This document shows positions 1 to 64,000 of a stretch of DNA of 64,000 nt, one piece after another (within the stretch, counting starts at the first letter, position 1; each line of letters opens with the position of its first letter). The DNA comes from Penicillus capitatus. Taxonomy: Eukaryota > Plantae > Chlorophyta. Made by a program: the position numbers and the translations under genes. Below the pieces are notes generated by a model. It saw nothing but the letters and a program-made list of their open reading frames with translations, did not search any database and was not told the origin of the DNA. The stretch lies in contig OZ287714.1 of NCBI GenBank assembly GCA_965649825.1, forward strand, positions 1-64,000, in the 5' to 3' direction.

Positions 1-284
1 CATCCATCTCGATGCAACCCACAGCTTAGTGGCTCTTACGTCTCTGTTGAGACTACTTCTGGTTCCACGGAACGTCGTTCAATGCGACACCTCTGTGGCG
101 ACCATAACAGTGAAAAAAAACAACTACTACTTCTTCCGGCATCACAGCCGATTCATACTTCGTCGGACAACTTCAAAACTTCTCAGGCTTCGGGCTTTCG
201 CATCCAATTCAACTTCATCAGAACATTCATCGTCGTCACCACAGAAGTGTCTTGGGAAAGTCGCCAGTCTTCAAGGACGGAATT

Positions 285-622
285 TGTAGGACATGTAGCC
301 CTTATCTGCCGTCGTCTAACCACCGGAAGTAGTGAGCCGTAGCATAACCATCCAGGCGCGCTGACCATCGGTCGCGACGGATGCCGGTTCTCAAGCTAAC
401 TTCCTCATAACGTTAGGCATGTGGTTATGCGATATGCACTAGGAGTTCGCAGCTGTTAGACACTAAGGTTAGGAACTCCCGAACCACCACGAGTATTTAA
501 GGCCGACATTTCGCCTTGTGATTATTCCTGTTCACATCCAAGAGAATCTGATTGCGTTTCTGTCGTTCGTTGCGCGAGAGAGCCGACTCTTTCTGAACAC
601 GTTGTTACATCGATTCCCGATA
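285..622 (+). repeat. 5' LTR of the Gypsy element (TG...TA)
   Basis: Starts TGTAGGACATG, ends TTCCCGATA; contains TATA-like TATTTAA; matches 5223-5560. Confidence 0.95.
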
Positions 623-624
623 GT

Positions 625-640
625 TGGTGGACCTCCGGGG
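625..640 (+). promoter_or_regulatory. Primer-binding site TGGTGGACCTCCGGGG, predicted tRNA-Ala primer
   Basis: Begins TGG 2 nt after the LTR. The reverse complement CCCCGGAGGUCCA-CCA gives discriminator A73 and U70, the tRNA-Ala G3.U70 identity position. Confidence 0.75.
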
Positions 641-675
641 CAACAGTCGAACGTTTTCTATCGTTTTGACTGACC

Positions 676-3600
676 ATGCAGATCGAGTCAATTCCCTTTC
701 CACGCTATGATGGACGCAGTGACCCTAGGAGATGGGTCCACAAGATGACCACGCTCTTCCGATTGCAGGAAATCGACGACCTCCCAGGGACGCGCGCTGA
801 AATCGCAATCGCGCTGCTGGATGGACCAGCTGCCGATTGGGCAGAGCTCTATTTTGACGCCGCCGCAAACCTGCATGAGCAGTGGGCGGATTGGAGTCAG
901 GCCTTGACCGACCGGTTCGTACGCGAACAAGACCCGGAGCGTGCGCAGGACCTCGTCCGACATGTGTTCCAGAAGCGCGGGGAAACGCTGGTTGCTTACG
1001 CCGAGCGTTTCATGTTGATGTGCACTAGGGCTCGCCCCGCGTTGGACCATGACCGCTATCACAAATATTGGCTGAGGGGGCTGCGCGACGAACGCGCGGC
1101 GGAATATGCATTCACAGTACTTGCCGCGTCGGGTTTGGCGCCGACCTTTGACCACGCTTTCCGCTATGCAAAGCGCGCGACGGAAGCGAAAACAAACGTC
1201 CGTGGACGGGTGGAGACGGACGAAGAAGAAGATGAACCGGAACTGGAGCTGAGACCCTTGAAACGCGGGGCGACGGTCCGCCGAGGGGACGGAGCCCGTC
1301 GACTTGAGAGCTCGAAGCAAAAAACTACAACCATCGTCGCTGAACAACCGGCGGCGGATGACTCCGACGACGAAGAACTCCGCCAACTCCTCGCCGGACT
1401 GACCAGCCTACTCGCAAAGAAGCAAGAGAAGCGGCGAGCGAGACGCGCCGAAGGCAACGCGACCCGCTTTGTCGAATCCGTATCCGAGAGCGCAGACAAT
1501 GCGGATGTCGAAGCAACCGCCAGGATGGCGAATGGGGATGGACCCCCACCCAGTAAGCGACTCCGAGGCGCGTCGGGAAAGAAAGCGCGAAAGCCGCGCA
1601 AAAAACCCGAGCTCGACCGAGAATGGGCGGACTACGCTGCCCAAGCATGGGCCATTCCACTGCGATTCCTGAAAGGACGCAGCAAACGAGAAGTGTACTC
1701 CCAGGTGATTTTGGCACTAAGGGATGCCTTTGGCTTCACGCCGAAGCCGAAGAAAAAGAAAGCCGAGGAAGACCAGCCCTCCGCGTCGGCACCTCCGCCA
1801 CAGACCGACGTGGAAATGGAGCAACCCGCGCCAGCATCGCCTCCTCAGCAAACCGCCCTCGCTCAGAGGCGAGGTGCGAATGAGAAGCGCTGCAAGGTGT
1901 TCGTGGCGGGGCAGTTCGTTGCCAAAGTGATTGTCGACCCAGGATCGTCCCAGAGTATAATGAACAGTGCTTTCGCCAAACAGCATGGCGTGAAACACGC
2001 GACTCCAAGCCGGGGCACCTTGCTGTTGGCCGATGGATCCGTTCAAAAACCCTGGGGACGCACCGACGAGGTGCGCGTCGACGTCGGCGGAGTAGTCGTG
2101 CAGCAGACGTTTAGCGTTTTGCCAACAAGGAATTCTTACGATATCCTCCTCGGCACCGACTGGCTGCGCACCGTCCATGGAAGGGCCAACTTCGACGACG
2201 GGACTTACACCTTTGGTGTATCGAAGCGCATTGCCGTTGTTCCTAGATGGCGCAAGCTTTACTTCGCCAAGGAGCAACCCCGAACTGTGGAAGACGACGA
2301 CGACGCTTCCGACGCAAGCAGCGAGTCAGATATGGCAGCCGCTCTGGAGGAGTTGATTGAACAAATGCAAGCCCTCGCCAGCGAGAGTGAAAGTGAGGGT
2401 GAAAGCGAGAGCGAAGAAGAATGTTTTCTCGTGCTAAGCGACCAGGTACTGGGAGAACTGCATATTAACCCAAGATTGCAGCCTGAGGTGCTTTCGGGTA
2501 TCCGCTCCCTCGTTGGCGAATACGTAGATTGCTTTGCGTTGACCTTTGAAGACATGGTCAGAACGCCTCTGATGCAATTTGAAATCGAATTGCGCCAAGG
2601 AGAAGTCGCGAAGCGCTGCGGGCGCACGCGACGTTTGGCGCCAAAAGAAACCGAATTCGTGAAAGCCCAGATCGATGAGTTACTCAATGCTGGTCTGATC
2701 GTCCCCTGGGAAGAAGCTGCCAGACGATTCGGCTGCCCAAAGCGCAAGGATCGTTGGCTGTCGCCAATAACTATTGCGCCGAAGAAAGACGGTACCTTTC
2801 GTTTCTGTTGTGCCTACCAGAGGCTCAACGACGCCACTATTCCCGACAAGTTCGTTTTGCCACGGGCGGACGACTTACTCGATCGCGTCATGGGTCACGC
2901 ATGGTACTCGGCCCTAGACGGGTTCAGCGGATATTATTCCCTAGGGTTACATCCCGAGTCCGTAATGAAGACGGCTTTCGCTACAAGCTTTGGCGTCTTC
3001 TGTTGGCTCGTTCTCCCCTTTGGGGTGACGAACGGTCCCGCTGCCTACTCACGTTTAGTCGAGCAAGTATATGGCGGATTGGATCGAGTCGGCGTCTTCA
3101 TCGACGACGTCTGTTGTGCACACCAAGACGAGGCCGGCATCGTGGAAGACTTGCGACGCGTGTTCGAACGCTGTCGCGATGGAGGACTCCGTCTGAAGCC
3201 GAAGAAGTGTTTCGTCGGCTATCAAGAGGTCGATTTCCTTGGTCATCGGCTGTGCCCCGACGGAATGCGCATGGACGAAATCAAAGTCGAGAAAATATTG
3301 AAGATGCCTCCTCCCAAGGACAGAAAACAAATGCAATCCCTCTACGGCATGTTTTCGTACTACCGCCGTTTCCTCAAGAACTTCGCTAGCATAAGTGCGC
3401 CGCTGTCGAGCCTCCTGTCGACGCGTCGGGACTTCGAGTGGACTCCCGAGGCCCAAGGGGCACTGGAGGAGTTGAAGAAGCTCCTGGTCGACGGAGCTGT
3501 TCTAGCAGCCGTTGACGAGGACCTCCCTTTCCTGGTCGACACGGATGCTAGCGCGTATGGAGTCGGTGCCGTTCTGTCGCAAGAGCAAAATGGCGAGGAG

Positions 3601-5115
3601 CGACCGATCTACTTCTACTCTCGACTCCTGAAAGACGCTGAGACACGATACTCTACCACGGAGCGAGAGGGACTGGCATTGGTCGTTGGCTTAAAGAAAT
3701 TCCGCGTCTATGTTCTAGGGCGCAAAGTGGTCGCTCGAACTGACCATGCAGCACTGTCGCACATGCTGCGCAAAACAGACCTAACGGGTCGCATTGCCCG
3801 CTGGAAGCTCATCCTCTCCGAGTACGATGTTCATTACGTGACGAGGTCTGGGGAAAGGCACCGCAATGCTGACGGACTGAGTCGCCTGGTCGACGAAGAT
3901 TTGGCGCCGCGACCAGTCAATAACGAGGGAGAATGCGATGAATGCCCTGTTCTCGTGGCCGAAGAGGTTGCTGCTGCGTTCCAAGCTTGTCCAGAGTATG
4001 CAGAAGCCCTCTTGACAGCCAACGAACTAGGCAGTCGTTTCCGGTGGGGTGAGCGCAATCTCTTCTACGAAGACTTAGATGGCCGACGCAGAATTTGCTT
4101 GCTACCAAGCCAGGTCCGCGCGGTCATCTCCGAAGAACATTGCGTTGGGCACTTTTCCGCTGAAATAACCCTGCAAAGATTGAGACAACGCTACTGGTTT
4201 CCAAGGATGCGCAAACAAGTTCACAATGTCGTGAAGACCTGTCAGACCTGCCAGATGTTTGGCTCAAGACCCCCGATTCGAAGCACCCTCCCCATAGCTG
4301 TAGAAGAACCATGGGAGCTGGTTGAGCTGGATACGGTCGTCGGGCTGCCGGCGACACCTCGGAAGGCTGTTGGATTCGTGACAGCGATCGACTGCTTCAC
4401 GGGCTACGTAATAACTGAGGCATTGACGTCCATGGGAGCAGCGAAGACCCTCAAGTTCCTTGTCAATAAAGTCATTTGCGCTTGGGGCGTGCCGCAGAAG
4501 ATCCTGACGGACAACGGGACAGAGTTTCGAGGCGTTTTTGGCGAGACAGTGAAGAACCTGAAGATCGAGCACAAATGGTCTACACCACGTTACCCACGTA
4601 GCCATGGCAAGGTCGAGAACGTGCAGCGTCTCCTACTCGACCGCCTGAGGAAGTGTCCGAACCCGCGAAGCTGGGATGAAAACCTTCCGGCCGCGACCTT
4701 CGCCGTGAACGCGCGTCGAGGCAAGTTCCTGTCACCACTCGAACTTCTTACAGGGGTCGTCCCGAAAAGCCGCACAGAAGTGGATCTGTTGTCCGGCGAA
4801 CCTAGAGGTAGTGCAGAGCCGCTACAATCCGCCCTCGCCGATCGTCTGACGAACATGGCGCTCTGCCGCGAGCAGTTTCGTGACTCGTCTAAGAAGAGCC
4901 GCGAGTCCTGGACCAAGGAGGCTGGTATGCAGCGTATTGATCCCGGAACGGAGGTCCGTGTCTATCGACTTGAAAACCACGGAAAACTCGAGGCGACGTT
5001 CGAGAAGGGTGTCGTGACGTGGTGGGGGAATCAAGGAGCTTGCAAGGTGTTAGTGGGTGGCCGCGTGAAGAGAATGCCGCAGTTCTGTGTGAAGCCGTGG
5101 ATCGCTTCCCAATAA
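676..5115 (+). CDS. Gag-Pol polyprotein (capsid-type Gag, aspartic protease, RT, RNase H, integrase), 1479 aa, intronless and uninterrupted
   Basis: Gag (FPRYDG..W...QKRGETLVAYAERF..WLRGL); protease IVDPGS...ILLGTDWL; RT FRFCCAYQRLN, LPFGVTNGP, FIDD; RNase H VDTDAS..YSTTEREGLA..RTDHAAL; integrase H-H-C-C zinc finger and LDTV/TDNGTEF/GKVEN DDE. Confidence 0.97.
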   Translation: MQIESIPFPRYDGRSDPRRWVHKMTTLFRLQEIDDLPGTRAEIAIALLDGPAADWAELYFDAAANLHEQWADWSQALTDRFVREQDPERAQDLVRHVFQKRGETLVAYAERFMLMCTRARPALDHDRYHKYWLRGLRDERAAEYAFTVLAASGLAPTFDHAFRYAKRATEAKTNVRGRVETDEEEDEPELELRPLKRGATVRRGDGARRLESSKQKTTTIVAEQPAADDSDDEELRQLLAGLTSLLAKKQEKRRARRAEGNATRFVESVSESADNADVEATARMANGDGPPPSKRLRGASGKKARKPRKKPELDREWADYAAQAWAIPLRFLKGRSKREVYSQVILALRDAFGFTPKPKKKKAEEDQPSASAPPPQTDVEMEQPAPASPPQQTALAQRRGANEKRCKVFVAGQFVAKVIVDPGSSQSIMNSAFAKQHGVKHATPSRGTLLLADGSVQKPWGRTDEVRVDVGGVVVQQTFSVLPTRNSYDILLGTDWLRTVHGRANFDDGTYTFGVSKRIAVVPRWRKLYFAKEQPRTVEDDDDASDASSESDMAAALEELIEQMQALASESESEGESESEEECFLVLSDQVLGELHINPRLQPEVLSGIRSLVGEYVDCFALTFEDMVRTPLMQFEIELRQGEVAKRCGRTRRLAPKETEFVKAQIDELLNAGLIVPWEEAARRFGCPKRKDRWLSPITIAPKKDGTFRFCCAYQRLNDATIPDKFVLPRADDLLDRVMGHAWYSALDGFSGYYSLGLHPESVMKTAFATSFGVFCWLVLPFGVTNGPAAYSRLVEQVYGGLDRVGVFIDDVCCAHQDEAGIVEDLRRVFERCRDGGLRLKPKKCFVGYQEVDFLGHRLCPDGMRMDEIKVEKILKMPPPKDRKQMQSLYGMFSYYRRFLKNFASISAPLSSLLSTRRDFEWTPEAQGALEELKKLLVDGAVLAAVDEDLPFLVDTDASAYGVGAVLSQEQNGEERPIYFYSRLLKDAETRYSTTEREGLALVVGLKKFRVYVLGRKVVARTDHAALSHMLRKTDLTGRIARWKLILSEYDVHYVTRSGERHRNADGLSRLVDEDLAPRPVNNEGECDECPVLVAEEVAAAFQACPEYAEALLTANELGSRFRWGERNLFYEDLDGRRRICLLPSQVRAVISEEHCVGHFSAEITLQRLRQRYWFPRMRKQVHNVVKTCQTCQMFGSRPPIRSTLPIAVEEPWELVELDTVVGLPATPRKAVGFVTAIDCFTGYVITEALTSMGAAKTLKFLVNKVICAWGVPQKILTDNGTEFRGVFGETVKNLKIEHKWSTPRYPRSHGKVENVQRLLLDRLRKCPNPRSWDENLPAATFAVNARRGKFLSPLELLTGVVPKSRTEVDLLSGEPRGSAEPLQSALADRLTNMALCREQFRDSSKKSRESWTKEAGMQRIDPGTEVRVYRLENHGKLEATFEKGVVTWWGNQGACKVLVGGRVKRMPQFCVKPWIASQ

Positions 5116-5222
5116 AGTCGTCTTGTGCCCATTGATTCTACCTTTCCCTAGGCAAGGCTGTTTTCCTTTTCGTTGTGTCACTTAAACGTCGGGACGAGAC
5201 GTGTTAAGTGAGGAGGAGTCAT

Positions 5223-5560
5223 TGTAGGACATGTAGCCCTTATCTGCCGTCGTCTAACCACCGGAAGTAGTGAGCCGTAGCATAACCATCCAGGCGCGCT
5301 GACCATCGGTCGCGACGGATGCCGGTTCTCAAGCTAACTTCCTCATAACGTTAGGCATGTGGTTATGCGATATGCACTAGGAGTTCGCAGCTGTTAGACA
5401 CTAAGGTTAGGAACTCCCGAACCACCACGAGTATTTAAGGCCGACATTTCGCCTTGTGATTATTCCTGTTCACATCCAAGAGAATCTGATTGCGTTTCTG
5501 TCGTTCGTTGCGCGAGAGAGCCGACTCTTTCTGAACACGTTGTTACATCGATTCCCGACA
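5223..5560 (+). repeat. 3' LTR of the Gypsy element (TG...CA)
   Basis: Starts TGTAGGACATG, ends TTCCCGACA, followed by TSD GAATT. Confidence 0.95.
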
Positions 5561-5710
5561 GAATTCTATCGCCGGAATCTTCGTAAACTGAGTCTATCTT
5601 CACGTTCTTCTAAAGCGCAACAATTGCTTCTTCGGTCGGCGAATTCTCTCAGTCCGAGGAGCGAGGAGGAAAACTACCGCCCATACAGCAACCTCGTGCC
5701 TCGTCCGCTC

Positions 5711-5987
5711 GGCTCCGAAACCATGTCAGCGCCTCGACGCTCGGACGCGCAGAAACGCGCTTACGACGAAGGCGTATCGATTAAACGAAGACTGTTAACA
5801 ACAGTTTATCATCAAAGTTGTTTCTACATAGGCATCTGTGCTATTTACACCGAAAACGCGAAGATCGCGGCGAAACACAAAAACCTAGCGAAACTTGTTA
5901 AAAGGAACGCTCTTCAGATTTTCGCGACAATTTATCTTTCCATCATTCTGTCACATCCGTCTCTGTCACGAGCATCTGTCGCTCACA
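5711..5987 (-). mobile_element. Putative 5' LTR (5724-5987) plus PBS (5711-5723) of an older minus-strand LTR element into which the Gypsy inserted
   Basis: On the minus strand a 264-bp segment runs TGTGAGCG...CGCTGACA (imperfect terminal inverted repeat) directly followed by TGGTTTCGGAGCC, the same 12-mer PBS as the element at 32897. The partner LTR would lie left of the window. Confidence 0.45.
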
Positions 5988-6057
5988 GCATCCAGCGCCG
6001 CCGTTGACTGACTTCTTTCTTTTCTGTTGCCTTGAAGTGGGCATTGACCAAATCATT

Positions 6058-6310
6058 TGTTGCCAAGTTTTGATTGGCGATGTGACTGCTTAGATTTTCC
6101 AGGGTTCTGTCTCCGAAGGGGTAACTTATTTGAGGTTTACGTCATCTAGGGTTCCTTTCCTATGCTCTGCTGTGAGAGGCGGGTGACTCACCTGTCCAAT
6201 CACCTTTAGCACACAAATATGGGAATGTGAACTCGAAGACACCTTTTGCTCTGTAAACGTAGAAGCCTCCTCTGACACATATCTCTTGTGATGGTGAGGT
6301 ATTTGTTGAA
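6058..6310 (+). repeat. Decayed solo LTR related to the LTRs of the 32897-34721 element
   Basis: Collinear shared blocks TGTYGCCAAG, TTGGCGATGTGACTGC, GGGTGACTCACCTG and TTGCTCTGTAAACGT(G)AGAAG. The 253-bp interval is flanked by TCATT on both sides (6053-6057, 6311-6315), but the right end lacks CA. Confidence 0.6.
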
Positions 6311-6816
6311 TCATTCCTTCTCTGCCTTTCATGACCATGAAATTATTCACATGGCTATCACTGTCCGTTTTCGTTTTCTTGCCAGACAAAGTCACCTTAT
6401 GTAAATTGAGATATAAGACTCTTTCGGGAAACAGGGCAAGCGACTTCTGGTTTGGAGAAATTGTCGGTGTCCGTTCTCACGAACGTGAATGCGTTGCTTA
6501 CAATGGCCGACAATCCCCAAGTCCACAGAAACCTCTTCTTTCTTCTCTTGCGTCTTAGGGAGTCTCTGTCGCAGCATCTCATACAGAGAATCTTTCACTT
6601 AGTCTCTCTCGTGGAAACTGATCTCAATTGCTTCCTTCCATTCGATCTAGTCTTTCTCGATTTCCTTCAGTTCAGTGTGTGTTATGCAAACGGTCGTCGT
6701 TTGTGAAAAGATTATTGCTCATCGCAAGAATTTTCGCTTCTTTGCCGTTTCATATAACTCGAGGGTTTTCCCAATTCCTGGTGATAGAGACAACAGATCT
6801 CTGTCATTGCGACGAA

Positions 6817-8722
6817 ATGTCGTCCGATGGAAGGCAAGACGTGTTGAGACCGTTGTCGCGGTCGGGTCTGAAATCGGCCAGTCAACGCACACGACCACGG
6901 ACGCAAAGCACAAGTGCCTGCGATCTGTCCACTCAAGTCGTCGAAGATGTTGCCGAACACTTAAGGAATGCCATTCATCAACGAGAGGTCGACACATACG
7001 ACTGATGTCCGACTCTGGCGTTTCTCCAAATCTAGGGCGAAATCGAATTGGCGTCAAGAGAGCTCGAAAGTAGAAAGAAGCTCTCCGCGGAAAACGAAAA
7101 AATCGTTCAGGATAACCGTCAACGCGAATCTCGACTGGCCATTCTCTCCGCGACGCTCGAAAAGGCATCTTCACGTATGGCGCGATCGCCGTTCTTGACA
7201 AGACGTTTGTCTTCTGCAGTGTCTATCTCGTGTATCCCCTGAAGAATTTCGCAGAGAAGTGGAAGGACACGAGCAGCACAACGAAAATCTAAAACGTACA
7301 CTTCAGGTTCTGTCTGGCGACATCAAAGAAAACAAACAACGGGCCTTGCAAGTTATCTACCATCCATGATGGAACCCGAGTGTCTCGCGGCGGTTGTAGG
7401 CCGAAAGGTCCATCCAAACTCAGAAAACGCGATACAGCGAGACAACAAAAGAGAGTGAGTGTCCACAGCTGTCTTGTTTCCGGAAGAGATAGTCGGTCGT
7501 TAGCTGTACAGCTGGAAGTGCTGACGAGGCGTCGACGCGTATTGATGCAAGAACGTCACAGGTGAAGCGACGACCCAAACGTCTGTCGTTAGAGTTACAT
7601 CCCCTTTTCCTGACGCACAGATTGCGGTCTCTAGTACGTTGTGGAGAAAGAGAACTCCGGTATTGTCCGACGAAGCATGAAGCGTACCGCGACTTTCTAT
7701 TAAACCTCGATAGACGGCAGCCTCGGCATGGGGCCATGCTGCACGATTCGGGTGCTTTTCCCGATATCGACGCCAGAATCGCAGAACGGGCGCGGGAGAT
7801 ACTCCATCGTCGGCAACAGGTGCGCTCGTCTCCCTTGACTTGTTTCGATTCATCGATCTACCTTTAGCGATTTTTAATCGAATCGCCGTTTGTACAATCG
7901 AAGAGCGATGTCCGAGAAAAGCGCACGGGGTTCTCTTCGATGAACATTTTCTTCCGGAACGGGAAAACGTCGGTTGTAGAGATCCACATGAGCTGCAAGA
8001 GATGAAGGAATATCTGCAGCAGTTTGAAGAGATCAAAGATGACCGACTGGCTGATCTCCATCACGAATCGCAACGGATTCTGTCTCTGTTGGACAGCTGG
8101 AAAAACCGCATGACTCTGAAAGAGCTCTTACAGAAACTCTGTGTTAATCAGGTCGTGCGTCCACTTGCTCAATACAAAGCTGATGCTCATGCTTTCTCCA
8201 GGACACATGTGGACATGAGTTCATCGAACGCAGTCTGTCGGATCTTCAACAGAAGGAATCCGAACTGCGCAAAGTCGACGTTCTTGAAGAAAAAATAAAC
8301 AATGAACTGGCGTCTCTTAAAGGCCAGATGCATTCCCTTAGCGAATCCCTTGAAAAAGATCGACATCACCACGAACGGCTCGTCTCTGAAATCCAATCTT
8401 TAAGAGAAGAAGAGGTGAACCACAGGTCAACAAGTATCCGTTTATCCTCTCATCTTTTTGCATGCATGGATAGGATGGCGCTCAGAAACGGAAGGCTGAG
8501 TTCAGAGAGCGTCTCCGTGCAGCAGAAGAAGAATGGAAGAGACATGAGCAATGGGAGGAACTCCTGTCGCTCTATGAAAACCAACAAGAGCTTCACAGCC
8601 GTGTCGTGATGTTGAAAGAAGACCGATCGTGGGAGAATGTTCAGATGGCCAAAGAAAATGCCTTTGCTCTTCTCACAGACTTAAACTCGAAATTGCAGTC
8701 CACTGTCAAACTGGATGGCTAG
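6817..8722 (+). CDS. Uncharacterised multi-exon coiled-coil protein
   Basis: Exon chain with GT-AG introns of about 50 nt giving heptad-rich segments (LSDLQQKESELRKVDVLEEKINNELASLKGQMHSLSESLEK; AEFRERLRAAEEEWKRHEQWEELL). Family not recognised; start codon uncertain. Confidence 0.6.
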
Positions 8723-8892
8723 ATCCATACATTACAGCCAGTGAGTGGTCAGCCAAGATCACTGTCCTCTTCTCTGACTCAGTAGCAACCAACATCAAAA
8801 CACCGCCATAGCTGAAATGTTTGTCAAAAAATCTCAAAAAATATACAAGAAGAGCACGAAGAGAGAAGACGTCTATGTGCCTTTCTTCTGGT

Positions 8893-9752
8893 TTAAAGTC
8901 GATTGAGATGTTGCGTAAGTTCTCTGATCAATGTCGATTTTGAAGGACCCAATGCCATCACTGTTTTGAGAGATGAGCCATCGGATTGCTTTTCGTTAAA
9001 GGTGTGACTGACCACACCGGCTGCCGAGGCTCTTGTCTTGAGCGATGTCAACTCGCGTTCACTTTCTGCCCTGAGCACAACCACCGTCATGCCATTGCGC
9101 TCCTAGATTCCGAATCCCCACCACTGTCTTGTTGGCCATCGATCAAAAACACCTTACCCATTCTTTGAGGTCTCGGTCCTTCTGCTTGTAGAGTTTCTTG
9201 AATTCCGCTAGAAATGCACGACAGCAGTGTATAATGACCTTTCCTCGTGCCTAGAGAAGCACACATGAACTTCACAGCTGTCACATCATGCAATGATGAA
9301 GGTACGGGTACCAGTCCGCAATCCTTGCGCACGATGAGAGCACATCGATAGATATCTCCACCGTTGCCACCAGGACTGCCCCTCTCAGAGACTTCATCAA
9401 AAGACAGAGTAGAGATCAGACTGGTTCCGCTATTCACTCGGGGCAACTCCCTCTCAGCAGCAAAACAGGAAATCTGAATCTCCTGTTTTGCGTCGCATTT
9501 CTCAAAAGGAGAGGAGCGTTCGTAGCGTCTAGCCTTTCTCGAACCGAAAAGATACCCCGAGCAGAAGAGAAGACATCCTCCCGCCAGTAACGATCCGGGA
9601 ATAATGATATACTTCGTCAATGCGTCGTTTGTTAAGAGTGCATTTGAGAGGACAGGGGTCATTTGCGGTCTTCGAGTGACCGTGTGTGTTTGTGCAGCTG
9701 TAATCCAGTGCTTGAGAGCTAAAGGTTCCACAAATCCCGCTGTGCTTGCCAT
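8893..9752 (-). CDS. PTH2-fold (peptidyl-tRNA hydrolase II-like) protein with N-terminal TM segment; active-site motif degenerate
   Basis: Spliced sequence YRCALIVRKDCGL|ARGKVIIHCCRA...W|ERNGMTVVVLRAESE...KTVMALGP...IRELTQHLNRL follows the PTH2 layout; two introns; hydrophobic stretch YIIIPGSLLAGGCLLFCSGYLFG. Confidence 0.7.
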
Positions 9753-9962
9753 CCGGTCTGACGTCACGTCGCGCCGAATGTTGAACATCTTCGACGTTTT
9801 GAGGCACATTTCATCGATTCTGTGATTGTTGTTAAAGGGGGCTCGACCTGGTTGCGTCGAGTAGCGTCTCTCGTCCAGTCATTTGTCGCGGCTGCTTCTG
9901 TTGTTGCTTTCACGCGACAGACATTTCACAATAAATCTTGGCCTTTCCTTTCTGTCGGCGAA

Positions 9963-10761
9963 ATGGACGGTCCGTTCTCGAGAGAACGAAATCCGTCTTT
10001 CGACTACGCCAACGACAACGGATACGGAAGGCCTCAAACGCAAAGAAAAGGATTTCGAGGAACGGAAGAAAACGCAAAAACGAAGCTTTGTATGAGGTGT
10101 TTTCGATCCGCCTGAGGGCATCCTTACCGTGTGCGATGTAGGTGGCTGGCTGGGGACTGTCGCTTCGGACCACGATGTAATTTTGCACACGGAGAGCACG
10201 AATTGCGCAAGATGCCGCCGAAACCAGGACGATACAGCCAGGATACGCGAGAAAGAGAGATAGAAAAAGAAATGGCTTCAGTAGATGCGCCTGCCTATGG
10301 CTACGGCAGAGCTTCATTCGACGGTGGATATCGAACGATGGCCCATGGTGGTTCTGTAAGTATCGCTATTCTTGTACATCATGTCAAAGAGTGATGAGGG
10401 TTTTACTGCTTAGAATATGTATCCTGATTACTACGGTGCTGCCGGTGGGGGTGGAACTGTGTATTCGAGTGGTCATGGCGGTGGCTATCATGGGCATCTG
10501 TATGCAGCTGGATCTCCAGGTATGGGCTATGGGGGTCCATCCCCAACGATGGTTCAGCCATCTGGCCCTCTGCATGTGGCTGCCGCCGCAGCCGCCACTG
10601 CACCGAGTGTCCGAGAGTATTATCCGAATGCACACTATCCAGTGATTGGCCCGAATGGATGGATCATGTATCGAGATCCGAAATCAGGCGAGCCATACTA
10701 CCACAACCATCAGTTAACCATCACACAATGGAAACGTCCGGACGAATGGCCACTCCCTTGA
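9963..10761 (+). CDS. CCCH zinc finger + WW domain RNA-binding protein
   Basis: CRWLAGDCRFGPRCNFAHGEHEL (CCCH); Gly/Tyr-rich linker; GWIMYRDPKSGEPYYHNHQLTITQWKRP (WW). Confidence 0.8.
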
Positions 10762-11843
10762 AAACTGAGTGCTGTTGGTGGGGTGCATGCATATGTGTGT
10801 GTGTCATCACAACCAAACTTGGCACGAGTCTGGCCGTTTTTGATCTGGGGCGAATTTTGATTTGTTATTCGCTGACTTGAACAGCACGACGACGACGACG
10901 ACGACTGACATATGCACGTGTCATGATGATTTCAACGCTTCTCTCTCTGTGTGTTTGTGTTTGTGTGTTTGTTTGTTTGTTGTCTTTCTTCTCAAAAACT
11001 CAGTCATTTGATCCATGCAGCCATTGTGTATGAACCGATCCTCTCTTTCTGTTGCGTTAATTAATTCCTTTGCTCAATGGAATTGGTTCCTTCGTCCGTC
11101 TGACGATTCGTGTTTTCAAGCTCATGCAAGAACAATTGTGCTTCCGTCGCTGTCCGCTAACTCATGCCCTCCAGCATGCCTGTCAGCAGACACATCTCTC
11201 GTATTTCCATTGTTTTTATATGTTTCAGTGACCAAATGGCGAGGATGGGATGCTGAGGTTTCTTCTACTAGATTACACTGACATGCTCACCAAGCTTGAA
11301 AACTTTCTTCTTTCTATGAGAGACAGACGAGGAGATTCTTGGTCTACTCCTGCACACTTGACGATCAAAATTTCACAGCTGAAACTCTGTAACCCTGATT
11401 TTGTTGTCGAAAACTACCGGACGCAATAACGGATGATGGCAGTACAGCTATGAATCAAGAAATCTGATCAAAGAACACTGTTCAGGTTGTGCTGGATGGT
11501 CCTGCACTTTGTTGCTGCTTACGATGAGATGATTGCCTGTATTCTTGGTCCATGGTTACGGAATGCATGAGGCCCTCTGATCTTTCATGAAGGGTTGGTC
11601 ACTGTGTTGTGGGAGCTCGGTCAAGCTTGGTGTCCCATTCGATGAGGGCAGTCTTTCAAATATGTTCTCTCTGAGTTAAGATACGCACGCCTCCTGATGT
11701 CATGCACCATCTTCATCCGTTCCCTGTCCTGCCGACGCGTTGCAGACATCCAAAGGCATTTGTGTAACAAAGATGAATCTGCAACCTGAAAACAAACAAA
11801 CACTCCATGCCTGCCTGCCTGCTCCCAATGCATGCCTCCGTTT

Positions 11844-14800
11844 TCACGTCGATCTTAAGAATCCCTGATCATCTCCCTTAATACAGTCAAGCAACTCTGT
11901 AATAGATTCCTCCGAGCAATGATCCGTTTGAGCAAGTCGCGCAAGCCATTCGAGGCATAGATCGTGATCTCCTACACCCTCCAATCGCTCCAACGCGCAT
12001 CCCGTCTCTCGAACGGACAAAATGTGCTGGGCGCGTGAAATGACATCTGCCGGAAGCCCACAGAGTCGAGCACAGTACACCTAGGTGCTCACAACCATGG
12101 ACTGGGTATCTACCCGCCGCCACACGAGACGTACTCCATAGCTCGATGTCGTTTGACCAGGAATCAGCTTATACAGAAGGACATGTCTCTGATCGTCTTC
12201 TGAAGAGCACGGATCCATAGTCATCACCTGCATCGTCCGGTACTGGATCGTGGGACATCGATCCATCCATCCAGCTGAGAACAGTTCACTGAAATGTGTA
12301 CAGGCAAGGACTCTAGGGCTCTTCTCTTGCTGTCCCCAGTGTTCTAACATGGAACAGAGCAGACCGACGCCATCCGATGTCAGCGTGCCCTGGGACACTC
12401 ACGAAATGCAGAGAGATGTGTCACCGTTGTGTCCGCAACGACACCTTGCCGAATTCATCGATGAGCAGGAGTGATCTGGAGGTTGCTTGATGAACCATGG
12501 TGTGCATTTGTGCCAAGTCGACCATGAAAGTACTCTGATGCACTCTGGAGCGTTTTCTCTCTTGAGCTGTGCAGATTCGGGAGAAGATGCGATCAGTCAA
12601 GCCTATTTGACACGACGTGGCTGGGACAAACGATCCAATGTGTGACAGAAACACAATCAGCGCCACCTGCTTCATGTAACTGCTCTTTCCTGATGCATTT
12701 GGACCTAAGCACGGGAGTTGCGCATTTCTGCCGTCCACCTTGATACCTGTGATGATTTGGATTCGCCCATCTGCATCGGACAGTTGTGTATCGTTGGGGA
12801 TAAAGGTATCAACGACCATCTCGACCAATGGATGCCGTCCTGCAAGAGAGGCAAGATTCGACAATCGGGTGACGGTTAGAAAAGATCCGTGCCTTGTTGA
12901 ATGATGAGGTCATTGGATTCGGTCACCACAGGACGACAGTAATTCCCATCACATGCACAGATGGCCAAGGCAGTCAAGCAGTCCAGTTCGGCGCAGACAC
13001 AGGTACTCCGAAGGAGGGCAGATTTGTCATGCATCACTCGGCAAATGAGTTCGGCACATAGACTGCTCTGCATAGAAAGCAGCACGACATTCCAGACAGC
13101 AGATCACGAGCGTCGCACTTCCATGTCTTGTATCTTATGCAGCAGGTCGCCGTATCGATCATTCAGGGCATCTGTACAGTGAGCTGTGTAGTAGCTGACA
13201 GGAGAGCCGTCATCTGCAGTGCTTTCGAAGGACTGAAACGGAGAAGATGTATTGACTCTGTGCCAATAGAATGTTTTACCTGTTCATAGTCGTCCAAGAC
13301 GTCCAGGATCTCTGCTCCTAAGGGCGAGCCCATGACCTGAACCAGGTAACCCACCTGGGGAACGTAGACAATAGACCAGAGATGCTGCATCAGTCCACGG
13401 CTCAAACAACGGGGTATACGATTCAACTCCATTTCAATGGCCTGGGTGATGGGACGGTAATATGAGGATACTGGCAATTGTGTGCACCTTGGTGAGCATA
13501 TCCGGCAATCGACGGTAGATGCCCTTCATCTCATCGAGATCTCGGCAGATGCCGGGAGCGATGTACATGTGCTCATCTTCCATATCGAAATCGACGACGC
13601 TGTCAATCAGCTGAACACCTGAGAGACTTCCAAAGGTGCAGAGAGTTCATGACACGGTGCCTGTGTCTTACAGCGCGACAAGTCTTCTGTGATGTGCATT
13701 TCAAATTTTTTGACGATCCAGAGTTGACACCAGGCAGTACACCATTCTTCTCCTTCATCCGAGTACTGCATCAGCGCCTCAGCGGAAGAGATTCCGACAG
13801 GAATGCTCACTTGGTAAACAGAACCTGTGCCTAAACCCTGTACGAGCTTTGACAGCTGCAGCATCGACGCCAGACTCGATCTCAAGGCAGAAAGCAATTC
13901 GATCTTGTTGGGTGCCTGATGACACTGCAAGCTTTTCAGAATTGATGGGACGTCTTTAATCTGCAACGGCAGGCATGGTGCCAATCATCGAGGCCGGGAC
14001 ACATCGAGGTCACTTGTTTCAATGGAGCTCTGAGGGCTTTGAGGATATCTGGACGATGCGTCAAGACTTCGATGGTGTTCAACCGGTCGTTTATCATCTG
14101 CAGATTCAGTAGTGGTCTCAAAAACCATCCATACAGCAATCGCCGTCCCTAGAAAGCGAGAATCTGCGTCTTTCTTCTGTAGGATCAGGAGTGGCAGTCC
14201 AACGGCAAGTGTCAAACAACGATCCATCATTCCAAAAACGCTGAAGCCTTCTTTTGATCGGCCGATGCCGACGATCGACGGATGCATCTCTTCATGAAAG
14301 ATCTGCAGTCCATGTAAGGTTGTCACATCGATCATCAAGTATCTGCATCCAACACATAGGCATCTCTCCCTGGCACATGCCGTTCATAGAGATAGCGAAA
14401 TGCACCCGTCCAGTTTCATTTGAGAGAGATTCTGAACCTCCAGCGGCTTGCCTTCCTACACAAGTGCGTCAGATGCAGGAGACATCGAGAAATCTGAATC
14501 TGTATACGCTTTGCAAAATGTACAGCAAGGCACCGATGGCACGAATCTGTTGCGTGGCTGAGAGATTGAGTCTGGCATGAATCCAATGCATCTTGTCGCT
14601 GTCACGTATCGCATCGGGCATTGACGCAACGGTCAGGTGCTCTAACAGACGCATCCCCTATGTCCATCACCCACTCGATCTTTGTTACTCGGGCGTCCGT
14701 TTCCCACCGCATCTGTTTGAAAGAGTCCATTCTTCACTCGGCGCACCTCAGGTGGTGCATTTCGATGGATGCCGGTCGTTTTGAGGACGTCAACGAATTC

Positions 14801-15113
14801 GAGGGCAGCATTCGTGCCCACAAAAACGATGTCTGGCTGAAGGTGCATCAATGCCAGTCGTAACATCTGAAATGCCGTCGGGCCTTTGTCTTCTTCCCAT
14901 CCTTGGAACGCTACCAGCTACGTACGCACAGTACTTAAGGAACCGTCGATCTGTCTTGTCTCCGACCTCCTCCGATGCTTCGTCATACATCGCCAATCCG
15001 AGCACCCCATGCGAAAAGACGCCTGTCACATAACGCACCGTTTGCGTTGTTTCCTTTTCCCCCGGCTGAGAAGTATCGTGAGCCGTTGTCGACATGAAAG
15101 CGTCACGATGCAC
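11844..15113 (-). CDS. MSH5: MutS homolog 5 (meiotic crossover factor), many short introns
   Basis: Exons with GPNASGKSSYMKQVALIVFLSHIGSFVPA (Walker A), STFMVDL, SLLLIDEFGK-GT, VLACTHFSEL, YKLIPGQTTSSYG; N-terminal IDVTTLHGLQIFHEEMHPS...EGFSVFGMMDRC typical of MSH5. Exact ATG uncertain. Confidence 0.88.
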
Positions 15114-15168
15114 ATCATTCTCGCCCTTTTATATCGCCTCCACTGACGTGACCGATGACATTTGCGAC

Positions 15169-15938
15169 ATGGAGTCGAAAGCCCGAGCATTCAAGATAAA
15201 GTACGTCGACGGCGACCCAGATAGCATCGTGCACGTGGAACGGTCCAAATCCGTTCAGCAACTGCTGAGCGAAGTGGGCGCCGTCTGGATGCGAGCCCAT
15301 CGAAAAGTGCTGTGTGCTTAGCTCAAGGCTTCAAAAGAGGTCTCAGCAATAAAGCATATACGCCTTATTGCGTCTGGACAAGAGATTCTTCCAGAAACGC
15401 GAATTTCGGATATTCCTGGTGATACTCTGCATTGTATAATATCGGACTTTGCACCGCAGCATACAAGGCCATCGCCAAAGCGAAGCCGATGTCAAACGAC
15501 ATGTGACTGGGTAATATATGTTCTCACTCTTTTTAGAAGTGAGAATAAGAGTGACAGTTGGAGAGTCTGGATCCTGGAGTGGTATTGATGTGGATATGCG
15601 GTTTGGCACTCGCAGCTTTCTGGACGTTATACCTGTTAAGAAAAGACGTATTCGAAGATGCCAATCTAGCACTTCTCACACTGCTGACATTGGCTTTCCT
15701 TTTTCCTTGCTTCACTCTGTATGTCTCAGGAAGCCCGACACCCCAAAGCGCGTCGAATGCTGATTATAGAGTCATTGTGGGAGGTCCGTCAGGATTCTGT
15801 GGCAGACGACAGAAACGCAAGCGTATGGTGTATGTAGGTTCTGTGCAGCACGGGGGGAATACGAGAGAATTTCATCAACCCTTAATTCATGATGCGGACA
15901 CACCCCCTAGGCCTTCGGCCCCCTTGGAGCAATCATGA
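15169..15938 (+). CDS. Ubiquitin-like domain + two-TM membrane protein (TMUB/Dsc3-like architecture)
   Basis: UBL exons (SKSVQQLLSE; IRLIASGQEILPETRISDIPGDTLHCIIS) followed by DPGVVLMWICGLALAAFWTLYLL...LALLTLLTLAFLFP. Confidence 0.65.
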
Positions 15939-16267
15939 GCATTAGATTTGCCAAAGATGAGAAAAGTTTTCTCGCATCGTCTTGTACAGTGGTATTTTTG
16001 CGCCTGCCTGTGAAAAACGTCGCACTATTCTTTGGAGAATCCGTCTGTGACTCGTGCGAAAGTAGATGATGGATGATGGCTTCGCTATGTGTAACACCTC
16101 CTCTATGAAATGGAGAGAAGACTGCCGAAAGCCGCACGCGCATCACAGGTCAACGCATCTTGAATTTGTTATTAAGTGGTTAAGGGGGATCGTCAGGCCA
16201 CAGCCTTGAGCAACACCACTAACAGCTAAGTATCAGAATGAAATCGGCCTATCCTCTATGGGTATCT

Positions 16268-16735
16268 CTAAAACGATGGGCTGGACGCTTCCGCACCGGG
16301 CGCTTCGGCACTTGGGCTTGCCAACGGACCAGCCATCACATCCATATTTTGATCACAAGAACCTGCAGACCATACAGACGCGGGGTAAGAAGAGGGGGAG
16401 ATATGGAGAGAGGATGATGTCGTGCCTTCAAGGGAGAACATGAGCTCTTGTTGATAGCTCTTGGAAGTCGCGTCCGACATTTTCCCGCTCTTTAGGCAGG
16501 AGAACAGTGCTTTGCCACTGAGGGCATCCATACAGCGTCGTGTACAGAGGCTGTCTCTTTGCGTCAAGTCAATGTTTCCGTACGTACACGTTGCGCCGCC
16601 GCAATAAGTATTGTAGACAATTTGGACGCATCCGACATCGCAGACACTCATGGGAACGAGGCGCGATTCGACGGCGACGAACGTCAATGCCACGCACAAG
16701 ACGACAGCGAAACGAATGGCGGTTTTCGTATGCAT
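16268..16735 (-). CDS. Small secreted cysteine-rich protein
   Basis: Signal peptide MHTKTAIRFAVVLCVALTFVAVES, Cys-rich domain (CDVGC, YCGGATC, LCTRRC, FSC), Ser/Pro/Ala tail; 3' exon structure uncertain. Confidence 0.55.
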   Translation of the reverse strand: MHTKTAIRFAVVLCVALTFVAVESRLVPMSVCDVGCVQIVYNTYCGGATCTYGNIDLTQRDSLCTRRCMDALSGKALFSCLKSGKMSDATSKSYQQELMFSLEGTTSSSLHISPSSYPASVWSAGSCDQNMDVMAGPLASPSAEAPGAEASSPSF

Positions 16736-17531
16736 TGTCAACGGACAGCGATAGAATCCGCAAGGGTACAGTGCTGTCGAATAACGGAAGTCGGAAGGAA
16801 ATGGACGATAGTATCAGTTGGTTGCTGCTTGAAGAAATGAATAGTACTCAGCCTTTGTAGACGTCTGGCCAGACAGCGTTTGTCAACCGATATAACGAGC
16901 GGTTTTGGTCGAGTCTTTCGGTACAGACGGTCGAGAGTATCGCCCTGAATCCAACGGTTATCGCAAAGGCATCCCGACGGGGACGCGGGCTGCCGCGGAT
17001 GATTCGTCCAGAAGACATGCAACGTCTTGCCTCGTGAATACGTCGTCGAGGCAATGACGGAGAATGCATCGAGGCGTTTCACGCGGGAGGAGGTGTCGGT
17101 TGGCCGTGACAAGGCTCCGCGCCTTCGAGCTTGGCTGAACCGCCACAGGATCGACGGATAGGTTCGTGGCTTCGTCGGTCGAAGGCGAACGTCGACGCGA
17201 TGGTTAGAACGCAGGACCGTATGAGCCTCGGTTACCTAGGTACCCCCAAAGCAGTACGACCCACCACAGTCCAATCACCGTCGTTGCTGACGTTCTCGAT
17301 ATCTCCCGAAACGTCACTACTCCCATACCCACGCCACCGTGTCTCGTAGCTTTGCTCGCAGACGTGTCGTGTGGAGAGCCCGTGTGCAAAAAATGCTGTC
17401 TAGGCAGTATACGATTTCGAGGTATGTTGCGTTGGTCTTGTGCTATATCGATGCGTTCGTTCGTCTCTGATCATCTTGATCTCGAGCATTCGTCGAATTG
17501 CGTCAACCGAACTGGTGTCGTTTGCAGTATC

Positions 17532-18133
17532 ATGGCGCCGAAAGGGGACGACGACAGCGAAGTCGAGACCCCGCATTTCTCAGCGATGCGTCTGATGGGG
17601 CACATACTGACCAAAGGCGTCCAGGCCGGTTCGGTCGTGGGAGGGGCACTGCTCCTCCCTGCACTGTATTGCTATAATTCGCACGTCGAGACGAAAAAAC
17701 TGACGAAACTTGTGACCTATACCCTGGCTGGAGGGGTAGCGCTCTCAGGTGTGTCTCAGCCAACACGCTCGTCGTCTGGATATCGCTCACCTTCGTGGTG
17801 CAGGAACCCTGGGAGTGGCGAAGTTTGTATCTATGGACATTGATGGTGTACAAGAACGTGCTTATCGTATCAAGCACAATGCCTCTCAGAATCGCCTCGA
17901 TCGAATGAATACCATATTTGGGCTGTTCGGTGCAGGTGTGAGAATTTGTGTGAGATGATGATCTGTGCGTATGTGTGGCTGTAGGAGCGATGGGTTTGAT
18001 TCGCGGTCCAGATGCATACTCTATTCTTTCTGGATTCTCATTAGGTACAGCGGCGGCCGTTTTAGCACACTTCATTACAACAGACCACAAAACAGACGTT
18101 GGCAAGATTGTTCACGAACTCAGAACGACCTAG
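17532..18133 (+). CDS. DUF1757-like multi-TM membrane protein
   Basis: Three exons; KGVQAGSVVG, ERAYRIKHNASQNRLD motif, C-terminal GFSLGTAAAVLAH; family assignment from memory. Confidence 0.6.
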
Positions 18134-18756
18134 ATTGAACCCTCGTTCCAGCACAGCCACAGTCAAGCAGTCCTTCTCAGGAAGGTGAAGGGAAGCTCTC
18201 TTGATGTTGATCAAAACGACAGGATGGTGATGACGCATCCATCATGTTCCATGCACGAGGATGGCGTTTTCATGACTTAAATTTGAATACCGTCGCACAA
18301 CTCGTAGAGTCTCAGATGTCGTTTGTTTGTTTTTGAGACAAGGAACTAAAAAGAGCTTAACTCCGAACGCATTTCAGCAGTTCCGGTTTATTGTGGAATG
18401 AAGTGATGCGTTTCAGAGTCATCTAAGTGTCCATACAACGAGGACAAGGGCAAAAGTAGGGACAATAATAATAGGGACAACAACAACAACAACCACAATC
18501 AACATCGACAGGGATAAAGACAACAACACAGAAACGATCATCTAATCCACAAGTCTGCCAATCTGGGTGGGATCCGTGCCTGGGCAGAATCGTATCAGAG
18601 GCACAAATAAGGCCGGTCATCGCAATGCATGAGCTCTTTCAGTACAGATGACAGTGGGTGTGGTATTACAAAAAGCCGACATTACATAGCATGAGTGATG
18701 GATAATAGGTCTCACACAAATATCTGTACGTTCTCCAGCAGCACGTCTCAGTTCCC

Positions 18757-19962
18757 TTATGCCGTTTCTGGTGGCGGTGATGACGGGGTTGGCAATGGCA
18801 CTCTTGCATGAGGCGCCGTTTCTGGTGGCGACGTTGTTAACGGCGATTCGGCATCGAAAACAGTAATCAGGCATGTCATGTTGTCACATCCGACCCCTCT
18901 CGTCAGCTTAGGATCCATTGCCAGGCATCGATCCAGCAACTCCGCCGAAATCTCCGAAACGCCTTTGTTCTCTTTCAGTCCACTGAGAACAAAGTCCACG
19001 ACTTGTTGATTGTCCATGACATCCCACACTCCATCGCATGCCAAGATAAAGAACCGATCATCTGGCTGGATCGTGAACGTTGTCACATCGGGCTCGGCAG
19101 TAATGATTTGATCCTTTGGCATCAGTTCTGCATTGCACTTGTATCGCAAGTCCCCGATCGCACGGGACAGATTCAGATTACCATTCACACGACACATTCC
19201 AGCAATATCGCTCAGAAATCCACCAGCCGCTTCGATGCGGGTTCGCTCAGCATCTAAGCTCGGTTTATGATCTTGTGACAGCGCCACAGCTCTGGCCCCA
19301 CGGCAGAGGACGCCTCGTGAGTCTCCTGCATTGGCCACATAGAGTTCATTTCCTTTGAGAACAGCCACGATGGCCGTTGCTCCTGCCTGAACCAACGAAT
19401 CCATTTGACTCATTTGATCGATCTGATCATTTGATGACGATGAATCGCTTCCGTTTGAGTAATCATCGTTCCCTCCACTGCCATCTGAGGCAAACATCAG
19501 TTTTCGTACCAGGTCTAATTGCTTCAGGACGGATTCTGCTGCATTGTTGCCATTGGGTGAATCTCCGCTCTCGTCTGTTCTTTCTTCTGTCTCTCCGTTC
19601 GTTGCCTCGCCGCTCATGCGCATCTCTTCGAGTTCTGTTTTGAAAGTTTCTTCCTTTAGCATCTCATCCATGCGATGGAAGACACGAATCAAAGCCGATT
19701 CTATATTCTCAGGAAACCCTTCGATGCTGGGAAACTCCGATGGTAAGTATTTTTCGCAAAAACGTGCCACTTCGCAGCCGCCGTGGCCGTCAAAGACGCC
19801 AAAAACGGTGATATCTGGATGTTTTTCCGATACATGTACGAAATGGGCGTCTTCCATATTACGACGCCAGCCTTGCATAGCTGAGCCTCCATAGCGAACG
19901 CCCCTCGTTGCGCCGTCGAAGGACTGTTTGTCTGTCACGGGGGCTGAGAGATAGGCGCCCAT
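18757..19962 (-). CDS. PP2C/PPM1G-like protein phosphatase, intronless
   Basis: MGAYLSAP start, MQGWRRNMEDAH, VFDGHGG, ANAGDSR, DHKP, NLSRAIGD, ACDGVWD, GCDNMT, with an acidic insertion; duplicated C-terminal PPETA. Confidence 0.93.
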   Translation of the reverse strand: MGAYLSAPVTDKQSFDGATRGVRYGGSAMQGWRRNMEDAHFVHVSEKHPDITVFGVFDGHGGCEVARFCEKYLPSEFPSIEGFPENIESALIRVFHRMDEMLKEETFKTELEEMRMSGEATNGETEERTDESGDSPNGNNAAESVLKQLDLVRKLMFASDGSGGNDDYSNGSDSSSSNDQIDQMSQMDSLVQAGATAIVAVLKGNELYVANAGDSRGVLCRGARAVALSQDHKPSLDAERTRIEAAGGFLSDIAGMCRVNGNLNLSRAIGDLRYKCNAELMPKDQIITAEPDVTTFTIQPDDRFFILACDGVWDVMDNQQVVDFVLSGLKENKGVSEISAELLDRCLAMDPKLTRGVGCDNMTCLITVFDAESPLTTSPPETAPHARVPLPTPSSPPPETA

Positions 19963-20260
19963 GCGAACGGGAACCAAGAAAAAAGAAACGCAGAAGCGAT
20001 GTTCGACACGATGCTGCACACACTGGCGAAGTTGACGAAAACACAATCGTCGTACAGACGGCAAAAATGGCTCCTGTTGAGCCCGAATCGATTTCATCTG
20101 TCATTATAGACATTAAGTATGTCAATCACCACAAACAAGATACAACCGACGTCTAGCATGACGCATCGAAGCCCATGGACAATATTCCATGTCATATAGG
20201 GACTGGATGGATGCAAGGATGATATGAGGAGGCATCCCGATATCGATCCTCTCGCCACGA

Positions 20261-21727
20261 TCACGGCAGAATTCCTTGCTGTCTCAGAATCTCCATCGCC
20301 TCTTCGGGTGATTGTGGCAGACGACCGTCCTTGAAGAACTGAGATACCCACACAGACAGACGTCTTGTCATAAGCGTGCGCGATGTCGTTGCTGTTTGAT
20401 CGACCTTATGCCAATGTCGCTTGCGTTGGTTAATGAACCAGTTATTGATCTGGGTTGCACTGAGATCTGTCTGTCCCGCCAGGGCGCGTTTTTCATCTTC
20501 TGATGGATATGGCCAGGCCAAGTTCTTTTCCCACCAGCCCCGCAAAACATCCGTTGCATTTACAGGAAGCTTTCCTTTCTTTCTTTTCCTTCTGAATTCA
20601 TCACTCAAGTGTTGGATTTGGTCAGAATACCTAAGGTATGGCACGATGGCATTCGCATCCGTGGCAGTTACGGCGACGGTTAAGGACGGTCAAGGGTAGT
20701 GAAGAGAAGGGGTGAAGGAGAAATGCACGTGGCGTGTCTCACTTTCGTTTAAGGACTTGTCTGAGGTGATCTTCATCTGTGGCACTCAATGCAACGGGAC
20801 CTTCCATCTCTACGACACAAAGACTCATGCTGAATCACGAAGGTCGACGAGACAACTTACGTGAGGCGCTGTTGGTGATGGCCTTAATCTGCTGCTCGAA
20901 CATCGTACAGGCATTGTTTGCTTCGCTTTGTGTGAGCACCAGTTCTTGGTTAAGACCCTGTACGAGCTTAAGATAGTGATGCTGAAAAGACAGGCAGGTG
21001 TAAACAAAGAGCCACAAAATGAGATGAGTCTATACACACCAATAACATGTCTAGCTCCGAATTGCTCTTTCCACTCCGTTGGCGTTTCTGCAGTTCCAAT
21101 CGCGCCTGGTGGATGCTGTCCATGGAGCGCTTATGCTGATCAGCAATCAGTCGCTGTTTTTCTTGATCTTCCCCTATCTGACGACCAATGAAGATAGCGC
21201 GTGTAATATCTTCAAATTTTGGATGGCCCACGACTTCCAGATACTGTAACTGCGTCACCGAGTTCTGCAGCGGCTGAGGGAGGGAGAGAGATGGAGGAAA
21301 GAGGGCAGGGGGATACGAAAGCAGAGAAGCTTCGCCTCCTAATTGCGTTTGGGAAGGGAGACTCGTCGGGTAATGGGATGATGCCTCAGCAGGAAGCGAT
21401 GAAAACATTGCCTGGACACCACACATCACTCGCATGATCGCCAACCGACGTTACGCGTCCTCGCTGACGTCGCATGTACGATCGCGTATCGCTTACCGTC
21501 AAAGGAAGGGTCACTGCTGGGCCACTTGGCACGACCTCTCTCGGATGCGTCAGATGACGATCGCTGCTCGGCGCTGTCGTCGACGTCGTGCTTGACATCG
21601 TCGCGTAATGTGATGGATGCGCGTCGAGGGTCCATGACCTTGTTGTCGTGGCACGTTCCGTCGCTGTTCCCTCTTGACGCTGACAACCCATGTACTGCTG
21701 TTGAGTATTTAAGGGACGTGTCTCCAT
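20261..21727 (-). CDS. KNOX-class TALE homeobox protein (GSM1-like)
   Basis: KNOX1-like VVGHPKFEDITRAIF, KNOX2-like helix (SELDMLL...EANNACTMFEQQI), ELK (YSDQIQHLSDEFRRKRKKGKLP), homeodomain WPYPSEDEK...QINNWFINQRKRHW. 5' exon junction uncertain. Confidence 0.85.
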
Positions 21728-22111
21728 CGCGTCGTGCTCTATGTCTCTAAACGGACCAATGTCGGTCTTATCCTGAAAAGACTAACGCACAGCGCGTCGA
21801 GGCAGGAGTGGAATGAAATACAAAGCCGACCGAAACGACGTGATGACGAGACAGAAACGACAGGTTGGGGCGACCACGTCGGGAACGAATGCAGGAGGCG
21901 TCGGTCTTGAGTGGCTCGGATGAAAAGCTAAGGAATAAAATGGAGAACGAATGGTGCGACGGGACAAAGAGCGGTTAGCCAAAGGTCTCTGAAGCAATGG
22001 ACCGTGCATGCACGTACGCACGTACATACTATCACCACAGGCCAAGAAAGATAGACAGGACGATGTGACAGTCGGTTGAGCGACTGCCTGTCACCTATCG
22101 CCATCGGCACG

Positions 22112-25100
22112 ATGCCAAAGAAACGCCAGAAGAATGAAGAGACGGCACCGAAGTGTGATATCCAAACGGACGTGTGATATGATGCAGTATGAGGCTTAGG
22201 GTACCGACGACAGGATGGCAGCCACTCGCACTGGATCCCAACACAATGGTCAGCGACGCTTCAAGATGCCGGCGCAAGGAGCGTTGTTGTAGGGAGACTG
22301 TCACGAAGGCGGTCTTTGTGGTATCGAAGTCCTGGATGTGGAAAAGTGTGAGAATCTGGAGAGCTATGGGCACTTAGCCACCCCGGCAGATCCAACGACT
22401 CTCCCTTTCCTCAAACAGCGATCCAAGAAGAAGAAACGAAAGAAGACACACAAGTCCTGGCATCTCACTCTTTTGTGTCACACTTCTGAATAGTATTCGA
22501 CAGAAAGGAGAGGCCGATGGAGGAGGAGGAGAAAAAAGAGGGAAGGACTGGGAGTGAGGAGGCAGTATCGGATGCGTGGAGAGATTTGGAGTTGCATCCA
22601 TCACTGCTTTCTGCGATCAAGGAATGCGGCTTCGCTTTTCCTCTGCCAATTCAGAGCTACTGCATTCCTGCTGCCGTGAAACAACGACGAGATGTGTTGG
22701 GAGCCGCACAGACAGGATCAGGCAAAACTCTGGCATTCGGCATTCCCATCTTTCAAAGACTGTTACAAGAGAAATCCACACAACACCCAACACCACGTCA
22801 TCCTCCAATATCCACTCCTATCTCCACACCGCTCATTCTGTTACAGTCCAAAACGCGTAAGCAGATTCTGGTCGCGCTCTAAAGTGTGACATCTGGATTG
22901 GGTATTAGATAAAGGACTAGAAAAGGCAGAAGCTGATGGAGATGAGGAGATGATTGAGATTGAGAGTATGGATTCGCGTTCTGATGGGGATCCGACAGAC
23001 GATGCTGATCAGATGGAGATTTCGGATCGAGAAATGGCGTCTCTGCACGAGCGATTAGGAACGGTCTATTTCTCAGATCTCTTCAGGAAAGAGGATCCAG
23101 CCACCTGTTTAAAGGCACTCATTTTGACCCCTACTCGTGAACTGGCACTCCAAGCTTATCAGCATCTGAAGGCGATCGGTGCACACACGAACATACGCAT
23201 CGTCCCTGTGGTGGGCGGTATGGCGCAGCAGAAGCAAACCAGACTCCTGAGCTGTGCTCGAAACCTCATTGCTGCATAAAGAGTGAGATGTCGCTGTTTA
23301 GATCATCCGGAAGTCGTCGTTGCAACTCCCGGTCGATTTCTCGATCTCTACAAGAAAGGCATTCCGCATTTGCGGGATCTGAGTCAACTCAAGTTCTTTG
23401 TGGTCGACGAATGTGACAAGATGATCCGTCATGGAGACTTTAGAGTGATCCCCTCTCACTCAATATATGCAACGGAGAAGAGACGGCGGTGTTGTTTAGG
23501 ATCTCACGGAGTTGCTGCAATGCATTCCTGAGTATCAGCGCATCGAAGAGACGTATGATGCAAAAGAGAAGAAAGAAAAGCGCAAGGGGCAGAATTCGTT
23601 GCCCGCTTTCCGGATTCCTGCAGAAGATAGAAAGATGCAGACCATGCTGTTCTCTGCGACGCTGACTCTGCCGAGATCACTGCACCGAAAGCTGCGGCCA
23701 GCGAAGAGGATCCCTCCCGAAGAGGACATCGATGACATGGCTTTGGCGCTGGATCAGTTGAGATTTCGAGGAGAGCCTGCCGTCATCGATCTCACCAGCA
23801 AAGCAAAGATGGCAGACAAGGTCCAGGAGGCATACATCCTTTGTCCAGAAGAGACCGTCGATGCCATCCTCTACTCGATTCTTATGAAGTCCATTGCCGC
23901 CCTCTCTCTATCTATTCTCGAACGAGGGAGCGTGTGGCAGGTATCCGGGAAGGACACTGGTTTTCTGCAATGCCATCAAAGGTGTGAGAGTGCTGACGGA
24001 GACACTGCGTTTGTTGAATGTGCCTGCTCAGCCGATTCACGCAGCAAAGCAGCAGTCGCAAAGACTCAAATCATTGGAGCGATTCGCTGCCGATCCGAAT
24101 GCTGTTCTGGTGGCGACGGATGTGGCAGCCAGAGGCTTAGATATTCCTGTGATGTGACGTTTGGGTTTGCTGTCGCTGCTCACAGGTGTTGCTGCAGGAT
24201 GTGCGATGTGTGATACATTACAATGTTCCTCGAGCCGCCGATCTCTACATTCATCGCTCTGGACGTACGGCACGTGTCGAGGCCGATGGCTTGGCACTGT
24301 CCCTCGTTGTTCCATCCGTAAGTATCTTATGTTTTGCGCGTCGATGGCGATGGGGTGTTTCACAAACGAACAGGAGGTCTTACGATTTCAATCACTATTC
24401 CATGCATTGGAACGCAAAATGCCCCCTTTGTTTCCATTGGATCAGAGCCCTATACAGGAATGCGTCCACCGCATGAAATTGGCAAAAAAGATTCGTGTGA
24501 TCGATACGAAACGGAAGATGGCCAAGAAAGATGCTGTATGGACAAATCGGGCTGCGGAGACACTACAAACGGACATTATTCATTTAATGTTCACCGCCGA
24601 CAGAAGAAAAACAGATGCAACGGCACTGTGCTTTAGATCGAGCGACGAAGAAAGTGGCAAGGTGGAGGATGATGAGATGAAAGAAACAAAGGAACGCCTA
24701 TCCACTGAACTGGCCAGACGATTGGCATTGCCTCTCAACAAGAAGCTCAAGTCTAAGTTCTTGACAGGTCCATCCCTCTCCCTCTCTTCCTTCCCCACGA
24801 GGCTTTTGATCATGTCAGGCAATTTGCTGCCAGATGCGAAGGGAACGGACTCCGCAACAAAGAAACGTATGTCCTCAGCGTTCAAAGAGACGTTGCAGAA
24901 GGTGCATGTCTCAGAAGGCGAGGTTTATTATCACATGGGGTCACTTTTTTAGGCCAAGGAGATCCATGACATTCAGATGGAGAGTCCAAAGAAAACACAT
25001 CCATCCCGTTTCATGAGTGTCGAAGATCGCATCGGGCGACATCGTACAAAGCTGAAGGAGATTCTGGATAAAAAGATTGACACGAAACACAAGGTGAAGT

Positions 25101-25216
25101 CCCTGAGCTACACCAGACGAAAACTCGTCGTCGTCCCTCCCGTTTTGGGTCGCGAAGCTCAAGGACCAGATGCAATGCAAGTGATGAAAAACTATATGAA
25201 AGCAAAACGGGGGTAA
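22112..25216 (+). CDS. DDX24: DEAD-box RNA helicase DDX24/Mak5
   Basis: Q motif [59 protein letters not shown]; N-terminal GWQPLALDP...[10 protein letters not shown] matches the DDX24 N-terminus; about 10 short introns. Confidence 0.88.
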
Positions 25217-25272
25217 GATCTATGTCCTCGTCATCATGAATCCATGTCCGGTCACATTTTCATACGTCATCA

Positions 25273-25745
25273 CTACACTGTGGAAGAGGTGCATTGCTTG
25301 ACATTATTCTTGTCATCGCCTGGCTCTGGCTGATGCGTCATGTACTCGATGAGATCCGAAATGTGCTCCTCCAACATATCCAAGCGATGATCCATCGCTC
25401 TCACTGTAGACATAGAAAATAAGATCACATAACGTCATCCACGATGCTGAGGGGAGAAACACTTTTTGTGACGAGCCCTTCGTGAGCATCAGAGACCTGC
25501 GATTGCTGGCATACAACAGAGACTGAGGTCAAGCCTGGGTTACGGTGATGCTGTGACGTACGATTTGGTCAAGAAGCGCCTCGACTAAAGAGGTGATGTT
25601 ATTTGTCTGGGGAATGATGCCAAGACCGTGTTTCTTCCAAATATCCATGTCGTCCTGTTGACCATACATCGATGCGCCACATCTGCGTTCGATGCCTCAC
25701 CAGCCACTCGGTATCGTCCGTTGTCTGTGCAGATGTATCGGTCAT
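25273..25745 (-). CDS. HSBP1-like small coiled-coil protein
   Basis: Exons giving ITSLVEALLDQI ... AMDHRLDMLEEHISDLIEYM, resembling heat-shock-factor-binding protein 1; exon junctions approximate. Confidence 0.55.
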
Positions 25746-25868
25746 TTTCGCAACTGCAGAGAGACACGGGAGAAAGAATGTTTATAGAAGGGGGTACACA
25801 ACAAACCGTCTGACCAAAGCGTCGAGGCACTCGTTGGACGAGGATGTGCCTATTCGTATATGACGGTT

Positions 25869-26239
25869 ATGAAAGTGCCCGTCGGCGATTTGAAGACGTT
25901 CATTGCGAAGGCGAGACTTGTCCAGCTGTACCGTGACTGTTGGCGTGAGGTGCAGAAAGCGCCCGAAAATACCAGACGTGAGGGGATGGTGGTGGTGGTT
26001 GGATGTTTGTGGCAATGTGTGTAGGGGATCTCGCCGAGTACGTGCGTTCGCAGTTTCGCGACGCCGATCTGCCCAGGACACCCTCCGCTCTACAGTTTCA
26101 GATCGAATCGGGAAGGCAGGAGCTCAAAAACTATCGTGCTTCGCTGGAAAGGACGCAACATAATCTCAAATACTTCCACGACGTCGACCCGCCCAAGCTT
26201 CTGTTTCACAAAAAGGTTATCAAGAGGAAGCCGCGATGA
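25869..26239 (+). CDS. LYR-motif protein (LYRM2-like)
   Basis: Two exons: MKVPVGDLKTFIAKARLVQLYRDCWREVQKAPENTR|RDLAEYVRSQFR...QIESGRQELK; stop TGA at 26237-26239. Confidence 0.8.
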
Positions 26240-29200
26240 AGCTGTCACATCAGTTTCTCGAACGCAAGAACCAGCAGGGATTATCGGGTCCGTGTCCCTT
26301 TGCCATGTCCGATGTGACATCTCACGGATTCGGCTGATTGAAGGGGACAGATCGCGCAAGGGGAGTGTCGATACAGCGATCGTCGATCTCATCGAGGAAA
26401 TGAATCGGCATCCTCTGATGTACACGACGAGCAGCTGTTCTGGAAGAGTGTCGCTTTTTGAAGAGGATCTGATGGGCTGTGTGGGAAGGAAGGGAGGGGA
26501 GTGGATCTACGTGTCCCATCAGGAGCCGGAATGGAATGAACTGTACGACGCAATGCAGAGATGGCGGGAAGGGGATGGGACGAAAAGGGAAGGGAAAGAC
26601 AAAAGATGGAACTTCCGTTTTGAACCGTTCATCGTGGCATGCGAATGCGGAACGCTGGAGACGGCACGGATGCTTGTGCAGATCGGCAGGGAAGCAGGAT
26701 TCCGTGAATCGGGCATCGTGCTGGGAAAGGATAGAATCCAGGCCACTGTTCGTTCCGCGGCGAGAACAGAGATTCCGGTGTGTGAGCACGGCATCATGCT
26801 GATGGCAGAGTCCTCTTGGGATGTGCTGTTGCGCATTGTGCGTGAGAAGTTTCGAAAGAATGGAGAGAAGATCGATGCTTTCCGGCATCTCTTTCATACG
26901 ACCTTTGCTTCGCAAACGGGACCATCCCTAGAAGCCACGCCAGACGACCGACGGCCTGCATACGAGGACGGATCCCTACGATGGCAGACAATGGCACCAA
27001 GACATGCCTCCGTTTGTCCATTCACACGGAGTGCAGAGATGCATGATGGACTGTTTCGAAGGGATTGGAGCGATGGGGACACAGCGTTTGCGCGGCGAAG
27101 AGTTCGGTGCTCATCTTTGGAGGATATGGTGGGAAGAGAGGCCATCAGCGACTCGACGATATGCTTCTCTACCATCCAGCCACCAACACTCTCACGGAGC
27201 AGACAGTCACCGGTGATATTCCTTCTCCAAGAATGGGTCATGCATCTGTCGCCGTGGGTGAGACGCGCGCACGTCTTGGGGAATCGATGAAGGATGAAAT
27301 GCACGACAGGGGACGCTGTGTACATTCTGGGAGGCAGGACGCATCCAGGCAACGCTCTGAGTGACGTCTATCGAGTGGATGTCGACAACTGGACAGCTGC
27401 TCAGCTGCCGGCATCGTTTCCTGCGCGATTCCGTCACAGCGCCTGTGTGTACGGAGAGGCAAAGATCGTTGTGTTTGGCGGATGCACATCCGAAGGACCT
27501 ATGAATGACGTCTGGATGATGGATGCCAAGCAACAGGAGATCTTTACACCGATCAAGACTCAAGGCCCGAGTCCAATGCCACGCATGAGTCACGGAGCAT
27601 GTGTACAGGGAGATTGGCTCTTTGTGCACGGAGGGTTTGCAGACTATGGCCGTGTGTACAGCGATCTTTTCAAACTGAATCTGAAGACGTTTTCGTGGGA
27701 AGCCGTCTGTATGGATCCGTTTCGCCTGCCGGAGTGCTTCTCGCATTCTTTGGTGGCCCTGGATGAAAACATTCTTGCCGTCATCGGCGGCTGTGGTCAG
27801 GCCGAACCTGAGAGAATCACTCTCTTCGATCCGGGCAGTAAAAGTGTGAGGGTGTTGAGGACAGAGATCCCTACCGAGGCAGCATGGGTGCCCATACGGC
27901 AGGCGGCTCTGGTGCTTGAAGACCGACTGTTTGTCGTCGGCGGGGGTGCTTTTTGTTTCAGTTTCGGATCTGCTTTCAGCTCCTCCTTCTCGATGGAACG
28001 CTCTCACCTTGTTTTGCTCTTTAAATCTGGCACGGCGAGGAAAGTCGATATTGATGTGCCATCTGCGAGGAGTGAGAGAGTCGTGGGGATTGTTACGAAA
28101 AAGACCGAAGCCAAGAGGGTGAAGGACACACTCAAGGTCCTCAACTGGCTGGATCCTGCGTACAAGAGCACGGTCTTGGAGATGGGGAACAGAATTGCTT
28201 TTCCCGTTCTGGCGGCCCACAGCCAATCCGTGGATGCGCTCCACACCGTCGCTTCGCCCAGAGCCTGGGCAGAGGAGAAGAAGATCGATCGCGACGCCGT
28301 GTATCAGCTGTATGAATGGCTGTGCAATGGAATGGCCACGGTGCAGTGCATGGATTTCGTTCGTTCTAGTGCAGCGAGCACACTCTCCCCTGCCAAGCGG
28401 CTAAGACAGATGATGGCATCTCGATTGAAGGCACTCGATGTGAAAGACGCCGAGACGTTGATGAGAGAGCTCCCAGAAAAATGGGAGAAGTTGGGAGACA
28501 TGATGCTGTTGCCTGCAGAGAGCATGTGCTCTCCCTTCTGGACAAAAGGTTTTGGAAACGATCTGTGGAAAGACGTGGCCGAAGTGCTGGAAGGCCGTCG
28601 ACTCGCCCGGCAAGCCACCATCCGCGCATCCGGTATAAGATGCCTTCTGCTGCGACCCAGGCGAGTAGCTGTGTGGTTTTAGAGACAAGAGATGCGCGGG
28701 TGGTATTGCTCTATGGCGAAGACGGTTGGGTCACACACAAAGAGAACGGCATCTCTTTTCAGCTGGATGTCACAAAGTGTATGTTCAGTTCGGGAAACGT
28801 CTCGGAAAGAATGAGAATGAGTGAGCTGAGCTGCCACGGTGAAACAATCGTAGATCTCTATGCCGGCATTGGATACTATACACTGCCTCTCCTCAAGCAA
28901 GGCTGTGCGGAGAAGGTTCGCATCCTTGTGTCGTTTATGACGAGATCTATGCAGCTGCTGTGAAGGTGATTGCCTGCGAATGGAATCGACATGCTGTGAA
29001 GGCTCTGAAACTGAATCTACGGGCGAACGGCGTTGCGGATCGTTGCACCGTCCTCTTCGGCGACAGTCGTCGGATAGCTCCCGAATGTGTTGCTGATCGA
29101 GTGATTCTGGGATTGCTGCCATCCAGCAAAGGCGGCTGGAAGACAGCCCTGACGTGCTTGAAAGCGACAGGTGGTTGGCTACACCTTCACGAGAACGTCA

Positions 29201-30449
29201 CTGATCGAGATGAGGAGAGCTGGATGCAAGACACGCTCAACGAACTGAGAACGATGTCCGTCGAGATGCAAAGGAACTGGAGTATATCCGTGGAGCACCG
29301 TGAACACGTGAAGTGGTATGCCCCACACATCCGACACGTGGTGCTGGACATCCGCTGCCAAGTGCCAACAGCGAACACCGATCTCCCATTGTCCTCGCCG
29401 AGAGCGAACAGCATCTCCATCATCGACGCTCCGTCTGCAGATCGATTCTGGGCAGAGATCGTAGCCAAGAGACGTCCTGTCCTGATCCAACGTACGTCCC
29501 CTCTTCCACGGAGATCGTGCTTGGAAAGGGGACGGGGCTGTGTGTCAGATATGGATGTGGGGTGTGCTGTCGGTCAGTGGTCTGCTGACTATCTGATGGG
29601 GCACGCCGAGGCGAAAGAGACGCGTGTGAGTGTCCACGTTTGCCCAGATGCGAAAGGAAGGATGCGTTTCGTTCCACGTAACTTTGAGTTTCACACCATG
29701 TCCTTCTCGGAACTCATCCAGCGATGCACCTCTGCTCACCGTCTCTCTCCTCTGATCCAGCCAGGAGAGCACTATTATCTCAGAAGCATCGGTCAGAATC
29801 CGAGGAAGGTACACGCGGCGCCTCGCTTGCGCAACATCTCCCCTGCGATTCTGTCCCGCAGGAGAGGTCATCGATTCACGCAGCCTTCCCGCAACTGGCA
29901 CAGGAAGTGAAGCTTCCTTTGTGGATCGCCAAGGAGCGTGTCTTCTCCACCGTGCTGCGCGTCAGTTCGCCGCGGCTGCAGCTGTGGACCCACTTCGATG
30001 TGATGGACAATCTTCTCATCCACATCACGGGGAGAAAACGCGTCAGGATGTGGCCGCCGTCTGACGATGCCCGTCTCTATGTGACGGGATCGAGTTCGGA
30101 AGTGACAGATGTCGAGCATCCCGATCCCACACAGTATCCAAACTTCAAACCGCCGACCCTCGAGTTCGATCTCCTTCCTGGCGATGTCCTGTACATTCCT
30201 GCCCTCTGGTTCCATCACGTCACATCAGAGAGCTTCGCGGTCTCCGTCAATCTTTTCTTCCGTCACCTCGCCGATGAGACCTACGATCCCAAGGATCTCT
30301 ACGGAAACAGAGATCCATTGCCAGTGCAAGAGGCAACGGCGTTTATGGATCGCATCCTGAAGCTTCTCCATTCCCTGCCTCCCGATTTTCGACAGTTCTA
30401 TGGACAGAGACTGCAAAAGCAATTCGCAAATGGACTCGATGGTTGTTGA
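26236..30449 (+). CDS. Wybutosine-pathway fusion protein TYW3-Kelch-TYW2(Trm12)-TYW5(JmjC)
   Basis: TYW3: DRSRKGSVD...YTTSSCSGR; Kelch repeats (LIFGGYGG, YILGGR, VFGG, VHGG); TYW2: GWVTHKENGI...CMFSSGN...VDLYAGIGYYT, DRVILGLLPSS, VKWYAPHIRHVVLD; TYW5: YYLRSIG.NPRK, LWTHFDVMDN, GDVLYIPALWFHHV. All junctions splice in frame and there is no stop between TYW2 and JmjC. Confidence 0.88.
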
Positions 30450-30667
30450 GTCTGATGTGACATTTAACGAATGCTTCTTCTGGACGAATTGAACAAGAAA
30501 GGACATTGAGTCGTTTCGTTGACCCGTCACTTCCTGTACGCGCAAGTCGTCAGTTTCTCTTCATACTTTCGCGTTTCAGGTAGACACCGTGGCGTCACTC
30601 GTTACGCGTCACCCGTTTCCATGCAGGTTCTCTTTTTTGCGGCGTCTGTTGGACGAAAATGCGGCCG

Positions 30668-31670
30668 ATGCGAAGGGAGCAATGCGGTTATTGGCAGAGA
30701 CGGGGCACTTGTAAATTTGGAGACCAGTCCGTCACGACTGCGTCCCCTAACCGACGCTTCACCCGGTCGTCCTCTTCTAGGTGCAGGTACCTACACGATG
30801 GCCAGCATTCCGAGAGGGGCACGCGCCTCGATCGCTATACAGACCACGGCGTGTCGTTGCGCCAAGGTGGCTGACACACTCTCTGTAAAGTGTGAGAAAG
30901 ATGCCTGACAGCAATTCATGTGTATAGGCAGTCGAGTGTGTAACATCTATGCCAGGACTGGATCCTGTCCGTACGGTAGCCAATGCAAATATGATCATCA
31001 CATGACGCGTCTCCTAGACGGCGGCAACAAGACGCCCATGAACGGCATGGGCCGTCCTCATACTCAGTTTCCCCAAAAGCATCGACGCATGCGCAGTCAT
31101 GAGATGCGCCGATTCAACACCAAGTCACTTTATCAAGATCCCGGACAGATGGGCAGTTCAAAGGGATGGAGAAGTACCGGGAGTGAGACATCCCCACAAC
31201 CACCGTGTACAGATACCTCACCGCGCAGCACGAATGATGCAAATGGGACTTTTAGACAGAGCTGCAGTCCGCAAAGCACGCAACCGACTTCGCATACATC
31301 GCCCTTGCCTCATGTGGAAGCATCTGTGACGTGCTTTGGCGACAACGGGGGATACGCATCACAAGAGGGGGTGCATGGAAGTCAGCATTTAGCAGATTTG
31401 TTTCATCGGACACTGGAGCAGAGCGGAACGGGTTTTGCAGCGGCGGCGGCGGCGGCGCATCTGTACCGTCCTGAGTACTTTTCCTCGTGGCCATGCGTTC
31501 CAAGTCAATGGTACGCTGCGGGCGTACCCAATGAAGTCATGCAGATGAGGCTTGATAAAGAAAGAGACATCAAGATACTGAAAACACCAACAGTACCTTC
31601 ACATTTACTCAAGCCCTTCAGAGAACAGGAAGGAGCTTTTCTGCACGTTCGACCAACAACCATGCCATGA
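30668..31670 (+). CDS. Tandem CCCH zinc-finger protein
   Basis: CGYWQRRGTCKFGDQ|CRYLH and CNIYARTGSCPYGSQCKYDH, followed by a low-complexity tail. Confidence 0.72.
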
Positions 31671-32896
31671 TCGTACGACAGATTTGATATGGTCTGTTGG
31701 TTTGTTCGCTGCAGTACTGAGATAGATAGACGGATAGTGAAAGCGTGGTCTTTGCTGACGTGTCTTCTCTTGGCGATTGTAGAGATCATCGGTACGCTAT
31801 TCGATCGAGGGCTGGGTTCTGACATTGCTAGCTGGACGATTTAAGAGCGCGTGACATCATCACGAGGAGGAGGGGGGGCTGTTTCACACATTCTCTCACT
31901 CAAGTTTACGTTAAACTAACTCATCAAAGACAGCACTGTCATTCAATTGGGCGTGTGCTCTACAGCTCTTATTCATTTTTGCGATGAATGCCGTTAGAAT
32001 GAATGTTCAGAAAGGCCCTTGGAAAATGGCGAAACTGACTCCAATGACAATGCCGTTTTTAGCTTTCACATAGAGCCAGTATACCGTTTTCGTGAAATTC
32101 AATTTTTTCGATTTGCAGTCAGTCTTGGTGGCCATGTACTATTTCTGATGCCGTTTCCACTTGTATCCAACAGAGAGACAGATGGACAGACAGCGGACGC
32201 AATAAAGCATATCTTCCCTCAGCTCATGTGCCTTTACACGATCTCTCTGTCCTTGTAAAGCATATGATGAATACACATCATTCTTGACATCAGTCAGAGC
32301 CACGGCTTCTGCCAATGAAGGTGGAAGGACGCACAACGGTGCCACACTTTAACGTTTCGCAAAGATGGCATAGGGTCTCGGAGTCTTATTTCACTGAGTT
32401 TATCAGAATAAAGATGTCTTCCTGATATACGAAGGGGGCAAACCATCATTCACCAAACCTCTCGCTCGCATGGATGTTGAAACTGAACTTAAAAACTCAA
32501 GTCATCGAAATGGCGCATTCATCCGAAATGCCAATCAGATGGTGTGATGGAAGGCATGATGCTGCGCGTCCGGATCGGTGATGTGACGGACAGACAGATG
32601 TTGATGAGACGTGACGCGGCAAAGAAACTGTAAGAAAGGGACAGGGGTACCCACTGCATCGCTTGCACCGCCGTCAACCGCAAACAGGGTATGTGCTCGT
32701 TCGATGCGTGTTGAATTCTGCGTGCTCTCGTCGAGAAAGCGGATGTCCTTTCGAGTTCTATGTATCGTCTGCGAAACACCTGATGCGTCACGTTGTCTCT
32801 CTGCTTAGACCTCTCGAATGGTCTAGATCTTGTTCCTCTGGCAAAATGCTCGATGCCGGGACAAAAGAGTCAATGGAGAAATGAGTGAGTGAGATG

Positions 32897-34721
32897 TGTC
32901 GCCAAGATCTGGCTTGGCGATGTGACTGCCTCGTTCCTGAGGGGTTTACCGCTTGGGGGGGACGCAGGTTGACTCACCTGAGGCGCTATCCTCTGGTTCT
33001 GGCGCAAGGGTGACTCACCTGCCTCGGCATGTCACGTCGCCACGGGGATATTTAAACGGACAATTCGCACCATGTTTGCCCTTGCTCTGTAAACGTGAGA
33101 AGTCTTCCGCTGTTGTATCTTTCGTCCGACCCGACCGGCGACAAGTGGTTTCGGAGCGTCGTTGACGTTCCTTTGTTTGAAGCTCCGTCTGCGTGACGTT
33201 GCGCATTCGCTCTGTGTGTTGCGCCCTCCTTGGTGGAGGTTGAGTCCTGCCTAGACGAGGTCTAGACACGAGGAAGCTTCAAGGGACGACGGTCTAAGGA
33301 TGAGTCGAACACGAAGAGAATGGGGAGCGGAGCAGGGTCACTTAAAGGAGGGGTCTTTCTATGCCACCGCTGTTGGGTCGACTTTACTCAGCGAATTGGA
33401 GGAAGACGCGGGTCTGTACCCTGGTACCTTGTGGTATGCTAGGGTGCGGATACGGCCGGAACTTGTCGCTTCTTGGCACGGGGCGGATCAGTTTCTGATC
33501 GGGGAACGGGAAGTGAAAGCGTTTGTGAAGTACATCTGCCCCCGGCTGCGAGAGAGGCGCGAACTGCAAGAGACGACAGGACGATTGCGCGAGGAAAGAG
33601 AGCGGCTACGCCAGCGGGTGGCGACCCTCGACGCAGAGAACGAGCAACTGCGACAGCAGTTGCGGGTCGAGCGAAAAGGGGCCTCTGAGGCGAAGCAGAG
33701 TTTTCGCGAAGGAAAGGAAAAGGTCCTACAGCGTGAACAGCAAAACGTGTCTGAGGCGCGAAGAGCATGTGCCGAGGCGACGGCAGAAAGCGAGCGGCTC
33801 AAGGCCGTCAACTCGAAGCTGCAGAAGGATATCTCCGAGGCGAAACAAGGTGTCATCGAAGCACAGCAAGATGCGCACGAGGCACGCGTAGAAGCCTCCT
33901 CTATTCACGAGAAGCTTGAAGAGACAGAGACCGCCTTCGCAGAGGCAGAACGGCATTTTATTCGGGCACCCGATTTGGTGCCTTGTTTACAGTCACTGGC
34001 CGCTGAGGTGAAGACTCTGCAGGAGACCGTACGGACGCACAGCGAAAGAACGGCTGAGTTGATGACGACAAGACCGGTAGAGGAACGGAGAACCGTGAAG
34101 ACGTTGCATCAGATGAAGCGCGTCTTGCACGATATTGGGCGGTTCCCGCGCCGACGACGGACGAGAGCAGCCGACGCGGCAGACGATGGCAGAAGAGCCA
34201 TGAGACGCGGACGGCTTTGCTATAGCTGTCGATGTAAGGGGCACCTGGCAGAGGATTGTCCGCGAGTGCGGACCGCAGATATGGTTGAGTCATCGAATCC
34301 GACGACATTGGATTCGCAGCAGAGAGCGGGGGAACCGAACACAGAAGCATCATCATCTTCGGGATGGACCATTTTCTCGGCGCTGCGACGATTCACCTCG
34401 GGCATAGACTGATTTCATTAGATTCTTTTCGTGGGGGACTGCTTTACCTGTTTTCGGAGTTTGGCGGGAAGCGTGGTGTCGCCAAGATCTGGCTTGGCGA
34501 TGTGACTGCCTCGTTCCTGAGGGGTTTACCGCTTGGGGGACGCAGGTTGACTCACCTGAGGCGCTATCCTCTGGTTCTGGCGCAAGGGTGACTCACCTGC
34601 CTTGGCATGTCACGTCGCCACGGGGTTATTTAAACGGACAATTCGCACCATGTTTGCCCTTGCTCTGTAAACGTGAGAAGTCTTCCGCTGTTGTATCTTT
34701 CGTCCGACCGGACCGGCGACA
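32897..34721 (+). mobile_element. Non-autonomous LTR retroelement (1825 bp) with a single coiled-coil/CCHC ORF and no pol
   Basis: LTRs 32897-33143 (247 bp) and 34477-34721 (245 bp), both TGTCGCC...GGCGACA, differing by 3 substitutions and a 2-G indel; TSD AGATG (32892-32896, 34722-34726); PBS TGGTTTCGGAGC at 33146-33157; purine-rich GGCGGGAAGCGTGG before the 3' LTR. Confidence 0.93.
33300..34412 (+). CDS. Element-encoded 370-aa protein: novel N-terminal domain, about 200-aa coiled coil, CX2CX4HX4C zinc knuckle
   Basis: Intact intronless ORF filling the internal region; heptad-rich residues about 65-250; CYSCRCKGHLAEDC knuckle preceded by an Arg-rich stretch; no protease/RT/IN motifs. Confidence 0.85.
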   Translation: MSRTRREWGAEQGHLKEGSFYATAVGSTLLSELEEDAGLYPGTLWYARVRIRPELVASWHGADQFLIGEREVKAFVKYICPRLRERRELQETTGRLREERERLRQRVATLDAENEQLRQQLRVERKGASEAKQSFREGKEKVLQREQQNVSEARRACAEATAESERLKAVNSKLQKDISEAKQGVIEAQQDAHEARVEASSIHEKLEETETAFAEAERHFIRAPDLVPCLQSLAAEVKTLQETVRTHSERTAELMTTRPVEERRTVKTLHQMKRVLHDIGRFPRRRRTRAADAADDGRRAMRRGRLCYSCRCKGHLAEDCPRVRTADMVESSNPTTLDSQQRAGEPNTEASSSSGWTIFSALRRFTSGID

Positions 34722-36401
34722 AGATGTGTTGCCGGGATGTCGGTATGGATCGGAGTACTGTGCACAGATCATTTCGCGTGGGGTCTGTTATCCAGAATTT
34801 AACACCAAAGCCTGTTCGGCGAGGCGACACTCTCATTCGGGAGCTGCGTGTCATTCCCTCCATCCATCATCAAAACAGCAGCAACACTCTTTACCTTTAT
34901 AAAGAGGTTTCAGTGAAGGACAGAAACAGAAGAACATATGCAAAGGAATCGGGACCTTGGCGAAACGAAAGGTATGCCTTCCATCAAAGGACGTTGAGAT
35001 TTATCTAGCATAGACAGGTGTACTTGGCCGAGCGGCCGAAAAAAGAGCAGAACGAACAGTGCGTGAAATCTCCGAGATGATGAGAGATTCGACAGTCTCT
35101 GATGGACGAAAGGGTTCGCGAGGTATTGAGGGCGATGCGTCAGTGACAACAGGCTTTGTCGTATCGCCGCCGGTAATACGGTTGAGCGTGGCCAATGCTG
35201 TCATACTCACCATTCTGCCAGAGGCGCCATTTGCCCAAAGTGCAAAAGAAGAAACACGCGAGGAATACGCACACCACCACGACAACAAACCTCAAAGGCC
35301 GCGTGTCTTTCTTTTCGCTTGGCGAGCCAAAGGTTGTTCACCGCAATCTTCTTTTATGGTCACATCCGTCCGCGATAACATACTCGCGTGATGTGACAGC
35401 AGCATGCACCAATGATCATCTACAAGTGGATCTGCAAAGTGGCGACCCTGATGTGATGTGACGTGACAAACAGATGATAGACAACAGGGGATGACCATCA
35501 AAGTGGACAAAAGAGTGTCAAGGTCAGAGTAAACATGAGATCCAGCCGGTCACTCGAGCATTGCTTGACATCATCTGATGCGAATGTGAAGAGCATGGGA
35601 AACATGGACAGGCAGCATCATGACACAATGATGTCCAGTAGTTAAGCGACTGCAGCCCCTTTACGAATGGAGGGTCACATCTCCAGTACCCTCGGTCGCT
35701 CGACGGCTGTTCAACCACGATATCGACAACAACCGCCTGTTGTCACGCAGCACAGAATTCTCAAGCCTCTGACGTTTGAAACAGTCGATGCCTAGTGGCA
35801 CGAATAGGTCACGTCAGCGTTGACTTAGTCATCCTCCCGCCAAGCGACAACCCGTTTTCATCAAGTTCTCAAGCGGACAACGACAACACGCCTTTAAAAA
35901 GGTCACCCGGTCACCTTCCGTTGGCTCCCGTGCACTTTACTCTCGAGCATTCGTCTACGCGGAAGACTTCGCAAACGATGGACGCGGCGGTGACGCACGG
36001 CGGATAGAAACACGAGGCGGTACCTGTATCGTGTACTGCGCCGTGTGGATTTCGTTCACCCCTTATTCATCTTAACAAGCGCAACGAACCAACACCGCGT
36101 TCTTAGCCAGCCACGTGGATGGGTGTTGTCAACGCTGTGGTTCGTCCGTTCATGAACGACCCTTTAACAGCGACGGATAGCCATAAATTCAACGGAGCCT
36201 TCCTACGGCAAAGCTTCGCCGTTTTTGCACTTTCGCCCGCCTCCTTTCTCCGTTCCCCGTCCCAAGATCTTTCCCCAGTCGAAACAGCGTCCGTCTTCGG
36301 TGACCGCAGATTCCTCGCCATCATTTTTCCCGGCCTTAGCGAGAAGGCACTGAGACGTCGCGATTGATTCGGTACCGTCGAGGACGTTGCACACTCGATA
36401 T

Positions 36402-38099
36402 ATGGACGCCAATTTTCTACGCTGCACAGAGGGCAGTACCTCTGTCGATACGGCCCTGTTACTGAGCCAAGCCTTGTCCACCGTCAGCTCACTGACCCTC
36501 GGATCCGATTCGAACAGCACGGACGGCTCGCCACCACCGAGCGACGACGGCTCACGCAGAACCAAAGACAGCACGGACGAGTCAACCAATGCGCCGATGT
36601 GTCAAGTGCGCAACACCGACTGCCTTTTCTGCATTGTCTCATGGCAATTGGCGCGTTGCAGAATTCCGTCCTTCAGAAAAGAGAGGGTGCGGTAGAGGAG
36701 GCAATACATCTACCCTATACCATCGTGCCGGACAGCGAAACGAAGGCGCTGGACGAGTGGAATTGGGCGGATGGATTTCCATTTCCATGCCCAGTAGTAC
36801 GCGACCCTACGTCACGCAGCGGTTTTTACGTCCCGGGTGAAGTGCTGCGTCTTCAGTCAGGTCGACATCTGAACGAGACAACCCCGCGGCTGACAAAACA
36901 GCCGCCGACGCCGTTGCGACGAGTTGACGAACGAAGCGCCATGGAACATCGCCCGCAGACAACGGATAGACCGGAAAAGACCATTTCTCTGCGGGAGGTT
37001 ATTCGTCAGACGCCTATACACTTGTCGAATTTCCGCGATGGAGATGCCGAAGGGAATTTCTACGAAGCTTGGCTCTACGGTGATCCTCGACAACCACTCC
37101 GCGATCGCTTTGCCCGGATGGATCGCAACTTGCGTGCCAAGTTCATCGGTTTGAAGAATAGCAGCGCCCGTGTAAGAGACAAAGTGCGCCAGAAGAAGAT
37201 CACTTCCTACAAAGAGGTGGCCGAGGAGTTGGTCGAAGAGATCGGTCTGGCGAACATGCGCGACAAAAGGAGTGCCTTGGAGGCCGAGAACCTCAAACGC
37301 AGAGTCTACGATGTGTTGAATGTCTTCGAGGCAGTCGGTCTGATTGTCAAAGACCAGAAGAATGTTTATTGGAGAGGCAGTACAGCACCTAGAGAAAAAG
37401 AAACGCAGGCGCTTGAGCAGAAAGCATCACGTCTGGAAAAGACATTGGAGAGTCGACAGCATTACTTTGAGCAGATTCGCGAAAGCTACGATACACTTGC
37501 CGCCTTGAGTGAACGCAACAAGAGACAATCCGAAGAGACAGAAGAAGAAACATTGCCATTGCCTTTCCTCCTGCTCCATGCGCCCGAGGCTGTCTCAGTC
37601 GATGTCAATATTGCCTCCGAGCCGAAACAGGTGAGGGCCCTTGCTGCTAAGGGTAGACGCGATGGTCATGTCTCGCCTCCCACAGGTGCAGGTTTCCTTC
37701 CACAGTGAAGGGTATAGTGTTGATGGAGATATGTGGGCCTTGCGTAATCTCGCTTTGCCACGAGTGGATTGTCCCACACCGAGAACGTTTTTTCAGGATC
37801 TCTTTCGTACAGAATTCGCAAGGGATGGTACGACCCTTGCCGGCGGCCATGTGCCGTCCATGACTCCAGCCAATCCGCAGCAGGCCGTTAGAAACGATGC
37901 AGGTGCTTTTTCACATGTAGCCCAGATGATGGACATTAGAGATGATGATACGATGAAGATAGAGACGGTCATGGAGCCTGCCAGCGAGAAGGACAACAGG
38001 AAACGTCCCATCATCGAAGAACGTCCCTGCAAGCGCAGCCGATCCTCCTCGATGGGAGAATCCGAAAGCCCAACGATACCCAACACAGCCTCCATCTAA
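36402..38099 (+). CDS. DP-like (E2F dimerisation partner) transcription factor
   Basis: Winged helix GLKNSSARVRDKVRQKKITSYKEVAEELV...NLKRRVYDVLNVFEAVGLIVKDQKNVYWRG, then coiled coil and LPLPFLLL dimerisation segment; 5' exons uncertain. Confidence 0.8.
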
Positions 38100-38539
38100 A
38101 CGATGCAGATGTTCATCTCATGGAGGACTCCGCCGTCACATCCGCGAGCCACGAAAGAGATTTTAAGCTCTTGCTGCCCAGATGCCGAAATGCTCATCAA
38201 CGATGTATAAAGTCGCATGTCTCGAACGCTATGTACTAGCATCCAGAAGCCGTCTTTTATCTTTTTCGCCTGTCTTCGGTATTTGTGTACGATATATACT
38301 ACGAACCTGTTAATGAACAAAGCTTCTGGATGCAGCCAAACCTGCATATGTGTCTCTGAACTGTGAGGATGTGACAGATGCGATGCGCTTAGCTGTCCGG
38401 TGCACGAAATTCTTCGCATAAATTCAGTCAATTTCAAGACGAAGCCGTCTGAGATTTGTGCAGTGAACGCGACGAATTCATTTCTTACCTCGTATCCCTG
38501 TTTGTCAGAAGCGCTGTCTGTTCGCGATAGCCCACCACC

Positions 38540-39387
<848 letters not shown>

Positions 39388-39665
39388 AATCTGATCACGA
39401 AGCGAACTTGTGGAGTTCGTATGTCTGTCCTCTGGTTCAAATTGACTGTGTTATTCCTGAAAGCTTCTGCGATTAAAACAGACATTCGTTCGCTGGTTCT
39501 GCTGTTGAGAGTGTGTAATCGGAGCTGAGGACTTTGAATAATGGGGTAATGTATCCAGTTTTCAAGGGTTTCAACTTTCCTGTGCACTCTGCTGGTGTCT
39601 ATCTTGACGATTCCGAACGAAAAGAGCCAAAAATGTCCATTGACGAAATGGCGGCTGGGTTCAAT

Positions 39666-39753
39666 GCCTCGGTGGCTCAGTTGGTTAGAGCGTCGGTCTC
39701 ATAGCACAAAGTGGGAAATCCGGAGGTCGTGAGTTCGATCCTCACCCGGGGCA
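39666..39753 (+). tRNA. tRNA-Met(CAT), elongator type, with a 14-nt intron at 39704-39717
   Basis: GCCTCGG acceptor paired with CCGGGGC-A; D arm GCTCAGTTGGTTAGAGC; anticodon loop CTCATA^A with U31-U39 typical of elongator Met; T loop GTTCGATC; followed by a TTTTT Pol III terminator. Confidence 0.93.
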
Positions 39754-40008
39754 GACACTTTTTACCATGTCGAGCGACGATAGCGTCACCGTCCATGTAT
39801 CAACGGACATCTGCTGCTTCTCGATTGACGGCTAGCCTCTCGTAGCGTCGAGCTCGTCATTGCGTCAGTGGCAGGATCGAAAGGGCGTCGCTGTTACTGA
39901 ACAGTCGTGTGTATGTCGTGACGGAAACGACGCCGTCGCTGTCACATCGCAAGGGACACTGGTGGTTCTTTCTGCGACGTCACGCGATTCTCTCAGCAAA
40001 GGTAAAGG

Positions 40009-41985
40009 ATGTCTTATCTCCGTTCAAAATCGATAAGCCTCATGCGTCCACAGCAGGCAAAGCGATCATCGATGCTGACATCCTCGATGATAGACATGCT
40101 ATACGTTCGTAGATACGGTCTCTTGCGTCGCTGCTGTCGCCGTCAGTTTCTTCCGAATTGGAATCTGTATTGAGCTCGGATCAAATTTCTTCAAAACCGG
40201 CAGTGCTGGATGCACACGGACAGGATGAATCTTATCACGCTGCTATGGCACCTCAGCTGGTGACCTACCCGGAAACGACACGTCAGGTATGGGATGGGAG
40301 GAGACATCGATATGCGATAGCTCTGGCAACAGGTGTCAGAGATTCTGAAACTCTGCCATCGGACACGCACGCCTGTCATCCCCTTCGGCGCCGGAACCTC
40401 TCTCGAGGGTCACATCGCAGCCCTGCACGGCGGCATCTCTCTGGATCTGATGCGAATGAACAGAATCCTGGAGGTATGTTCGTGCAACACGCCGTCCCCG
40501 ATGGGGCTCCAATGGCCATTCCAGTTGGAGGTCGAGGACTTCTGTTGCCGAGTCGAAGCCGGCATCACACGGACAGCACTAAACACCGAGCTGAAAAACA
40601 CAGGTCCCTTTGTCCACTGTGATGGTCACGCTGCTGACAAAGGGATGAACCCAGGGCTCTTCTTCTCTGTGGATCCCGGTGCCGATGCCACACTCGGAGG
40701 CATGATCTCCACCAGGCAATACTCTCAGCCATATGCATCTCCCTGGCAGCATTGGTCTTTCTTAGAGCGTCTGGCACGAATACCGTGAGATATGGGACAA
40801 TGCGTGAGAATCTCCTTGGATGTACGGTTGTCTTGGCCAACGGAGATGTCGTCCATACCGGTAACGGGGTTGGACACAGATCTCGGTCTTCTGATTTGGA
40901 TGATAGGGGGCAAGGCCGTCAAGAGCAGTGCAGGATATGATCTCACACATCTGATGTGTGGGAGTGAAGGAACGTTGGGTATCGTTACCGAAGCTCTGAT
41001 CAAACTCCATCCCCTTCCGGAGAGCGTTGCCGCCGCCATTTGTACATTTCCATCCATCCAAGTTTCTCTCGCTGCTCGCTGCTTCGGCGATCATTGCATC
41101 GCATGACGCTTCAGGCTGCGGTGGATTTGGCAGTCGCTGTCATTCAGAACGGCATTCCGATTGCCAAGATCGAACTGCTCGATGACATGAGCATCGCGGC
41201 TGTCAATAGCTACTCAAAAATGCATCTCACTCCTTCTCCCACACTTTTCTTTGAGTTCGTTGGATCTCCCAACAGTGTCAAGGAACAGGTCTGCCCACAT
41301 ACATCCTGAGTCCTTCGCGAGACCGAACAGTCTGAAGGCGTAGAAGAAATTGCCAAAGATCACGGCGGATCGGAGTTCCGCTGGGAGACAACTTCAGAAG
41401 GACGGTCTCGTTTATGGAAAGCCCGACACACAGGTCTTCGTTTTTGCCTCGATCTCGCTCACGGATGACGTTTCTAGCGTATTGGGCGTGCCTTGCTGCT
41501 TATCCCAATCGCAAGGGTTATATCACAGATGTCTGCGTACCCGTCTCAAAACTCGCAGACTGCATCGTCGATGCACAAGACCGCGCCAAGTATGTCACTC
41601 TTTTCATTGGCCTGTCCCATAGCACAGTGAAGTGCGAGTGCAGGGAGGTTGGCCTTCCGGCGCCGATCGTTGGCCACGTAGGCGACGGCAATTTCCATTC
41701 CCTCATCCTCGTGCGTCCCGACAATCATCAAGAAATCGAGAAAGCAAAAGAGATCAGCAATGCTCTGGTCGAGCGAGCTCTACGCTGCGGCGGAACCTGC
41801 ACAGGTCATCTCTCCCCTACTCCATCCCCTGTGTTGAGAGATCTACAGGAGAGCATGGTATTGGGCACGGAAAGCTGAAGTACCTTGCTCAAGAACACGG
41901 GTCGACTGCCGTGGAGATGATGCGTTCGATCAAGCGCGCATTAGATCCTCATGGAATTCTCAATCCTGGCAAACTGGGCAGCTAA
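40009..41985 (+). CDS. DLD: FAD-linked D-lactate dehydrogenase (mitochondrial type), multi-exon
   Basis: [84 protein letters not shown]. Confidence 0.9.
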
Positions 41986-42030
41986 CGGCGAATCTCTGAT
42001 TTTCAACGTCTTGTCATTGTGTTTGGCCTT

Positions 42031-43687
42031 ATGGCATCGGTCTCCTGTCGTTCTGTGTCTTCCGAAATCGACGCGTCTTCCGTTCGGAGTCTGGCCTCTC
42101 TCCCCCACTGCATCCTGCAACGCGTTTTCCACTGTCTCTCACCCAGAGACCTCTGCCACGTCAGTGCCGTCTGTCGTCTCTGGCGTCAGTTGAACCGTGA
42201 CGTCGTGGGAGAGCGTCGCTGGCAACGTCATTACACTTGTCGATGGCCTCTCCACGTCACATCGCCTTCCCGTCCCTGGGCCGAGCTCTATGCCGAGAGG
42301 GTCTCACAGTCCACCGCGTTTAGGGGACGATTTTTTCATGACGGTCTCATTGCACACAGGGCTGGTGTCCGCAGTCTTCGGCTCCTGCCTCAGGAGAACC
42401 TTTTGGCCACCGGTTCTCTTGACAAGACCGTCAGGCTATGGGATCTGGAGCAAGGAATGCCCCTTTGTACGAGTCGATTACATGATGGGACAGTCCGATC
42501 CCTTGTACTACAGAAACATCCTGTCGAGGATGCCGTGCGATTGGTCTCCGGTTCAGAAGGGACGATCCGTATCTGGACGCTGCCTCGCGTATCTCTGTCT
42601 CTCAAACTGCACGAACCGACGAAACTCAAAAACCACACAGGACCGATCACGAGTCTGGCCATGTCTGGCGATCTCCTTTTTTCTGGATCGTGGGACTGCA
42701 GTGTCCATGTGTGGAGAGAAAGGGAATCGTGGCAGCTGACGTCGAGATATGTCTATCCTGACTGGATCTGGGCCGTGCATGCAAAACGCGATCAGTTTGT
42801 GGTGTGCTGTGGACGGAAAGTGATCGTTCAAAGCATCGAGACGGGCAGCCAATCGACCTCGATCTCTGATTTCTTGACAGAGGGTCACGTCACCTGCTGT
42901 CAGATGACGGAAGATGAGCGGTTCGTTATGACGGGGGCAACTGATGGAGCTGTCCGTCTCCATGACATCCGATGCCGAAAACAGGCAAGCGTCGGACGTT
43001 TCTTGGCAGCAGTCGATCACTGAGCCGTACAGATCACAGAACTTGCGTCGCATGGATCAGGAGTGACAAGTGTGACGTTTGAGGATCCGTGGATCGTGGC
43101 GGGTTCCTTGGACGGAACCTTATCCCTTGTCAATCTCGAACAGCAGCTCCATCCTGAACTGCACACGGTCTGTTCTTCTGGACGTCTTAGCAGTGAGAAG
43201 CTTTGTGTGTAGGTATCTCAGAATGCAGGTCACACACGGCAGCTGCAGTGCCAGAGTGGCTCAGTGTACTGTGTCGACATGTCACATCAGTGGATCGCTT
43301 GCGGTGCAGAGCAACCGACGGTGAGGTGACAGGTGATGTGTCTCCGTGGAGTGAGTGAGGGGTCGTGTCACTCAGGTACGCACGTGGGATTTCACAAAGG
43401 CCATCGCAGCCGCCAAGAAAGCCGAAATGGCGCGTCTCATTCGGCGCAATCGCAGAAATCGAACGCCGCTTCAGACGCCTCTGCACACAGAGGCATTGCC
43501 AGAAGACGCCGCACAGGAGAACGACGAGATCGGCTCCGATGAAGAGAAGAAAGAACTGACGGCAGCTTCCGAGTCGCTTCGTTCTTGTCGATGGCAGCAT
43601 CGACATACGCGCCGCCGAGATTTCTGGAATTCTTTTGGGCGGGGAGACAGTACAGACGACAGCGAAATCATCGATGCCTTTGGTTAA
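42031..43687 (+). CDS. F-box / WD40-repeat protein
   Basis: F-box LASLPHCILQRVFHCLSPRDLCHVSAVCRLW; WD40 repeats (LATGSLDKTVRLWD, LFSGSWDCSVHVW, GATDGAVRLHD). Confidence 0.85.
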
Positions 43688-43762
43688 GCTGATTGTCCGT
43701 CACAGTTTTCATCCATCCACCATGTAGCATCGTGTTCTGTTTATGTGGATGGACTTTGTCCA

Positions 43763-44854
43763 TCACTCTGTTCCTTCACTTTCGGTCTCTTCACATGACG
43801 AACCCTCATCTGAGCTCTCTTCCACAATCTCGCCTAGAAATGCAGCCACTTCTGTGAAATGCTGTTTGGGGAGGGCAACAGTATCTGACCTGTAAACCAT
43901 AAGACGGCATTGGGTATCAAGACGTCTTTGATCACGAGGCCGACGTCAAAGTCCTCTTCAATCGCTTCCTGGATGTTATGGATCTGTTCCAAATCGAGCT
44001 CCGCCGATCCGTCACTCACTGGCAACTAATGCGCGATCTTTATCAGAAAGAGTGAGAAGTGTGAGCAGACTTCAGGTGGTTCAAAGAAATCGAAGAAGGA
44101 CTCCGTTTCGACGATCGTCTGCTTGCCTCGTTTCCATTGTGTCTTGTATTTTGGATTCTTGTGTGGCTTCCAATCAATGATGCAGCCTTTTGAACAGACC
44201 AAGAGATTTTCATCTTCATCTCCCAGTATATAGGTCTTCTTCAGTTCCCTCATGGAGAAGTACGCATTCGGCTCAAAGAGAAAGGCAAGACGAAATCCGT
44301 TCCGCTCTCCTTCGAGCACCTCAACACGGACATCGATGAGATACCTAATCCAGAAGGGGAAGCTGTATGGAAGCTGGAGACAGCGGCTGGGAGCACTTGA
44401 GAATGTCTTCATCTGTTTTGTGAATGGTGCTTCCCACGGTGGCAGAGCTCATAAACACTTTCAGCCAAAAATGCGGAACTGGACACATCGCCGCCGTAGA
44501 TATGGAAGGAAGCACATGTCCAACGCACATACCTGCGAACGCGTCTCCTCCTTTCTTGCCGCGAATGAGTCGCGCGCGTGTATCGTACACGGGATCTATG
44601 AAAGCGAGATTTGTCCAGGCGAGGGTCTCGGGGCGAGTACCATAGAGTTTTTTGTATTTGGCGTTCAGGAGTCTGAGTTCTTTGCTGTATTCCTGCTTGA
44701 GTGTGTCGCATTTTCGTTGGAGGAGCCGAAGTTGCTCAACGGATTGCCTCAATGGCGGCGAGAGCGCCTGGAGAAATTGGTCGACGTTTTCTTTACGCCA
44801 GCGCGGCTAAGCATTCCACTTCAGGGGCGACATCGCGAGTTGGGGGTTTACCAT
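43763..44854 (-). CDS. Nucleosome assembly protein (NAP1-like)
   Basis: LRLLQRKCD...LY|DPVYDTRARLIRG, VPHFWLKVF, DEDILK, YLIDV, FLFEPNAYF, GCIIDWK, ESFFDFF, EEDFDVG..IKDVLIPNAVLWFTG, acidic tail; ATG placement approximate. Confidence 0.8.
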
Positions 44855-44901
44855 GTGGCGCCTGATGTCTTGTCTGCGTCGTCAATGACGGTTTGTCGAC
44901 A

Positions 44902-46756
44902 ATGGCGTCGTTTCGTCTAGTCTTCCCTGACGGCAGCGACGCTGCGATCTCAGATACCCACGAGATTACCCTCGGTGAGGATGCCCGTGTGACCATCGTG
45001 GTGTCCGGCACGACGTACCGACTGCGCAACGACAGCACGCGTTCGGTGCAGCTCCTTAGCGAAAAGGGCACCAGCGTCATGCAGCCAGACGCCACGCAGC
45101 AGCTGACGACGGACTGTCGCTTCCATCTCCCCGGAGAGAAGACAACGACGGAGCACAGCATCGTGATCGTCGTCTCGTTGCCCTCGCGCGCGCGAGATCT
45201 GTACATAGGAAGCGACGGGGAGGATTAAGAGACGGCGGCAGGAAGCTACAAGGAAGCGGCAGATGTCATTGGGCTTTCATCTCTACCGTCTGCGCCACAA
45301 TACCTCCCACAGCGATGTCGATGGAGATCTGGCATCATGGTTTCGTGGAGATGTCCAGTATGCCTGTCTTTCCAACTACCTTGTCGATCTCGCCTGGCTT
45401 CTCTCCGCCGTCCCATCCATCGCCTCCATTCCTGAACTGCTGCTGATTCACGGAGAGCGATACAGCGATGCGCACCTCAGAGATGCCATTGAGCATCATG
45501 GCCTGCATCAGATGGTGCTGCACAGAGCACCGTTACCGATTCCTTACGGAACGCATCACAGCAAAGCTTTCTTGATTAAGTTTGCCACGGGTATGCGGGT
45601 GGTGATCCACACGGCGAATCTGATCTACGTCGACTGCGGGAACAAGACGCAAGGCGCCTGGATTCAGGACTTCCCGAAGAAACGAGCGCATTCCAACAGC
45701 ATCTCTCCATTCGAAAACGATCTGCTCCAGTACTTTGCTGCCGTGCAGTTGCCAGCAGCTCAGAAAACAAAGCTCTTTCAGTACATCCAGGAGCATGACT
45801 TCTCAAACGCCCGAGCAAAACTGATTGCTTCAGTACCAGGTCTGCCTCCCACATCGCTGCTTTTTCTCTCAACAGGCGATGTAGGTTACCACAAGGGTGA
45901 CACGATTGAGAAGTATGGACATATGGCGTTGAAAAAGTGCCTAGAGAAGGAGGTCTTCCCTGCTGCCTTCAAACGTTCGCCAATCGTCTGTCAGTTCTCT
46001 TCTCTGGGATCTCTGGATGAGAAATGGCTGTATGGTGAGTTTATGCACTCCCTAAGTGCTGGCAGCACAGAAGACGGCAATACGATGCTCGAAACGCCTT
46101 CTGCCGATGGCACAGGTCTCCAACTGGTCTGGCCCACTTCCGAACAAGTGCGGACGTCCATCGAAGGATGGGCTGCCGGTGTGAGTCTCCCCGCTTCGGC
46201 AAAGAACATACAGAAGACCTTCCTCAGAAAACACTGGCACAAATTCGATGGGACACACATGATGCGCGAGCGTGCCATGCCACACATCAAGACATACGCA
46301 CGTCATGCAGATTCCCAACTGGCATGGGTCCTGCTGACGTCACACAATTTGAGCAAAGCCGCCTGGGGAGTGCTTCAGAAGAAAGAGACACAGTTCATGG
46401 TGCGTTCCTACGAACTCGGCGTCCTGTTTCTCCCATCCCTTGAGCGCGAATACTATCAGTCGGCGTTCTGTGGCTTCAGCTGTACACATCTGGCCGCCGC
46501 CGCCTCGACGGTGCCCAAAGAGATCGCCTTCGTTCGCTATCCAGGCGCCAAGGATGAAGAATCTGTCATCGATTCCGAGCCATCTCTCTCTGTCGAATGC
46601 TGCCTGCCGTTTCAGCTTCCTCCCCAACCCTACAGTCCATCCGATGCGCCTTGGACGGTCGATATACGCGTGTCTGATCTCGATTGCTTGGGTCAGCCAT
46701 GGGGTACACACCCAGCATTGTATGGTTGCATCGAGACCACTGACGTCACTATCTGA
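44902..46756 (+). CDS. TDP1: Tyrosyl-DNA phosphodiesterase 1 with short N-terminal FHA-like region
   Basis: Catalytic motifs YGTHHSK...TAN and AMPHIKTY...TSHNLSKAAWG...SYELGVL; an in-frame 45-nt intron (45840-45884) restores LIASVPGYH. Confidence 0.92.
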
Positions 46757-47391
46757 GATGTTCATGCGTATCTCCAATGTGTACTAGCGGAGGACGCTTG
46801 GTAGAAGATTAAGCGTTCTGCTTGAACGATTCTTATATATAAAGTCCGCAACGTGTTTTGCATTATTTACTTTCTGACGCATCACGTCGCGTGTTATCGT
46901 TATTACTTCCTGTTTGAAGCGTTTTTATTTTTCCCGTTGAAGTATTCACGCGGCTCGCTGGAAAAACAACATCCGGAAACGTAAGAACCCTCGGCGTCAA
47001 AACATTGTCAACGCATTCCCCTGTCCCCTTTGCCAATAAATGCCTCAGCGTGTTTCTAAAGATCGCTTTTGTGCGGTGCAGCTCTTGAGATTGCTGAGTT
47101 TTTCGCGTTACGACGCGTTGCTCAAGATTCGTTGGCTCGCTTCGTACTTAACTGAGAGGTCTCATGGATACTTTCCTCCTTACGCGAAGCGGCGCCGTCC
47201 CTGTGGTCGGTTCCAGCAGCGTCAGTCCAATCCGTCTGCGAAGCTTCCGTCTCATTAAGAAGAACAGCAGTCGTGAAACGCAAACAACTGCTTTCTATAC
47301 GACGGATGTACGCACGCGCATATGGCCTTCGTTCGATGGTGGAGAATTGGTGGCTTAGGTCTCGCGCTTCATCACATGTCAGGGACGGGCC

Positions 47392-50300
47392 ATGACTCCG
47401 CGTCCGCTTCTGGCGACGTATGTGCCACCAACCGTCCATCGAAGGTCGATCATCTTGTGGAGGATTCCGCTACAGCATGGCGGTGATAGGTCTGCTGTGC
47501 TGCGCAGCCATCCCGTGTGCTTGGCCGCTTCAGATGAGCCGTTTGGAACGGAAACGTCCAACGGTTTCCATAGTACTGTTCATTCGAAACCTGCTGTATG
47601 GAATGCGTCTTACCGTTCACGAATAAACAAGCTAGCAGCCGATGCACCACCTGGCTACAGTACGCCTCACAAACCTGGTCGATAACGGAAGATGAATGGC
47701 GGCGATGTGGATGTAGTGCCGTCAGCAGCACAGGGATCCGTTGGCGGTCTGTGCGATTCACATGATTCATCGGTATCGCGGCGAGCATTTCTGAAATCCT
47801 TGATTCAAGTTCGTATGCGGGATATGAATGACGACGCTGGTAAAGAGTCAGGTATTGGCGAGACAGACCGACGGCATTCCTGCCATACATGATGGATGCC
47901 AATGTCGTTGTTGCTGGTACAGATGTCGGCGACAATGGTGGAGACAACAACGGAGGTAAAGGGACGGGCGATGGAGGTGGAGGAGGATCGGACAACGACG
48001 GCTTTAGTTTTGGTGGTCTTGGCGGCGATGACGGATTCTTTATTGCAGGTGTGTTCCTCTACAGGCTCCATCCCTATGCGATCGTGCTGATAGGTATGGG
48101 TAGTTGGGTACTCGTCGGAGCTGCCATTTGTCTGTTGACTTCAATCTTCGCGCAAATATTTCGTGGAGCGGGGAGCCCCTCCTCCCGTAACAAAAAAGGG
48201 AGTCGCGGTGGTGTCACCAGAACAGCAAATGGCAGCTCCGAAATCGATGGATTCGTCGCACGAATGCATCAAGGAGGATCCCTCTCCCAGGCCTCCAGTC
48301 GCAGTGCAATGCGAGGATACTCAACCGTCTCAGAGAGACCTTCCAAGACCGAGTCGGGAGGAAGAGCCGCACGATGTGCCATTCTCTTTTGCCGGGCCCT
48401 CGAGTCGAGCAAAGTACACTATCGAGGTGGGTATTGGGTATTGTCTGGGGATTGTGCGATGGCGTCTGGTTGTATGTGCGTTCGTTTGTGTGTGTAGGGT
48501 TATTCACTGGTACCTTGTATCCGCCGGCCCAAGTCCACGCAGGGGCTTTCTACAGGCAATCTATCGGATTGGTGGGTCCAGAACCCGGAGACTGGGTGGA
48601 AGCCGTGGACAAGGAGGGCAACGTTCACAACGAATCGATAGAGAATATCGGACAATGGGCCTCTCGATCCTTGGAAGATCTTATCGTCTTGGGAAACGGC
48701 AATGTTGAACCGGAACCCGAACAATCCTCCGAAGAGCTCAGCATCTTAATGGACAAGCTGCATCAAGTCCAGCAATTGCTCAAGAACTCTGAAACAAAGA
48801 GACAAGAAGCAATCCAAGATCTTAGGGAAAGCAACACGCGTAACGAGGAGAAAGAAATCTCGCTCAGGGCAAAGATCAAGGCACAAGAGGCAATGAACAA
48901 AAAGGCAATCCTTTGCTCGTGGATAGCTACGGTTATGTGTTAATGGAGGTGTTTTGCAGATCGAAGCCCGTTTGGAGCAGATTCGTGATGAGAAAGATGC
49001 ATTGGTTCGCATCTTGGACGAGGCAAAGGGAACGCTGTCAGGCATTTTTCCGGACATGGATCAGACGTCTGGACAAGTGGATGATCTAACCAAAACCGTT
49101 AAAACACACAAGACAAATCTACGACTCCTGGAAAAACAGTTGAGCGTGACATCCCGAGAAAGGGATGCCGTCTTGCGCCGAATGGAGTCTCTGCAAAGAG
49201 ATGTGAATGACATTGAGAATCTGTTGGAGATCGTTGAGAAGTCAAGGGGTCTCGTCTCTTCCGGAGATGACGAATCCTACGCTGACAAAATCCAGAAAGC
49301 CAACTCCTGCATTCAGGTCCCTCACCCTTCTCCTGCTGTCATGTCATGAGTAACGGGTGTTTCTGGCGTCCAGGTTCTGCAGCAGTACTTGTTAAAACCC
49401 ACTGGCAGTCGACATCTGTCGCCGATTCGTGAGGTGGGCAATCGTGTGGTGTGCGTATTTGAGAATATGATGATTGAATTGCGACGTGGGTTTATGCAAA
49501 CCTCAAAATACATCAGACAGCTGGAGAGTGTGCAAGGTAAACTCTCCCAACGCAGTCAAGATGAAAACACACTCGCCACTGAACTCGCCGAGAGAAAAGT
49601 GCAGTACGATAGCCTCGCCGAACAGAAAGCAAGCATTGAACAAACATTGGCAGCAACGGAGCAGACTTTAGCTGAAGCCCAAGAAAACTTAGATGGCACA
49701 TCCAGACGCGAAACGGAGCTCAGAGGCAATTTGGAAAAGGTCCATCTCCCCTCAGCCCTTTGCACAGCCGCCTTACATTTCGTGCTGTAGTTAACGTGTG
49801 ATAAGGATACGCTGTCGGCCATGATGCGCAGTATCCAGCGAGAGGTCGCCGATATCGAAAGCCTGACACAGATCATGGAGAAAACCCGAGAGCTCATTCT
49901 GCAGATCGAAGCAAAGGATATGGGAATCGAACATATGGGGCTCTTGGATGCATGTCTGACAGTACGCCTCTCCACCCGTATGGCTCAGTTATGCCACATA
50001 CGGTTGTGTTTCTGTAGAGTCTGCATCAGCATCATTTGAAACCGGCGGAGCCTTATGATCACGTCTCTCGCAGTATTTCCGACCGACTTGTTCACGTTTT
50101 CGAACAGTTACTAAACCAGACCAAGCAGAGTATTCTAAAGGCAGTGGAATCGAAAGGGAATTTGAAGAAGGTGGAGAGCGATCTGGAAGGCGCGTTATCC
50201 GAGGAGAGTTCTCTATCCGTCACCATCGAAGGCCTGCGCACACAACTGAACGACATGACTTCGGCCAAGTGCAGTCTCTCTAACGATGTCCAGATGCTCA

Positions 50301-52247
50301 AGAACGAACTGGAAGATAAAACCGATTCCCTTGAACAACTGAGAATGGAATTGACAAGTCTGGATGAAGTTCGTGAGGAGCAGAACAAAGATATCGAACA
50401 TCTCAGAAATGAGCTGGACGAGAAGAAGAGGCTGTTGGAAGTGTCTAAGCAGACAGAAGAAGACATGACCGAAGCTCTCCAGAATATCAGTGAAGAGCGG
50501 AATGTTCTCGAATCCAAACTTGAGTTAAACGAAGAGGACCTCAACAAGCTGCGAAGCTCCCTGGATGAGGTGCTCTCCGAAGGCAAGAAAGCCCAGGATC
50601 AGCTCGATGCTCTCCAAGCAGAAAAGAGCAATCTGGAAACTCAGTTGGCTGGATTGACACACCGTATTAAGGATTTCGAGAACGAGAATAGCAGATTGAA
50701 TGCCGTGGCTCAGACATTGCGTTCGAATATTGACCATGAACGGAGAGAGAAGGAGCAGCTGGAGCAGGAAGCCGAGGAAATGTTGGCTGCCCGCACAGAA
50801 CTGCACGAACAGTACATGGGCAAGATCGAAACGCTGAAAGATCAACTGGAGAGCGCCTGCGAAGATCGGGACAGGATAAAAGAGACATGCGAGACGTTGG
50901 AAGAGGCAAAGGCAAAACTCGAAGACTGTTTGAGAGAGGAAAGCAATAAGTTCCAGGAACAGATGGAGGAGCTGAAGAAACAATACAAGGGAGATGCGAT
51001 TCTGACTGGATCTGCCAATTCTGATCCGATTCAGCCAGTCCGCGAACCGTCTCCCTTCGCTGAGCATCATCCAGAGATATCAGGGGAGGAGGAGCTGCAG
51101 CAGGACACGAGTGGGGAAATAAAGCATTCGGACTCGGCCGAAGAGTCGACCGTTATCATACCGGCGGAAGGGGCTGAGGATGACGACTACTCCACTCCTG
51201 GCGGATCCAAAGTGCAGACATGGTTGGAACAGGCAGAAGTCGATCCGTGGGGTGTCATGCCAAAGGATAGAGACATGGCTGCAACCGCACCGCCGTATGA
51301 GCAGGAACCTAATCAGATATTTGGTAACCTGATGCCGGCATCTGGGCCGATCCGCGAGCGGAAGATTCACCGTCGGTTAAGTTGGCCACAGGACATGACG
51401 TTTGCTTTGAATGATAATCTGCTCGGAGCCGCCCAGGAACTTGTAGAGATGACCACCGCCACTTTGGAACTAGCCGCGGAGAAGAATCAGCTGGAATCCG
51501 AGCTCAGCGAGGTGCGTACCGCCATCAACGAAGCTCGTGCGCAGCTGGAGGAGAGGGAGACCGAAGTGAGCGAACTTACAGAGCACTTTTTACAGGTATG
51601 CATCTCTTCTGAGAGCATCGATGAAGAATACGTCTTGTGCCTAGGTCTATCAAATTGCCTCGGATCTGGCAGCAGATAACGAGGATCAGTCCACTGAGTT
51701 ACAGGAACTGCGACTAACATACAAACGACAGCAGCAGGACATAGCAAACCGAGATCAACGCATTGCGATGTTGGAGACAGAGTTTGCTTTGGCGAATAAG
51801 GCACCACCTCGCAGTCCCATCATGACGAATCACTTTGCCGAGCCCATGCCAGATTTCAACCAACCTGTTGCCACAGAACCGGCAGCAAGTTCGTCCTTTA
51901 TGAATAGCGAATACAGTGATGGTAATGGCCGCCTGCGGTCGATTTCGAGTCTTGGTTTCCAGTCCGCCGACATCAAGGGCCTCAATTCTCCTCGATTCGA
52001 AGCACCTGGTACCCCATCCATGATCAGTACGACACTTGAGATTCCACCACAACGCGCCCAATCGAGTCAAACCATGACGTCTGTTGCCACCAGGAATATC
52101 GACGACGATGCTGATCAGCAATCTGTGCGTTATTCTTTCAGTGACATGTCAAGTCTGTCTTCGGCCGATGAGGATGGTAGTGATGCCGGCTATCCTGATG
52201 CGGAGCACTATCCGATTCGAGTCGAACACGAATCTGATCTTGTCTGA
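47392..52247 (+). CDS. Large membrane-anchored coiled-coil protein (transit-peptide-like N-terminus, Gly-rich linker, TM, long coiled coil)
   Basis: Exons splice from the 47392 ORF through the Gly-rich/TM ORF (YAIVLIGMGSWVLVGAAICLLTSIFA) into heptad-rich ORFs at 48374-51679 and an acidic Ser-rich tail; some junctions approximate. Confidence 0.6.
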
Positions 52248-53106
52248 TACCTTAGGATCTAATCTGATCTGTTTGATCCGTTCGGTTTAGAATTAATCAA
52301 TCACTTTCACCGTCACACTTTTGACGAATGATTCAATGGCATTAGTCTTTTTTATCCGTTCTCTACGGTTTGATGCAGCTCTGTGGGATAGTCCAAGAGA
52401 CATGCAATTACAATACTGCTTGTGGTGCACGGGTGTGTGTCTAGACGAGTCGTCGGCATACCGCTGTCCATTTCTTACCAATTTCGTTGATGTTATGGGT
52501 CGTGGAAGTAGTATAGCGTGATGCCATCCAGCCGGTGCACTTTCGGATTTGCTTTCATCATACAATTGCTGGTGTGTGTGATAAGTGTTTTGGTGCATCT
52601 GCACGATTTCTGCTGAGAAGAAAATACCAAAGGCACTTTGGCTATTTACCATCCTCTGATGACGCCATTGTTCTGGGCGTGAATGAATCACGATGATGAT
52701 GTTGTTGATGATGATGCGTGAAGCAACGGCCATTCCATTGCGAAGCAACCGAATGTGAGGAGCTGAGAGGCTCGTACGCTGCAAGCAATGTATTTCATGG
52801 ATACGGTTGAAATGGTGTGCTTGTGAAAAGACAACCCCCTACTGCCTGTCTGCTTGTCGATCTGCTGTCGATTATCTATACTAACCCACTCGCCTACCTC
52901 TACTGTTGAACTCAGGATTCTCTCTATTCGTTGACTTCATGAACTGTGTAAACATCCTTGCACACGAGTAATACAAAGGGATCGCTTAGGGACAGTTTTT
53001 TAAGCGTTGTTTCGAGGCTTGATTTGATCGTGTTGTTGGCTGAGGCATCTGAGTGACGGTGCGCGCACCGAAATCGTCCGAACGTACCTACACACTGATT
53101 GCAGCG

Positions 53107-55500
53107 ATGCACGTCGGATGCCCCTGCCGATTAAGGACGGGTCTGTCCCGCGGCGTCCGGACGCGTCCTCTTTACACGAGGTCACGGAATCCACCGATCT
53201 CCCGCGAGCATCGCGATAGGCCGACGCGTTTCTTGCCGACGGCCCCAAGAGCCAAGCCAACCCTTGATCCAGATGATTGGTTCTTCACCGAGAGTGGACA
53301 GAAGGGATGGGTGGGTAACCCTTTTCCCATCTCGTTCCATTTTGCCTTCGTGTGTGTACCGCACCCAGGTCGAGGCGATGGAGCTGAATACCATTACGCC
53401 CGAATTGCCTTCTCTGATCGCAGAGATGGGTATGAACTATGACCCCGATCGTCTGGCAGCAGCACTTCAAAGCAAACGCGCACAGCTCTACTCTCGAGCC
53501 CTGCGTATATCGACAGCACTGGGATCCTTGATCGCTCGATTGGGTCAGGACTACGCGACGGGACAATTCGAGAGGAATGCACGGAAACGCGCAAAGGAGC
53601 TGACGAAGATCTTGACCCAACTGGGTCCTGCTTTTGTCAAGATTGGCCAGGCGTTGTCTTCTCGGCCAGATCTCTTTCCCAGAGTCTATCTGGAAGAGCT
53701 CTCGACGCTTCAGGATCAGCTGCCGTCTTTTCCACAGAAGCTGGCTCTGACCGTAATCGAGCAGGAACTCGGCCAATCTGCCGATGCCATTTTCGAACAG
53801 CTCTCTGAAGTGCCCGTCGCCGCCGCCAGTTTGGGGCAAGTCTATCGGGGCCGGCTCAAAACGGGAGAGGAGGTGGCTGTCAAAGTCCAGCGCCCAGGGA
53901 TCGGCGAGAACATCGCTTTCGACATGATTCTGCTCAGAAGATTGATGACGGTGGTGGACCGCAGTCTCATAGTCTATCAGCCCATCGTCCCACTCGTGGA
54001 CGAATTCGCTCAGAAACTCTTTGCTGAGCTGGACTACGTCAAAGAAGGCCACAACGGTGAGAAATTTCAGCAACTGTATGGCGATATGGAGAACATCCGC
54101 ACGCCTGGCGTCTATTGGGACTACACAGCGCGTCGGGTTTTGACCATGGAGTGGATCGAAGGCGTCAAACTGACAGACAAGGCGGCGATGGAACAGCTGA
54201 ATTACAAACTCACGGATTTTATCAATATTGGACTGGAATGCAGTCTGAGGCAACTTCTGGAGCATGGCTTCTTTCATGCCGACCCCCATCCAGGTCTCCA
54301 ATCCCTCTCCTACCGCATCCGGTCGATGCTGTCGTGTAGGCAACCTGTTGGCAACGAAGGAAGGTGATTTAGTCTTCCTGGATTTCGGCATGATGAGCAC
54401 GGCACCTGTGGCGGCGCGTTATGCACTGATCGCCCACGTGGTGCATCTGGTCAATCGAGATTACTTGGCCATGTGTGCCGATTACTATGAACTGGATTTC
54501 ATGGATCCATCGGTCGACACCTCTCCCATTGCGCCATCCCTGGCTCGATTCTTTGATGACATACTGGACGAGTCAAAGGTGTCGAAGATCAATTTCAAAA
54601 CGATCATCGATGGACTGGGAGACGTCCTCTTTGAATTTCCATTCAAGTATGCACCGCACCTTGCGTCTTGCGTCTTTCCAGGGACGCCGCCTTCTCTGCT
54701 GCAGGGTTCCTGGCTACTACGCCTTGATTATTCGTTCTTTGACAGTTTTGGAAGGCCTGGCTCTTCAGGCAGATCCAGATTATGCCTTGCTGACCCAAGC
54801 GTACACCTACATGGCCAGCCGTTTACTGACAGATCCTGAGCCACGTCTGCGGGATTCCCTTGAAGAAGTGCTCTTCAAGAACGGCCGTTTGCGTTGGAAT
54901 CGATTCGAGATGCTGGTACGGGAAGGACGCAAGAGTCAGAGCTTTGACGCCTCCCAGATGTGGCTACTATTGGACTGGCTCGTCCTGCCCTCCTCCCAAA
55001 GCATTCGAGATCAACTGGCTAAAGAAGTGGCTTCGATGCTCGACGCCATGGCGGCCGGTAATATCTCCCCTTCACTCATGCTTCCAATTCTGAATGGGCC
55101 CTTCTGTCTTGTGTACTCAGATTCAGCACGCCAGTCCATGCGATCGAGATTCGATGAGGCATCTGTGCTCCGTTTGGTGCCGGAACTGCCGCAGGAGGCA
55201 GAGGCGCGTGAACGGGCAGATCTGGTGGCTTCGCTCTGGAATGTGCCGTCATCCGATCTCTTTCCATCCTTTGCTGGAACGGGTCCATTCGGAGCGGTGA
55301 CGCCGGCAGATCTGCAGCTGTTTGTTCAGAGAGTCCAGCGCCTTTGGGAGAAGGCCGTTCCTCAACTCGTCGATACCTTCCGCCAGCCAGGCGGAACAGA
55401 TTTCCTCTCAAAGCTCGGCCGAGACATGCTCATGCGATTCGCTGCCCGATCCGTCAAGCTCTTTTCAGGAGCTCAAGAGATCAACGAAGGACGAACTTGA
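53107..55500 (+). CDS. ABC1/UbiB-family atypical kinase (plastid ABC1K type)
   Basis: LGPAFVKIGQALSSRPD, VAAASLGQVY, VAVKVQRP, ELDYVKEG, FFHADPHPG|NLL, FLDFGMM; transit-peptide-like exon 1. Confidence 0.92.
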
Positions 55501-55621
55501 ACAAACGAACGAACGAACATACACAGCATCTCTCTTAGATTCTTTTCCTGACGGAAGCGGGCTCGTTGCCGTACAACCATCCATTCATGCGCTAACGCAC
55601 GCATTCCGCGCCTTCGTCGTC

Positions 55622-56915
55622 ATGTCCATTAACTTGGAGGCGTTGTATGGCAGAGGGCGTCTCTCTGCGTTACATCGCGAGTTGGAGGTCTTTGCTGCAG
55701 ATGTGGCGTCGACGCCAAATGACAGAGTCTTCTGCGAAGAGGTCGTGACGATCGTGGACGACTGTGCCGCAGCAGTCATTGGACGCAAAGCAAAGGTGGC
55801 CGTCTTCGGGAGCTATGCAATGGGTCTGTCGACGCACGCTTCCGATATCGACCTCGTCATCCTGAACGTCATTCGTCTGCACAGCAACGGATTTAGCGCC
55901 AGTCAAAGGGCCCGAGCGATTCAGATCCTCCACGCCGTTGCCAGGCGACTCGAAGCAAGTCAAAACCTCAATATCCAATCCATAGACGTAAGCATCGCGT
56001 CTGTCTACCAAAATGCTTCTTAAGTACTGGAACGTTCGGATGTAGCTTTTGGCCGAAGCTCGTGTTCCTTTGCTGAAGATCGGTCTGAAGGATGGCCCGT
56101 CTGTCGATCTCAGTCTGTACAATCGCAGCGGCGTCCAAACGGCGAAGCTGATGCGGGAGACGCTGCCAGAATATCCCGCCGCCATTCCCGTCATCCTCGC
56201 TATGAAGTGTCTTCTCCGACAAGCAGAACTGGACGATGTGTCCGTCGGCGGTCTTGGAGGCTACGCACTGACGACCATGGTATTGGCGCATTGTATGCAT
56301 CTGCGACGATACGGAAGACCGGATGTCGACTACGGCAAAGTCCTCCTTGGGTTCTTAGAAACGTTTGGCTACGACTTCGATGTCGTGCGGCACGCCGTGT
56401 CGATGCGTCGCAGTGAAGTCCACATCAAGAAGACGATCTTGGAGAAAGAGACGCTGGAATGGATTCGGAATACGTCTGGATGGCAGGGCCGTACTAACGG
56501 CAAACCGCTGCCCTTTGTCGAGGATCCTCTGACGGGACGCAATCTCGCTCGCGGATCGTTACGCTTCCGCCTTGTCCAGAAAAAATTCCGTGAAGCGTTC
56601 AAGACCTTGCAAGGTCGAATGGACGGTCCCGTCCTGCCATACCTCATCGATGTCGAGAGAGCCCTTCAGCGAGGAGACTGTCCCATAGAAGGTGGCGAAA
56701 ATGCGTTGCCTGCGGCGATAGCCCTCCGACCATCGCAGCTCGATGATCCGCTATCGATCGACCTCACTGTTCGACGCGAAAAGCGTCACAAGATGCGACG
56801 TTCGTCACGGTACGATCGACGAAAGAGTGAGAATCGACGACCGCGAGCCGTCTGTGCTCAGACGTCACATCCATCACATCGCTGTCTTGACATGACTTCG
56901 CGCTGTTTCTTTTAA
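55622..56915 (+). CDS. Non-canonical poly(A) polymerase, TENT4/Trf4 family (C-terminus ambiguous)
   Basis: VFGSYAMGLSTHASDIDLVI (GS..DxD), ARVPLLK, SVDLS, GGLGGYAL, YGKVLLGFLETFG, FVEDP...NLARGS. Confidence 0.85.
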
Positions 56916-56951
56916 CAAAGCGTCCCATTTTGTACATTGTCTGTGACGAAG

Positions 56952-59900
56952 ATGTCGACGACGACAAGGAAAACGCCTATGCGGAGTCGGAAATTGAAAC
57001 CCCTCGTTCGTGCAGGTTTCCTCAAGCCCGGTCCCAAATGTCTCACTTGTCATCTCAACGGCGAGTCCTTCCGTGCAGGTATCGCACCTCCGTCGACCTT
57101 CCGCTTTCTCAGCCTTGGCGTTACACGATCGTCGACGGGCATTTCGATCCCCACTCATTCCATCGATTGCAGATTTAGGAAATGGTGGCGAAGTGTTCTA
57201 TGATGGTCTGCGATTTTTGAACCCTCAGACGTGCTACGCTTACATTCATTGGCAAAACTCCGATCCGCCGTCGCATCCCGAAATTCCGACGGACGGCTAT
57301 CACGAGTTCACGCACGAAGGCCACGAACTGAGTTACTACCGAGAGCTCTACGAGAAACAATTCCCGACGGAGACGCGCGTGGAGCGCATGCGAAGAGAGG
57401 GCGATATGGAAGTGGAGAAGGAACCGGCAGAAGAGAAAGTGTCTTCGCGTGACGGCGTCCGTCGTTCCTCGAGACTGAAAAAACGCACCAACAGTGTCGA
57501 CGCAGCGACAGCTGCAGCTCTGGTGGAACTCGAAGAGGACATACAGAAGAGTCCGACGCCAAGAGGCGGACATCGAGGCCGTCACAAAGCTCCTGTCAAA
57601 CGCATGGATTTGATACGGAACGACGAGGAAACGCAGAATATGTTGTTGGATGTGCTGGCCGAGGCAGACGAGACATGGCTCTTCTGTAACAACTGTCAGA
57701 AATGGCGAAGGTCTCGTGCCGATCCCAGTATTCCGTCGCCTTGGTTCTGTGAACTGAATCCGGATCGAAAGTGAGAAACGTGTGACACGTGGGATGAATG
57801 ATGGAAGGAATGTTGGCAGATATGCTTCGTGCAAGATTCCTCAAGAGTTGCCGAGCTTTGCGGTGGATCGTTTGTGCAACGAAGAGTCCGATCACTTCTA
57901 TGCCATCACGAGTGGGAGGCCTCCATTGGATCAATGCACCGAAGAGGACTTTGAAAAAGATCTGGTGGGATTCTGGACGTTCTTGGGCGAAACCAGTCGC
58001 GCCGACATGATTCGCCTGCAGCGCATTCAATGGTGAGTGCGTGCACCTCTCTTCTAGACTTGGTTGGTCACACTTTTGTGTTGATGTGACGTGCAGCAAT
58101 AACAGCAACATGGATCTCTTTGGACTGTACTGTGAGGTGGTGAAGTGGGGTGGGATGATGCTGAATGAGTCGTACGATGCTGCAGGACGTTATACTGGAG
58201 CGATCAACTTTTCGGGGCAGATTTTCCCAAATCTCAAAAACTATACACCTGGACATCGCGCCACCTCTATCGGTCATCCCATCGTCCAATAGAACCGCCT
58301 GCCACTGAAGAAGTGTGCGTTTGTTCAGGGAATCAACTGCTGGTGAATTATCGCAAGTATTTGTATGACTACGAACGAATTTGGCACGAGCAAGATATCG
58401 CACTCTTTGCAAAATGGAATCCAGTGTCGCCGCCGACCAAAAGGCAAACGCGCTCCAGAAGAGACTTGGGCATCAATCTGGAGGTGCCTTTATCATTCAC
58501 TTCCAACACGTCCCTTCAGGTTGGCGTCGTCTTTATCACTGCCAATGGAGTGCGGTCCGTGAGATGCAGGATAAAGAGCTGAAACCGCAGACGACACATT
58601 TGTTGATGCTTGCTGAAGTGTTGATCGGATTGGATCCGGCCACGAAGAAAGCCCCACAGCAGAAGTGCCGTCGACTGAACGAAGAAGAGAAGGCGGCCGA
58701 TGAACCTGTGGTGCATGTGACAGAAGAGGCACTCAAATCAGGAATACATGGATTCAAGTGCGATCTCATTCCTATACAGAAATACTGAGAGATGGCGACA
58801 GATCTGGGGACTTGATTCTGGCAAGAGATGCCATGTATGAAGAGCGTTACTGGCCAGCACTTGTCTCTCGCTACAACGATCTGCCCATTCATATCCGCAA
58901 CGGCCAGGCGACACCAGAGGCGAGGCAGCTCACTTTTCCGTACGCTATTAAAGTACTAGCCGCCACACTGTTGAGTCGACAAGAGAATCGAAGTCGCTAC
59001 TTGGCTGGCTGCACAGGAACTGATGAGCTGCAAGAGCGATTACATTCCGGTGATGGTACCGGGTACCAATGCCTTTGGATGGGTGCCGACCATTTTCTGC
59101 AAGCCGTGGGATGGGACACTGGCTCTGCAAGAATACAAAGAATCTTTGAAATCTCCCGAAGAACCGTGCGATCTTGCTTTCCGGCGATCGCTTAAAGGCA
59201 TGGTCACTCTTTTGCCAGTTTTCTCTCACACCTGTTTTGTGCAGAGGCAATGGAGTATCTCACCCATCCACCCTGCGAGAAAAGAGCATCGGCGATCGTA
59301 CAGAAACACAGCATTGCATTCGTTCGTAATAGGTTTCGAGCACAGTCACTCTTTCAAAAGAGTGAGATGGTGTGTGTAGGCTATTAGGATTGGAATCAGA
59401 TATTCCATCAATGTTCTTGGGCAAAGAGAGCTTTCCTACGAGAGAGATCTGGCGAGATCGTGTCGAACGCATTCATTCCCCGCACCAGATGTCCTTTGAA
59501 ATTCAGTCGTTGAGCAACCAGATCGACTCCAGGTGCTTCAAGAAGCAAACACATCGGATGGTCCTCGAACACATCGTCAAGATATTTGGTCCGTGTTACA
59601 TCATCCAATGGTGTCATGTCATCACACAGATGTTGCCGTTGCAGATCACAAGAAAAAAGAGGTGACCGTTTTCAGTCTGGATCGTGCGGTTCAGTCATTG
59701 GAAGAGGCAATGGACTGGCCCAAGATACAGAAACTCGTATTGGCCAAGACTGTCCCACAGAAGGCAGGAATGGAAGAGGATGGAGAGGAAGAGCCGGCAG
59801 AAGAGATGGACACGACGGAAAGAGACAATCTATCCAGTCCTGATGCAAGGGTGAGTGAGATCCCTCAAACTGTCCCATCATGACCCCTGATGCATGTGGG

Positions 59901-59981
59901 TGTCTATCACAGGTGCCCCGTGTGAAATTCGTGGCGCCTGGCAACAAACGAAAGCTAGATGAGCTGGAGACAGGCTCCTAG
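56952..59981 (+). CDS. Multidomain chromatin protein: RAMA + zf-CW + ARID + PWWP-like
   Basis: RAMA-like LKPLVRAGFLKPGPKCL...GESFRA|DLGNGGEVFYDGLRFLNP...G..LSYY; CW WLFCNNCQKWR...WFCELNPD..|SCKIPQE; ARID DLFGLYCEVVKWGG...LLVNYRKYLYDYE; YWPALV segment. Later exons less certain. Confidence 0.72.
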
Positions 59982-60003
59982 ATGCACTTGTCGTTTTTTA
60001 TAT

Positions 60004-60008
60004 TGTAA
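60004..60008 (+). terminator. TGTAA chlorophyte-type polyadenylation signal of the RAMA/ARID gene
   Basis: Lies 22 nt after the stop at 59981. Similar TGTAA signals follow ARF1 (about 39515) and, on the minus strand, PP2C (about 18667). Confidence 0.5.
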
Positions 60009-60052
60009 TCAAGCGCAATGCGATGACTCATTTGGAGGCGCGTCTTGGGGAA

Positions 60053-60956
60053 ATGCACGCGATCTCGGTGCCCCGTGTCACTCAGCGACAGCCATTCTCC
60101 CTGCGTCGCTGCGCGGCGAGGTGTCGCGTCACGTCTTCGGCTCAACTGGAGGCGCTCGTTTTCGACTGCGATGGTGTGATCGTGGAGTCTGAGCACCTAC
60201 ACCGAGTGGCCTACAATCGTTGCTTTGCGCATTTTGCCGTTTCGACCGACGGAGGAGCGTCGATTGTGGAATGGGATCCTGTGTTCTATGACGATTTCCA
60301 GAACCGAGTGGGTGGAGGGAAGCCCAAAATGCGATGGTACTTTAATCAGCACGGATGGCCGATCTCCACTTCGACCCCGACACCACCAGAGACGACAGAC
60401 TCGAGGGAGGCACTAATCGATGAACTCCAGGCGTGGAAGACTGACATGTATCAGCAAATCATTGCCAGTGGAGAGGTCCAGCCTCGACCTGGTATACTGC
60501 GCCTTTTTCAAGAAGCGCGTGACAAGTGTGACAAAAGAGTGAGATAACACTCATAGCAATTAACGGTGCACCTATAGGGGGCTCAAAATCGCTGTGTGCA
60601 GCGCAGCGACGAAGGAATCTGTATTCTTTGTGCTGGAGAATCTATTAGGAAATGCGATCTTCGATTCTTTGGACTGTTTCTTGGCCGGTGACGATGTGCC
60701 TGAGAAGAAACCGAGTCCGTTGATCTATCAGGTCGCTGCCGAGAAGCTCAAGGTCGATCCGCATCGCTGTCTGGTGATCGAAGACAGTGCCATTGGATTG
60801 GAAGCGGCGACGAAGGCAGGCATGCGATGCATCGTAACGTACACCGCCTCATCCAAATCGCAATCCTTTGCCGAGGCCGAACGGGTGATGCCCAACCTGG
60901 ACGAACCCACCCCCCTTCGCATCGATGAGCTCATGAATGGCGTCGAACGCGTCTAG
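60053..60956 (+). CDS. CBBY: CbbY-like HAD phosphatase (xylulose-bisphosphate phosphatase type), plastid-targeted
   Basis: VFDCDGVIVESEHLHRVAYN, GGGKPKMRWYF, AVCSAA, AGDDVPEKKPSP, CLVIEDSAIG; one intron; alternative ATG at 60023. Confidence 0.88.
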
Positions 60957-60983
60957 GACACGGTTTAAGATATAAGTCCTTGG

Positions 60984-61509
60984 TCAAGGAATGAGTCCAC
61001 GCTTCTTCATGTAGGAGTTCAGCTGCTCCGTCACGTTTTCGAAATCGAATTTCGAACTGGGAATGTAGAGCGGATTCTTTACCACACATTCGACGTAGAC
61101 TTGACTGTATATGGCCTTCAGCACTTCATGCATCGAAGAGGAATCCTGATCCGGCGAGGTATTGAGCACAAATTTCAGTCCGCTGGGCGATTCCAAGAAG
61201 TGCAGCTGATAGACATTTGTGCGAAATGCCCGATAGGAACACCCCTCGCCGATTCTGAGTGGAGATCCCAGTCTTGGTTTTGTGGCCCTAAGATGGTGTT
61301 GGTACGTTCACCGAGGTCATAGGAATGCATTACTGGTCGGGGTCAATAGCGGTGGTGAGGTTCTTTAACGTCCACAGCAGACCGAAGAGCTGCTTCTCTT
61401 CATCTAGCTTTGACCCTGCCCCTTGCTTCACCGATTTGCTGCGGTGCCACTCGTGGTAGTAAAGGCAGACGCCATTTCGATCAAAGATGTAGAAATTGTA
61501 GCAGACCAT
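60984..61509 (-). CDS. BET5: TRAPP complex subunit 1
   Basis: YNFYIFDRNGVCLYYHEW...EEKQLFGLLWTLK, ESPSGLKFVLNT, YVECVVKNPL. Confidence 0.9.
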
Positions 61510-61597
61510 GATGGGCAGCATCGCCCAGCGCGTTGTGCGTGGAGGCACGGTGTCTACGGTTGTCTACGGTCGCGCCACCTGACACGACGCCTTTCCG

Positions 61598-63146
61598 ATG
61601 CAAGAGACCGAAGAGGAGACGAAGCTCCGCCACGAGGAGTTCAAGATATGGAAAAAGAACACGCCCTTTCTCTACGGTCCGCTCGTTGTGTTCTCGTGCT
61701 CACGGAATCCATCGATGCGGTACAGATCTCGTCATCAGTCACGCTTGCGAGTGGCCGAGTCTCACCGTCCAGTGGCTCCCTGTATATCCATCCACGCCAT
61801 GAGACCATCAGATTCATCGGTGTGACCTCCAGGGCTACGATACGGTGCCCGATAAAGAGAGCACCATTCACACGCTCTTGCTGGGCACGCACACTTCAGA
61901 CAAGATGCCAAATTCTTTGATTCTCGCTCATGTGCTGATGCCGAGTCCGATGTCGAGTGAATGTACGTTAGAGAGCCTGTCCGAAGATTTGGTCTCGTTC
62001 GGGGCATTGGGTCGAGGATCGGAGCGCATTAAGGTCGGCTGGATGTGTTCGGATGAAAACGGGCGACGGTTGTTGATGTGATGGTGTAGCCTGTGAAAGT
62101 CATGTCTCACGATGGCGAGGTGAATCGAGCACGGTGCAATCCGTTCAACAAAGAGATCATCGCCACCAAGGCCATCGTTGGCAAAGTGTTCATCTTTGAC
62201 ACGGGAAAGCAGTTGGAACGCACAACCGACACCATCTGTTCCCCAGATTTATGTCTCCTGGGTCAGTCCTATCGCTGAATGACTGCTGTATCGTGTGAAA
62301 AAGAGTGAGTAGGTCACACAAAAGAAGGCTATGGACTGAGTTGGAATTCGTTCAGAGATGGATGGCTCGTGAGCGGATCGGACGATTGTCGGATTTGTGT
62401 ATGGGATGTCAATCAGTCTCCTGTCGAACGGGCAAGCACCTCTCACTCTGTTCGGCAGATCAGACTCTGTTGTTTTTCAGTCCTTAGAACCTGTGCTGCT
62501 TTACGAAGAGCACAAACAGACGGTGATGGACGTGGCGTGGAACCCGGACAACGGATTTCTTTTCGGATCTGTGAGCGATGATCGCTACCTGAATCTCTAC
62601 GACACACGATGTGCGATTGGCCAAGCGGTGACTGGACGAATGAAAGCGCACGATTCGGAGATCAATGCTTTGGCCTTCAATCCGATCAACGACACCCTTT
62701 TGGCCACAGGCGGCGGCGACAAGACCATTGCCCTGATCGATACACGAAACCTGACACGTCCACTGCACTTTCTGGAGGGCCACAATGCCGAGATCTACAT
62801 GGTGAGTATCTCCCTTTGTGTGAGATGATCGGGGAGAAAGCGAAAGCTGCTATGTCAGGTGGCTTGGAATCCGACAAGGGATTCTTTGCTGGGATCGTGT
62901 GCCGCCGATCGCCGGGCAATGGTTTGGGACATTTCCCGAATCGGCATGCCGCAGACAGATGAAGAGAAAGAAGACGGGCCTCCTGAGCTGCTCTTTGTGC
63001 ACGGCGGTCATACGTCACGCGTCTTGGACTTCTCCTGGAACTCAGATGTCGATCACGGGATGACAGCCGCCACGACGGCTGAGGATAACATTCTGCAGGT
63101 GTGGCAACTGGCAGAGTCGATTTACGAGGACAAGAACACCCTTTAA
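61598..63146 (+). CDS. MSI1: MSI1/RBBP4-family WD40 histone chaperone
   Basis: [14 protein letters not shown]|[52 protein letters not shown]...EDNILQVWQ. Confidence 0.88.
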
Positions 63147-63995
63147 AGAGCTTGTGCTGATGGGACGTGTATGGAACATGTGGTACGTAGGGATACAGCA
63201 ACGAAATCTGGGCAGACGTGCTCGCGCATCTTCCGTCAGTACTTTCCAGATCCATACAGATCTTTGCGTCTCTGAAGAATGTTGCCCAACTGTGGGTCTG
63301 TTTTCTTCTCCGTCTCCTGCTTTGCCGCACCGAATCTCAGTTGTGCAGGACTGAGTTTTTTGCCAGGAGGCAATGGTGCCGGTTTTGGCTCCTGTTTCGC
63401 AATTGCCGCCTCTGGTCACACAAATCACACTTATTAGCCACACATGCATCCCTTGGCTCGTGCCTTCGCTTGGGAGAAGTGTCGAGAGGGGCGGTTTTGC
63501 TTCGGTAGCAATATGGTCGGCCGGTTTGTGGTCTTCATCATAAGCCACATCGACACCTCCTCCAACCTTGCCTCCTTTCCCTCGTGTCTCGATTTCGACT
63601 ACGCCTCCCTGTCCCAGTTTCTTTTCGATGATTTCCCGTGCTGCTTTTCCTCCTGTCGCACTGAGCTTTGTCGTTGTCTGGCCAACCTTGATCCTACATT
63701 CCATTCAGTGAAAACCGAAGGCATCCACCCATCCTGTATGCAGGCACTTTTGTTTCAGTTCTCCAAAAACGGAGTGCGGAATCGTGGCCTCCGCCGCTTT
63801 TCTCTCCTTCTTCTGCGCCGTGTGCATGACACTGAATCCGAATTTCATGTTGGCCGCTACACAGAGGGGGAGATGTTGATGGGCAGCTAAGGGAGCATGC
63901 GTCCGTACCATCGAGTCCGAGGTAATAGCGCTGCCACTGTTCCAGCTGAGCATTATAGAAAGCCTTGACACGCGGCGCAAAATCACGGGAGACAC
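63042..63995 (-). CDS. Uncharacterised gene, probably partial (may start beyond the window edge)
   Basis: Two long minus-strand ORFs (63705-63995, 63042-63704) with coding-like composition; no motif recognised. Confidence 0.35.
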
Positions 63996-64000
63996 TATCC

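Follow-up and report, generated by a model that had tools for sequence, protein, structure and literature searches.

Fusions between enzymes of the wybutosine (yW) pathway, whose reactions follow the order TYW2, TYW3 and TYW5 (PMC5311493, PMC3045595), have been on record for green algae for some time. As described by Iyer, Abhiman, de Souza and Aravind in 2010 (NAR 38:5261; PMC2938197), chlorophyte algae possess proteins in which a JmjC domain is located C-terminally to Tyw3 and Tyw2, and it was from this Tyw3+Tyw2+JmjC fusion that TYW5 was predicted. According to the same account, in plants and stramenopiles a Kelch domain separates Tyw3 from Tyw2, and in lineages with this arrangement a solo LCMT may replace TYW4. 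Multicellular plants are stated there to have undergone complete loss of the yW hydroxylase.

The window analysed here, a stretch of 64,000 nt of Penicillus capitatus DNA, carries a gene in which all of these modules are united. Frame analysis, enumeration of GT-AG introns, Pfam searches on the spliced protein and an orthologue alignment place its coding region at 26236..30449 on the forward strand, with eight exons (26236-26287, 26344-27011, 27062-27257, 27310-28632, 28683-28915, 28966-29491, 29549-29808 and 29862-30449) and seven canonical GT-AG introns of 50-57 nt each (26288-26343, 27012-27061, 27258-27309, 28633-28682, 28916-28965, 29492-29548 and 29809-29861). The ATG at 26236 is the first one past an in-frame stop, the TGA stop codon is located at 30447-30449, and the open frame of 3,846 nt encodes a product of 1,281 aa and 144 kDa. 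At all seven splice junctions the protein aligns gap-free and colinearly with the orthologues from Caulerpa, Bryopsis and Coccomyxa. Pfam recognised TYW3, a Kelch propeller, TYW2 and a TYW5-type JmjC domain, in this order, in the spliced protein, and the separate ORF pieces similarly matched TYW3 (2.9e-46), Kelch families (down to 5e-36), TRM5-TYW2_MTfase (1.4e-18 and 2.4e-10) and Cupin_8 (3.6e-31); the E-values of pieces and protein go far beyond chance agreement. The first-pass annotation had placed TYW3-Kelch-TYW2-JmjC in one frame at exactly these coordinates, and one gene with one polypeptide is indeed what was found, including the ORF at 28960-29910 in which TYW2 runs into JmjC with neither stop nor intron at the join. 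We consider it very probable that the locus is one genuine nuclear gene for a multifunctional wybutosine-synthesis enzyme of the type TYW3-Kelch-TYW2-TYW5.

The TYW3 module, the predicted tRNA-yW N4-methyltransferase (aa 15-201; 26278..26894, +), spans intron 1 and is recognised by PF02676 at 2.2e-45 (155 bits at a cut-off of 27), with matches to the Taw3 homologues 2QG3 and 2DRV in the PDB at about 1e-12. The TYW3/Taw3 class signature consists of eight invariant residues, contributed by an N-terminal Asp, the motif (S/T)xSSCxGR and a downstream His (PMC5311493). In the P. capitatus protein all eight are present within D27, T45-T46-S47-S48-C49-S50-G51-R52 and H76. The signature columns are invariant in the orthologue alignment except for T45 and C49, which are conserved at 90% or more and fall short of full conservation because of one broken database model in the alignment. 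The TYW2 module (aa 675-955; 28416..29358, +), which has introns 4 and 5 inside, comprises an N-terminal TYW2 domain (TYW2_N_2, PF25133, aa 686-761, 35.3 bits at a cut-off of 27.7) and a predicted aminocarboxypropyl transferase with the methyltransferase domain PF02475 at aa 764-905 (1.9e-34, 119.5 bits at a cut-off of 28). Its class I SAM motif, VDLYAGIGYYTLP (D804, G808-G810), is conserved in the orthologue alignment. With about 1e-36 to the archaeal TYW2 structures 3A25/3K6R (PH0793 1.2e-36), compared to 2e-23 for Trm5b and 5e-12 for Trm5a, the module is nearer to TYW2/Taw2 than to Trm5.

The C-terminal module (aa 977-1271; 29422..30416, +), which spans introns 6 and 7, matches Cupin_8 at aa 984-1223 (1.9e-39). 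Against human TYW5 (3AL5) it scores 270 bits (E 2.6e-79; aa 977-1271 on residues 34-325 of the chain), compared to 46 bits for the paralogue JMJD5 (about 1e-11), 37 bits for JMJD7 and 36 bits for FIH (about 1e-8), and identity to human TYW5 (C2orf60; 3AL5/3AL6) is about 50% over 295 aa. The human enzyme binds Fe through H160, D162 and H235 and contacts 2-OG through Y106, N166 and K175; in addition, R108 and R149 are specific to TYW5, and their mutation abolishes OHyW* formation (Kato et al. 2011, PMC3045595). All eight functional residues of that study are conserved, as the Fe(II) facial triad H1130, D1132 and H1204, which is the intact H-x-D...H ligand set proposed by the first-pass annotation, as the 2-OG contacts Y1076, N1136 and K1145, and as the arginines R1078 and R1119, equivalent to human Arg108 and Arg149. 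The C-terminal helical region, which mediates dimerisation of human TYW5 (PMC3045595), is likewise retained in the alignment. The iron, 2-OG and substrate-arginine residues as well as the dimerisation helices thus all align, and, judged by its sequence, the JmjC module is a TYW5 orthologue. It differs from the human enzyme in its context: as had been anticipated, animal TYW5 is a separate JmjC protein, of 315 aa in human.

The Kelch beta-propeller (aa 246 to about 520; 27077..27953, +), interrupted by intron 3, is well recognised by Pfam (PF24681 3.7e-86, PF13418 2.6e-31) and sits where the plant 'TYW2/3/4' proteins have their TYW4-type propeller. In yeast TYW4, the C-terminal propeller shapes the LCM active site for a nucleobase. 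Residues 250-528 of the P. capitatus protein match residues 394-684 of yeast TYW4 (2ZW9) at 1.4e-8, and the generic Kelch protein LZTR1 does better at 1e-20. Since generic Kelch proteins outscore yeast TYW4, a TYW4 origin of the propeller rests on position and literature; it is on these, the latter being the account of domain arrangements in PMC2938197, and not on the sequence score, that we regard the propeller as probably equivalent to the C-terminal domain of TYW4. No LCM family was found in the fusion protein by Pfam (E <= 1e-3), in agreement with the earlier claim that the polypeptide is missing the TYW4 LCM methyltransferase domain, and the ten largest of the window's remaining ORFs likewise gave no LCM/TYW4 domain. 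Without an N-terminal LCM domain, the fusion protein is not a TYW4.

The first-pass annotation had regarded the four-module fusion as undescribed. This view was not upheld, given that green-algal fusions of this kind have been in print since 2010 (PMC2938197), and the architecture search found the arrangement to be already widespread, with about 12 further protein clusters showing the identical order. The published chlorophyte proteins share with the present one the N-terminal TYW3, the middle TYW2 and the C-terminal yW-hydroxylase JmjC; as the text of that paper describes the unit, it is without Kelch, and the insertion of about 290 aa of Kelch is the only departure of the P. capitatus protein from it. 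The TYW4-JmjC fusions reported in the same paper for some ascomycetes, choanoflagellates and kinetoplastids (PMC2938197) similarly combine a yW hydroxylase, another yW-pathway enzyme and Kelch in one polypeptide, but the partner described there is an LCM methyltransferase with Kelch, instead of TYW3 and TYW2 with no LCM. The land-plant TYW2/3/4 proteins (rice P0042, Marchantia P0006) have the order TYW3-Kelch-TYW2 and also lack LCM, and about 73% of the query aligns to them at 33-37% identity; they differ in that the protein stops after TYW2. Arabidopsis At4g04670 is a further example. For land plants, the earlier expectation of TYW3-Kelch-TYW2 only agrees with 141 such proteins in the fetched set.

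The identical four-module order was observed in 15 of 377 fetched proteins and a TYW2-TYW5 fusion in 83 of 377; 46 proteins are of the TYW3+TYW2+JmjC type, Apatococcus and Chlorokybus being among their sources and metagenomes contributing many. Four-module orthologues include those of Caulerpa lentillifera (P0001), Bryopsis sp. KO-2023 (BSKO_08250, P0002), Coccomyxa elongata (g6068, P0003), Hondaea fermentalgiana (P0107) and Mucochytrium quahogii (P0036/P0121), most four-module database proteins being annotated as 'hypothetical protein'. They have the same domain order at 31-48% identity, the closest being that of C. lentillifera with 48% over 98% of the length, and differ by longer TYW2-JmjC linkers of up to about 150 aa compared to 21 aa here; an identical protein was not present in the searched collection, and the nearest relatives are green-algal. 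When the contiguous window stretch 28966-29808 served as the junction query for an exhaustive HMMER search, at least 21 of the best 150 cluster representatives align over the join in one stretch. H. fermentalgiana and an ENA contig encode all four modules in single intronless ORFs, a Mucochytrium transcript of 4,660 nt encodes a four-module protein of 1,461 aa, and in C. elongata one exon spans the TYW2/JmjC join. Together with the above counts, this shows that the fusion in other species is real and not an artefact of gene prediction. The comparison also exposes annotation errors in public algal genomes. Coccomyxa subellipsoidea P0151 was considered as a natural Kelch-less three-module variant and rejected, as the Kelch exons sit in an annotated 'intron'.

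The land-plant protein terminates directly after TYW2, and TYW5 stands alone in animals (P0234). It might therefore be argued that the locus is divided into two transcription units, with a TYW3-Kelch-TYW2 gene of the plant type first and TYW5 as a gene of its own behind it, and that the open join is incidental or reflects a minor read-through isoform. However, the end of TYW2 (aa 955, nt 29358), the linker of 21 aa (29359..29421, +) and the start of JmjC (aa 977, nt 29422) all reside within exon 6 (28966-29491), which leaves only 21 stop-free codons within one exon between the two putative units, and a separate TYW5 would be without an ATG-initiated start because the N-terminal JmjC strand begins straight after the linker. 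The linker itself is weakly conserved and differs in length among species in the orthologue alignment. Intron 6, with 57 nt, is in frame and stop-free, so that the fusion frame is kept even if this intron is retained. Moreover, at least 83 of the fetched proteins show conservation of this fusion, intronless ORFs and a transcript included. No TGTAA occurs on the forward strand from 21249 to 30710, which is a weak argument against two units, as the poly(A) signal of the host may differ; the motif shows no enrichment, with 66 copies in the window compared to 60 expected, and its first downstream copy is located inside the next gene, and thus little weight is placed on its absence. We consider two transcription units to be very unlikely; alternative polyadenylation or splicing may give rise to separate TYW3-Kelch-TYW2 and TYW5 products.

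A single fused gene could still be a decaying or non-functional copy, either a pseudogene or a fusion with one or more inactive modules. Dead modules are sometimes found in multidomain fusions, and nothing specific to this locus points in this direction. The frame is open over its entire 3,846 nt through seven canonical introns, every catalytic and binding residue of TYW3 and TYW5 is intact, and TYW2 has retained the SAM motif and the columns that are invariant in 12 orthologues, all of which speaks against decay, and we consider this reading to be very unlikely. The same very low probability is assigned to the possibility that the JmjC module acts on a protein, as FIH and JMJD5 do, or on a nucleoside other than yW-72, in which case the fusion would have a regulatory meaning. 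Such a role would be in line with the JmjC/Cupin_8 superfamily, whose members, according to Iyer et al., mostly modify peptides (PMC2938197). It is opposed by the score to human TYW5, 270 bits compared to 46 for JMJD5 and 36 for FIH, and by the conservation of the TYW5-specific arginines as R1078 and R1119. In addition, fusion to two yW enzymes is the very context from which the hydroxylase function was predicted, and that function was later confirmed for human TYW5.

For the preferred reading, a single functional four-module enzyme, homology lends good support to a route at G37 of tRNA-Phe that leads from imG-14 to the hydroxylated form of yW-72. On imG-14 at position 37 the TYW2 module would install the aminocarboxypropyl group from SAM, giving yW-86, the TYW3 module would convert this to yW-72 by N4 methylation, and the TYW5 module would hydroxylate yW-72. 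The final step to OHyW, methylation and methoxycarbonylation, would need an LCM-type methyltransferase, which is missing from the fusion protein; it would most likely be provided by a solo LCMT with a gene of its own, and TYW1, TRM5 and LCMT are assumed to be present in the host genome. The first-pass annotation had raised the possibility that the end product is OHyW*, a concern to which the solo LCMT of Kelch-bearing lineages (PMC2938197) already speaks. The Kelch propeller may supply TYW4-type shaping of the active site in trans, serve in docking of the LCMT or help to hold the tRNA. As the C-terminal dimerisation helices of human TYW5 are retained, the enzyme probably acts as a homodimer, and the tRNA may be handed over between the modules. 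The first-pass annotation had spoken of an 'assembly line'. Its functional reading stands by homology, while the term is only loosely apt, since the domain order (TYW3, TYW2, TYW5) departs from the sequence of the reactions, a point that speaks against a strict conveyor-belt mechanism.

The P. capitatus gene is thus one more orthologue of a fusion family known since 2010, the 'Rosetta stone' of the TYW5 prediction. Several green-algal classes and labyrinthulomycetes have the Kelch-containing and the JmjC-containing architecture combined in a single protein, which suggests that the JmjC end disappeared in land plants and the Kelch insert in some algae. With its short linker and intact active sites, this compact version could be suited for tests of tRNA hand-over between fused yW enzymes, and also of the docking of a solo LCMT on a detached TYW4 propeller.

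A more interesting lead than the fusion itself is the conserved pair of a LYR gene followed by the TYW gene with overlapping stop and start codons. The upstream gene (25860..26239, +; exons 25860-25977 and 26025-26239) encodes a LYR-motif protein of 110 aa (Complex1_LYR, 6.6e-9). Its TGA (26237-26239) overlaps the ATG of the fusion gene (26236-26238) as ATGA, an inter-ORF distance of -4 nt. Gallaher et al. 2021 (PMC7896298) characterise green-algal bicistronic loci by one mature mRNA carrying two ORFs, little distance between these, a first ORF of small size and colinearity that is conserved among species; set against these features, the present locus has the distance of -4 nt, the ORF1 of 110 aa and colinearity in five green algae. 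The LYR-then-TYW pairing on the same strand is conserved in Bryopsis, Apatococcus, C. elongata and C. subellipsoidea, which suggests that the two genes form a candidate bicistronic locus. ORF1 has no internal ATG in any frame, a depletion that leaky scanning would predict but that is not significant by codon shuffling (p about 0.27). If the locus is bicistronic, translation of the large enzyme would depend on leaky scanning or on termination-reinitiation at the ATGA. It might further be speculated that the LYR ORF and the 144-kDa enzyme share an obligately bicistronic mRNA, conserved in Ulvophyceae and Trebouxiophyceae, and that the pairing is functionally coupled, which we regard as rather unlikely. 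In such a case, wybutosine synthesis could, for example, be tied to Fe-S or acyl-carrier status through a LYR adaptor, TYW1 being a 4Fe-4S radical-SAM enzyme, and at this locus an assembly factor of mitochondrial type would be paired, much as in an operon, with a tRNA-modification enzyme of the cytosol. For the LYR gene, tblastn with the LYR protein of the window found the Bryopsis copy only, and it took the closer Apatococcus LYR sequence to uncover unannotated copies in Coccomyxa.

The signatures of TYW3, Kelch repeats, TYW2 and a JmjC domain lie in successive forward-strand ORFs between positions 26136 and 30449, the frame shifting from one ORF to the next, and single ORF pieces were matched by Pfam to TYW3 (2.9e-46), Kelch families (best 5e-36), TRM5-TYW2_MTfase (1.4e-18 and 2.4e-10) and Cupin_8 (3.6e-31). 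Three-frame reading, followed by enumeration of all GT...AG pairs that leave the frame open, yielded a forward-strand gene of eight exons (26236-26287, 26344-27011, 27062-27257, 27310-28632, 28683-28915, 28966-29491, 29549-29808 and 29862-30449), separated by seven introns of 56, 50, 52, 50, 50, 57 and 53 nt, each with GT-AG borders. The spliced product comprises 1,281 aa (144 kDa) and gives full-length Pfam matches to TYW3 (aa 15-201, 2.2e-45), the Kelch propeller (aa 246 to about 520, 3.7e-86), TYW2_N_2 (aa 686-761), the TYW2 methyltransferase domain (aa 764-905, 1.9e-34) and Cupin_8, that is JmjC (aa 984-1223, 1.9e-39). The first-pass annotation had placed the gene at 26236-30449 and had read all four domains as one polypeptide; these bounds are exactly the start and end of the eight-exon model, and its product carries the four domains in that order. 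Similarly, the proposal that neither a stop codon nor an intron separates TYW2 from JmjC holds, as exon 6 (28966-29491) contains the codons from the TYW2 end (aa 955) through 21 linker residues to the first JmjC strand (aa 977). The intron that follows (29492-29548, 57 nt) is in frame and without stops; thus, the reading frame from TYW2 to JmjC is continuous whether this intron is spliced or retained. At all seven splice junctions the protein aligns colinearly and without gaps with its orthologues from Caulerpa, Bryopsis and Coccomyxa, which independently supports the gene model.

A search of the full fusion model against 5.8 billion proteins identified the same four-module order in Caulerpa lentillifera (48% identity to the window protein over 98% of its length), Bryopsis sp. 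KO-2023 and Coccomyxa elongata, in the thraustochytrids Mucochytrium quahogii (from a transcriptome) and Hondaea fermentalgiana, and in several metagenomic proteins. The land-plant 'TYW2/3/4' proteins, of which hundreds were found, end after TYW2, whereas the window protein continues into the JmjC domain. With the TYW2-JmjC half as query, further fusions were retrieved from Coccomyxa subellipsoidea, Chlamydomonas eustigma, Volvox, Chlorokybus and many environmental sequences. All 377 fetched proteins were classified by phmmer with the four window modules; TYW3-Kelch-TYW2-TYW5 occurred in 15 of them (about 12 distinct clusters), TYW3-TYW2-TYW5 in 46, TYW2-TYW5 in 20, Kelch-TYW2-TYW5 in two and TYW3-Kelch-TYW2 in 141. 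An exhaustive HMMER scan of the junction stretch against 1.84 billion cluster representatives returned 41 matches below 1e-30, and at least 21 of the best 150 representatives align over the TYW2/JmjC join in one stretch. The TYW2-TYW5 fusion is no artefact of gene prediction, since a single intronless ORF carries all four modules in H. fermentalgiana (L005 5001-9020) and on an ENA contig (L006 5001-9575), a 4.66-kb Mucochytrium transcript encodes the entire four-module protein, and in C. elongata one exon covers the join. Labyrinthulomycetes belong to the stramenopiles, and the four-module order that they share with green algae may go back to common ancestry or to gene transfer.

The first-pass annotation knew of no description of the fusion, but its novelty is not supported. 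The passage of Iyer, Abhiman, de Souza and Aravind (NAR 2010, PMC2938197) on these enzymes describes Tyw3 and Tyw2 as combined in chlorophyte algae, with a JmjC dioxygenase joined to the C-terminus of this unit, and predicts the dioxygenase to be the yW hydroxylase because of this fusion. For plants and stramenopiles the paper describes a Kelch domain placed between Tyw3 and Tyw2, along with a solo LCMT that may replace TYW4. Accordingly, the architecture found here is the union of two published architectures, and its functional interpretation is already the published one; no later papers on this architecture were found in the literature searched. The first-pass annotation had named an already widespread and annotated architecture as a refutation, and this largely applies, since the four-module order is widespread among database proteins, although most of these entries are labelled 'hypothetical protein'.

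The identity of the modules was assessed by comparison with known structures and signature residues. Among all PDB sequences, the C-terminal module matched human TYW5 (3AL5) with an E-value of 2.6e-79 over aa 977-1271, as opposed to just 1e-11 to 1e-8 for JMJD5, JMJD7 and FIH. In human TYW5, H160, D162 and H235 are the Fe ligands, Y106, N166 and K175 contact 2-OG, and mutation of the TYW5-specific R108 and R149 abolishes OHyW* formation (Kato et al. 2011, PMC3045595). All eight residues are kept in the window protein (H1130, D1132, H1204, Y1076, N1136, K1145, R1078 and R1119), and the H-x-D...H ligands noted at first reading are accordingly intact. The 3AL5 alignment also takes in the C-terminal helices, which TYW5 needs for dimerisation and tRNA binding (PMC3045595), and we infer that the window protein may dimerise as well. 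Three features define the TYW3 class, namely the motif (S/T)xSSCxGR, an invariant Asp and a His (Currie et al. 2017, PMC5311493). The window module has D27, T45-T46-S47-S48-C49-S50-G51-R52 and H76, and in an alignment of 12 sequences conservation at each of the eight signature positions ranges from at least 90% to full invariance. The structures closest to the TYW2 module are archaeal TYW2 PH0793 (about 1e-36) and MJ1557 (7.5e-28), ranking above Trm5b and Trm5a, and its SAM motif VDLYAGIGYYTLP as well as some forty other columns are invariant across the orthologues in the same alignment. The Kelch module, whose TYW4 ancestry is putative, can be aligned with the yeast TYW4 propeller (2ZW9, 1.4e-8), generic Kelch proteins scoring better than TYW4. 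The first-pass annotation stated that the TYW4 LCM domain is absent, and Pfam gave no match to an LCM methyltransferase domain in the spliced protein.

In the wybutosine pathway TYW2 forms yW-86, TYW3 converts it to yW-72, TYW5 hydroxylates yW-72 to OHyW* and TYW4 completes OHyW (PMC5311493, PMC3045595). Judged from its sequence, the window protein would perform the TYW2, TYW3 and TYW5 steps at position 37 of tRNA-Phe, while the fourth step would require an LCM-type enzyme. The LCM pocket of yeast TYW4 accepts a nucleobase because a Kelch-domain hairpin makes it narrower (PMC3045595). It is plausible that the embedded propeller docks to a solo LCMT and narrows its pocket in trans. The notion of an assembly-line enzyme fits just loosely, as the modules are arranged TYW3, TYW2, TYW5, unlike the sequence of the reactions, and the advantage of the fusion is therefore more likely to lie in co-localisation and fixed stoichiometry than in a literal conveyor.

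Directly upstream on the same strand, and starting about 650 nt after the end of a DEAD-box helicase gene, resides a two-exon LYR-motif gene (25860-25977 and 26025-26239; 110 aa, Complex1_LYR 6.6e-9), whose TGA and the fusion gene's ATG overlap as ATGA (26236-26239). Four further green algae have an LYR orthologue at this position upstream of the TYW gene and on its strand, namely Bryopsis sp. KO-2023 (L001 5363-5850, annotated; 150 nt from LYR stop to TYW start), Apatococcus fuscideae (L002 6001-6319, merged into the TYW3 gene model; about 20 nt), C. elongata (L003 4255-4738, unannotated; about 260 nt) and C. subellipsoidea (L004 4147-4605, unannotated; about 200 nt). The pair was not found at the two labyrinthulomycete-type loci (L005 and L006). 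LYR-motif proteins are reported to be common on green-algal bicistronic mRNAs (Gallaher et al. 2021, PMC7896298), median inter-ORF distances are 40-183 nt with stop and start codons overlapping in some cases, and evidence for leaky scanning is given (Duenas et al. 2024, PMC11291117). The first ATG of the LYR ORF has a weak context with T at -3, and from its own start (Met1/Met4) up to the ATG of the fusion ORF the spliced ORF is free of ATGs in all frames, a depletion which is not statistically significant. LYR and TYW fusion look like a conserved bicistronic locus of the kind described for green algae.

Public gene models of two relatives deviate from this picture. P0151 of C. subellipsoidea C-169 (AGSI01000002.1), a 'Clavaminate synthase-like protein, partial', has no Kelch domain; five Kelch-coding stretches were, however, detected by tblastn within its long 'intron' (L004 6947-9151), so that the real gene is probably four-modular and its annotation incomplete. 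P0005 of A. fuscideae (JALJOV010000686.1, L002 6001-25229) is a 1,447-aa model in which the first LYR exon and a TYW3-TYW2-TYW5 gene are merged with a DnaJ gene that lies about 1.8 kb beyond them. As no Kelch exons were detected at this locus, Apatococcus may genuinely be devoid of the propeller.

The genome appears to be compact, with genes that locally share their orientation. Large ORFs between about 22500 and 58000 (35 kb) are nearly all on the forward strand (DEAD-box helicase, LYR, TYW fusion, CCCH zinc-finger, E2F/DP, F-box/WD40, TDP1 and ABC1 kinase), and the gaps between them are very short, with about 210 nt from the TYW stop at 30449 to the next candidate ATG at 30659. The seven introns of the fusion gene (26288-29861) and that of the LYR gene (25978-26024) are uniformly short (47-57 nt) and all GT-AG. 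On the forward strand at 39665-39754, ARAGORN calls a 'tRNA-???' of 90 nt whose anticodon has four bases (cata); this probably represents either a spurious call or a degenerate tRNA-like element. A single forward-strand ORF of 1,479 aa at 676-5115 has gag, aspartyl protease, reverse transcriptase, RNase H and integrase domains, which give it the appearance of an intact host LTR retrotransposon of the Ty3/gypsy type.

Follow-up and report, generated by a model that had tools for sequence, protein, structure and literature searches.

A stop/start overlap between an LYR-motif gene and a TYW3-Kelch-TYW2-JmjC fusion gene in Penicillus capitatus suggests a green-algal bicistronic transcription unit

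Introduction

Polycistronic nuclear mRNAs of green algae were established only between 2021 and 2025 and in a handful of model species. They include obligate bicistronic nuclear loci (Gallaher et al., 2021, PMC7896298; Duenas et al., 2025, PMC11892635), whose validated members have a first open reading frame (ORF1) with a median length of 291-357 nt and short 5'UTRs (PMC11892635). AUG codons are depleted before the second open reading frame (ORF2), the median observed/expected ratio in Auxenochlorella ORF1 being 0, while the inter-ORF distance in this alga has a median of 40 nt and a length of 0 in 5 of 43 cases; according to in vivo mutagenesis, ORF2 is probably reached by leaky scanning (PMC11892635). 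LYR-motif proteins have been singled out as frequent in green-algal bicistrons. In such a locus, the two ORFs always share a single transcript, promoter, and poly(A) tail (Iso-Seq, H3K4me3), both are translated, and the Kozak-like context of ORF1 is expected to be the weaker one. A deeply conserved example found in land plants and green algae is CDC26-TTM3, whose mRNA carries a small first ORF that in Auxenochlorella has an inter-ORF distance of 0 from the second; ribosomes probably arrive at ORF2 by bypassing ORF1 during scanning.

Stop/start overlaps following a long ORF are known from calicivirus VP1/VP2 (AUGA or UAAUG) and from influenza B virus M1/BM2 (UAAUG, segment 7), where restart involves a TURBS element, that is, a UGGGA motif pairing with helix 26 of 18S rRNA together with flanking structure. 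AUGA and UAAUG junctions also occur in some fungal viruses. In vertebrates, a microprotein of the LYR family is encoded by an upstream ORF located 5' of MIEF1 on one mRNA; to our knowledge, no stop/start overlap occurs there.

Here we analyze a 64,000-nt stretch of Penicillus capitatus DNA (the window), in which an LYR-motif gene is followed on the same strand by a gene encoding a TYW3-Kelch-TYW2-JmjC fusion protein. Like the green-algal bicistrons, this pair combines a small conserved ORF1 encoding an LYR protein with a large ORF2, a tiny inter-ORF distance, no AUG before ORF2, little room for a 5'UTR, colinearity across chlorophyte classes, and apparently unrelated functions of the two products. 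It differs from them in overlapping by 4 nt instead of having a spacer, and from CDC26-TTM3, which it resembles in its two-ORF organization and small ORF1, in the proteins encoded; unlike these experimentally validated systems, it is known from sequence alone. It shares with the viral junctions the overlap after a long ORF, but is a cellular nuclear pair and lacks TURBS. As in MIEF1, an LYR-motif protein of mitochondrial type comes first and an unrelated larger protein second, although the LYR subfamily, the partner gene, and the lineage are different. The published catalogues include 87 loci in Gallaher et al. (2021) and 173 in Chlamydomonas v6; in the datasets of Duenas et al., which were the ones searched, neither an LYR/TYW pair nor the terms TYW, wybutosine, Kelch, and PF02676 occur.

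Results

The upstream gene comprises two exons and 107 codons (324 nt; Table 1), which agrees with the short upstream ORF expected of green-algal polycistronic mRNAs, given the published medians of 291-357 nt. Its product matches Pfam Complex1_LYR (PF05347) with E = 6.6e-9 and 36 bits (cut-off, 24.8), carries the L-Y-R tripeptide at residues 20-22 and QF, including the conserved Phe, at residues 46-47, and in a PDB profile search matched NDUFA6 and LYRM4. Among provisional reference sequences, a profile of the orthologues scored human LYRM2 at 54 bits, LYRM4 at 33, LYRM9 at 22, LYRM5 at 20, and LYRM7 at 15. On this comparison, the label 'LYRM2-like' is plausible. An alternative in-frame ATG is present at 25860, besides the ATG at 25869. 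The intron carries a 1-nt indel compared with L001, which shows that it is non-coding, and its position is common to all orthologues as well as to Bryopsis and Volvox. In the C-terminal tail, identity between lineages amounts to 0.63, 0.85, and 0.26 at codon positions 1, 2, and 3, respectively, which is the periodicity of coding sequence. Substitutions follow this periodicity in the TYW ORF as well as in the LYR ORF, which is evolutionary evidence that both may be translated.

Table 1. Coordinates of the features of the LYR-TYW locus (positions in the window; protein domains in residues).
Feature	Position	Strand	Description
Short divergent intergenic region	25746..25859	.	Sole space for the LYR-TYW promoter and 5'UTR
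LYR exon 1	25869..25977	+	MKVPVGDLKTFIAKARLVQLYRDCWREVQKAPENTR + 1 nt; Pfam Complex1_LYR match; orthologues in L001, L003, L004, L016
LYR intron	25978..26024	+	47 nt, GT-AG (GTGAGG...GTGTAG), phase 1, 3 ATGs inside
LYR exon 2	26025..26239	+	Conserved C-terminal tail YFHDVDPPKLLFHKKVIKRKPR; stop TGA 26237-26239
ATGA stop/start overlap	26236..26239	+	A of the last LYR Arg codon and TG of the stop form the TYW ATG
TYW exon 1	26236..26287	+	MKLSHQFLERKNQQGLS + 1 nt; mostly synonymous substitutions compared with L001
TYW intron 1	26288..26343	+	56 nt, GT-AG (GTCCGT...TTGAAG), phase 1; 2-nt indel compared with L001
TYW exons 2-8	26344-27011, 27062-27257, 27310-28632, 28683-28915, 28966-29491, 29549-29808, 29862-30449	+	Introns 50-57 nt, all GT-AG; frame open; stop TGA 30447-30449
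TYW3 domain	15-201		
Kelch domain	246-517		
TYW2_N domain	686-761		
TRM5/TYW2 methyltransferase domain	764-905		
Cupin_8/JmjC domain	984-1223		TYW5-like

The downstream gene comprises eight exons and encodes 1281 amino acids (ORF2, 3846 nt). Its product has Pfam matches throughout (TYW3, E = 2e-46 or 2.2e-45; Kelch propeller, 3.7e-86; TYW2_N_2, 1.3e-08; TRM5-TYW2, 1.9e-34; Cupin_8, 1.9e-39), and the same architecture is found in L001, L003, Bryopsis, and Volvox. TYW3, TYW2, and TYW5-like domains on one polypeptide are what would be predicted for a fusion protein of the wybutosine pathway. Together with the orthologues, the Pfam matches bear out both the LYR and the TYW ORF as real. The F-x-x-RK motif encoded by TYW exon 1 also occurs in the N-termini from Bryopsis, Volvox, L003, L014, and L016, and Bryopsis has an intron at the position of TYW intron 1, directly before GDKSRKGSVD. 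The next in-frame Met lies only past this conserved motif and the spliced LYR mRNA contains no other ATG; hence, the ATG at 26236 is the only usable TYW start. This agrees with the original prediction, which took this ATG to be very likely the real start on the grounds that it leads, through one GT-AG intron, to GDRSRKGSVD, and the conserved N-terminus indeed needs it.

The overlap itself, proposed as an LYR stop TGA sharing nucleotides with the TYW3 ATG, is read directly from the letters at 26225-26245 (aggaagccgcgATGAagctgt), in which the ATG occupies 26236-26238 and the TGA 26237-26239. Both ORFs lie on the same strand and share 4 nt (cgATGA). Conservation of the overlap in related algae, which had been put forward as a check, was found in three lineages from public assemblies, namely L001/L002 (the lineage of the window), L003/L004, and L016: in these other samples the ATGA junction, the 107-codon length of the LYR ORF, and both intron positions recur. 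The junction reads cgATGA in L001, L003, and L004 and agATGA in L016; hence, the last LYR Arg codon varies among lineages (CGA to AGA), yet the overlap is exact. The window's lineage shares only 10-22% of four-fold degenerate sites with the other two, which means that synonymous sites are saturated, and LYR amino-acid identity between lineages is 53-67%. Since the junction, the LYR length, and the intron positions have been kept despite this saturation, the overlap is not due to chance.

The closest named relatives are chlorophytes (Bryopsis, Volvox, Haematococcus, Gonium), which supports placing the host organism among chlorophyte green algae. GC content, at ~52% in the window and ~40% in L003/L004 compared with 52.4% in Ostreobium and 40.4% in Caulerpa, is circumstantial evidence of identity. 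Besides the overlapping arrangement in L001/L002, L003, L004, and L016, the order LYR-TYW is found with a spacer in Bryopsis and with a gap in Volvox africanus. In Bryopsis sp. KO-2023, a 150-nt spacer (L010 6489-6638) separates the LYR gene from the TYW fusion downstream; the two genes are annotated as separate genes, and a TGTAA is present 25 nt before the TYW ATG. This locus is not compact, with a 251-nt LYR intron and an upstream spacer of ~600 nt, but its spliced RNA is ATG-free over the 387 nt from one start codon to the other, whereas its LYR intron contains ATGs. In Volvox africanus, TYW3 is preceded on the same strand, at a distance of ~700 nt, by an LYR gene that is missing from the annotation; several ATGs and a TGTAA lie inside the gap, and the two may be separate genes. 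No LYR gene is located upstream of TYW in L006-L009 and L014/L015. Conversely, LYR homologues in L011, L012, and L013 are followed not by TYW but by the contig end, a convergent WD40 gene, and an unrelated ORF, respectively. An exhaustive representative search with the single LYR protein returned eight matches, through which Bryopsis was reached, while a 5.8-billion-protein index queried with the LYR protein and the four-orthologue alignment yielded P0001 as the sole match. A scan of JGI metagenomes with the LYR alignment for spliced contigs bearing both ORFs found nothing.

Between its own start and that of TYW, the spliced LYR mRNA has zero ATGs in any frame, and the same holds for ORF1 in all five orthologues (window, L001, L003, L004, and L016). 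Other coding 321-nt windows of this stretch contain 6.2 ATGs on average and none of 187 is ATG-free; among all plus-strand 318-nt windows, 0.24% are. The AUG-free zone begins exactly at the LYR AUG, takes in exon 1, and excludes the intron, in which the window has 3 ATGs and L001 has 2. When synonymous codons were shuffled, the probability of zero ATGs was 0.13 for the window, 0.18 for L001, 0.70 for L003, and 0.83 for L004, so that codon-level avoidance was not significant on its own in these four sequences. The AUG-free state is mostly an amino-acid-level property, with no Met and few risky dipeptides in the protein. With regard to start contexts, position -3 of the LYR start is occupied by C in L016 and by G in the other four orthologues, with TT, AT, or AG at -1/-2, and that of the TYW start is A or G, with CG or AG at -1/-2; +4 is A or C at both. 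Judged by these positions, the start of ORF1 does not clearly stand out as having the weaker context.

Upstream, a minus-strand gene starts at ATG 25745-25743 (ORF MTDTSAQTTDDTEWL) and is kept in L001 with one synonymous change. From its ATG to the first LYR ATG there are 114 nt, leaving at most ~114-123 nt for promoter and 5'UTR, and therefore the LYR-TYW 5'UTR must be short. As plus-strand ATGs occur within this region at 25778 and 25844, the transcription start site (TSS) probably lies near the LYR start, within ~25 nt of it. Downstream, a zf-CCCH gene follows a few hundred nt past the TYW stop. Neither TGTAA nor AATAAA occurs on the plus strand at 25700-30709, which is weak evidence, as ~2 would be expected and TGTAA is a green-algal poly(A) signal that is perhaps not the host's.

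Discussion

We consider it somewhat probable that the LYR and TYW3-Kelch-TYW2-JmjC ORFs form one bicistronic transcription unit of the green-algal type, in which ORF2 is translated via leaky scanning. We infer the single transcript, the position of its TSS, and the scanning route from the arrangement described above. One capped mRNA would start within the divergent region of ~115 nt (25746-25859) and carry the 107-codon LYR ORF ahead of the 1281-codon TYW ORF. A part of the scanning 40S subunits would initiate at the LYR AUG, very near the cap, and others would bypass it; because the spliced LYR ORF is otherwise free of AUGs in all frames, the bypassing subunits would next meet the TYW AUG at 26236. 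The 4-nt overlap may have been retained where two constraints meet, namely protein-level selection on the LYR tail (...KRKPR) and a fixed TYW AUG, and no prokaryote-style coupling has to be invoked for it. Apart from a clearly weaker ORF1 start context, the sequence-level features predicted for a green-algal bicistron were found, which supports this reading, and the locus fits the known production of two proteins from one mRNA in green algae, of which it would be a well-supported new example. The original prediction had left the choice between leaky scanning and termination-reinitiation. Its bicistronic part is favored by the small ORF1, the zero AUGs before ORF2, the short upstream space, and the colinearity in chlorophytes, but its reinitiation part finds no TURBS or structure to lean on.

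The locus could also consist of two independent overlapping transcription units, with a TYW TSS inside LYR, an LYR poly(A) site inside TYW, and the overlap as a by-product of crowding, which we regard as rather unlikely. Overlapping transcription is known from compacted eukaryotic genomes, and this locus is crowded, with 114 nt between divergent starts, introns of 47-57 nt, and the zf-CCCH gene close by; the annotations or sequences of Bryopsis and Volvox are likewise compatible with separate genes. An internal TYW promoter would, moreover, also favor an AUG-free 3' part of LYR. However, the AUG-free zone starts at the LYR AUG, spans exon 1, and skips the intron, and the arrangement persists in the non-compact locus of Bryopsis, the spacer of which is still AUG-free. 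An overlap due only to crowding is unlikely to have stayed exact to the nucleotide while divergence reached saturation, and for 4.4 kb past the LYR stop there is neither TGTAA nor AATAAA.

If both ORFs are on one mRNA, ORF2 could instead be translated mainly by termination-reinitiation, the 40S subunit that remains after the UGA restarting at the overlapping AUG, an account that we find improbable. It draws on the exactness of the ATGA in three lineages despite the change of the Arg codon from CGA to AGA, on the fact that leaky scanning by itself would work without an overlap, and on the ability of post-termination 40S subunits to restart at nearby AUGs (PMC11892635). The overlap is, however, also explained by constraint on the LYR tail together with a fixed TYW AUG, and Bryopsis has a 150-nt spacer in its place. 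Without a TURBS-type tether, reinitiation becomes steeply less efficient as the ORF gets longer, and ORF1 has 107 codons. With a UGGGA no more than ~90 nt ahead of the restart codon as the criterion for TURBS, neither UGGGA nor even GGGA was found in the final 120 nt of ORF1 in five orthologues, and no conserved structure was detected at the junction (RNAalifold consensus of -5.98 kcal/mol, with an unfavorable covariation term of +0.64). In vivo tests in Auxenochlorella also contradict a role of reinitiation as the main route, and the green-algal literature points to leaky scanning (PMC11892635). Thus, the 'bacterial-style' coupling suggested initially finds no support. That the ATGA has been kept through translational coupling, the 40S subunit being handed over in the absence of a TURBS-like tether, is similarly doubtful; if true, it would amount to prokaryote-like coupling on the nuclear mRNA of a eukaryote, retained throughout an order of green algae.

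A single LYR-TYW fusion protein, produced by -1 ribosomal frameshifting or alternative splicing at the junction, is scarcely credible and was rejected: the TYW frame is indeed -1 relative to LYR there, but no orthologue has a slippery heptamer before the stop (G AAG CCG CGA TGA; C AAA CCA CGA TGA) or a conserved downstream structure, no in-phase GT donor located ahead of the stop could splice LYR to TYW exon 2, and in Bryopsis a TAA and a 150-nt spacer separate the ORFs. A spliced-leader trans-spliced operon was also rejected, as the overlapping coding sequences leave no intercistronic space for a poly(A) site and acceptor; an Rfam scan of the window identified one tRNA only and no SL RNA.

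Interpreted as a bicistron read by leaky scanning, LYR-TYW adds a candidate that can be recognized from DNA sequence alone, and it may extend the pattern to apparent ulvophyte (Bryopsidales-like) algae. It reveals neither a new mechanism nor a functional tie between the LYR protein and wybutosine synthesis; the proposed link between a mitochondrial LYR protein and tRNA modification gained no support, and most algal bicistrons pair unrelated proteins. The 4-nt overlap, the 150 nt in Bryopsis, and the ~700 nt in Volvox constitute a natural distance series, which could readily be used to test the influence of inter-ORF distance, AUG depletion, and ORF1 length on the ORF1:ORF2 output. The locus also carries a warning for annotation, since such pairs will be overlooked or wrongly joined by gene callers, as illustrated by the unannotated LYR gene of Volvox africanus.

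The LYR and TYW genes and their junction

Direct reading of the window, which has aggaagccgcgATGAagctgt at 26225-26245, confirmed the predicted overlap between the stop codon of the small upstream gene (LYR, ORF1) and the start codon of the TYW3-Kelch-TYW2-JmjC fusion gene (TYW, ORF2). The frame opened by ATG 26236 resumes, as had been claimed, with GDRSRKGSVD after one GT-AG intron, and the full gene model comprises eight exons separated by seven introns, all GT-AG and 50-57 nt long, with a product of 1281 aa. Exon 1 contains an F-x-x-RK motif common to the TYW3 N-termini of Bryopsis, Volvox, and metagenomic relatives, and the second in-frame methionine comes only downstream of the conserved KGSVD motif. 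The nearest named TYW3 relatives are those of Volvox, Haematococcus, and Gonium, which identifies the source alga as a chlorophyte.

The predicted LYR product (107 aa, MKVPVGDLKTFIAKARLVQLYRDCW...KRKPR) is assigned to the LYR family by its match to Pfam Complex1_LYR (36 bits, cut-off 24.8, E = 6.6e-9). A PDB profile search returned weak matches only, to NDUFA6 and LYRM4, and the orthologue profile scored best against a human LYRM2 sequence (54 bits; four other LYRMs reached at most 33), so that a LYRM2 affiliation may be taken as a lead. Nothing indicates a functional tie to wybutosine synthesis, and the proposed link between the LYR protein and tRNA modification was not borne out.

Features of the LYR-TYW locus and of the Bryopsis LYR gene
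Feature	Position	Strand	Remarks
LYR exon 1	25869-25977	+	ORF model; second in-frame ATG at 25860
LYR intron	25978-26024	+	47 nt, GT-AG, phase 1
LYR exon 2	26025-26239	+	ORF model
TYW start ATG	26236-26238	+	direct reading
LYR stop TGA	26237-26239	+	direct reading
TYW exon 1	26236-26287	+	starts at ATG 26236; 17 residues
TYW intron 1	26288-26343	+	56 nt, GT-AG
TYW stop TGA	30447-30449	+	gene model
TYW3 domain	TYW residues 15-201		Pfam
Kelch propeller	TYW residues 246-517		Pfam
TYW2 N-terminal domain	TYW residues 686-761		Pfam
TRM5/TYW2 methyltransferase	TYW residues 764-905		Pfam
Cupin_8/JmjC domain, TYW5-like, C-terminal	TYW residues 984-1223		Pfam
Bryopsis LYR gene	L010 6001-6488		intron position as in window LYR

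Conservation of the overlap

The ATGA junction recurs in three lineages of relatives. The closest, represented by two contigs of ENA assembly ERZ26696514 (L001/L002), shares 89% LYR identity and the junction cgATGA with the window; the changes fall mainly at third codon positions in the LYR and TYW frames alike, and both introns carry indels not divisible by three. Two Logan assemblies (L003/L004; LYR identity 62-63%, TYW3 identity 46-47%) and a further locus (L016; LYR identity 67%) retain the 107-codon ORF, the intron position, and the junction, with the final LYR arginine codon being AGA in L016 vs CGA elsewhere. Only 10-22% of four-fold degenerate sites are identical between the window's lineage and these loci, and synonymous sites are thus saturated, while the 57-65% identity between L003 and L016 is probably due to a common bias toward A/T-ending codons. 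The GC contents of the window (~52%) and L003/L004 (~40%) match published Bryopsidales values (Ostreobium 52.4%, Caulerpa 40.4%), which is circumstantial only; that of L016 is 48.6%.

The final 27 LYR codons lie past the end point of the Bryopsis homologue. Identity between the window and L003 in this tail is 0.63/0.85/0.26 at codon positions 1/2/3, a coding periodicity from which we infer that the tail is translated right to the TGA.

Downstream synteny is also conserved, with a zf-CCCH gene a few hundred nt past TYW in the window (30600-31700, +), L001 (15066-15797), and L003 (6608-7531). Upstream, L001 keeps PP2C, TALE-homeobox, and DEAD-box genes, as well as a divergent minus-strand gene without a Pfam match (window 25529-25745; MTDTSAQTTDDTEWL followed by a GTGAGG intron). 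In L003 (1647-1655) and L004 (1056-1064), the LYR start codon is overlapped by a mini-ORF of two codons, ATG ATA TGA (catgatATGAaa), again with ATGA geometry; in its place, the window and L001 carry an in-frame ATG, 9 or 6 nt before the common LYR start.

Translation of the downstream ORF

Bicistronic loci are documented in green algae. Gallaher et al. 2021 (PMC7896298) reported 87 Chlamydomonas and 173 Chromochloris loci that are exclusively polycistronic, and Duenas et al. 2025 (PMC11892635) curated 36 and 43 bicistrons in Chlamydomonas and Auxenochlorella, respectively. In the latter set, ORF1 is small (medians 357 and 291 nt), inter-ORF distances (183 and 40 nt) and 5'UTRs are short, AUGs are depleted ahead of ORF2 (Auxenochlorella ORF1 median observed/expected = 0), and in vivo mutagenesis showed that leaky scanning, not reinitiation, gives ORF2 (PMC11892635). 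Five Auxenochlorella loci, including CDC26/TTM3, have an inter-ORF length of 0 (PMC11892635 Dataset S1), hence abutting or overlapping ORFs are no novelty. A LYR protein occurs in two loci, paired with a COA4-like protein and a sugar-phosphate translocator (PMC11892635), and those datasets hold no TYW, wybutosine, or Kelch entries. The kind of locus is already established, and the LYR/TYW pairing, a putative new example, appears unreported in the literature searched.

Across 5/5 orthologues, the spliced LYR ORF is free of internal ATGs in every frame, and ATG 26236 is the only possible TYW start in the window. Other coding 321-nt stretches of the window average 6.2 ATGs (0/187 ATG-free), an ATG is missing from just 0.24% of the 318-nt windows along its + strand, and the LYR intron contains three (two in L001). 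After synonymous-codon shuffling within each gene, the share of ATG-free trials was still 13%, 18%, 70%, and 83% (window, L001, L003, and L004, respectively), so that depletion acts mostly at the amino-acid level (no Met, few ATG-prone dipeptides); avoidance through codon choice alone was not significant in this test. The conserved minus-strand gene starts just 114 nt before the first LYR ATG, which limits the room for a 5'UTR. To judge from the + strand ATGs at 25778 and 25844, transcription probably starts within ~25 nt of the LYR start. The LYR and TYW start contexts show no clear difference.

On balance, we favor a single mRNA that would carry LYR and then TYW. LYR would be made from the AUG nearest the cap, and 40S subunits bypassing that AUG would encounter no other before 26236, where the fusion protein would be initiated. 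Constraint on the LYR tail together with a fixed TYW AUG would sufficiently account for the overlap. Independent overlapping transcripts for the two genes seem unlikely, being disfavored by the conservation of the arrangement, by an AUG-free zone that begins precisely at the LYR AUG, and by a spacer that is AUG-free even in the non-compact Bryopsis locus. The + strand contains no TGTAA or AATAAA at 25700-30709, a weak observation as ~2 are expected. Reinitiation as the main route to TYW, which would render the exact overlap functional, is improbable: UGGGA/GGGA is absent from the final 120 nt of ORF1 in all orthologues, the junction region has a weak consensus fold (-6 kcal/mol) that covariation does not support, and experiments in a related alga contradict it. 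We consider a frameshifted or fused product highly improbable, as no slippery site is present and Bryopsis has a TAA plus spacer. The bicistronic interpretation offered in the original prediction is thus largely supported at the sequence level, whereas its reinitiation route finds neither motif nor structure.

Wider distribution of the LYR-TYW pair

An exhaustive search returned one named LYR homologue, a hypothetical protein of 78 aa from Bryopsis sp. KO-2023. Its gene lies 150 nt 5' of the TYW3-Kelch-... fusion gene on the same strand, and the first intron of that fusion is positioned as in the window. The 387 nt of spliced RNA from the LYR ATG to the TYW ATG contain no ATG, whereas the LYR intron has at least one. 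The orthologue profile also located, in Volvox africanus (BSDZ01000078.1), unannotated LYR exons at ~3129-3244 (E = 1e-5) and ~4261-4311, on the strand of TYW3 and ~700 nt 5' of its ATG (5002), the gap containing a TGTAA and several ATGs; together with 3607-3669 these exons form an apparent LYR-family gene (MPASPPQSLRHFIYRSQVIKLYREYIR...) where none is annotated.

No LYR gene was found upstream of TYW in other TYW3-Kelch-TYW2 loci (L006-L009, L014/L015). The TYW start nevertheless reads aagATGAat in L014 (1616-1648, JGI 3300022562) and L015 despite the absent LYR, and the frame closing on that TGA, ...DLF*RGYKKHKR*, resembles the LYR tail ...LFHQKEYKRKPR* plus an internal stop; by this resemblance, it may represent the remnant of a LYR ORF that has been lost. 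The short, apparently intronless contig L013 (JGI 3300012782) has a LYRM2-like ORF (35-265) followed 85 nt on by a same-strand ORF (351-1295, >315 aa) without a Pfam match, and may represent a further LYR-first bicistron from an unrelated organism. Fifteen separate stretches of P0040 (964 aa, in a record named Rangifer tarandus platyrhynchus) match the LYR query (E = 2e-23); it looks like a LYR tandem array or mis-assembly, or a contaminant of the reindeer assembly.

Other features of the window

An uninterrupted 1479-aa gag-protease-RT-RNaseH-integrase ORF at 676-5115 (+) belongs to a Ty3/gypsy-type LTR retrotransposon that looks intact. The sole Rfam match in the window is an 88-nt tRNA gene at 39666-39753 (+), which exceeds the 71-position tRNA model in length and probably has an intron.

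Follow-up and report, generated by a model that had tools for sequence, protein, structure and literature searches.

Miniature non-autonomous LTR retrotransposons of green algae with a single predicted coiled-coil and zinc knuckle protein

The common view of non-autonomous LTR elements is that of copies that have decayed or been stripped down until either nothing (TRIM, LARD) or a recognizable Gag (TR-GAG) is left. We analyzed a 64,000-nt stretch of Penicillus capitatus DNA, here called the window (contig OZ287714.1 of assembly GCA_965649825.1, positions 1 to 64,000 of the forward strand), which carries at positions 32897-34721 a ~1.8-kb LTR retrotransposon with a single long sense ORF and no polymerase genes. 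This locus raises the question of how such an element moves and what its only protein does for it.

Structure and mobility of the element and its family

The 5′ LTR (247 nt, 32897..33143, TGTCGCC...GGCGACA) and the 3′ LTR (245 nt, 34477..34721), both on the plus strand like the other mapped features of the window, are 98% identical, differing by three substitutions and a 2-nt indel in a run of G, and have TG..CA termini with a 7-bp terminal inverted repeat. The pentamer AGATG is duplicated at the target site (32892..32896 and 34722..34726). A primer-binding site (PBS-like), TGGTTTCGGAGC, lies 2 nt past the 5′ LTR (33146..33157), and a purine-rich tract, GGCGGGAAGCGTGG (34463-34476), with equivalents in all copies, is flush with the 3′ LTR; preceded by TTTTCGGAGT and a spacer, this tract forms the PPT block (34451..34476). 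The 1333-bp interior (33144-34476) contains one long sense ORF of 370 aa, stop codon included (33300..34412), and ORF scanning and Pfam searches detected no PR, RT, RH, or IN in it. The LTRs with their terminal inverted repeat, the PBS, the purine tract, the target-site duplication, and the single intact ORF had been described in the earlier note and were confirmed. A 247-nt direct repeat of 98% identity accompanied by the hallmarks of an LTR element cannot have arisen by chance. The TG...CA LTRs with inverted repeats, the insertion-specific duplication of fixed length, and the PPT adjoining the 3′ LTR are those of an LTR retrotransposon, and the set of enzymes encoded by autonomous Ty3/gypsy or Ty1/copia elements (PR, RT, RNase H, and IN) is absent.

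Eight complete copies of 1.39-1.92 kb were recovered from two assemblies. Their LTR pairs are 98-100% identical, and all eight are flanked by perfect 5-bp duplications, each different from the others (AGATG, ATATG, GTTCT, TGTTG, GGAAG, GAAGG, AACAC, and GAAGT). LTRs of the family fall into length classes of 99, 124, and 247 bp, and the 5′ LTR of the window copy is 88-91% identical to those of the L002 and L007 copies. Since the copies were located via their ORFs, the sample is biased toward intact ones. The copy at L002 4813-6266 combines identical 99-bp LTRs with an ORF split in two, so that an intact ORF in cis may be dispensable. These results show that the element has been recently and repeatedly mobile by the normal LTR route, which involves an LTR transcript, presumed tRNA-type priming at the PBS, plus-strand priming at the purine tract, and 5-bp duplications made by integrase.

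At the protein level, 31 homologues were found, none longer than 505 aa, including one 90%-identity cluster of 16 members distributed over many contigs. Distant relatives from other metagenomes (GC content of 41-51%), at 22-33% protein identity, are built alike (LTR-PBS-ORF-PPT-LTR), with an identical PBS and a leader resembling that of the window copy. All 13 members for which the DNA was read are located between LTRs or adjoin an LTR end and PBS, and no pol was present inside the LTRs of these 13 copies. A profile search of 1.84 billion representatives revealed no family protein, close or distant, fused to pol and no free-standing cellular homologue. In the search with the C-terminal half, the 229 hits, apart from the family and ~12 true distant relatives, were generic multi-CCHC proteins that matched profile positions 110-150 only. 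Three longer proteins with Gag or protease domains (P0106, P0112, and P0133) were rejected as relatives, as their match was limited to the knuckle and its low-complexity flanks. TDP1 homologues placed the host roughly within the green algae, the best named hits being Trebouxia (42-49%) and Bryopsis (44%), with 52% for a protein in EukProt. The family is old and consists of miniature (1.2-1.9 kb), non-autonomous LTR retrotransposons of green algae; the existence of several subfamilies and of distant relatives of the same build bears out the earlier proposal that it has an older history of its own.

That proposal had relied on a decayed relative at 6058-6310 of the window. The relic is real, but it consists of an LTR (6058..6277, TGTTGCC...CTCTGACA) rather than a whole element. 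It matches LTR positions 1-33, 112-125, and 186-209 collinearly with 85-100% identity, has collinear matches to the LTRs of three subfamilies, and is followed by no PBS, ORF, or clear duplication, indicating that it is a diverged solo LTR. It is not the 3′ LTR of the Ty3/gypsy element also present in the window, which ends at ~5559 with its own GAATT duplication.

The LTRs contain candidate transcription signals. A TATA-like box, TATTTAAA (33049..33056), on the U3 side of the LTR is a putative promoter element. Five of the nine distinct family LTRs examined have a TATA-like box upstream of a TGTAA motif at comparable spacing. TGTAA is an established polyadenylation signal of green algae and may have this role here by analogy. 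The motif (33088..33092) belongs to the most conserved block of the LTR, GCTCTGTAAACG, which the relic retains at 6246-6268, and occurs once per LTR in all family LTRs examined, 25-95 nt from the LTR end (25-55 nt with one exception).

The PBS is a 12-mer starting with TGG, located 0-3 nt past the LTR throughout the family. Its sequence is the same at all 12 positions in each subfamily, in distant relatives (L008, L009, and L011), and in elements of an autonomous lineage, Auto-1, described below, the single exception being a minus-strand copy in L002 with C in place of the first T. The matching primer tRNA would have a 3′ end reading GCUCCGAAA(CCA), and no tRNA gene ending in GCTCCGAAA(CCA) was found in the 220 kb of sequence scanned. 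An intron-containing tRNA (CAT) encoded by the window (39665-39754) was rejected as the primer owing to mismatches between its 3′ end, CCGGGGCA, and the PBS.

The leader that follows is conserved and structured. The PBS is partly sequestered in a first hairpin (33153..33171), in which its 3′ half (GGAGCGTC) is base paired to GACGTTCC; the GGAGC/GYTCC stem is kept in all 11 aligned leaders, and the stem extension and the loop vary in sequence and length. RNAalifold predicted two additional small hairpins in the conserved stretch that comes next (33172..33235, ..GTTTGAAGCTCCGTCT..GTGACGTTGCGC..). Over the 11 copies, the leader has 16 predicted pairs, 5 of which show compensatory changes. This conservation is consistent with a putative packaging or dimerization signal.

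The ORF product and its conservation

Two AlphaFold models of the 370-aa protein agree on a small β-rich head, a single helix of 150 residues, two short helices, and a disordered tail containing one CCHC motif. The head (aa 12-67; 33333..33500) was modeled with a pLDDT of ~80-89 in both and had no significant Foldseek match. The long helix (aa 69-219; 33504..33956; pLDDT of >93) is the presumed coiled coil and probably mediates oligomerization; its length varies among copies, and indels between copies are restricted to this segment. The two helices that follow (aa 223-280; 33966..34139) contain the motifs FIxAPDLVxxLxSLxxEVKTL and KTLxQMKRVLHDIGR, with alignment columns that are invariant or nearly so, and these motifs were recovered by the profile search in distant relatives. 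The second model, based on a more diverse alignment, left the topology unchanged, with residues 250-305 and 327-370 still disordered. The pLDDT was below 50 for 89-99 residues, corresponding to about one-quarter of the protein and including the conserved C-terminal tail with its motif SGWxIFSxxRRxFTSGID.

The zinc knuckle, CYSCRCKGHLAEDC (aa 307-320; 34218..34259), has the pattern C307-X2-C310-X4-H315-X4-C320 and is preceded by an arginine-rich stretch (RRRRTR...RRGR). C307 and C320 are invariant, at least 90% of the sequences keep C310 and H315, and the family-wide motif is RxCYxCRxKGHLAxDC. The Pfam zf-CCHC match is below threshold (E value of 0.045; 14.3 bits versus a cutoff of 20.8). The CX2CX4HX4C pattern and its basic flank are nonetheless those of retroviral nucleocapsids, and binding of zinc and RNA is putative.

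No signal was obtained for Retrotrans_gag, UBN2, PNMA, Arc, or any other Pfam Gag family at E values of up to 10. All matches in a PDB sequence search had E values above 0.1, and Foldseek searches of the PDB and of the viral BFVD returned nothing below an E value of 0.4 and no match to a capsid NTD or CTD or to LINE ORF1p. Thus, by sequence and by model, the single ORF product appears to be a coiled-coil and zinc knuckle protein with no match among known capsids. The earlier note had seen no capsid signature and had regarded an ordinary capsid fold as fatal to its reading; no such fold emerged from Pfam, PDB, AlphaFold, or Foldseek. Its layout of a head, a coil, and one CCHC knuckle also stands, except that the proposed coil of ~200 aa is replaced by a confident helix of ~150 aa followed by two shorter ones. 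Of the likeness to LINE ORF1p that it had drawn, the resemblance in layout remains and homology does not, since neither an RRM nor a Transposase_22 domain is present.

Comparison of the window copy with six other copies gave dN/dS values of 0.2-0.45 over the whole ORF. Values were likewise 0.2-0.45 for the head, the coil, and the C-terminal part taken separately, with few exceptions among short stretches. Such ratios indicate purifying selection on the ORF between subfamilies. For the window and L006 copies, dS was 1.70 in the head versus 0.30 in the C-terminal part. This mosaic points to recombination between subfamilies, which would be expected from co-packaging of their RNAs.

A candidate helper and the role of the protein

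Because the element encodes no enzyme, PR, RT, RNase H, and IN must be provided in trans. The best candidate donor is Auto-1, an intact Ty3/gypsy lineage present in the same samples (L011 9520-14347 and L013 2962-7860). In these copies, of 4.8-4.9 kb, the two LTRs are 100% identical and both the gag-PR and the RT-RH-IN regions are intact. Auto-1 has in common with the small element the PBS, TGTC...ACA LTR ends, and the PPT block TCGGAGT-N8-GGGAAGCGAT; in the form TCGGAGT-N-GGGAAGCG, this block precedes the 3′ LTR in both Auto-1 copies and in other small elements. A common PBS implies a common primer tRNA, which is possible between unrelated families too. The Gag of Auto-1 contains no CCHC knuckle and has no relationship to the family protein, with an hhalign probability of 0.7%. 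On these sequence features, Auto-1 is the likely helper supplying the enzymes, in line with the earlier suggestion that the element may be a satellite, possibly with a helper-parasitizing protein. The L013 copy comes from the window's own sample, in which the coverage of its contig is 41x versus 344x for the window contig, implying that the two may belong to different organisms and that a helper in the same genome is only putative.

Other autonomous elements were considered. The Ty3/gypsy element of the window (285-5559) was rejected as a parent or helper on account of its unrelated LTR and Gag and its different PBS (TGGTGGACCTCC...) and PPT. In another autonomous lineage (L004 2206-8338), the PPT block is similar but the PBS differs. 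The nested host element in L004 was rejected as a source of a homologous gag, since hhalign aligned only the 23-residue knuckle, reflecting generic CCHC similarity. Small LTR elements that lack an ORF and have the same PBS and PPT were also observed, namely, a 1.19-kb element in L004 and one on the minus strand of the window near 5560-5940.

We consider it probable, with some reservation, that the family is a satellite that borrows enzymes of the Auto-1 type and that its selected, non-capsid coiled-coil and CCHC protein coats or chaperones its own RNA into helper particles. The ORF would be kept by purifying selection through service to the propagation of the element itself. Its product would be an oligomerizing nucleic acid binder, acting through the coiled coil, the arginine-rich stretch, and the putative CCHC knuckle, and would coat or chaperone the RNA of the element in the manner of a nucleocapsid or of LINE ORF1p, probably via the conserved structured leader, and carry it into the particles of the helper. 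As the helper Gag is devoid of a zinc knuckle, the family protein may also supply chaperone activity for primer annealing and strand transfer. RNA binding, oligomerization, and interaction with the helper are properties that we infer for this protein. A bolder version, possible but doubtful, is that of a two-component retrotransposon system, in which an ancient satellite LTR lineage encoding a ribonucleoprotein-forming RNA chaperone, convergent with LINE ORF1p, is paired with a knuckle-less Ty3/gypsy helper, takes the enzymes and shell of that helper, and supplies nucleocapsid or chaperone activity, possibly to the helper as well.

An ordinary TR-GAG, with an extremely diverged true Gag building the particle shell and a cryptic capsid domain in the helices at residues 190-280, is an unlikely alternative to this satellite. 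The order is Gag-like, as the ORF is the first and only one past the leader and places its basic region and CCHC motif C terminally, and residues 223-280 are strongly conserved yet modeled at low confidence, so that a fold could be hidden there. However, ~60 conserved residues are insufficient for a two-domain capsid, and the models obtained from two different alignments both contain one 150-aa helix instead of a globular all-α capsid; the lack of any match to Pfam Gag families, PDB sequences, or capsid domains argues in the same direction. The other origin that the earlier note had set against its reading was a one-time internal deletion from a gag-pol element, leaving a copy that does not propagate independently. 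The probability of this origin is now negligible: there are at least eight independent insertions, each with a duplication of its own, the LTRs fall into several length classes, distant relatives are of equal size, and no longer element with a homologous gag was found by the profile search of 1.84 billion representatives or by hhalign against the Auto-1 and L004 Gags. No point in its favor emerged.

If the ORF were a passenger, meaning that a TRIM-like element had picked up a cellular gene for a coiled-coil and CCHC protein that plays no part in transposition, it should decay. Instead, it is under purifying selection between subfamilies, relatives of 22-33% identity in other hosts still combine it with the chassis of LTR, PBS, and leader, and all 13 members read at the DNA level sit within or beside LTRs, with no cellular counterpart in the profile search. 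The ORF-less elements do show that the chassis can move without it, and one copy has a broken ORF between identical LTRs; we regard the passenger origin as quite improbable. Similarly low is the probability that the protein, instead of aiding packaging, disturbs assembly of helper particles and so limits copy number or excludes competitors, as restriction factors derived from Gag do. A small protein in the Gag position with a predicted oligomerization module and no enzymatic domain, encoded by many coexisting and recombining subfamilies, would suit such a regulator. Yet its carriers themselves have fresh insertions with identical LTRs, blocking their own machinery would be self-defeating unless highly selective, and the protein has no sequence kinship to the helper Gag for dominant-negative co-assembly.

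Comparison with known systems

The closest known kind is the TR-GAG. TR-GAGs were defined in 2015 as elements of <4 kb with LTR hallmarks, at least two copies, and a single ORF that resembles a canonical Gag capsid domain (GyDB GAG; Pfam Retrotrans_gag, UBN2, UBN2_2, and UBN2_3), which allows their assignment to Copia or Gypsy (PMC4350172). The present family likewise consists of short non-autonomous LTR elements in multiple copies (eight of 1.39-1.92 kb) with a PBS, a PPT, a duplication, a lone zinc knuckle ORF in the place of gag, and presumed mobilization in trans. Unlike in TR-GAGs, the ORF has no similarity to Gag in sequence (Pfam, PDB) or predicted fold (Foldseek). Nor is it related to the Gag of the likely helper, and the elements, which inhabit green algae rather than land plants, have a smaller size (1.2-1.9 kb). 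TRIM and LARD elements encode nothing, and barley BARE-2 lacks Gag, keeps the rest, and has BARE-1 as its partner (summarized in PMC4350172). The present family resembles them in its dependence on an autonomous partner that reads common cis signals (PBS, PPT, and LTR ends) and, for TRIMs, in size, but it keeps one selected protein, of 370 aa in the window copy, and nothing else.

Auto-1 (Ty3/gypsy, Metaviridae) is alike in its PBS, PPT block, TGTC...ACA ends, 5-bp duplication, and TATA and TGTAA motifs in the LTR. It differs in its size of 4.8-4.9 kb, its gag-PR and RT-RH-IN regions, its unrelated knuckle-less Gag, and a gag ATG that overlaps the PBS, and its leader and LTR bodies cannot be aligned with those of the small family. 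A literature search for a described equivalent (non-autonomous LTR elements, coiled coil or gag only, and LTR elements of Bryopsidales) retrieved nothing relevant. A chassis of 1.2-1.9 kb has kept one unrelated selected protein, a PBS, and a structured leader over long evolution, never carrying Pol. Families of this kind will be overlooked or misclassified by HMM-based annotation of transposable elements, which relies on domains of Gag and Pol.

LINE-1 ORF1p and the ORF1 proteins of non-LTR elements combine oligomerization through a coiled coil with a basic nucleic acid-binding module, include CCHC motifs in many non-LTR types, and have a fast-evolving coil length. The family protein has a similar combination of coil and basic module, a similarly fast change in coil length, and is encoded by the RNA that it presumably coats. 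It differs in having no Transposase_22, RRM, or CTD homology (Pfam, PDB, and Foldseek) and in its order of head, coil, and knuckle, and the element is of the LTR type, with integrase-style 5-bp duplications instead of target-primed insertion. If the protein is indeed an adaptor for RNA packaging or chaperoning, a retrotransposon parasite can evolve its own non-capsid entry to helper particles, and the family would offer a tiny, tractable system, with one protein and a leader of ~150 nt, in which the selectivity of RNA packaging and the conflict between helper and satellite could be studied in algae. It would then be an analogue of LINE ORF1p in the LTR world.

Structure, copies and selection of the Pol-less family

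Re-reading, repeat mapping and Pfam searches upheld in every particular the structure that the earlier note had ascribed to the Pol-less LTR retrotransposon at 32897-34721 (forward strand). The LTRs (32897-33143, 247 nt, and 34477-34721, 245 nt) are 98% identical, being set apart by three substitutions and, within a G run, by a change of 2 nt. They start with TGTCGCC and end with GGCGACA, so that the ends are of the TG..CA type and form a terminal inverted repeat of 7 bp. The element is flanked by the target duplication AGATG (32892-32896 and 34722-34726). The primer-binding site (PBS) TGGTTTCGGAGC is located 2 bases beyond the 5' LTR (33146-33157), and the purine-rich tract (PPT) GGCGGGAAGCGTGG directly abuts the 3' LTR (34463-34476). 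The 1,333-bp interior contains a single long sense ORF of 370 aa (33300-34412), in which Pfam detected no PR, RT, RH, IN or Gag family, the only matches being a zinc knuckle scoring below threshold (E 0.045; 14.3 bits, with the cut-off at 20.8) and some weak coiled-coil noise.

A protein search revealed 31 homologues of this ORF (36-76% identity), all of 505 aa or less, the 505-aa homologue being an ORF call running through an LTR; one 90%-identity cluster has 16 members spread over many large contigs. DNA around eight homologues was taken from ENA assemblies ERZ25074695, which includes the 6.93-Mb contig of the window, and ERZ26696514. All eight copies of this small family are complete elements of 1.39-1.92 kb without any pol of their own, bounded by TG..CA LTRs that are 98-100% identical within pairs and fall into three length classes (99, 124 and 247 bp). 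A perfect 5-bp duplication flanks every copy and differs between copies (AGATG, ATATG, GTTCT, TGTTG, GGAAG, GAAGG, AACAC and GAAGT), and the alternative that the focal element is a unique deletion derivative is refuted. Sampling copies through their proteins biases this set towards intact ORFs; broken copies do exist, as indicated by a split ORF in one copy with identical 99-bp LTRs and by a frameshift within the knuckle of the homologous protein P0063.

Solo LTRs of the family are present in the window (6058-6277) and in three other contig stretches (L006 11241-11470, L012 3217-3370 and L002 6429-6529). The first was described in the earlier note as a decayed relative at 6058-6310; it is real and belongs to the same family, but it is a diverged solo LTR rather than a decayed element, since it has a TGTTGCC start and a CTCTGACA end without PBS, ORF or clear duplication. 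The first 127 nt of the L006 solo LTR are 90% identical to the window LTR, and its 3' half differs, with its own TGTAA and the end GAGCGACA, which points to chimeric, recombinant LTRs.

Nei-Gojobori analysis of a codon alignment of seven copies gave overall dN/dS values of 0.23-0.44, indicating that the ORF is kept by purifying selection. Values were similar for the head, coil and C-terminal part taken separately, with a few short-stretch comparisons at 0.5-1.0. The synonymous distances are mosaic, indicating that the subfamilies recombine: dS is 1.70 in the head and 0.30 in the C-terminal part for window versus L006, and 0.31 and 0.73, respectively, for window versus L002a. We infer that, in a retroelement, template switching between co-packaged RNAs offers the simplest explanation.

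A search of 1.84 billion representative proteins with a profile built on the conserved C-terminal half returned the small family and about a dozen distant relatives with 22-33% identity (including P0051, P0056, P0063, P0065, P0087, P0089, P0093 and P0185), all remaining matches being generic CCHC proteins. The distant relatives have in common the motifs FIxxPDLxxxLxSLxxEVKxL, KxLxQMKRxLHDIxR and RxCYxCRxKGHLAxDC and an arginine-rich stretch. Sources include ENA ERZ27276715 (L008, GC 51%), JGI Botany Bay macroalgal-surface metagenomes (L009 and L010, GC 41%) and a 1.6-Mb contig (L011, 6697-8160). The DNA of three distant relatives displays the same miniature build, an identical 12-nt PBS and a recognizably homologous leader, from which we conclude that chassis and protein have long traveled together without Pol, across different hosts.

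Architecture of the encoded protein

Two AlphaFold2 runs, based on alignments A1 (29 close members) and A4 (31 members, distant ones included), gave models that agree. A small head rich in beta structure (residues 12-67, pLDDT about 80-89) is followed by a single uninterrupted helix (residues 69-219, pLDDT >93), a pair of shorter conserved helices predicted with low confidence (residues 223-251/254 and 266/267-280), a disordered arginine-rich stretch, the CCHC knuckle (residues 307-320) and a disordered tail. The tail ends with a conserved SGWxIFSxxRRxFTSGID in the window's clade, and some distant members have instead a hydrophobic, transmembrane-like helix at the C-terminus. Copy-to-copy indels fall exclusively within the long helix, which would be expected of a coiled coil of freely varying length.

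The earlier note had recognized no capsid, and an ordinary retrotransposon capsid fold was likewise not seen in the models: Foldseek returned nothing below E 2.8 (PDB) or E 0.4 (BFVD), the results included no fold of the capsid, Arc, PNMA or ORF1p type, and phmmer against PDB sequences gave knuckle-level noise only. The gag position and the knuckle would suit a cryptic true Gag, an explanation that we consider improbable.

Host, cis signals and candidate helpers

The genes of the window are intron-poor and eukaryotic (PP2C, TDP1, E2F/DP, F-box/WD40 and a TYW2/3/4/5 block). Among named proteins, those most similar to its TDP1 are from Trebouxia (42-49%), Bryopsis (44%) and Chlorella (40-43%), followed by land plants, and ERZ26696514 contains a TDP1 fragment 90% identical to it. 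TGTAA, the chlorophyte poly(A) signal, is present in every small-family LTR examined, 25-95 nt from the LTR end (25-55 nt with a single exception), often with a TATA-like box 35-45 nt upstream. The TDP1 relatives and the TGTAA signals place the host among the chlorophyte green algae. Adjacent ORFs at 26136-30449 (forward strand) with TYW3, Kelch/TYW4-type beta-propeller, TRM5-TYW2 methyltransferase and JmjC/Cupin_8 (TYW5-like) domains resemble a wybutosine-biosynthesis gene in fused or clustered form. ORFs of 570-590 aa with faint Beta_helix/Chlam_PMP matches lie near small-family copies (L002 15118-16848, L003 2813-4579 and L012 5662-7675) and are probably a multicopy gene or another repeat.

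The PBS is unchanged across all subfamilies, apart from a first T replaced by C in one copy. Its 3' half takes part in a hairpin whose stem, GGAGC/GYTCC, occurs in 11/11 leaders, the extension and loop being variable; two further small hairpins follow, and compensatory changes affect 5 of the 16 predicted pairs. No primer tRNA gene matching the PBS was found in the 220 kb scanned; the tRNA gene at 39665-39754 (forward strand; anticodon CAT, with an intron; ARAGORN; Rfam tRNA, 54.7 bits) mismatches it at the 3' end. A stretch of 8-9 nt of the PBS recurs, as the PBS-like motif (T)TTCGGAGT, at a distance of 5-25 nt upstream of the PPT (window 34451-34460; equivalent sites in L008, L009, L011, L012 and L013), in small elements and in the autonomous lineage Auto-1 alike. 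The motif may serve as a second contact for the primer tRNA or as a site of 5'-3' bridging, and it recalls the bipartite PBS of yeast Ty3. On the reverse strand, at about 5560-5940, lie the 5' LTR (end GGCGCTGACA), PBS TGGTTTCGGAGC (5711-5722) and leader of a second small LTR family, severed at 5559 by a Ty3/gypsy insertion. The leader is 76-84% identical to a 1.19-kb L004 element without a long ORF (longest about 130 aa), and the severed element is a TRIM-like sibling with the same primer and PPT type.

Auto-1, an intact Ty3/gypsy lineage, matches the small family in LTR ends and PBS, the features by which the earlier note had proposed looking for an autonomous element. Two copies (L011 9520-14347, with 150-bp LTRs, and L013 2962-7860, with 181-bp LTRs and from the window's own sample) have 100% identical LTRs with TGTC...ACA ends, gag-PR and RT-RH-IN ORFs, the PBS TGGTTTCGGAGC and the small-family PPT block, TCGGAGT-N8-GGGAAGCGAT directly followed by TGTC. 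At least 18 Auto-1 Pol clusters, at 55-95% identity, are present in these assemblies. The gag start codon overlaps the PBS (L011 9670-9690; L013 3143-3160), aaaATGGTTTCGGAGC giving M-V-S-E-L, so that the PBS of Auto-1 is coding sequence. Its Gag contains no CCHC and is unrelated to the small-family protein (hhalign probability 0.7%).

Judged from these sequence signals, Auto-1 is the best helper candidate, because its PBS and PPT block match those of the small family while the Ty3/gypsy element of the window (285-5559, forward strand) uses others. The latter, unrelated to the small family, is intact and apparently very young: it is flanked by a GAATT duplication and has LTRs of about 325 bp identical but for one base near the 3' end, the PBS TGGTGGACCTCCGGGG (TGGTGGACCTCC...), a different PPT, and a single 1,479-aa ORF (676-5115) encoding Gag (Retrotrans_gag)-PR-RT-RH-IN without a CCHC knuckle. 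A common PBS is on its own weak evidence for a helper, and the PPT block of a second autonomous lineage (L004 2206-8338) is similar too. Coverage of the ERZ25074695 contigs carrying family copies is uneven (344x for the window's, 41x for L013, then 23x, 21x, 16x and 13x), and the assembly is probably a mixture of several related algae or haplotypes. This bears on any claim that helper and satellite share one genome; the L013 contig, at 41x, and the window's, at 344x, may come from different organisms.

Insertions are nested to four levels at L004 1006-10919. The outermost is a minus-strand Auto-1-type element broken by the 1.19-kb small element, whose 5' LTR is itself broken by an autonomous element (LTRs 2206-2372 and 8171-8338); this last element, which is decayed, in turn carries a small-family copy (5701-7092) between its RT-RH and IN.

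Proposed mechanism and comparison with known elements

The small family transposes by the LTR route, encodes no enzymes, carries an ORF under selection and has cis signals in common with Auto-1. We are highly confident that it is a non-autonomous LTR family whose ORF is under selection and encodes no capsid, and more tentatively propose a specific adaptor or chaperone role for the product. Auto-1-type elements would supply PR, RT-RH, IN and probably also the particle shell. The ORF product would oligomerize via its long helix, bind nucleic acid via the arginine-rich stretch and knuckle, and mark or chaperone the element's own RNA into helper particles, possibly by way of the conserved leader. 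Since the helper Gag lacks a knuckle, the ORF product may also act as an annealing and strand-transfer chaperone. The ORF might instead be a passenger gene or encode an inhibitor or regulator; we regard either as very unlikely.

A search of the literature turned up no account of a family of this kind. The small family is not a TRIM, because it is protein-coding. TR-GAG elements are multicopy, smaller than 4 kb and have LTR hallmarks and one gag-position ORF, and by definition this ORF resembles a canonical Gag (GyDB; Retrotrans_gag or UBN2) (PMC4350172). In size, LTR hallmarks, single gag-position ORF and multicopy status, the small family is structurally closest to these elements, but its ORF, when tested, displayed no similarity to canonical Gag. 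Although not homologous to LINE ORF1p, the small-family protein is similar to it in layout, and is housed in an LTR element.
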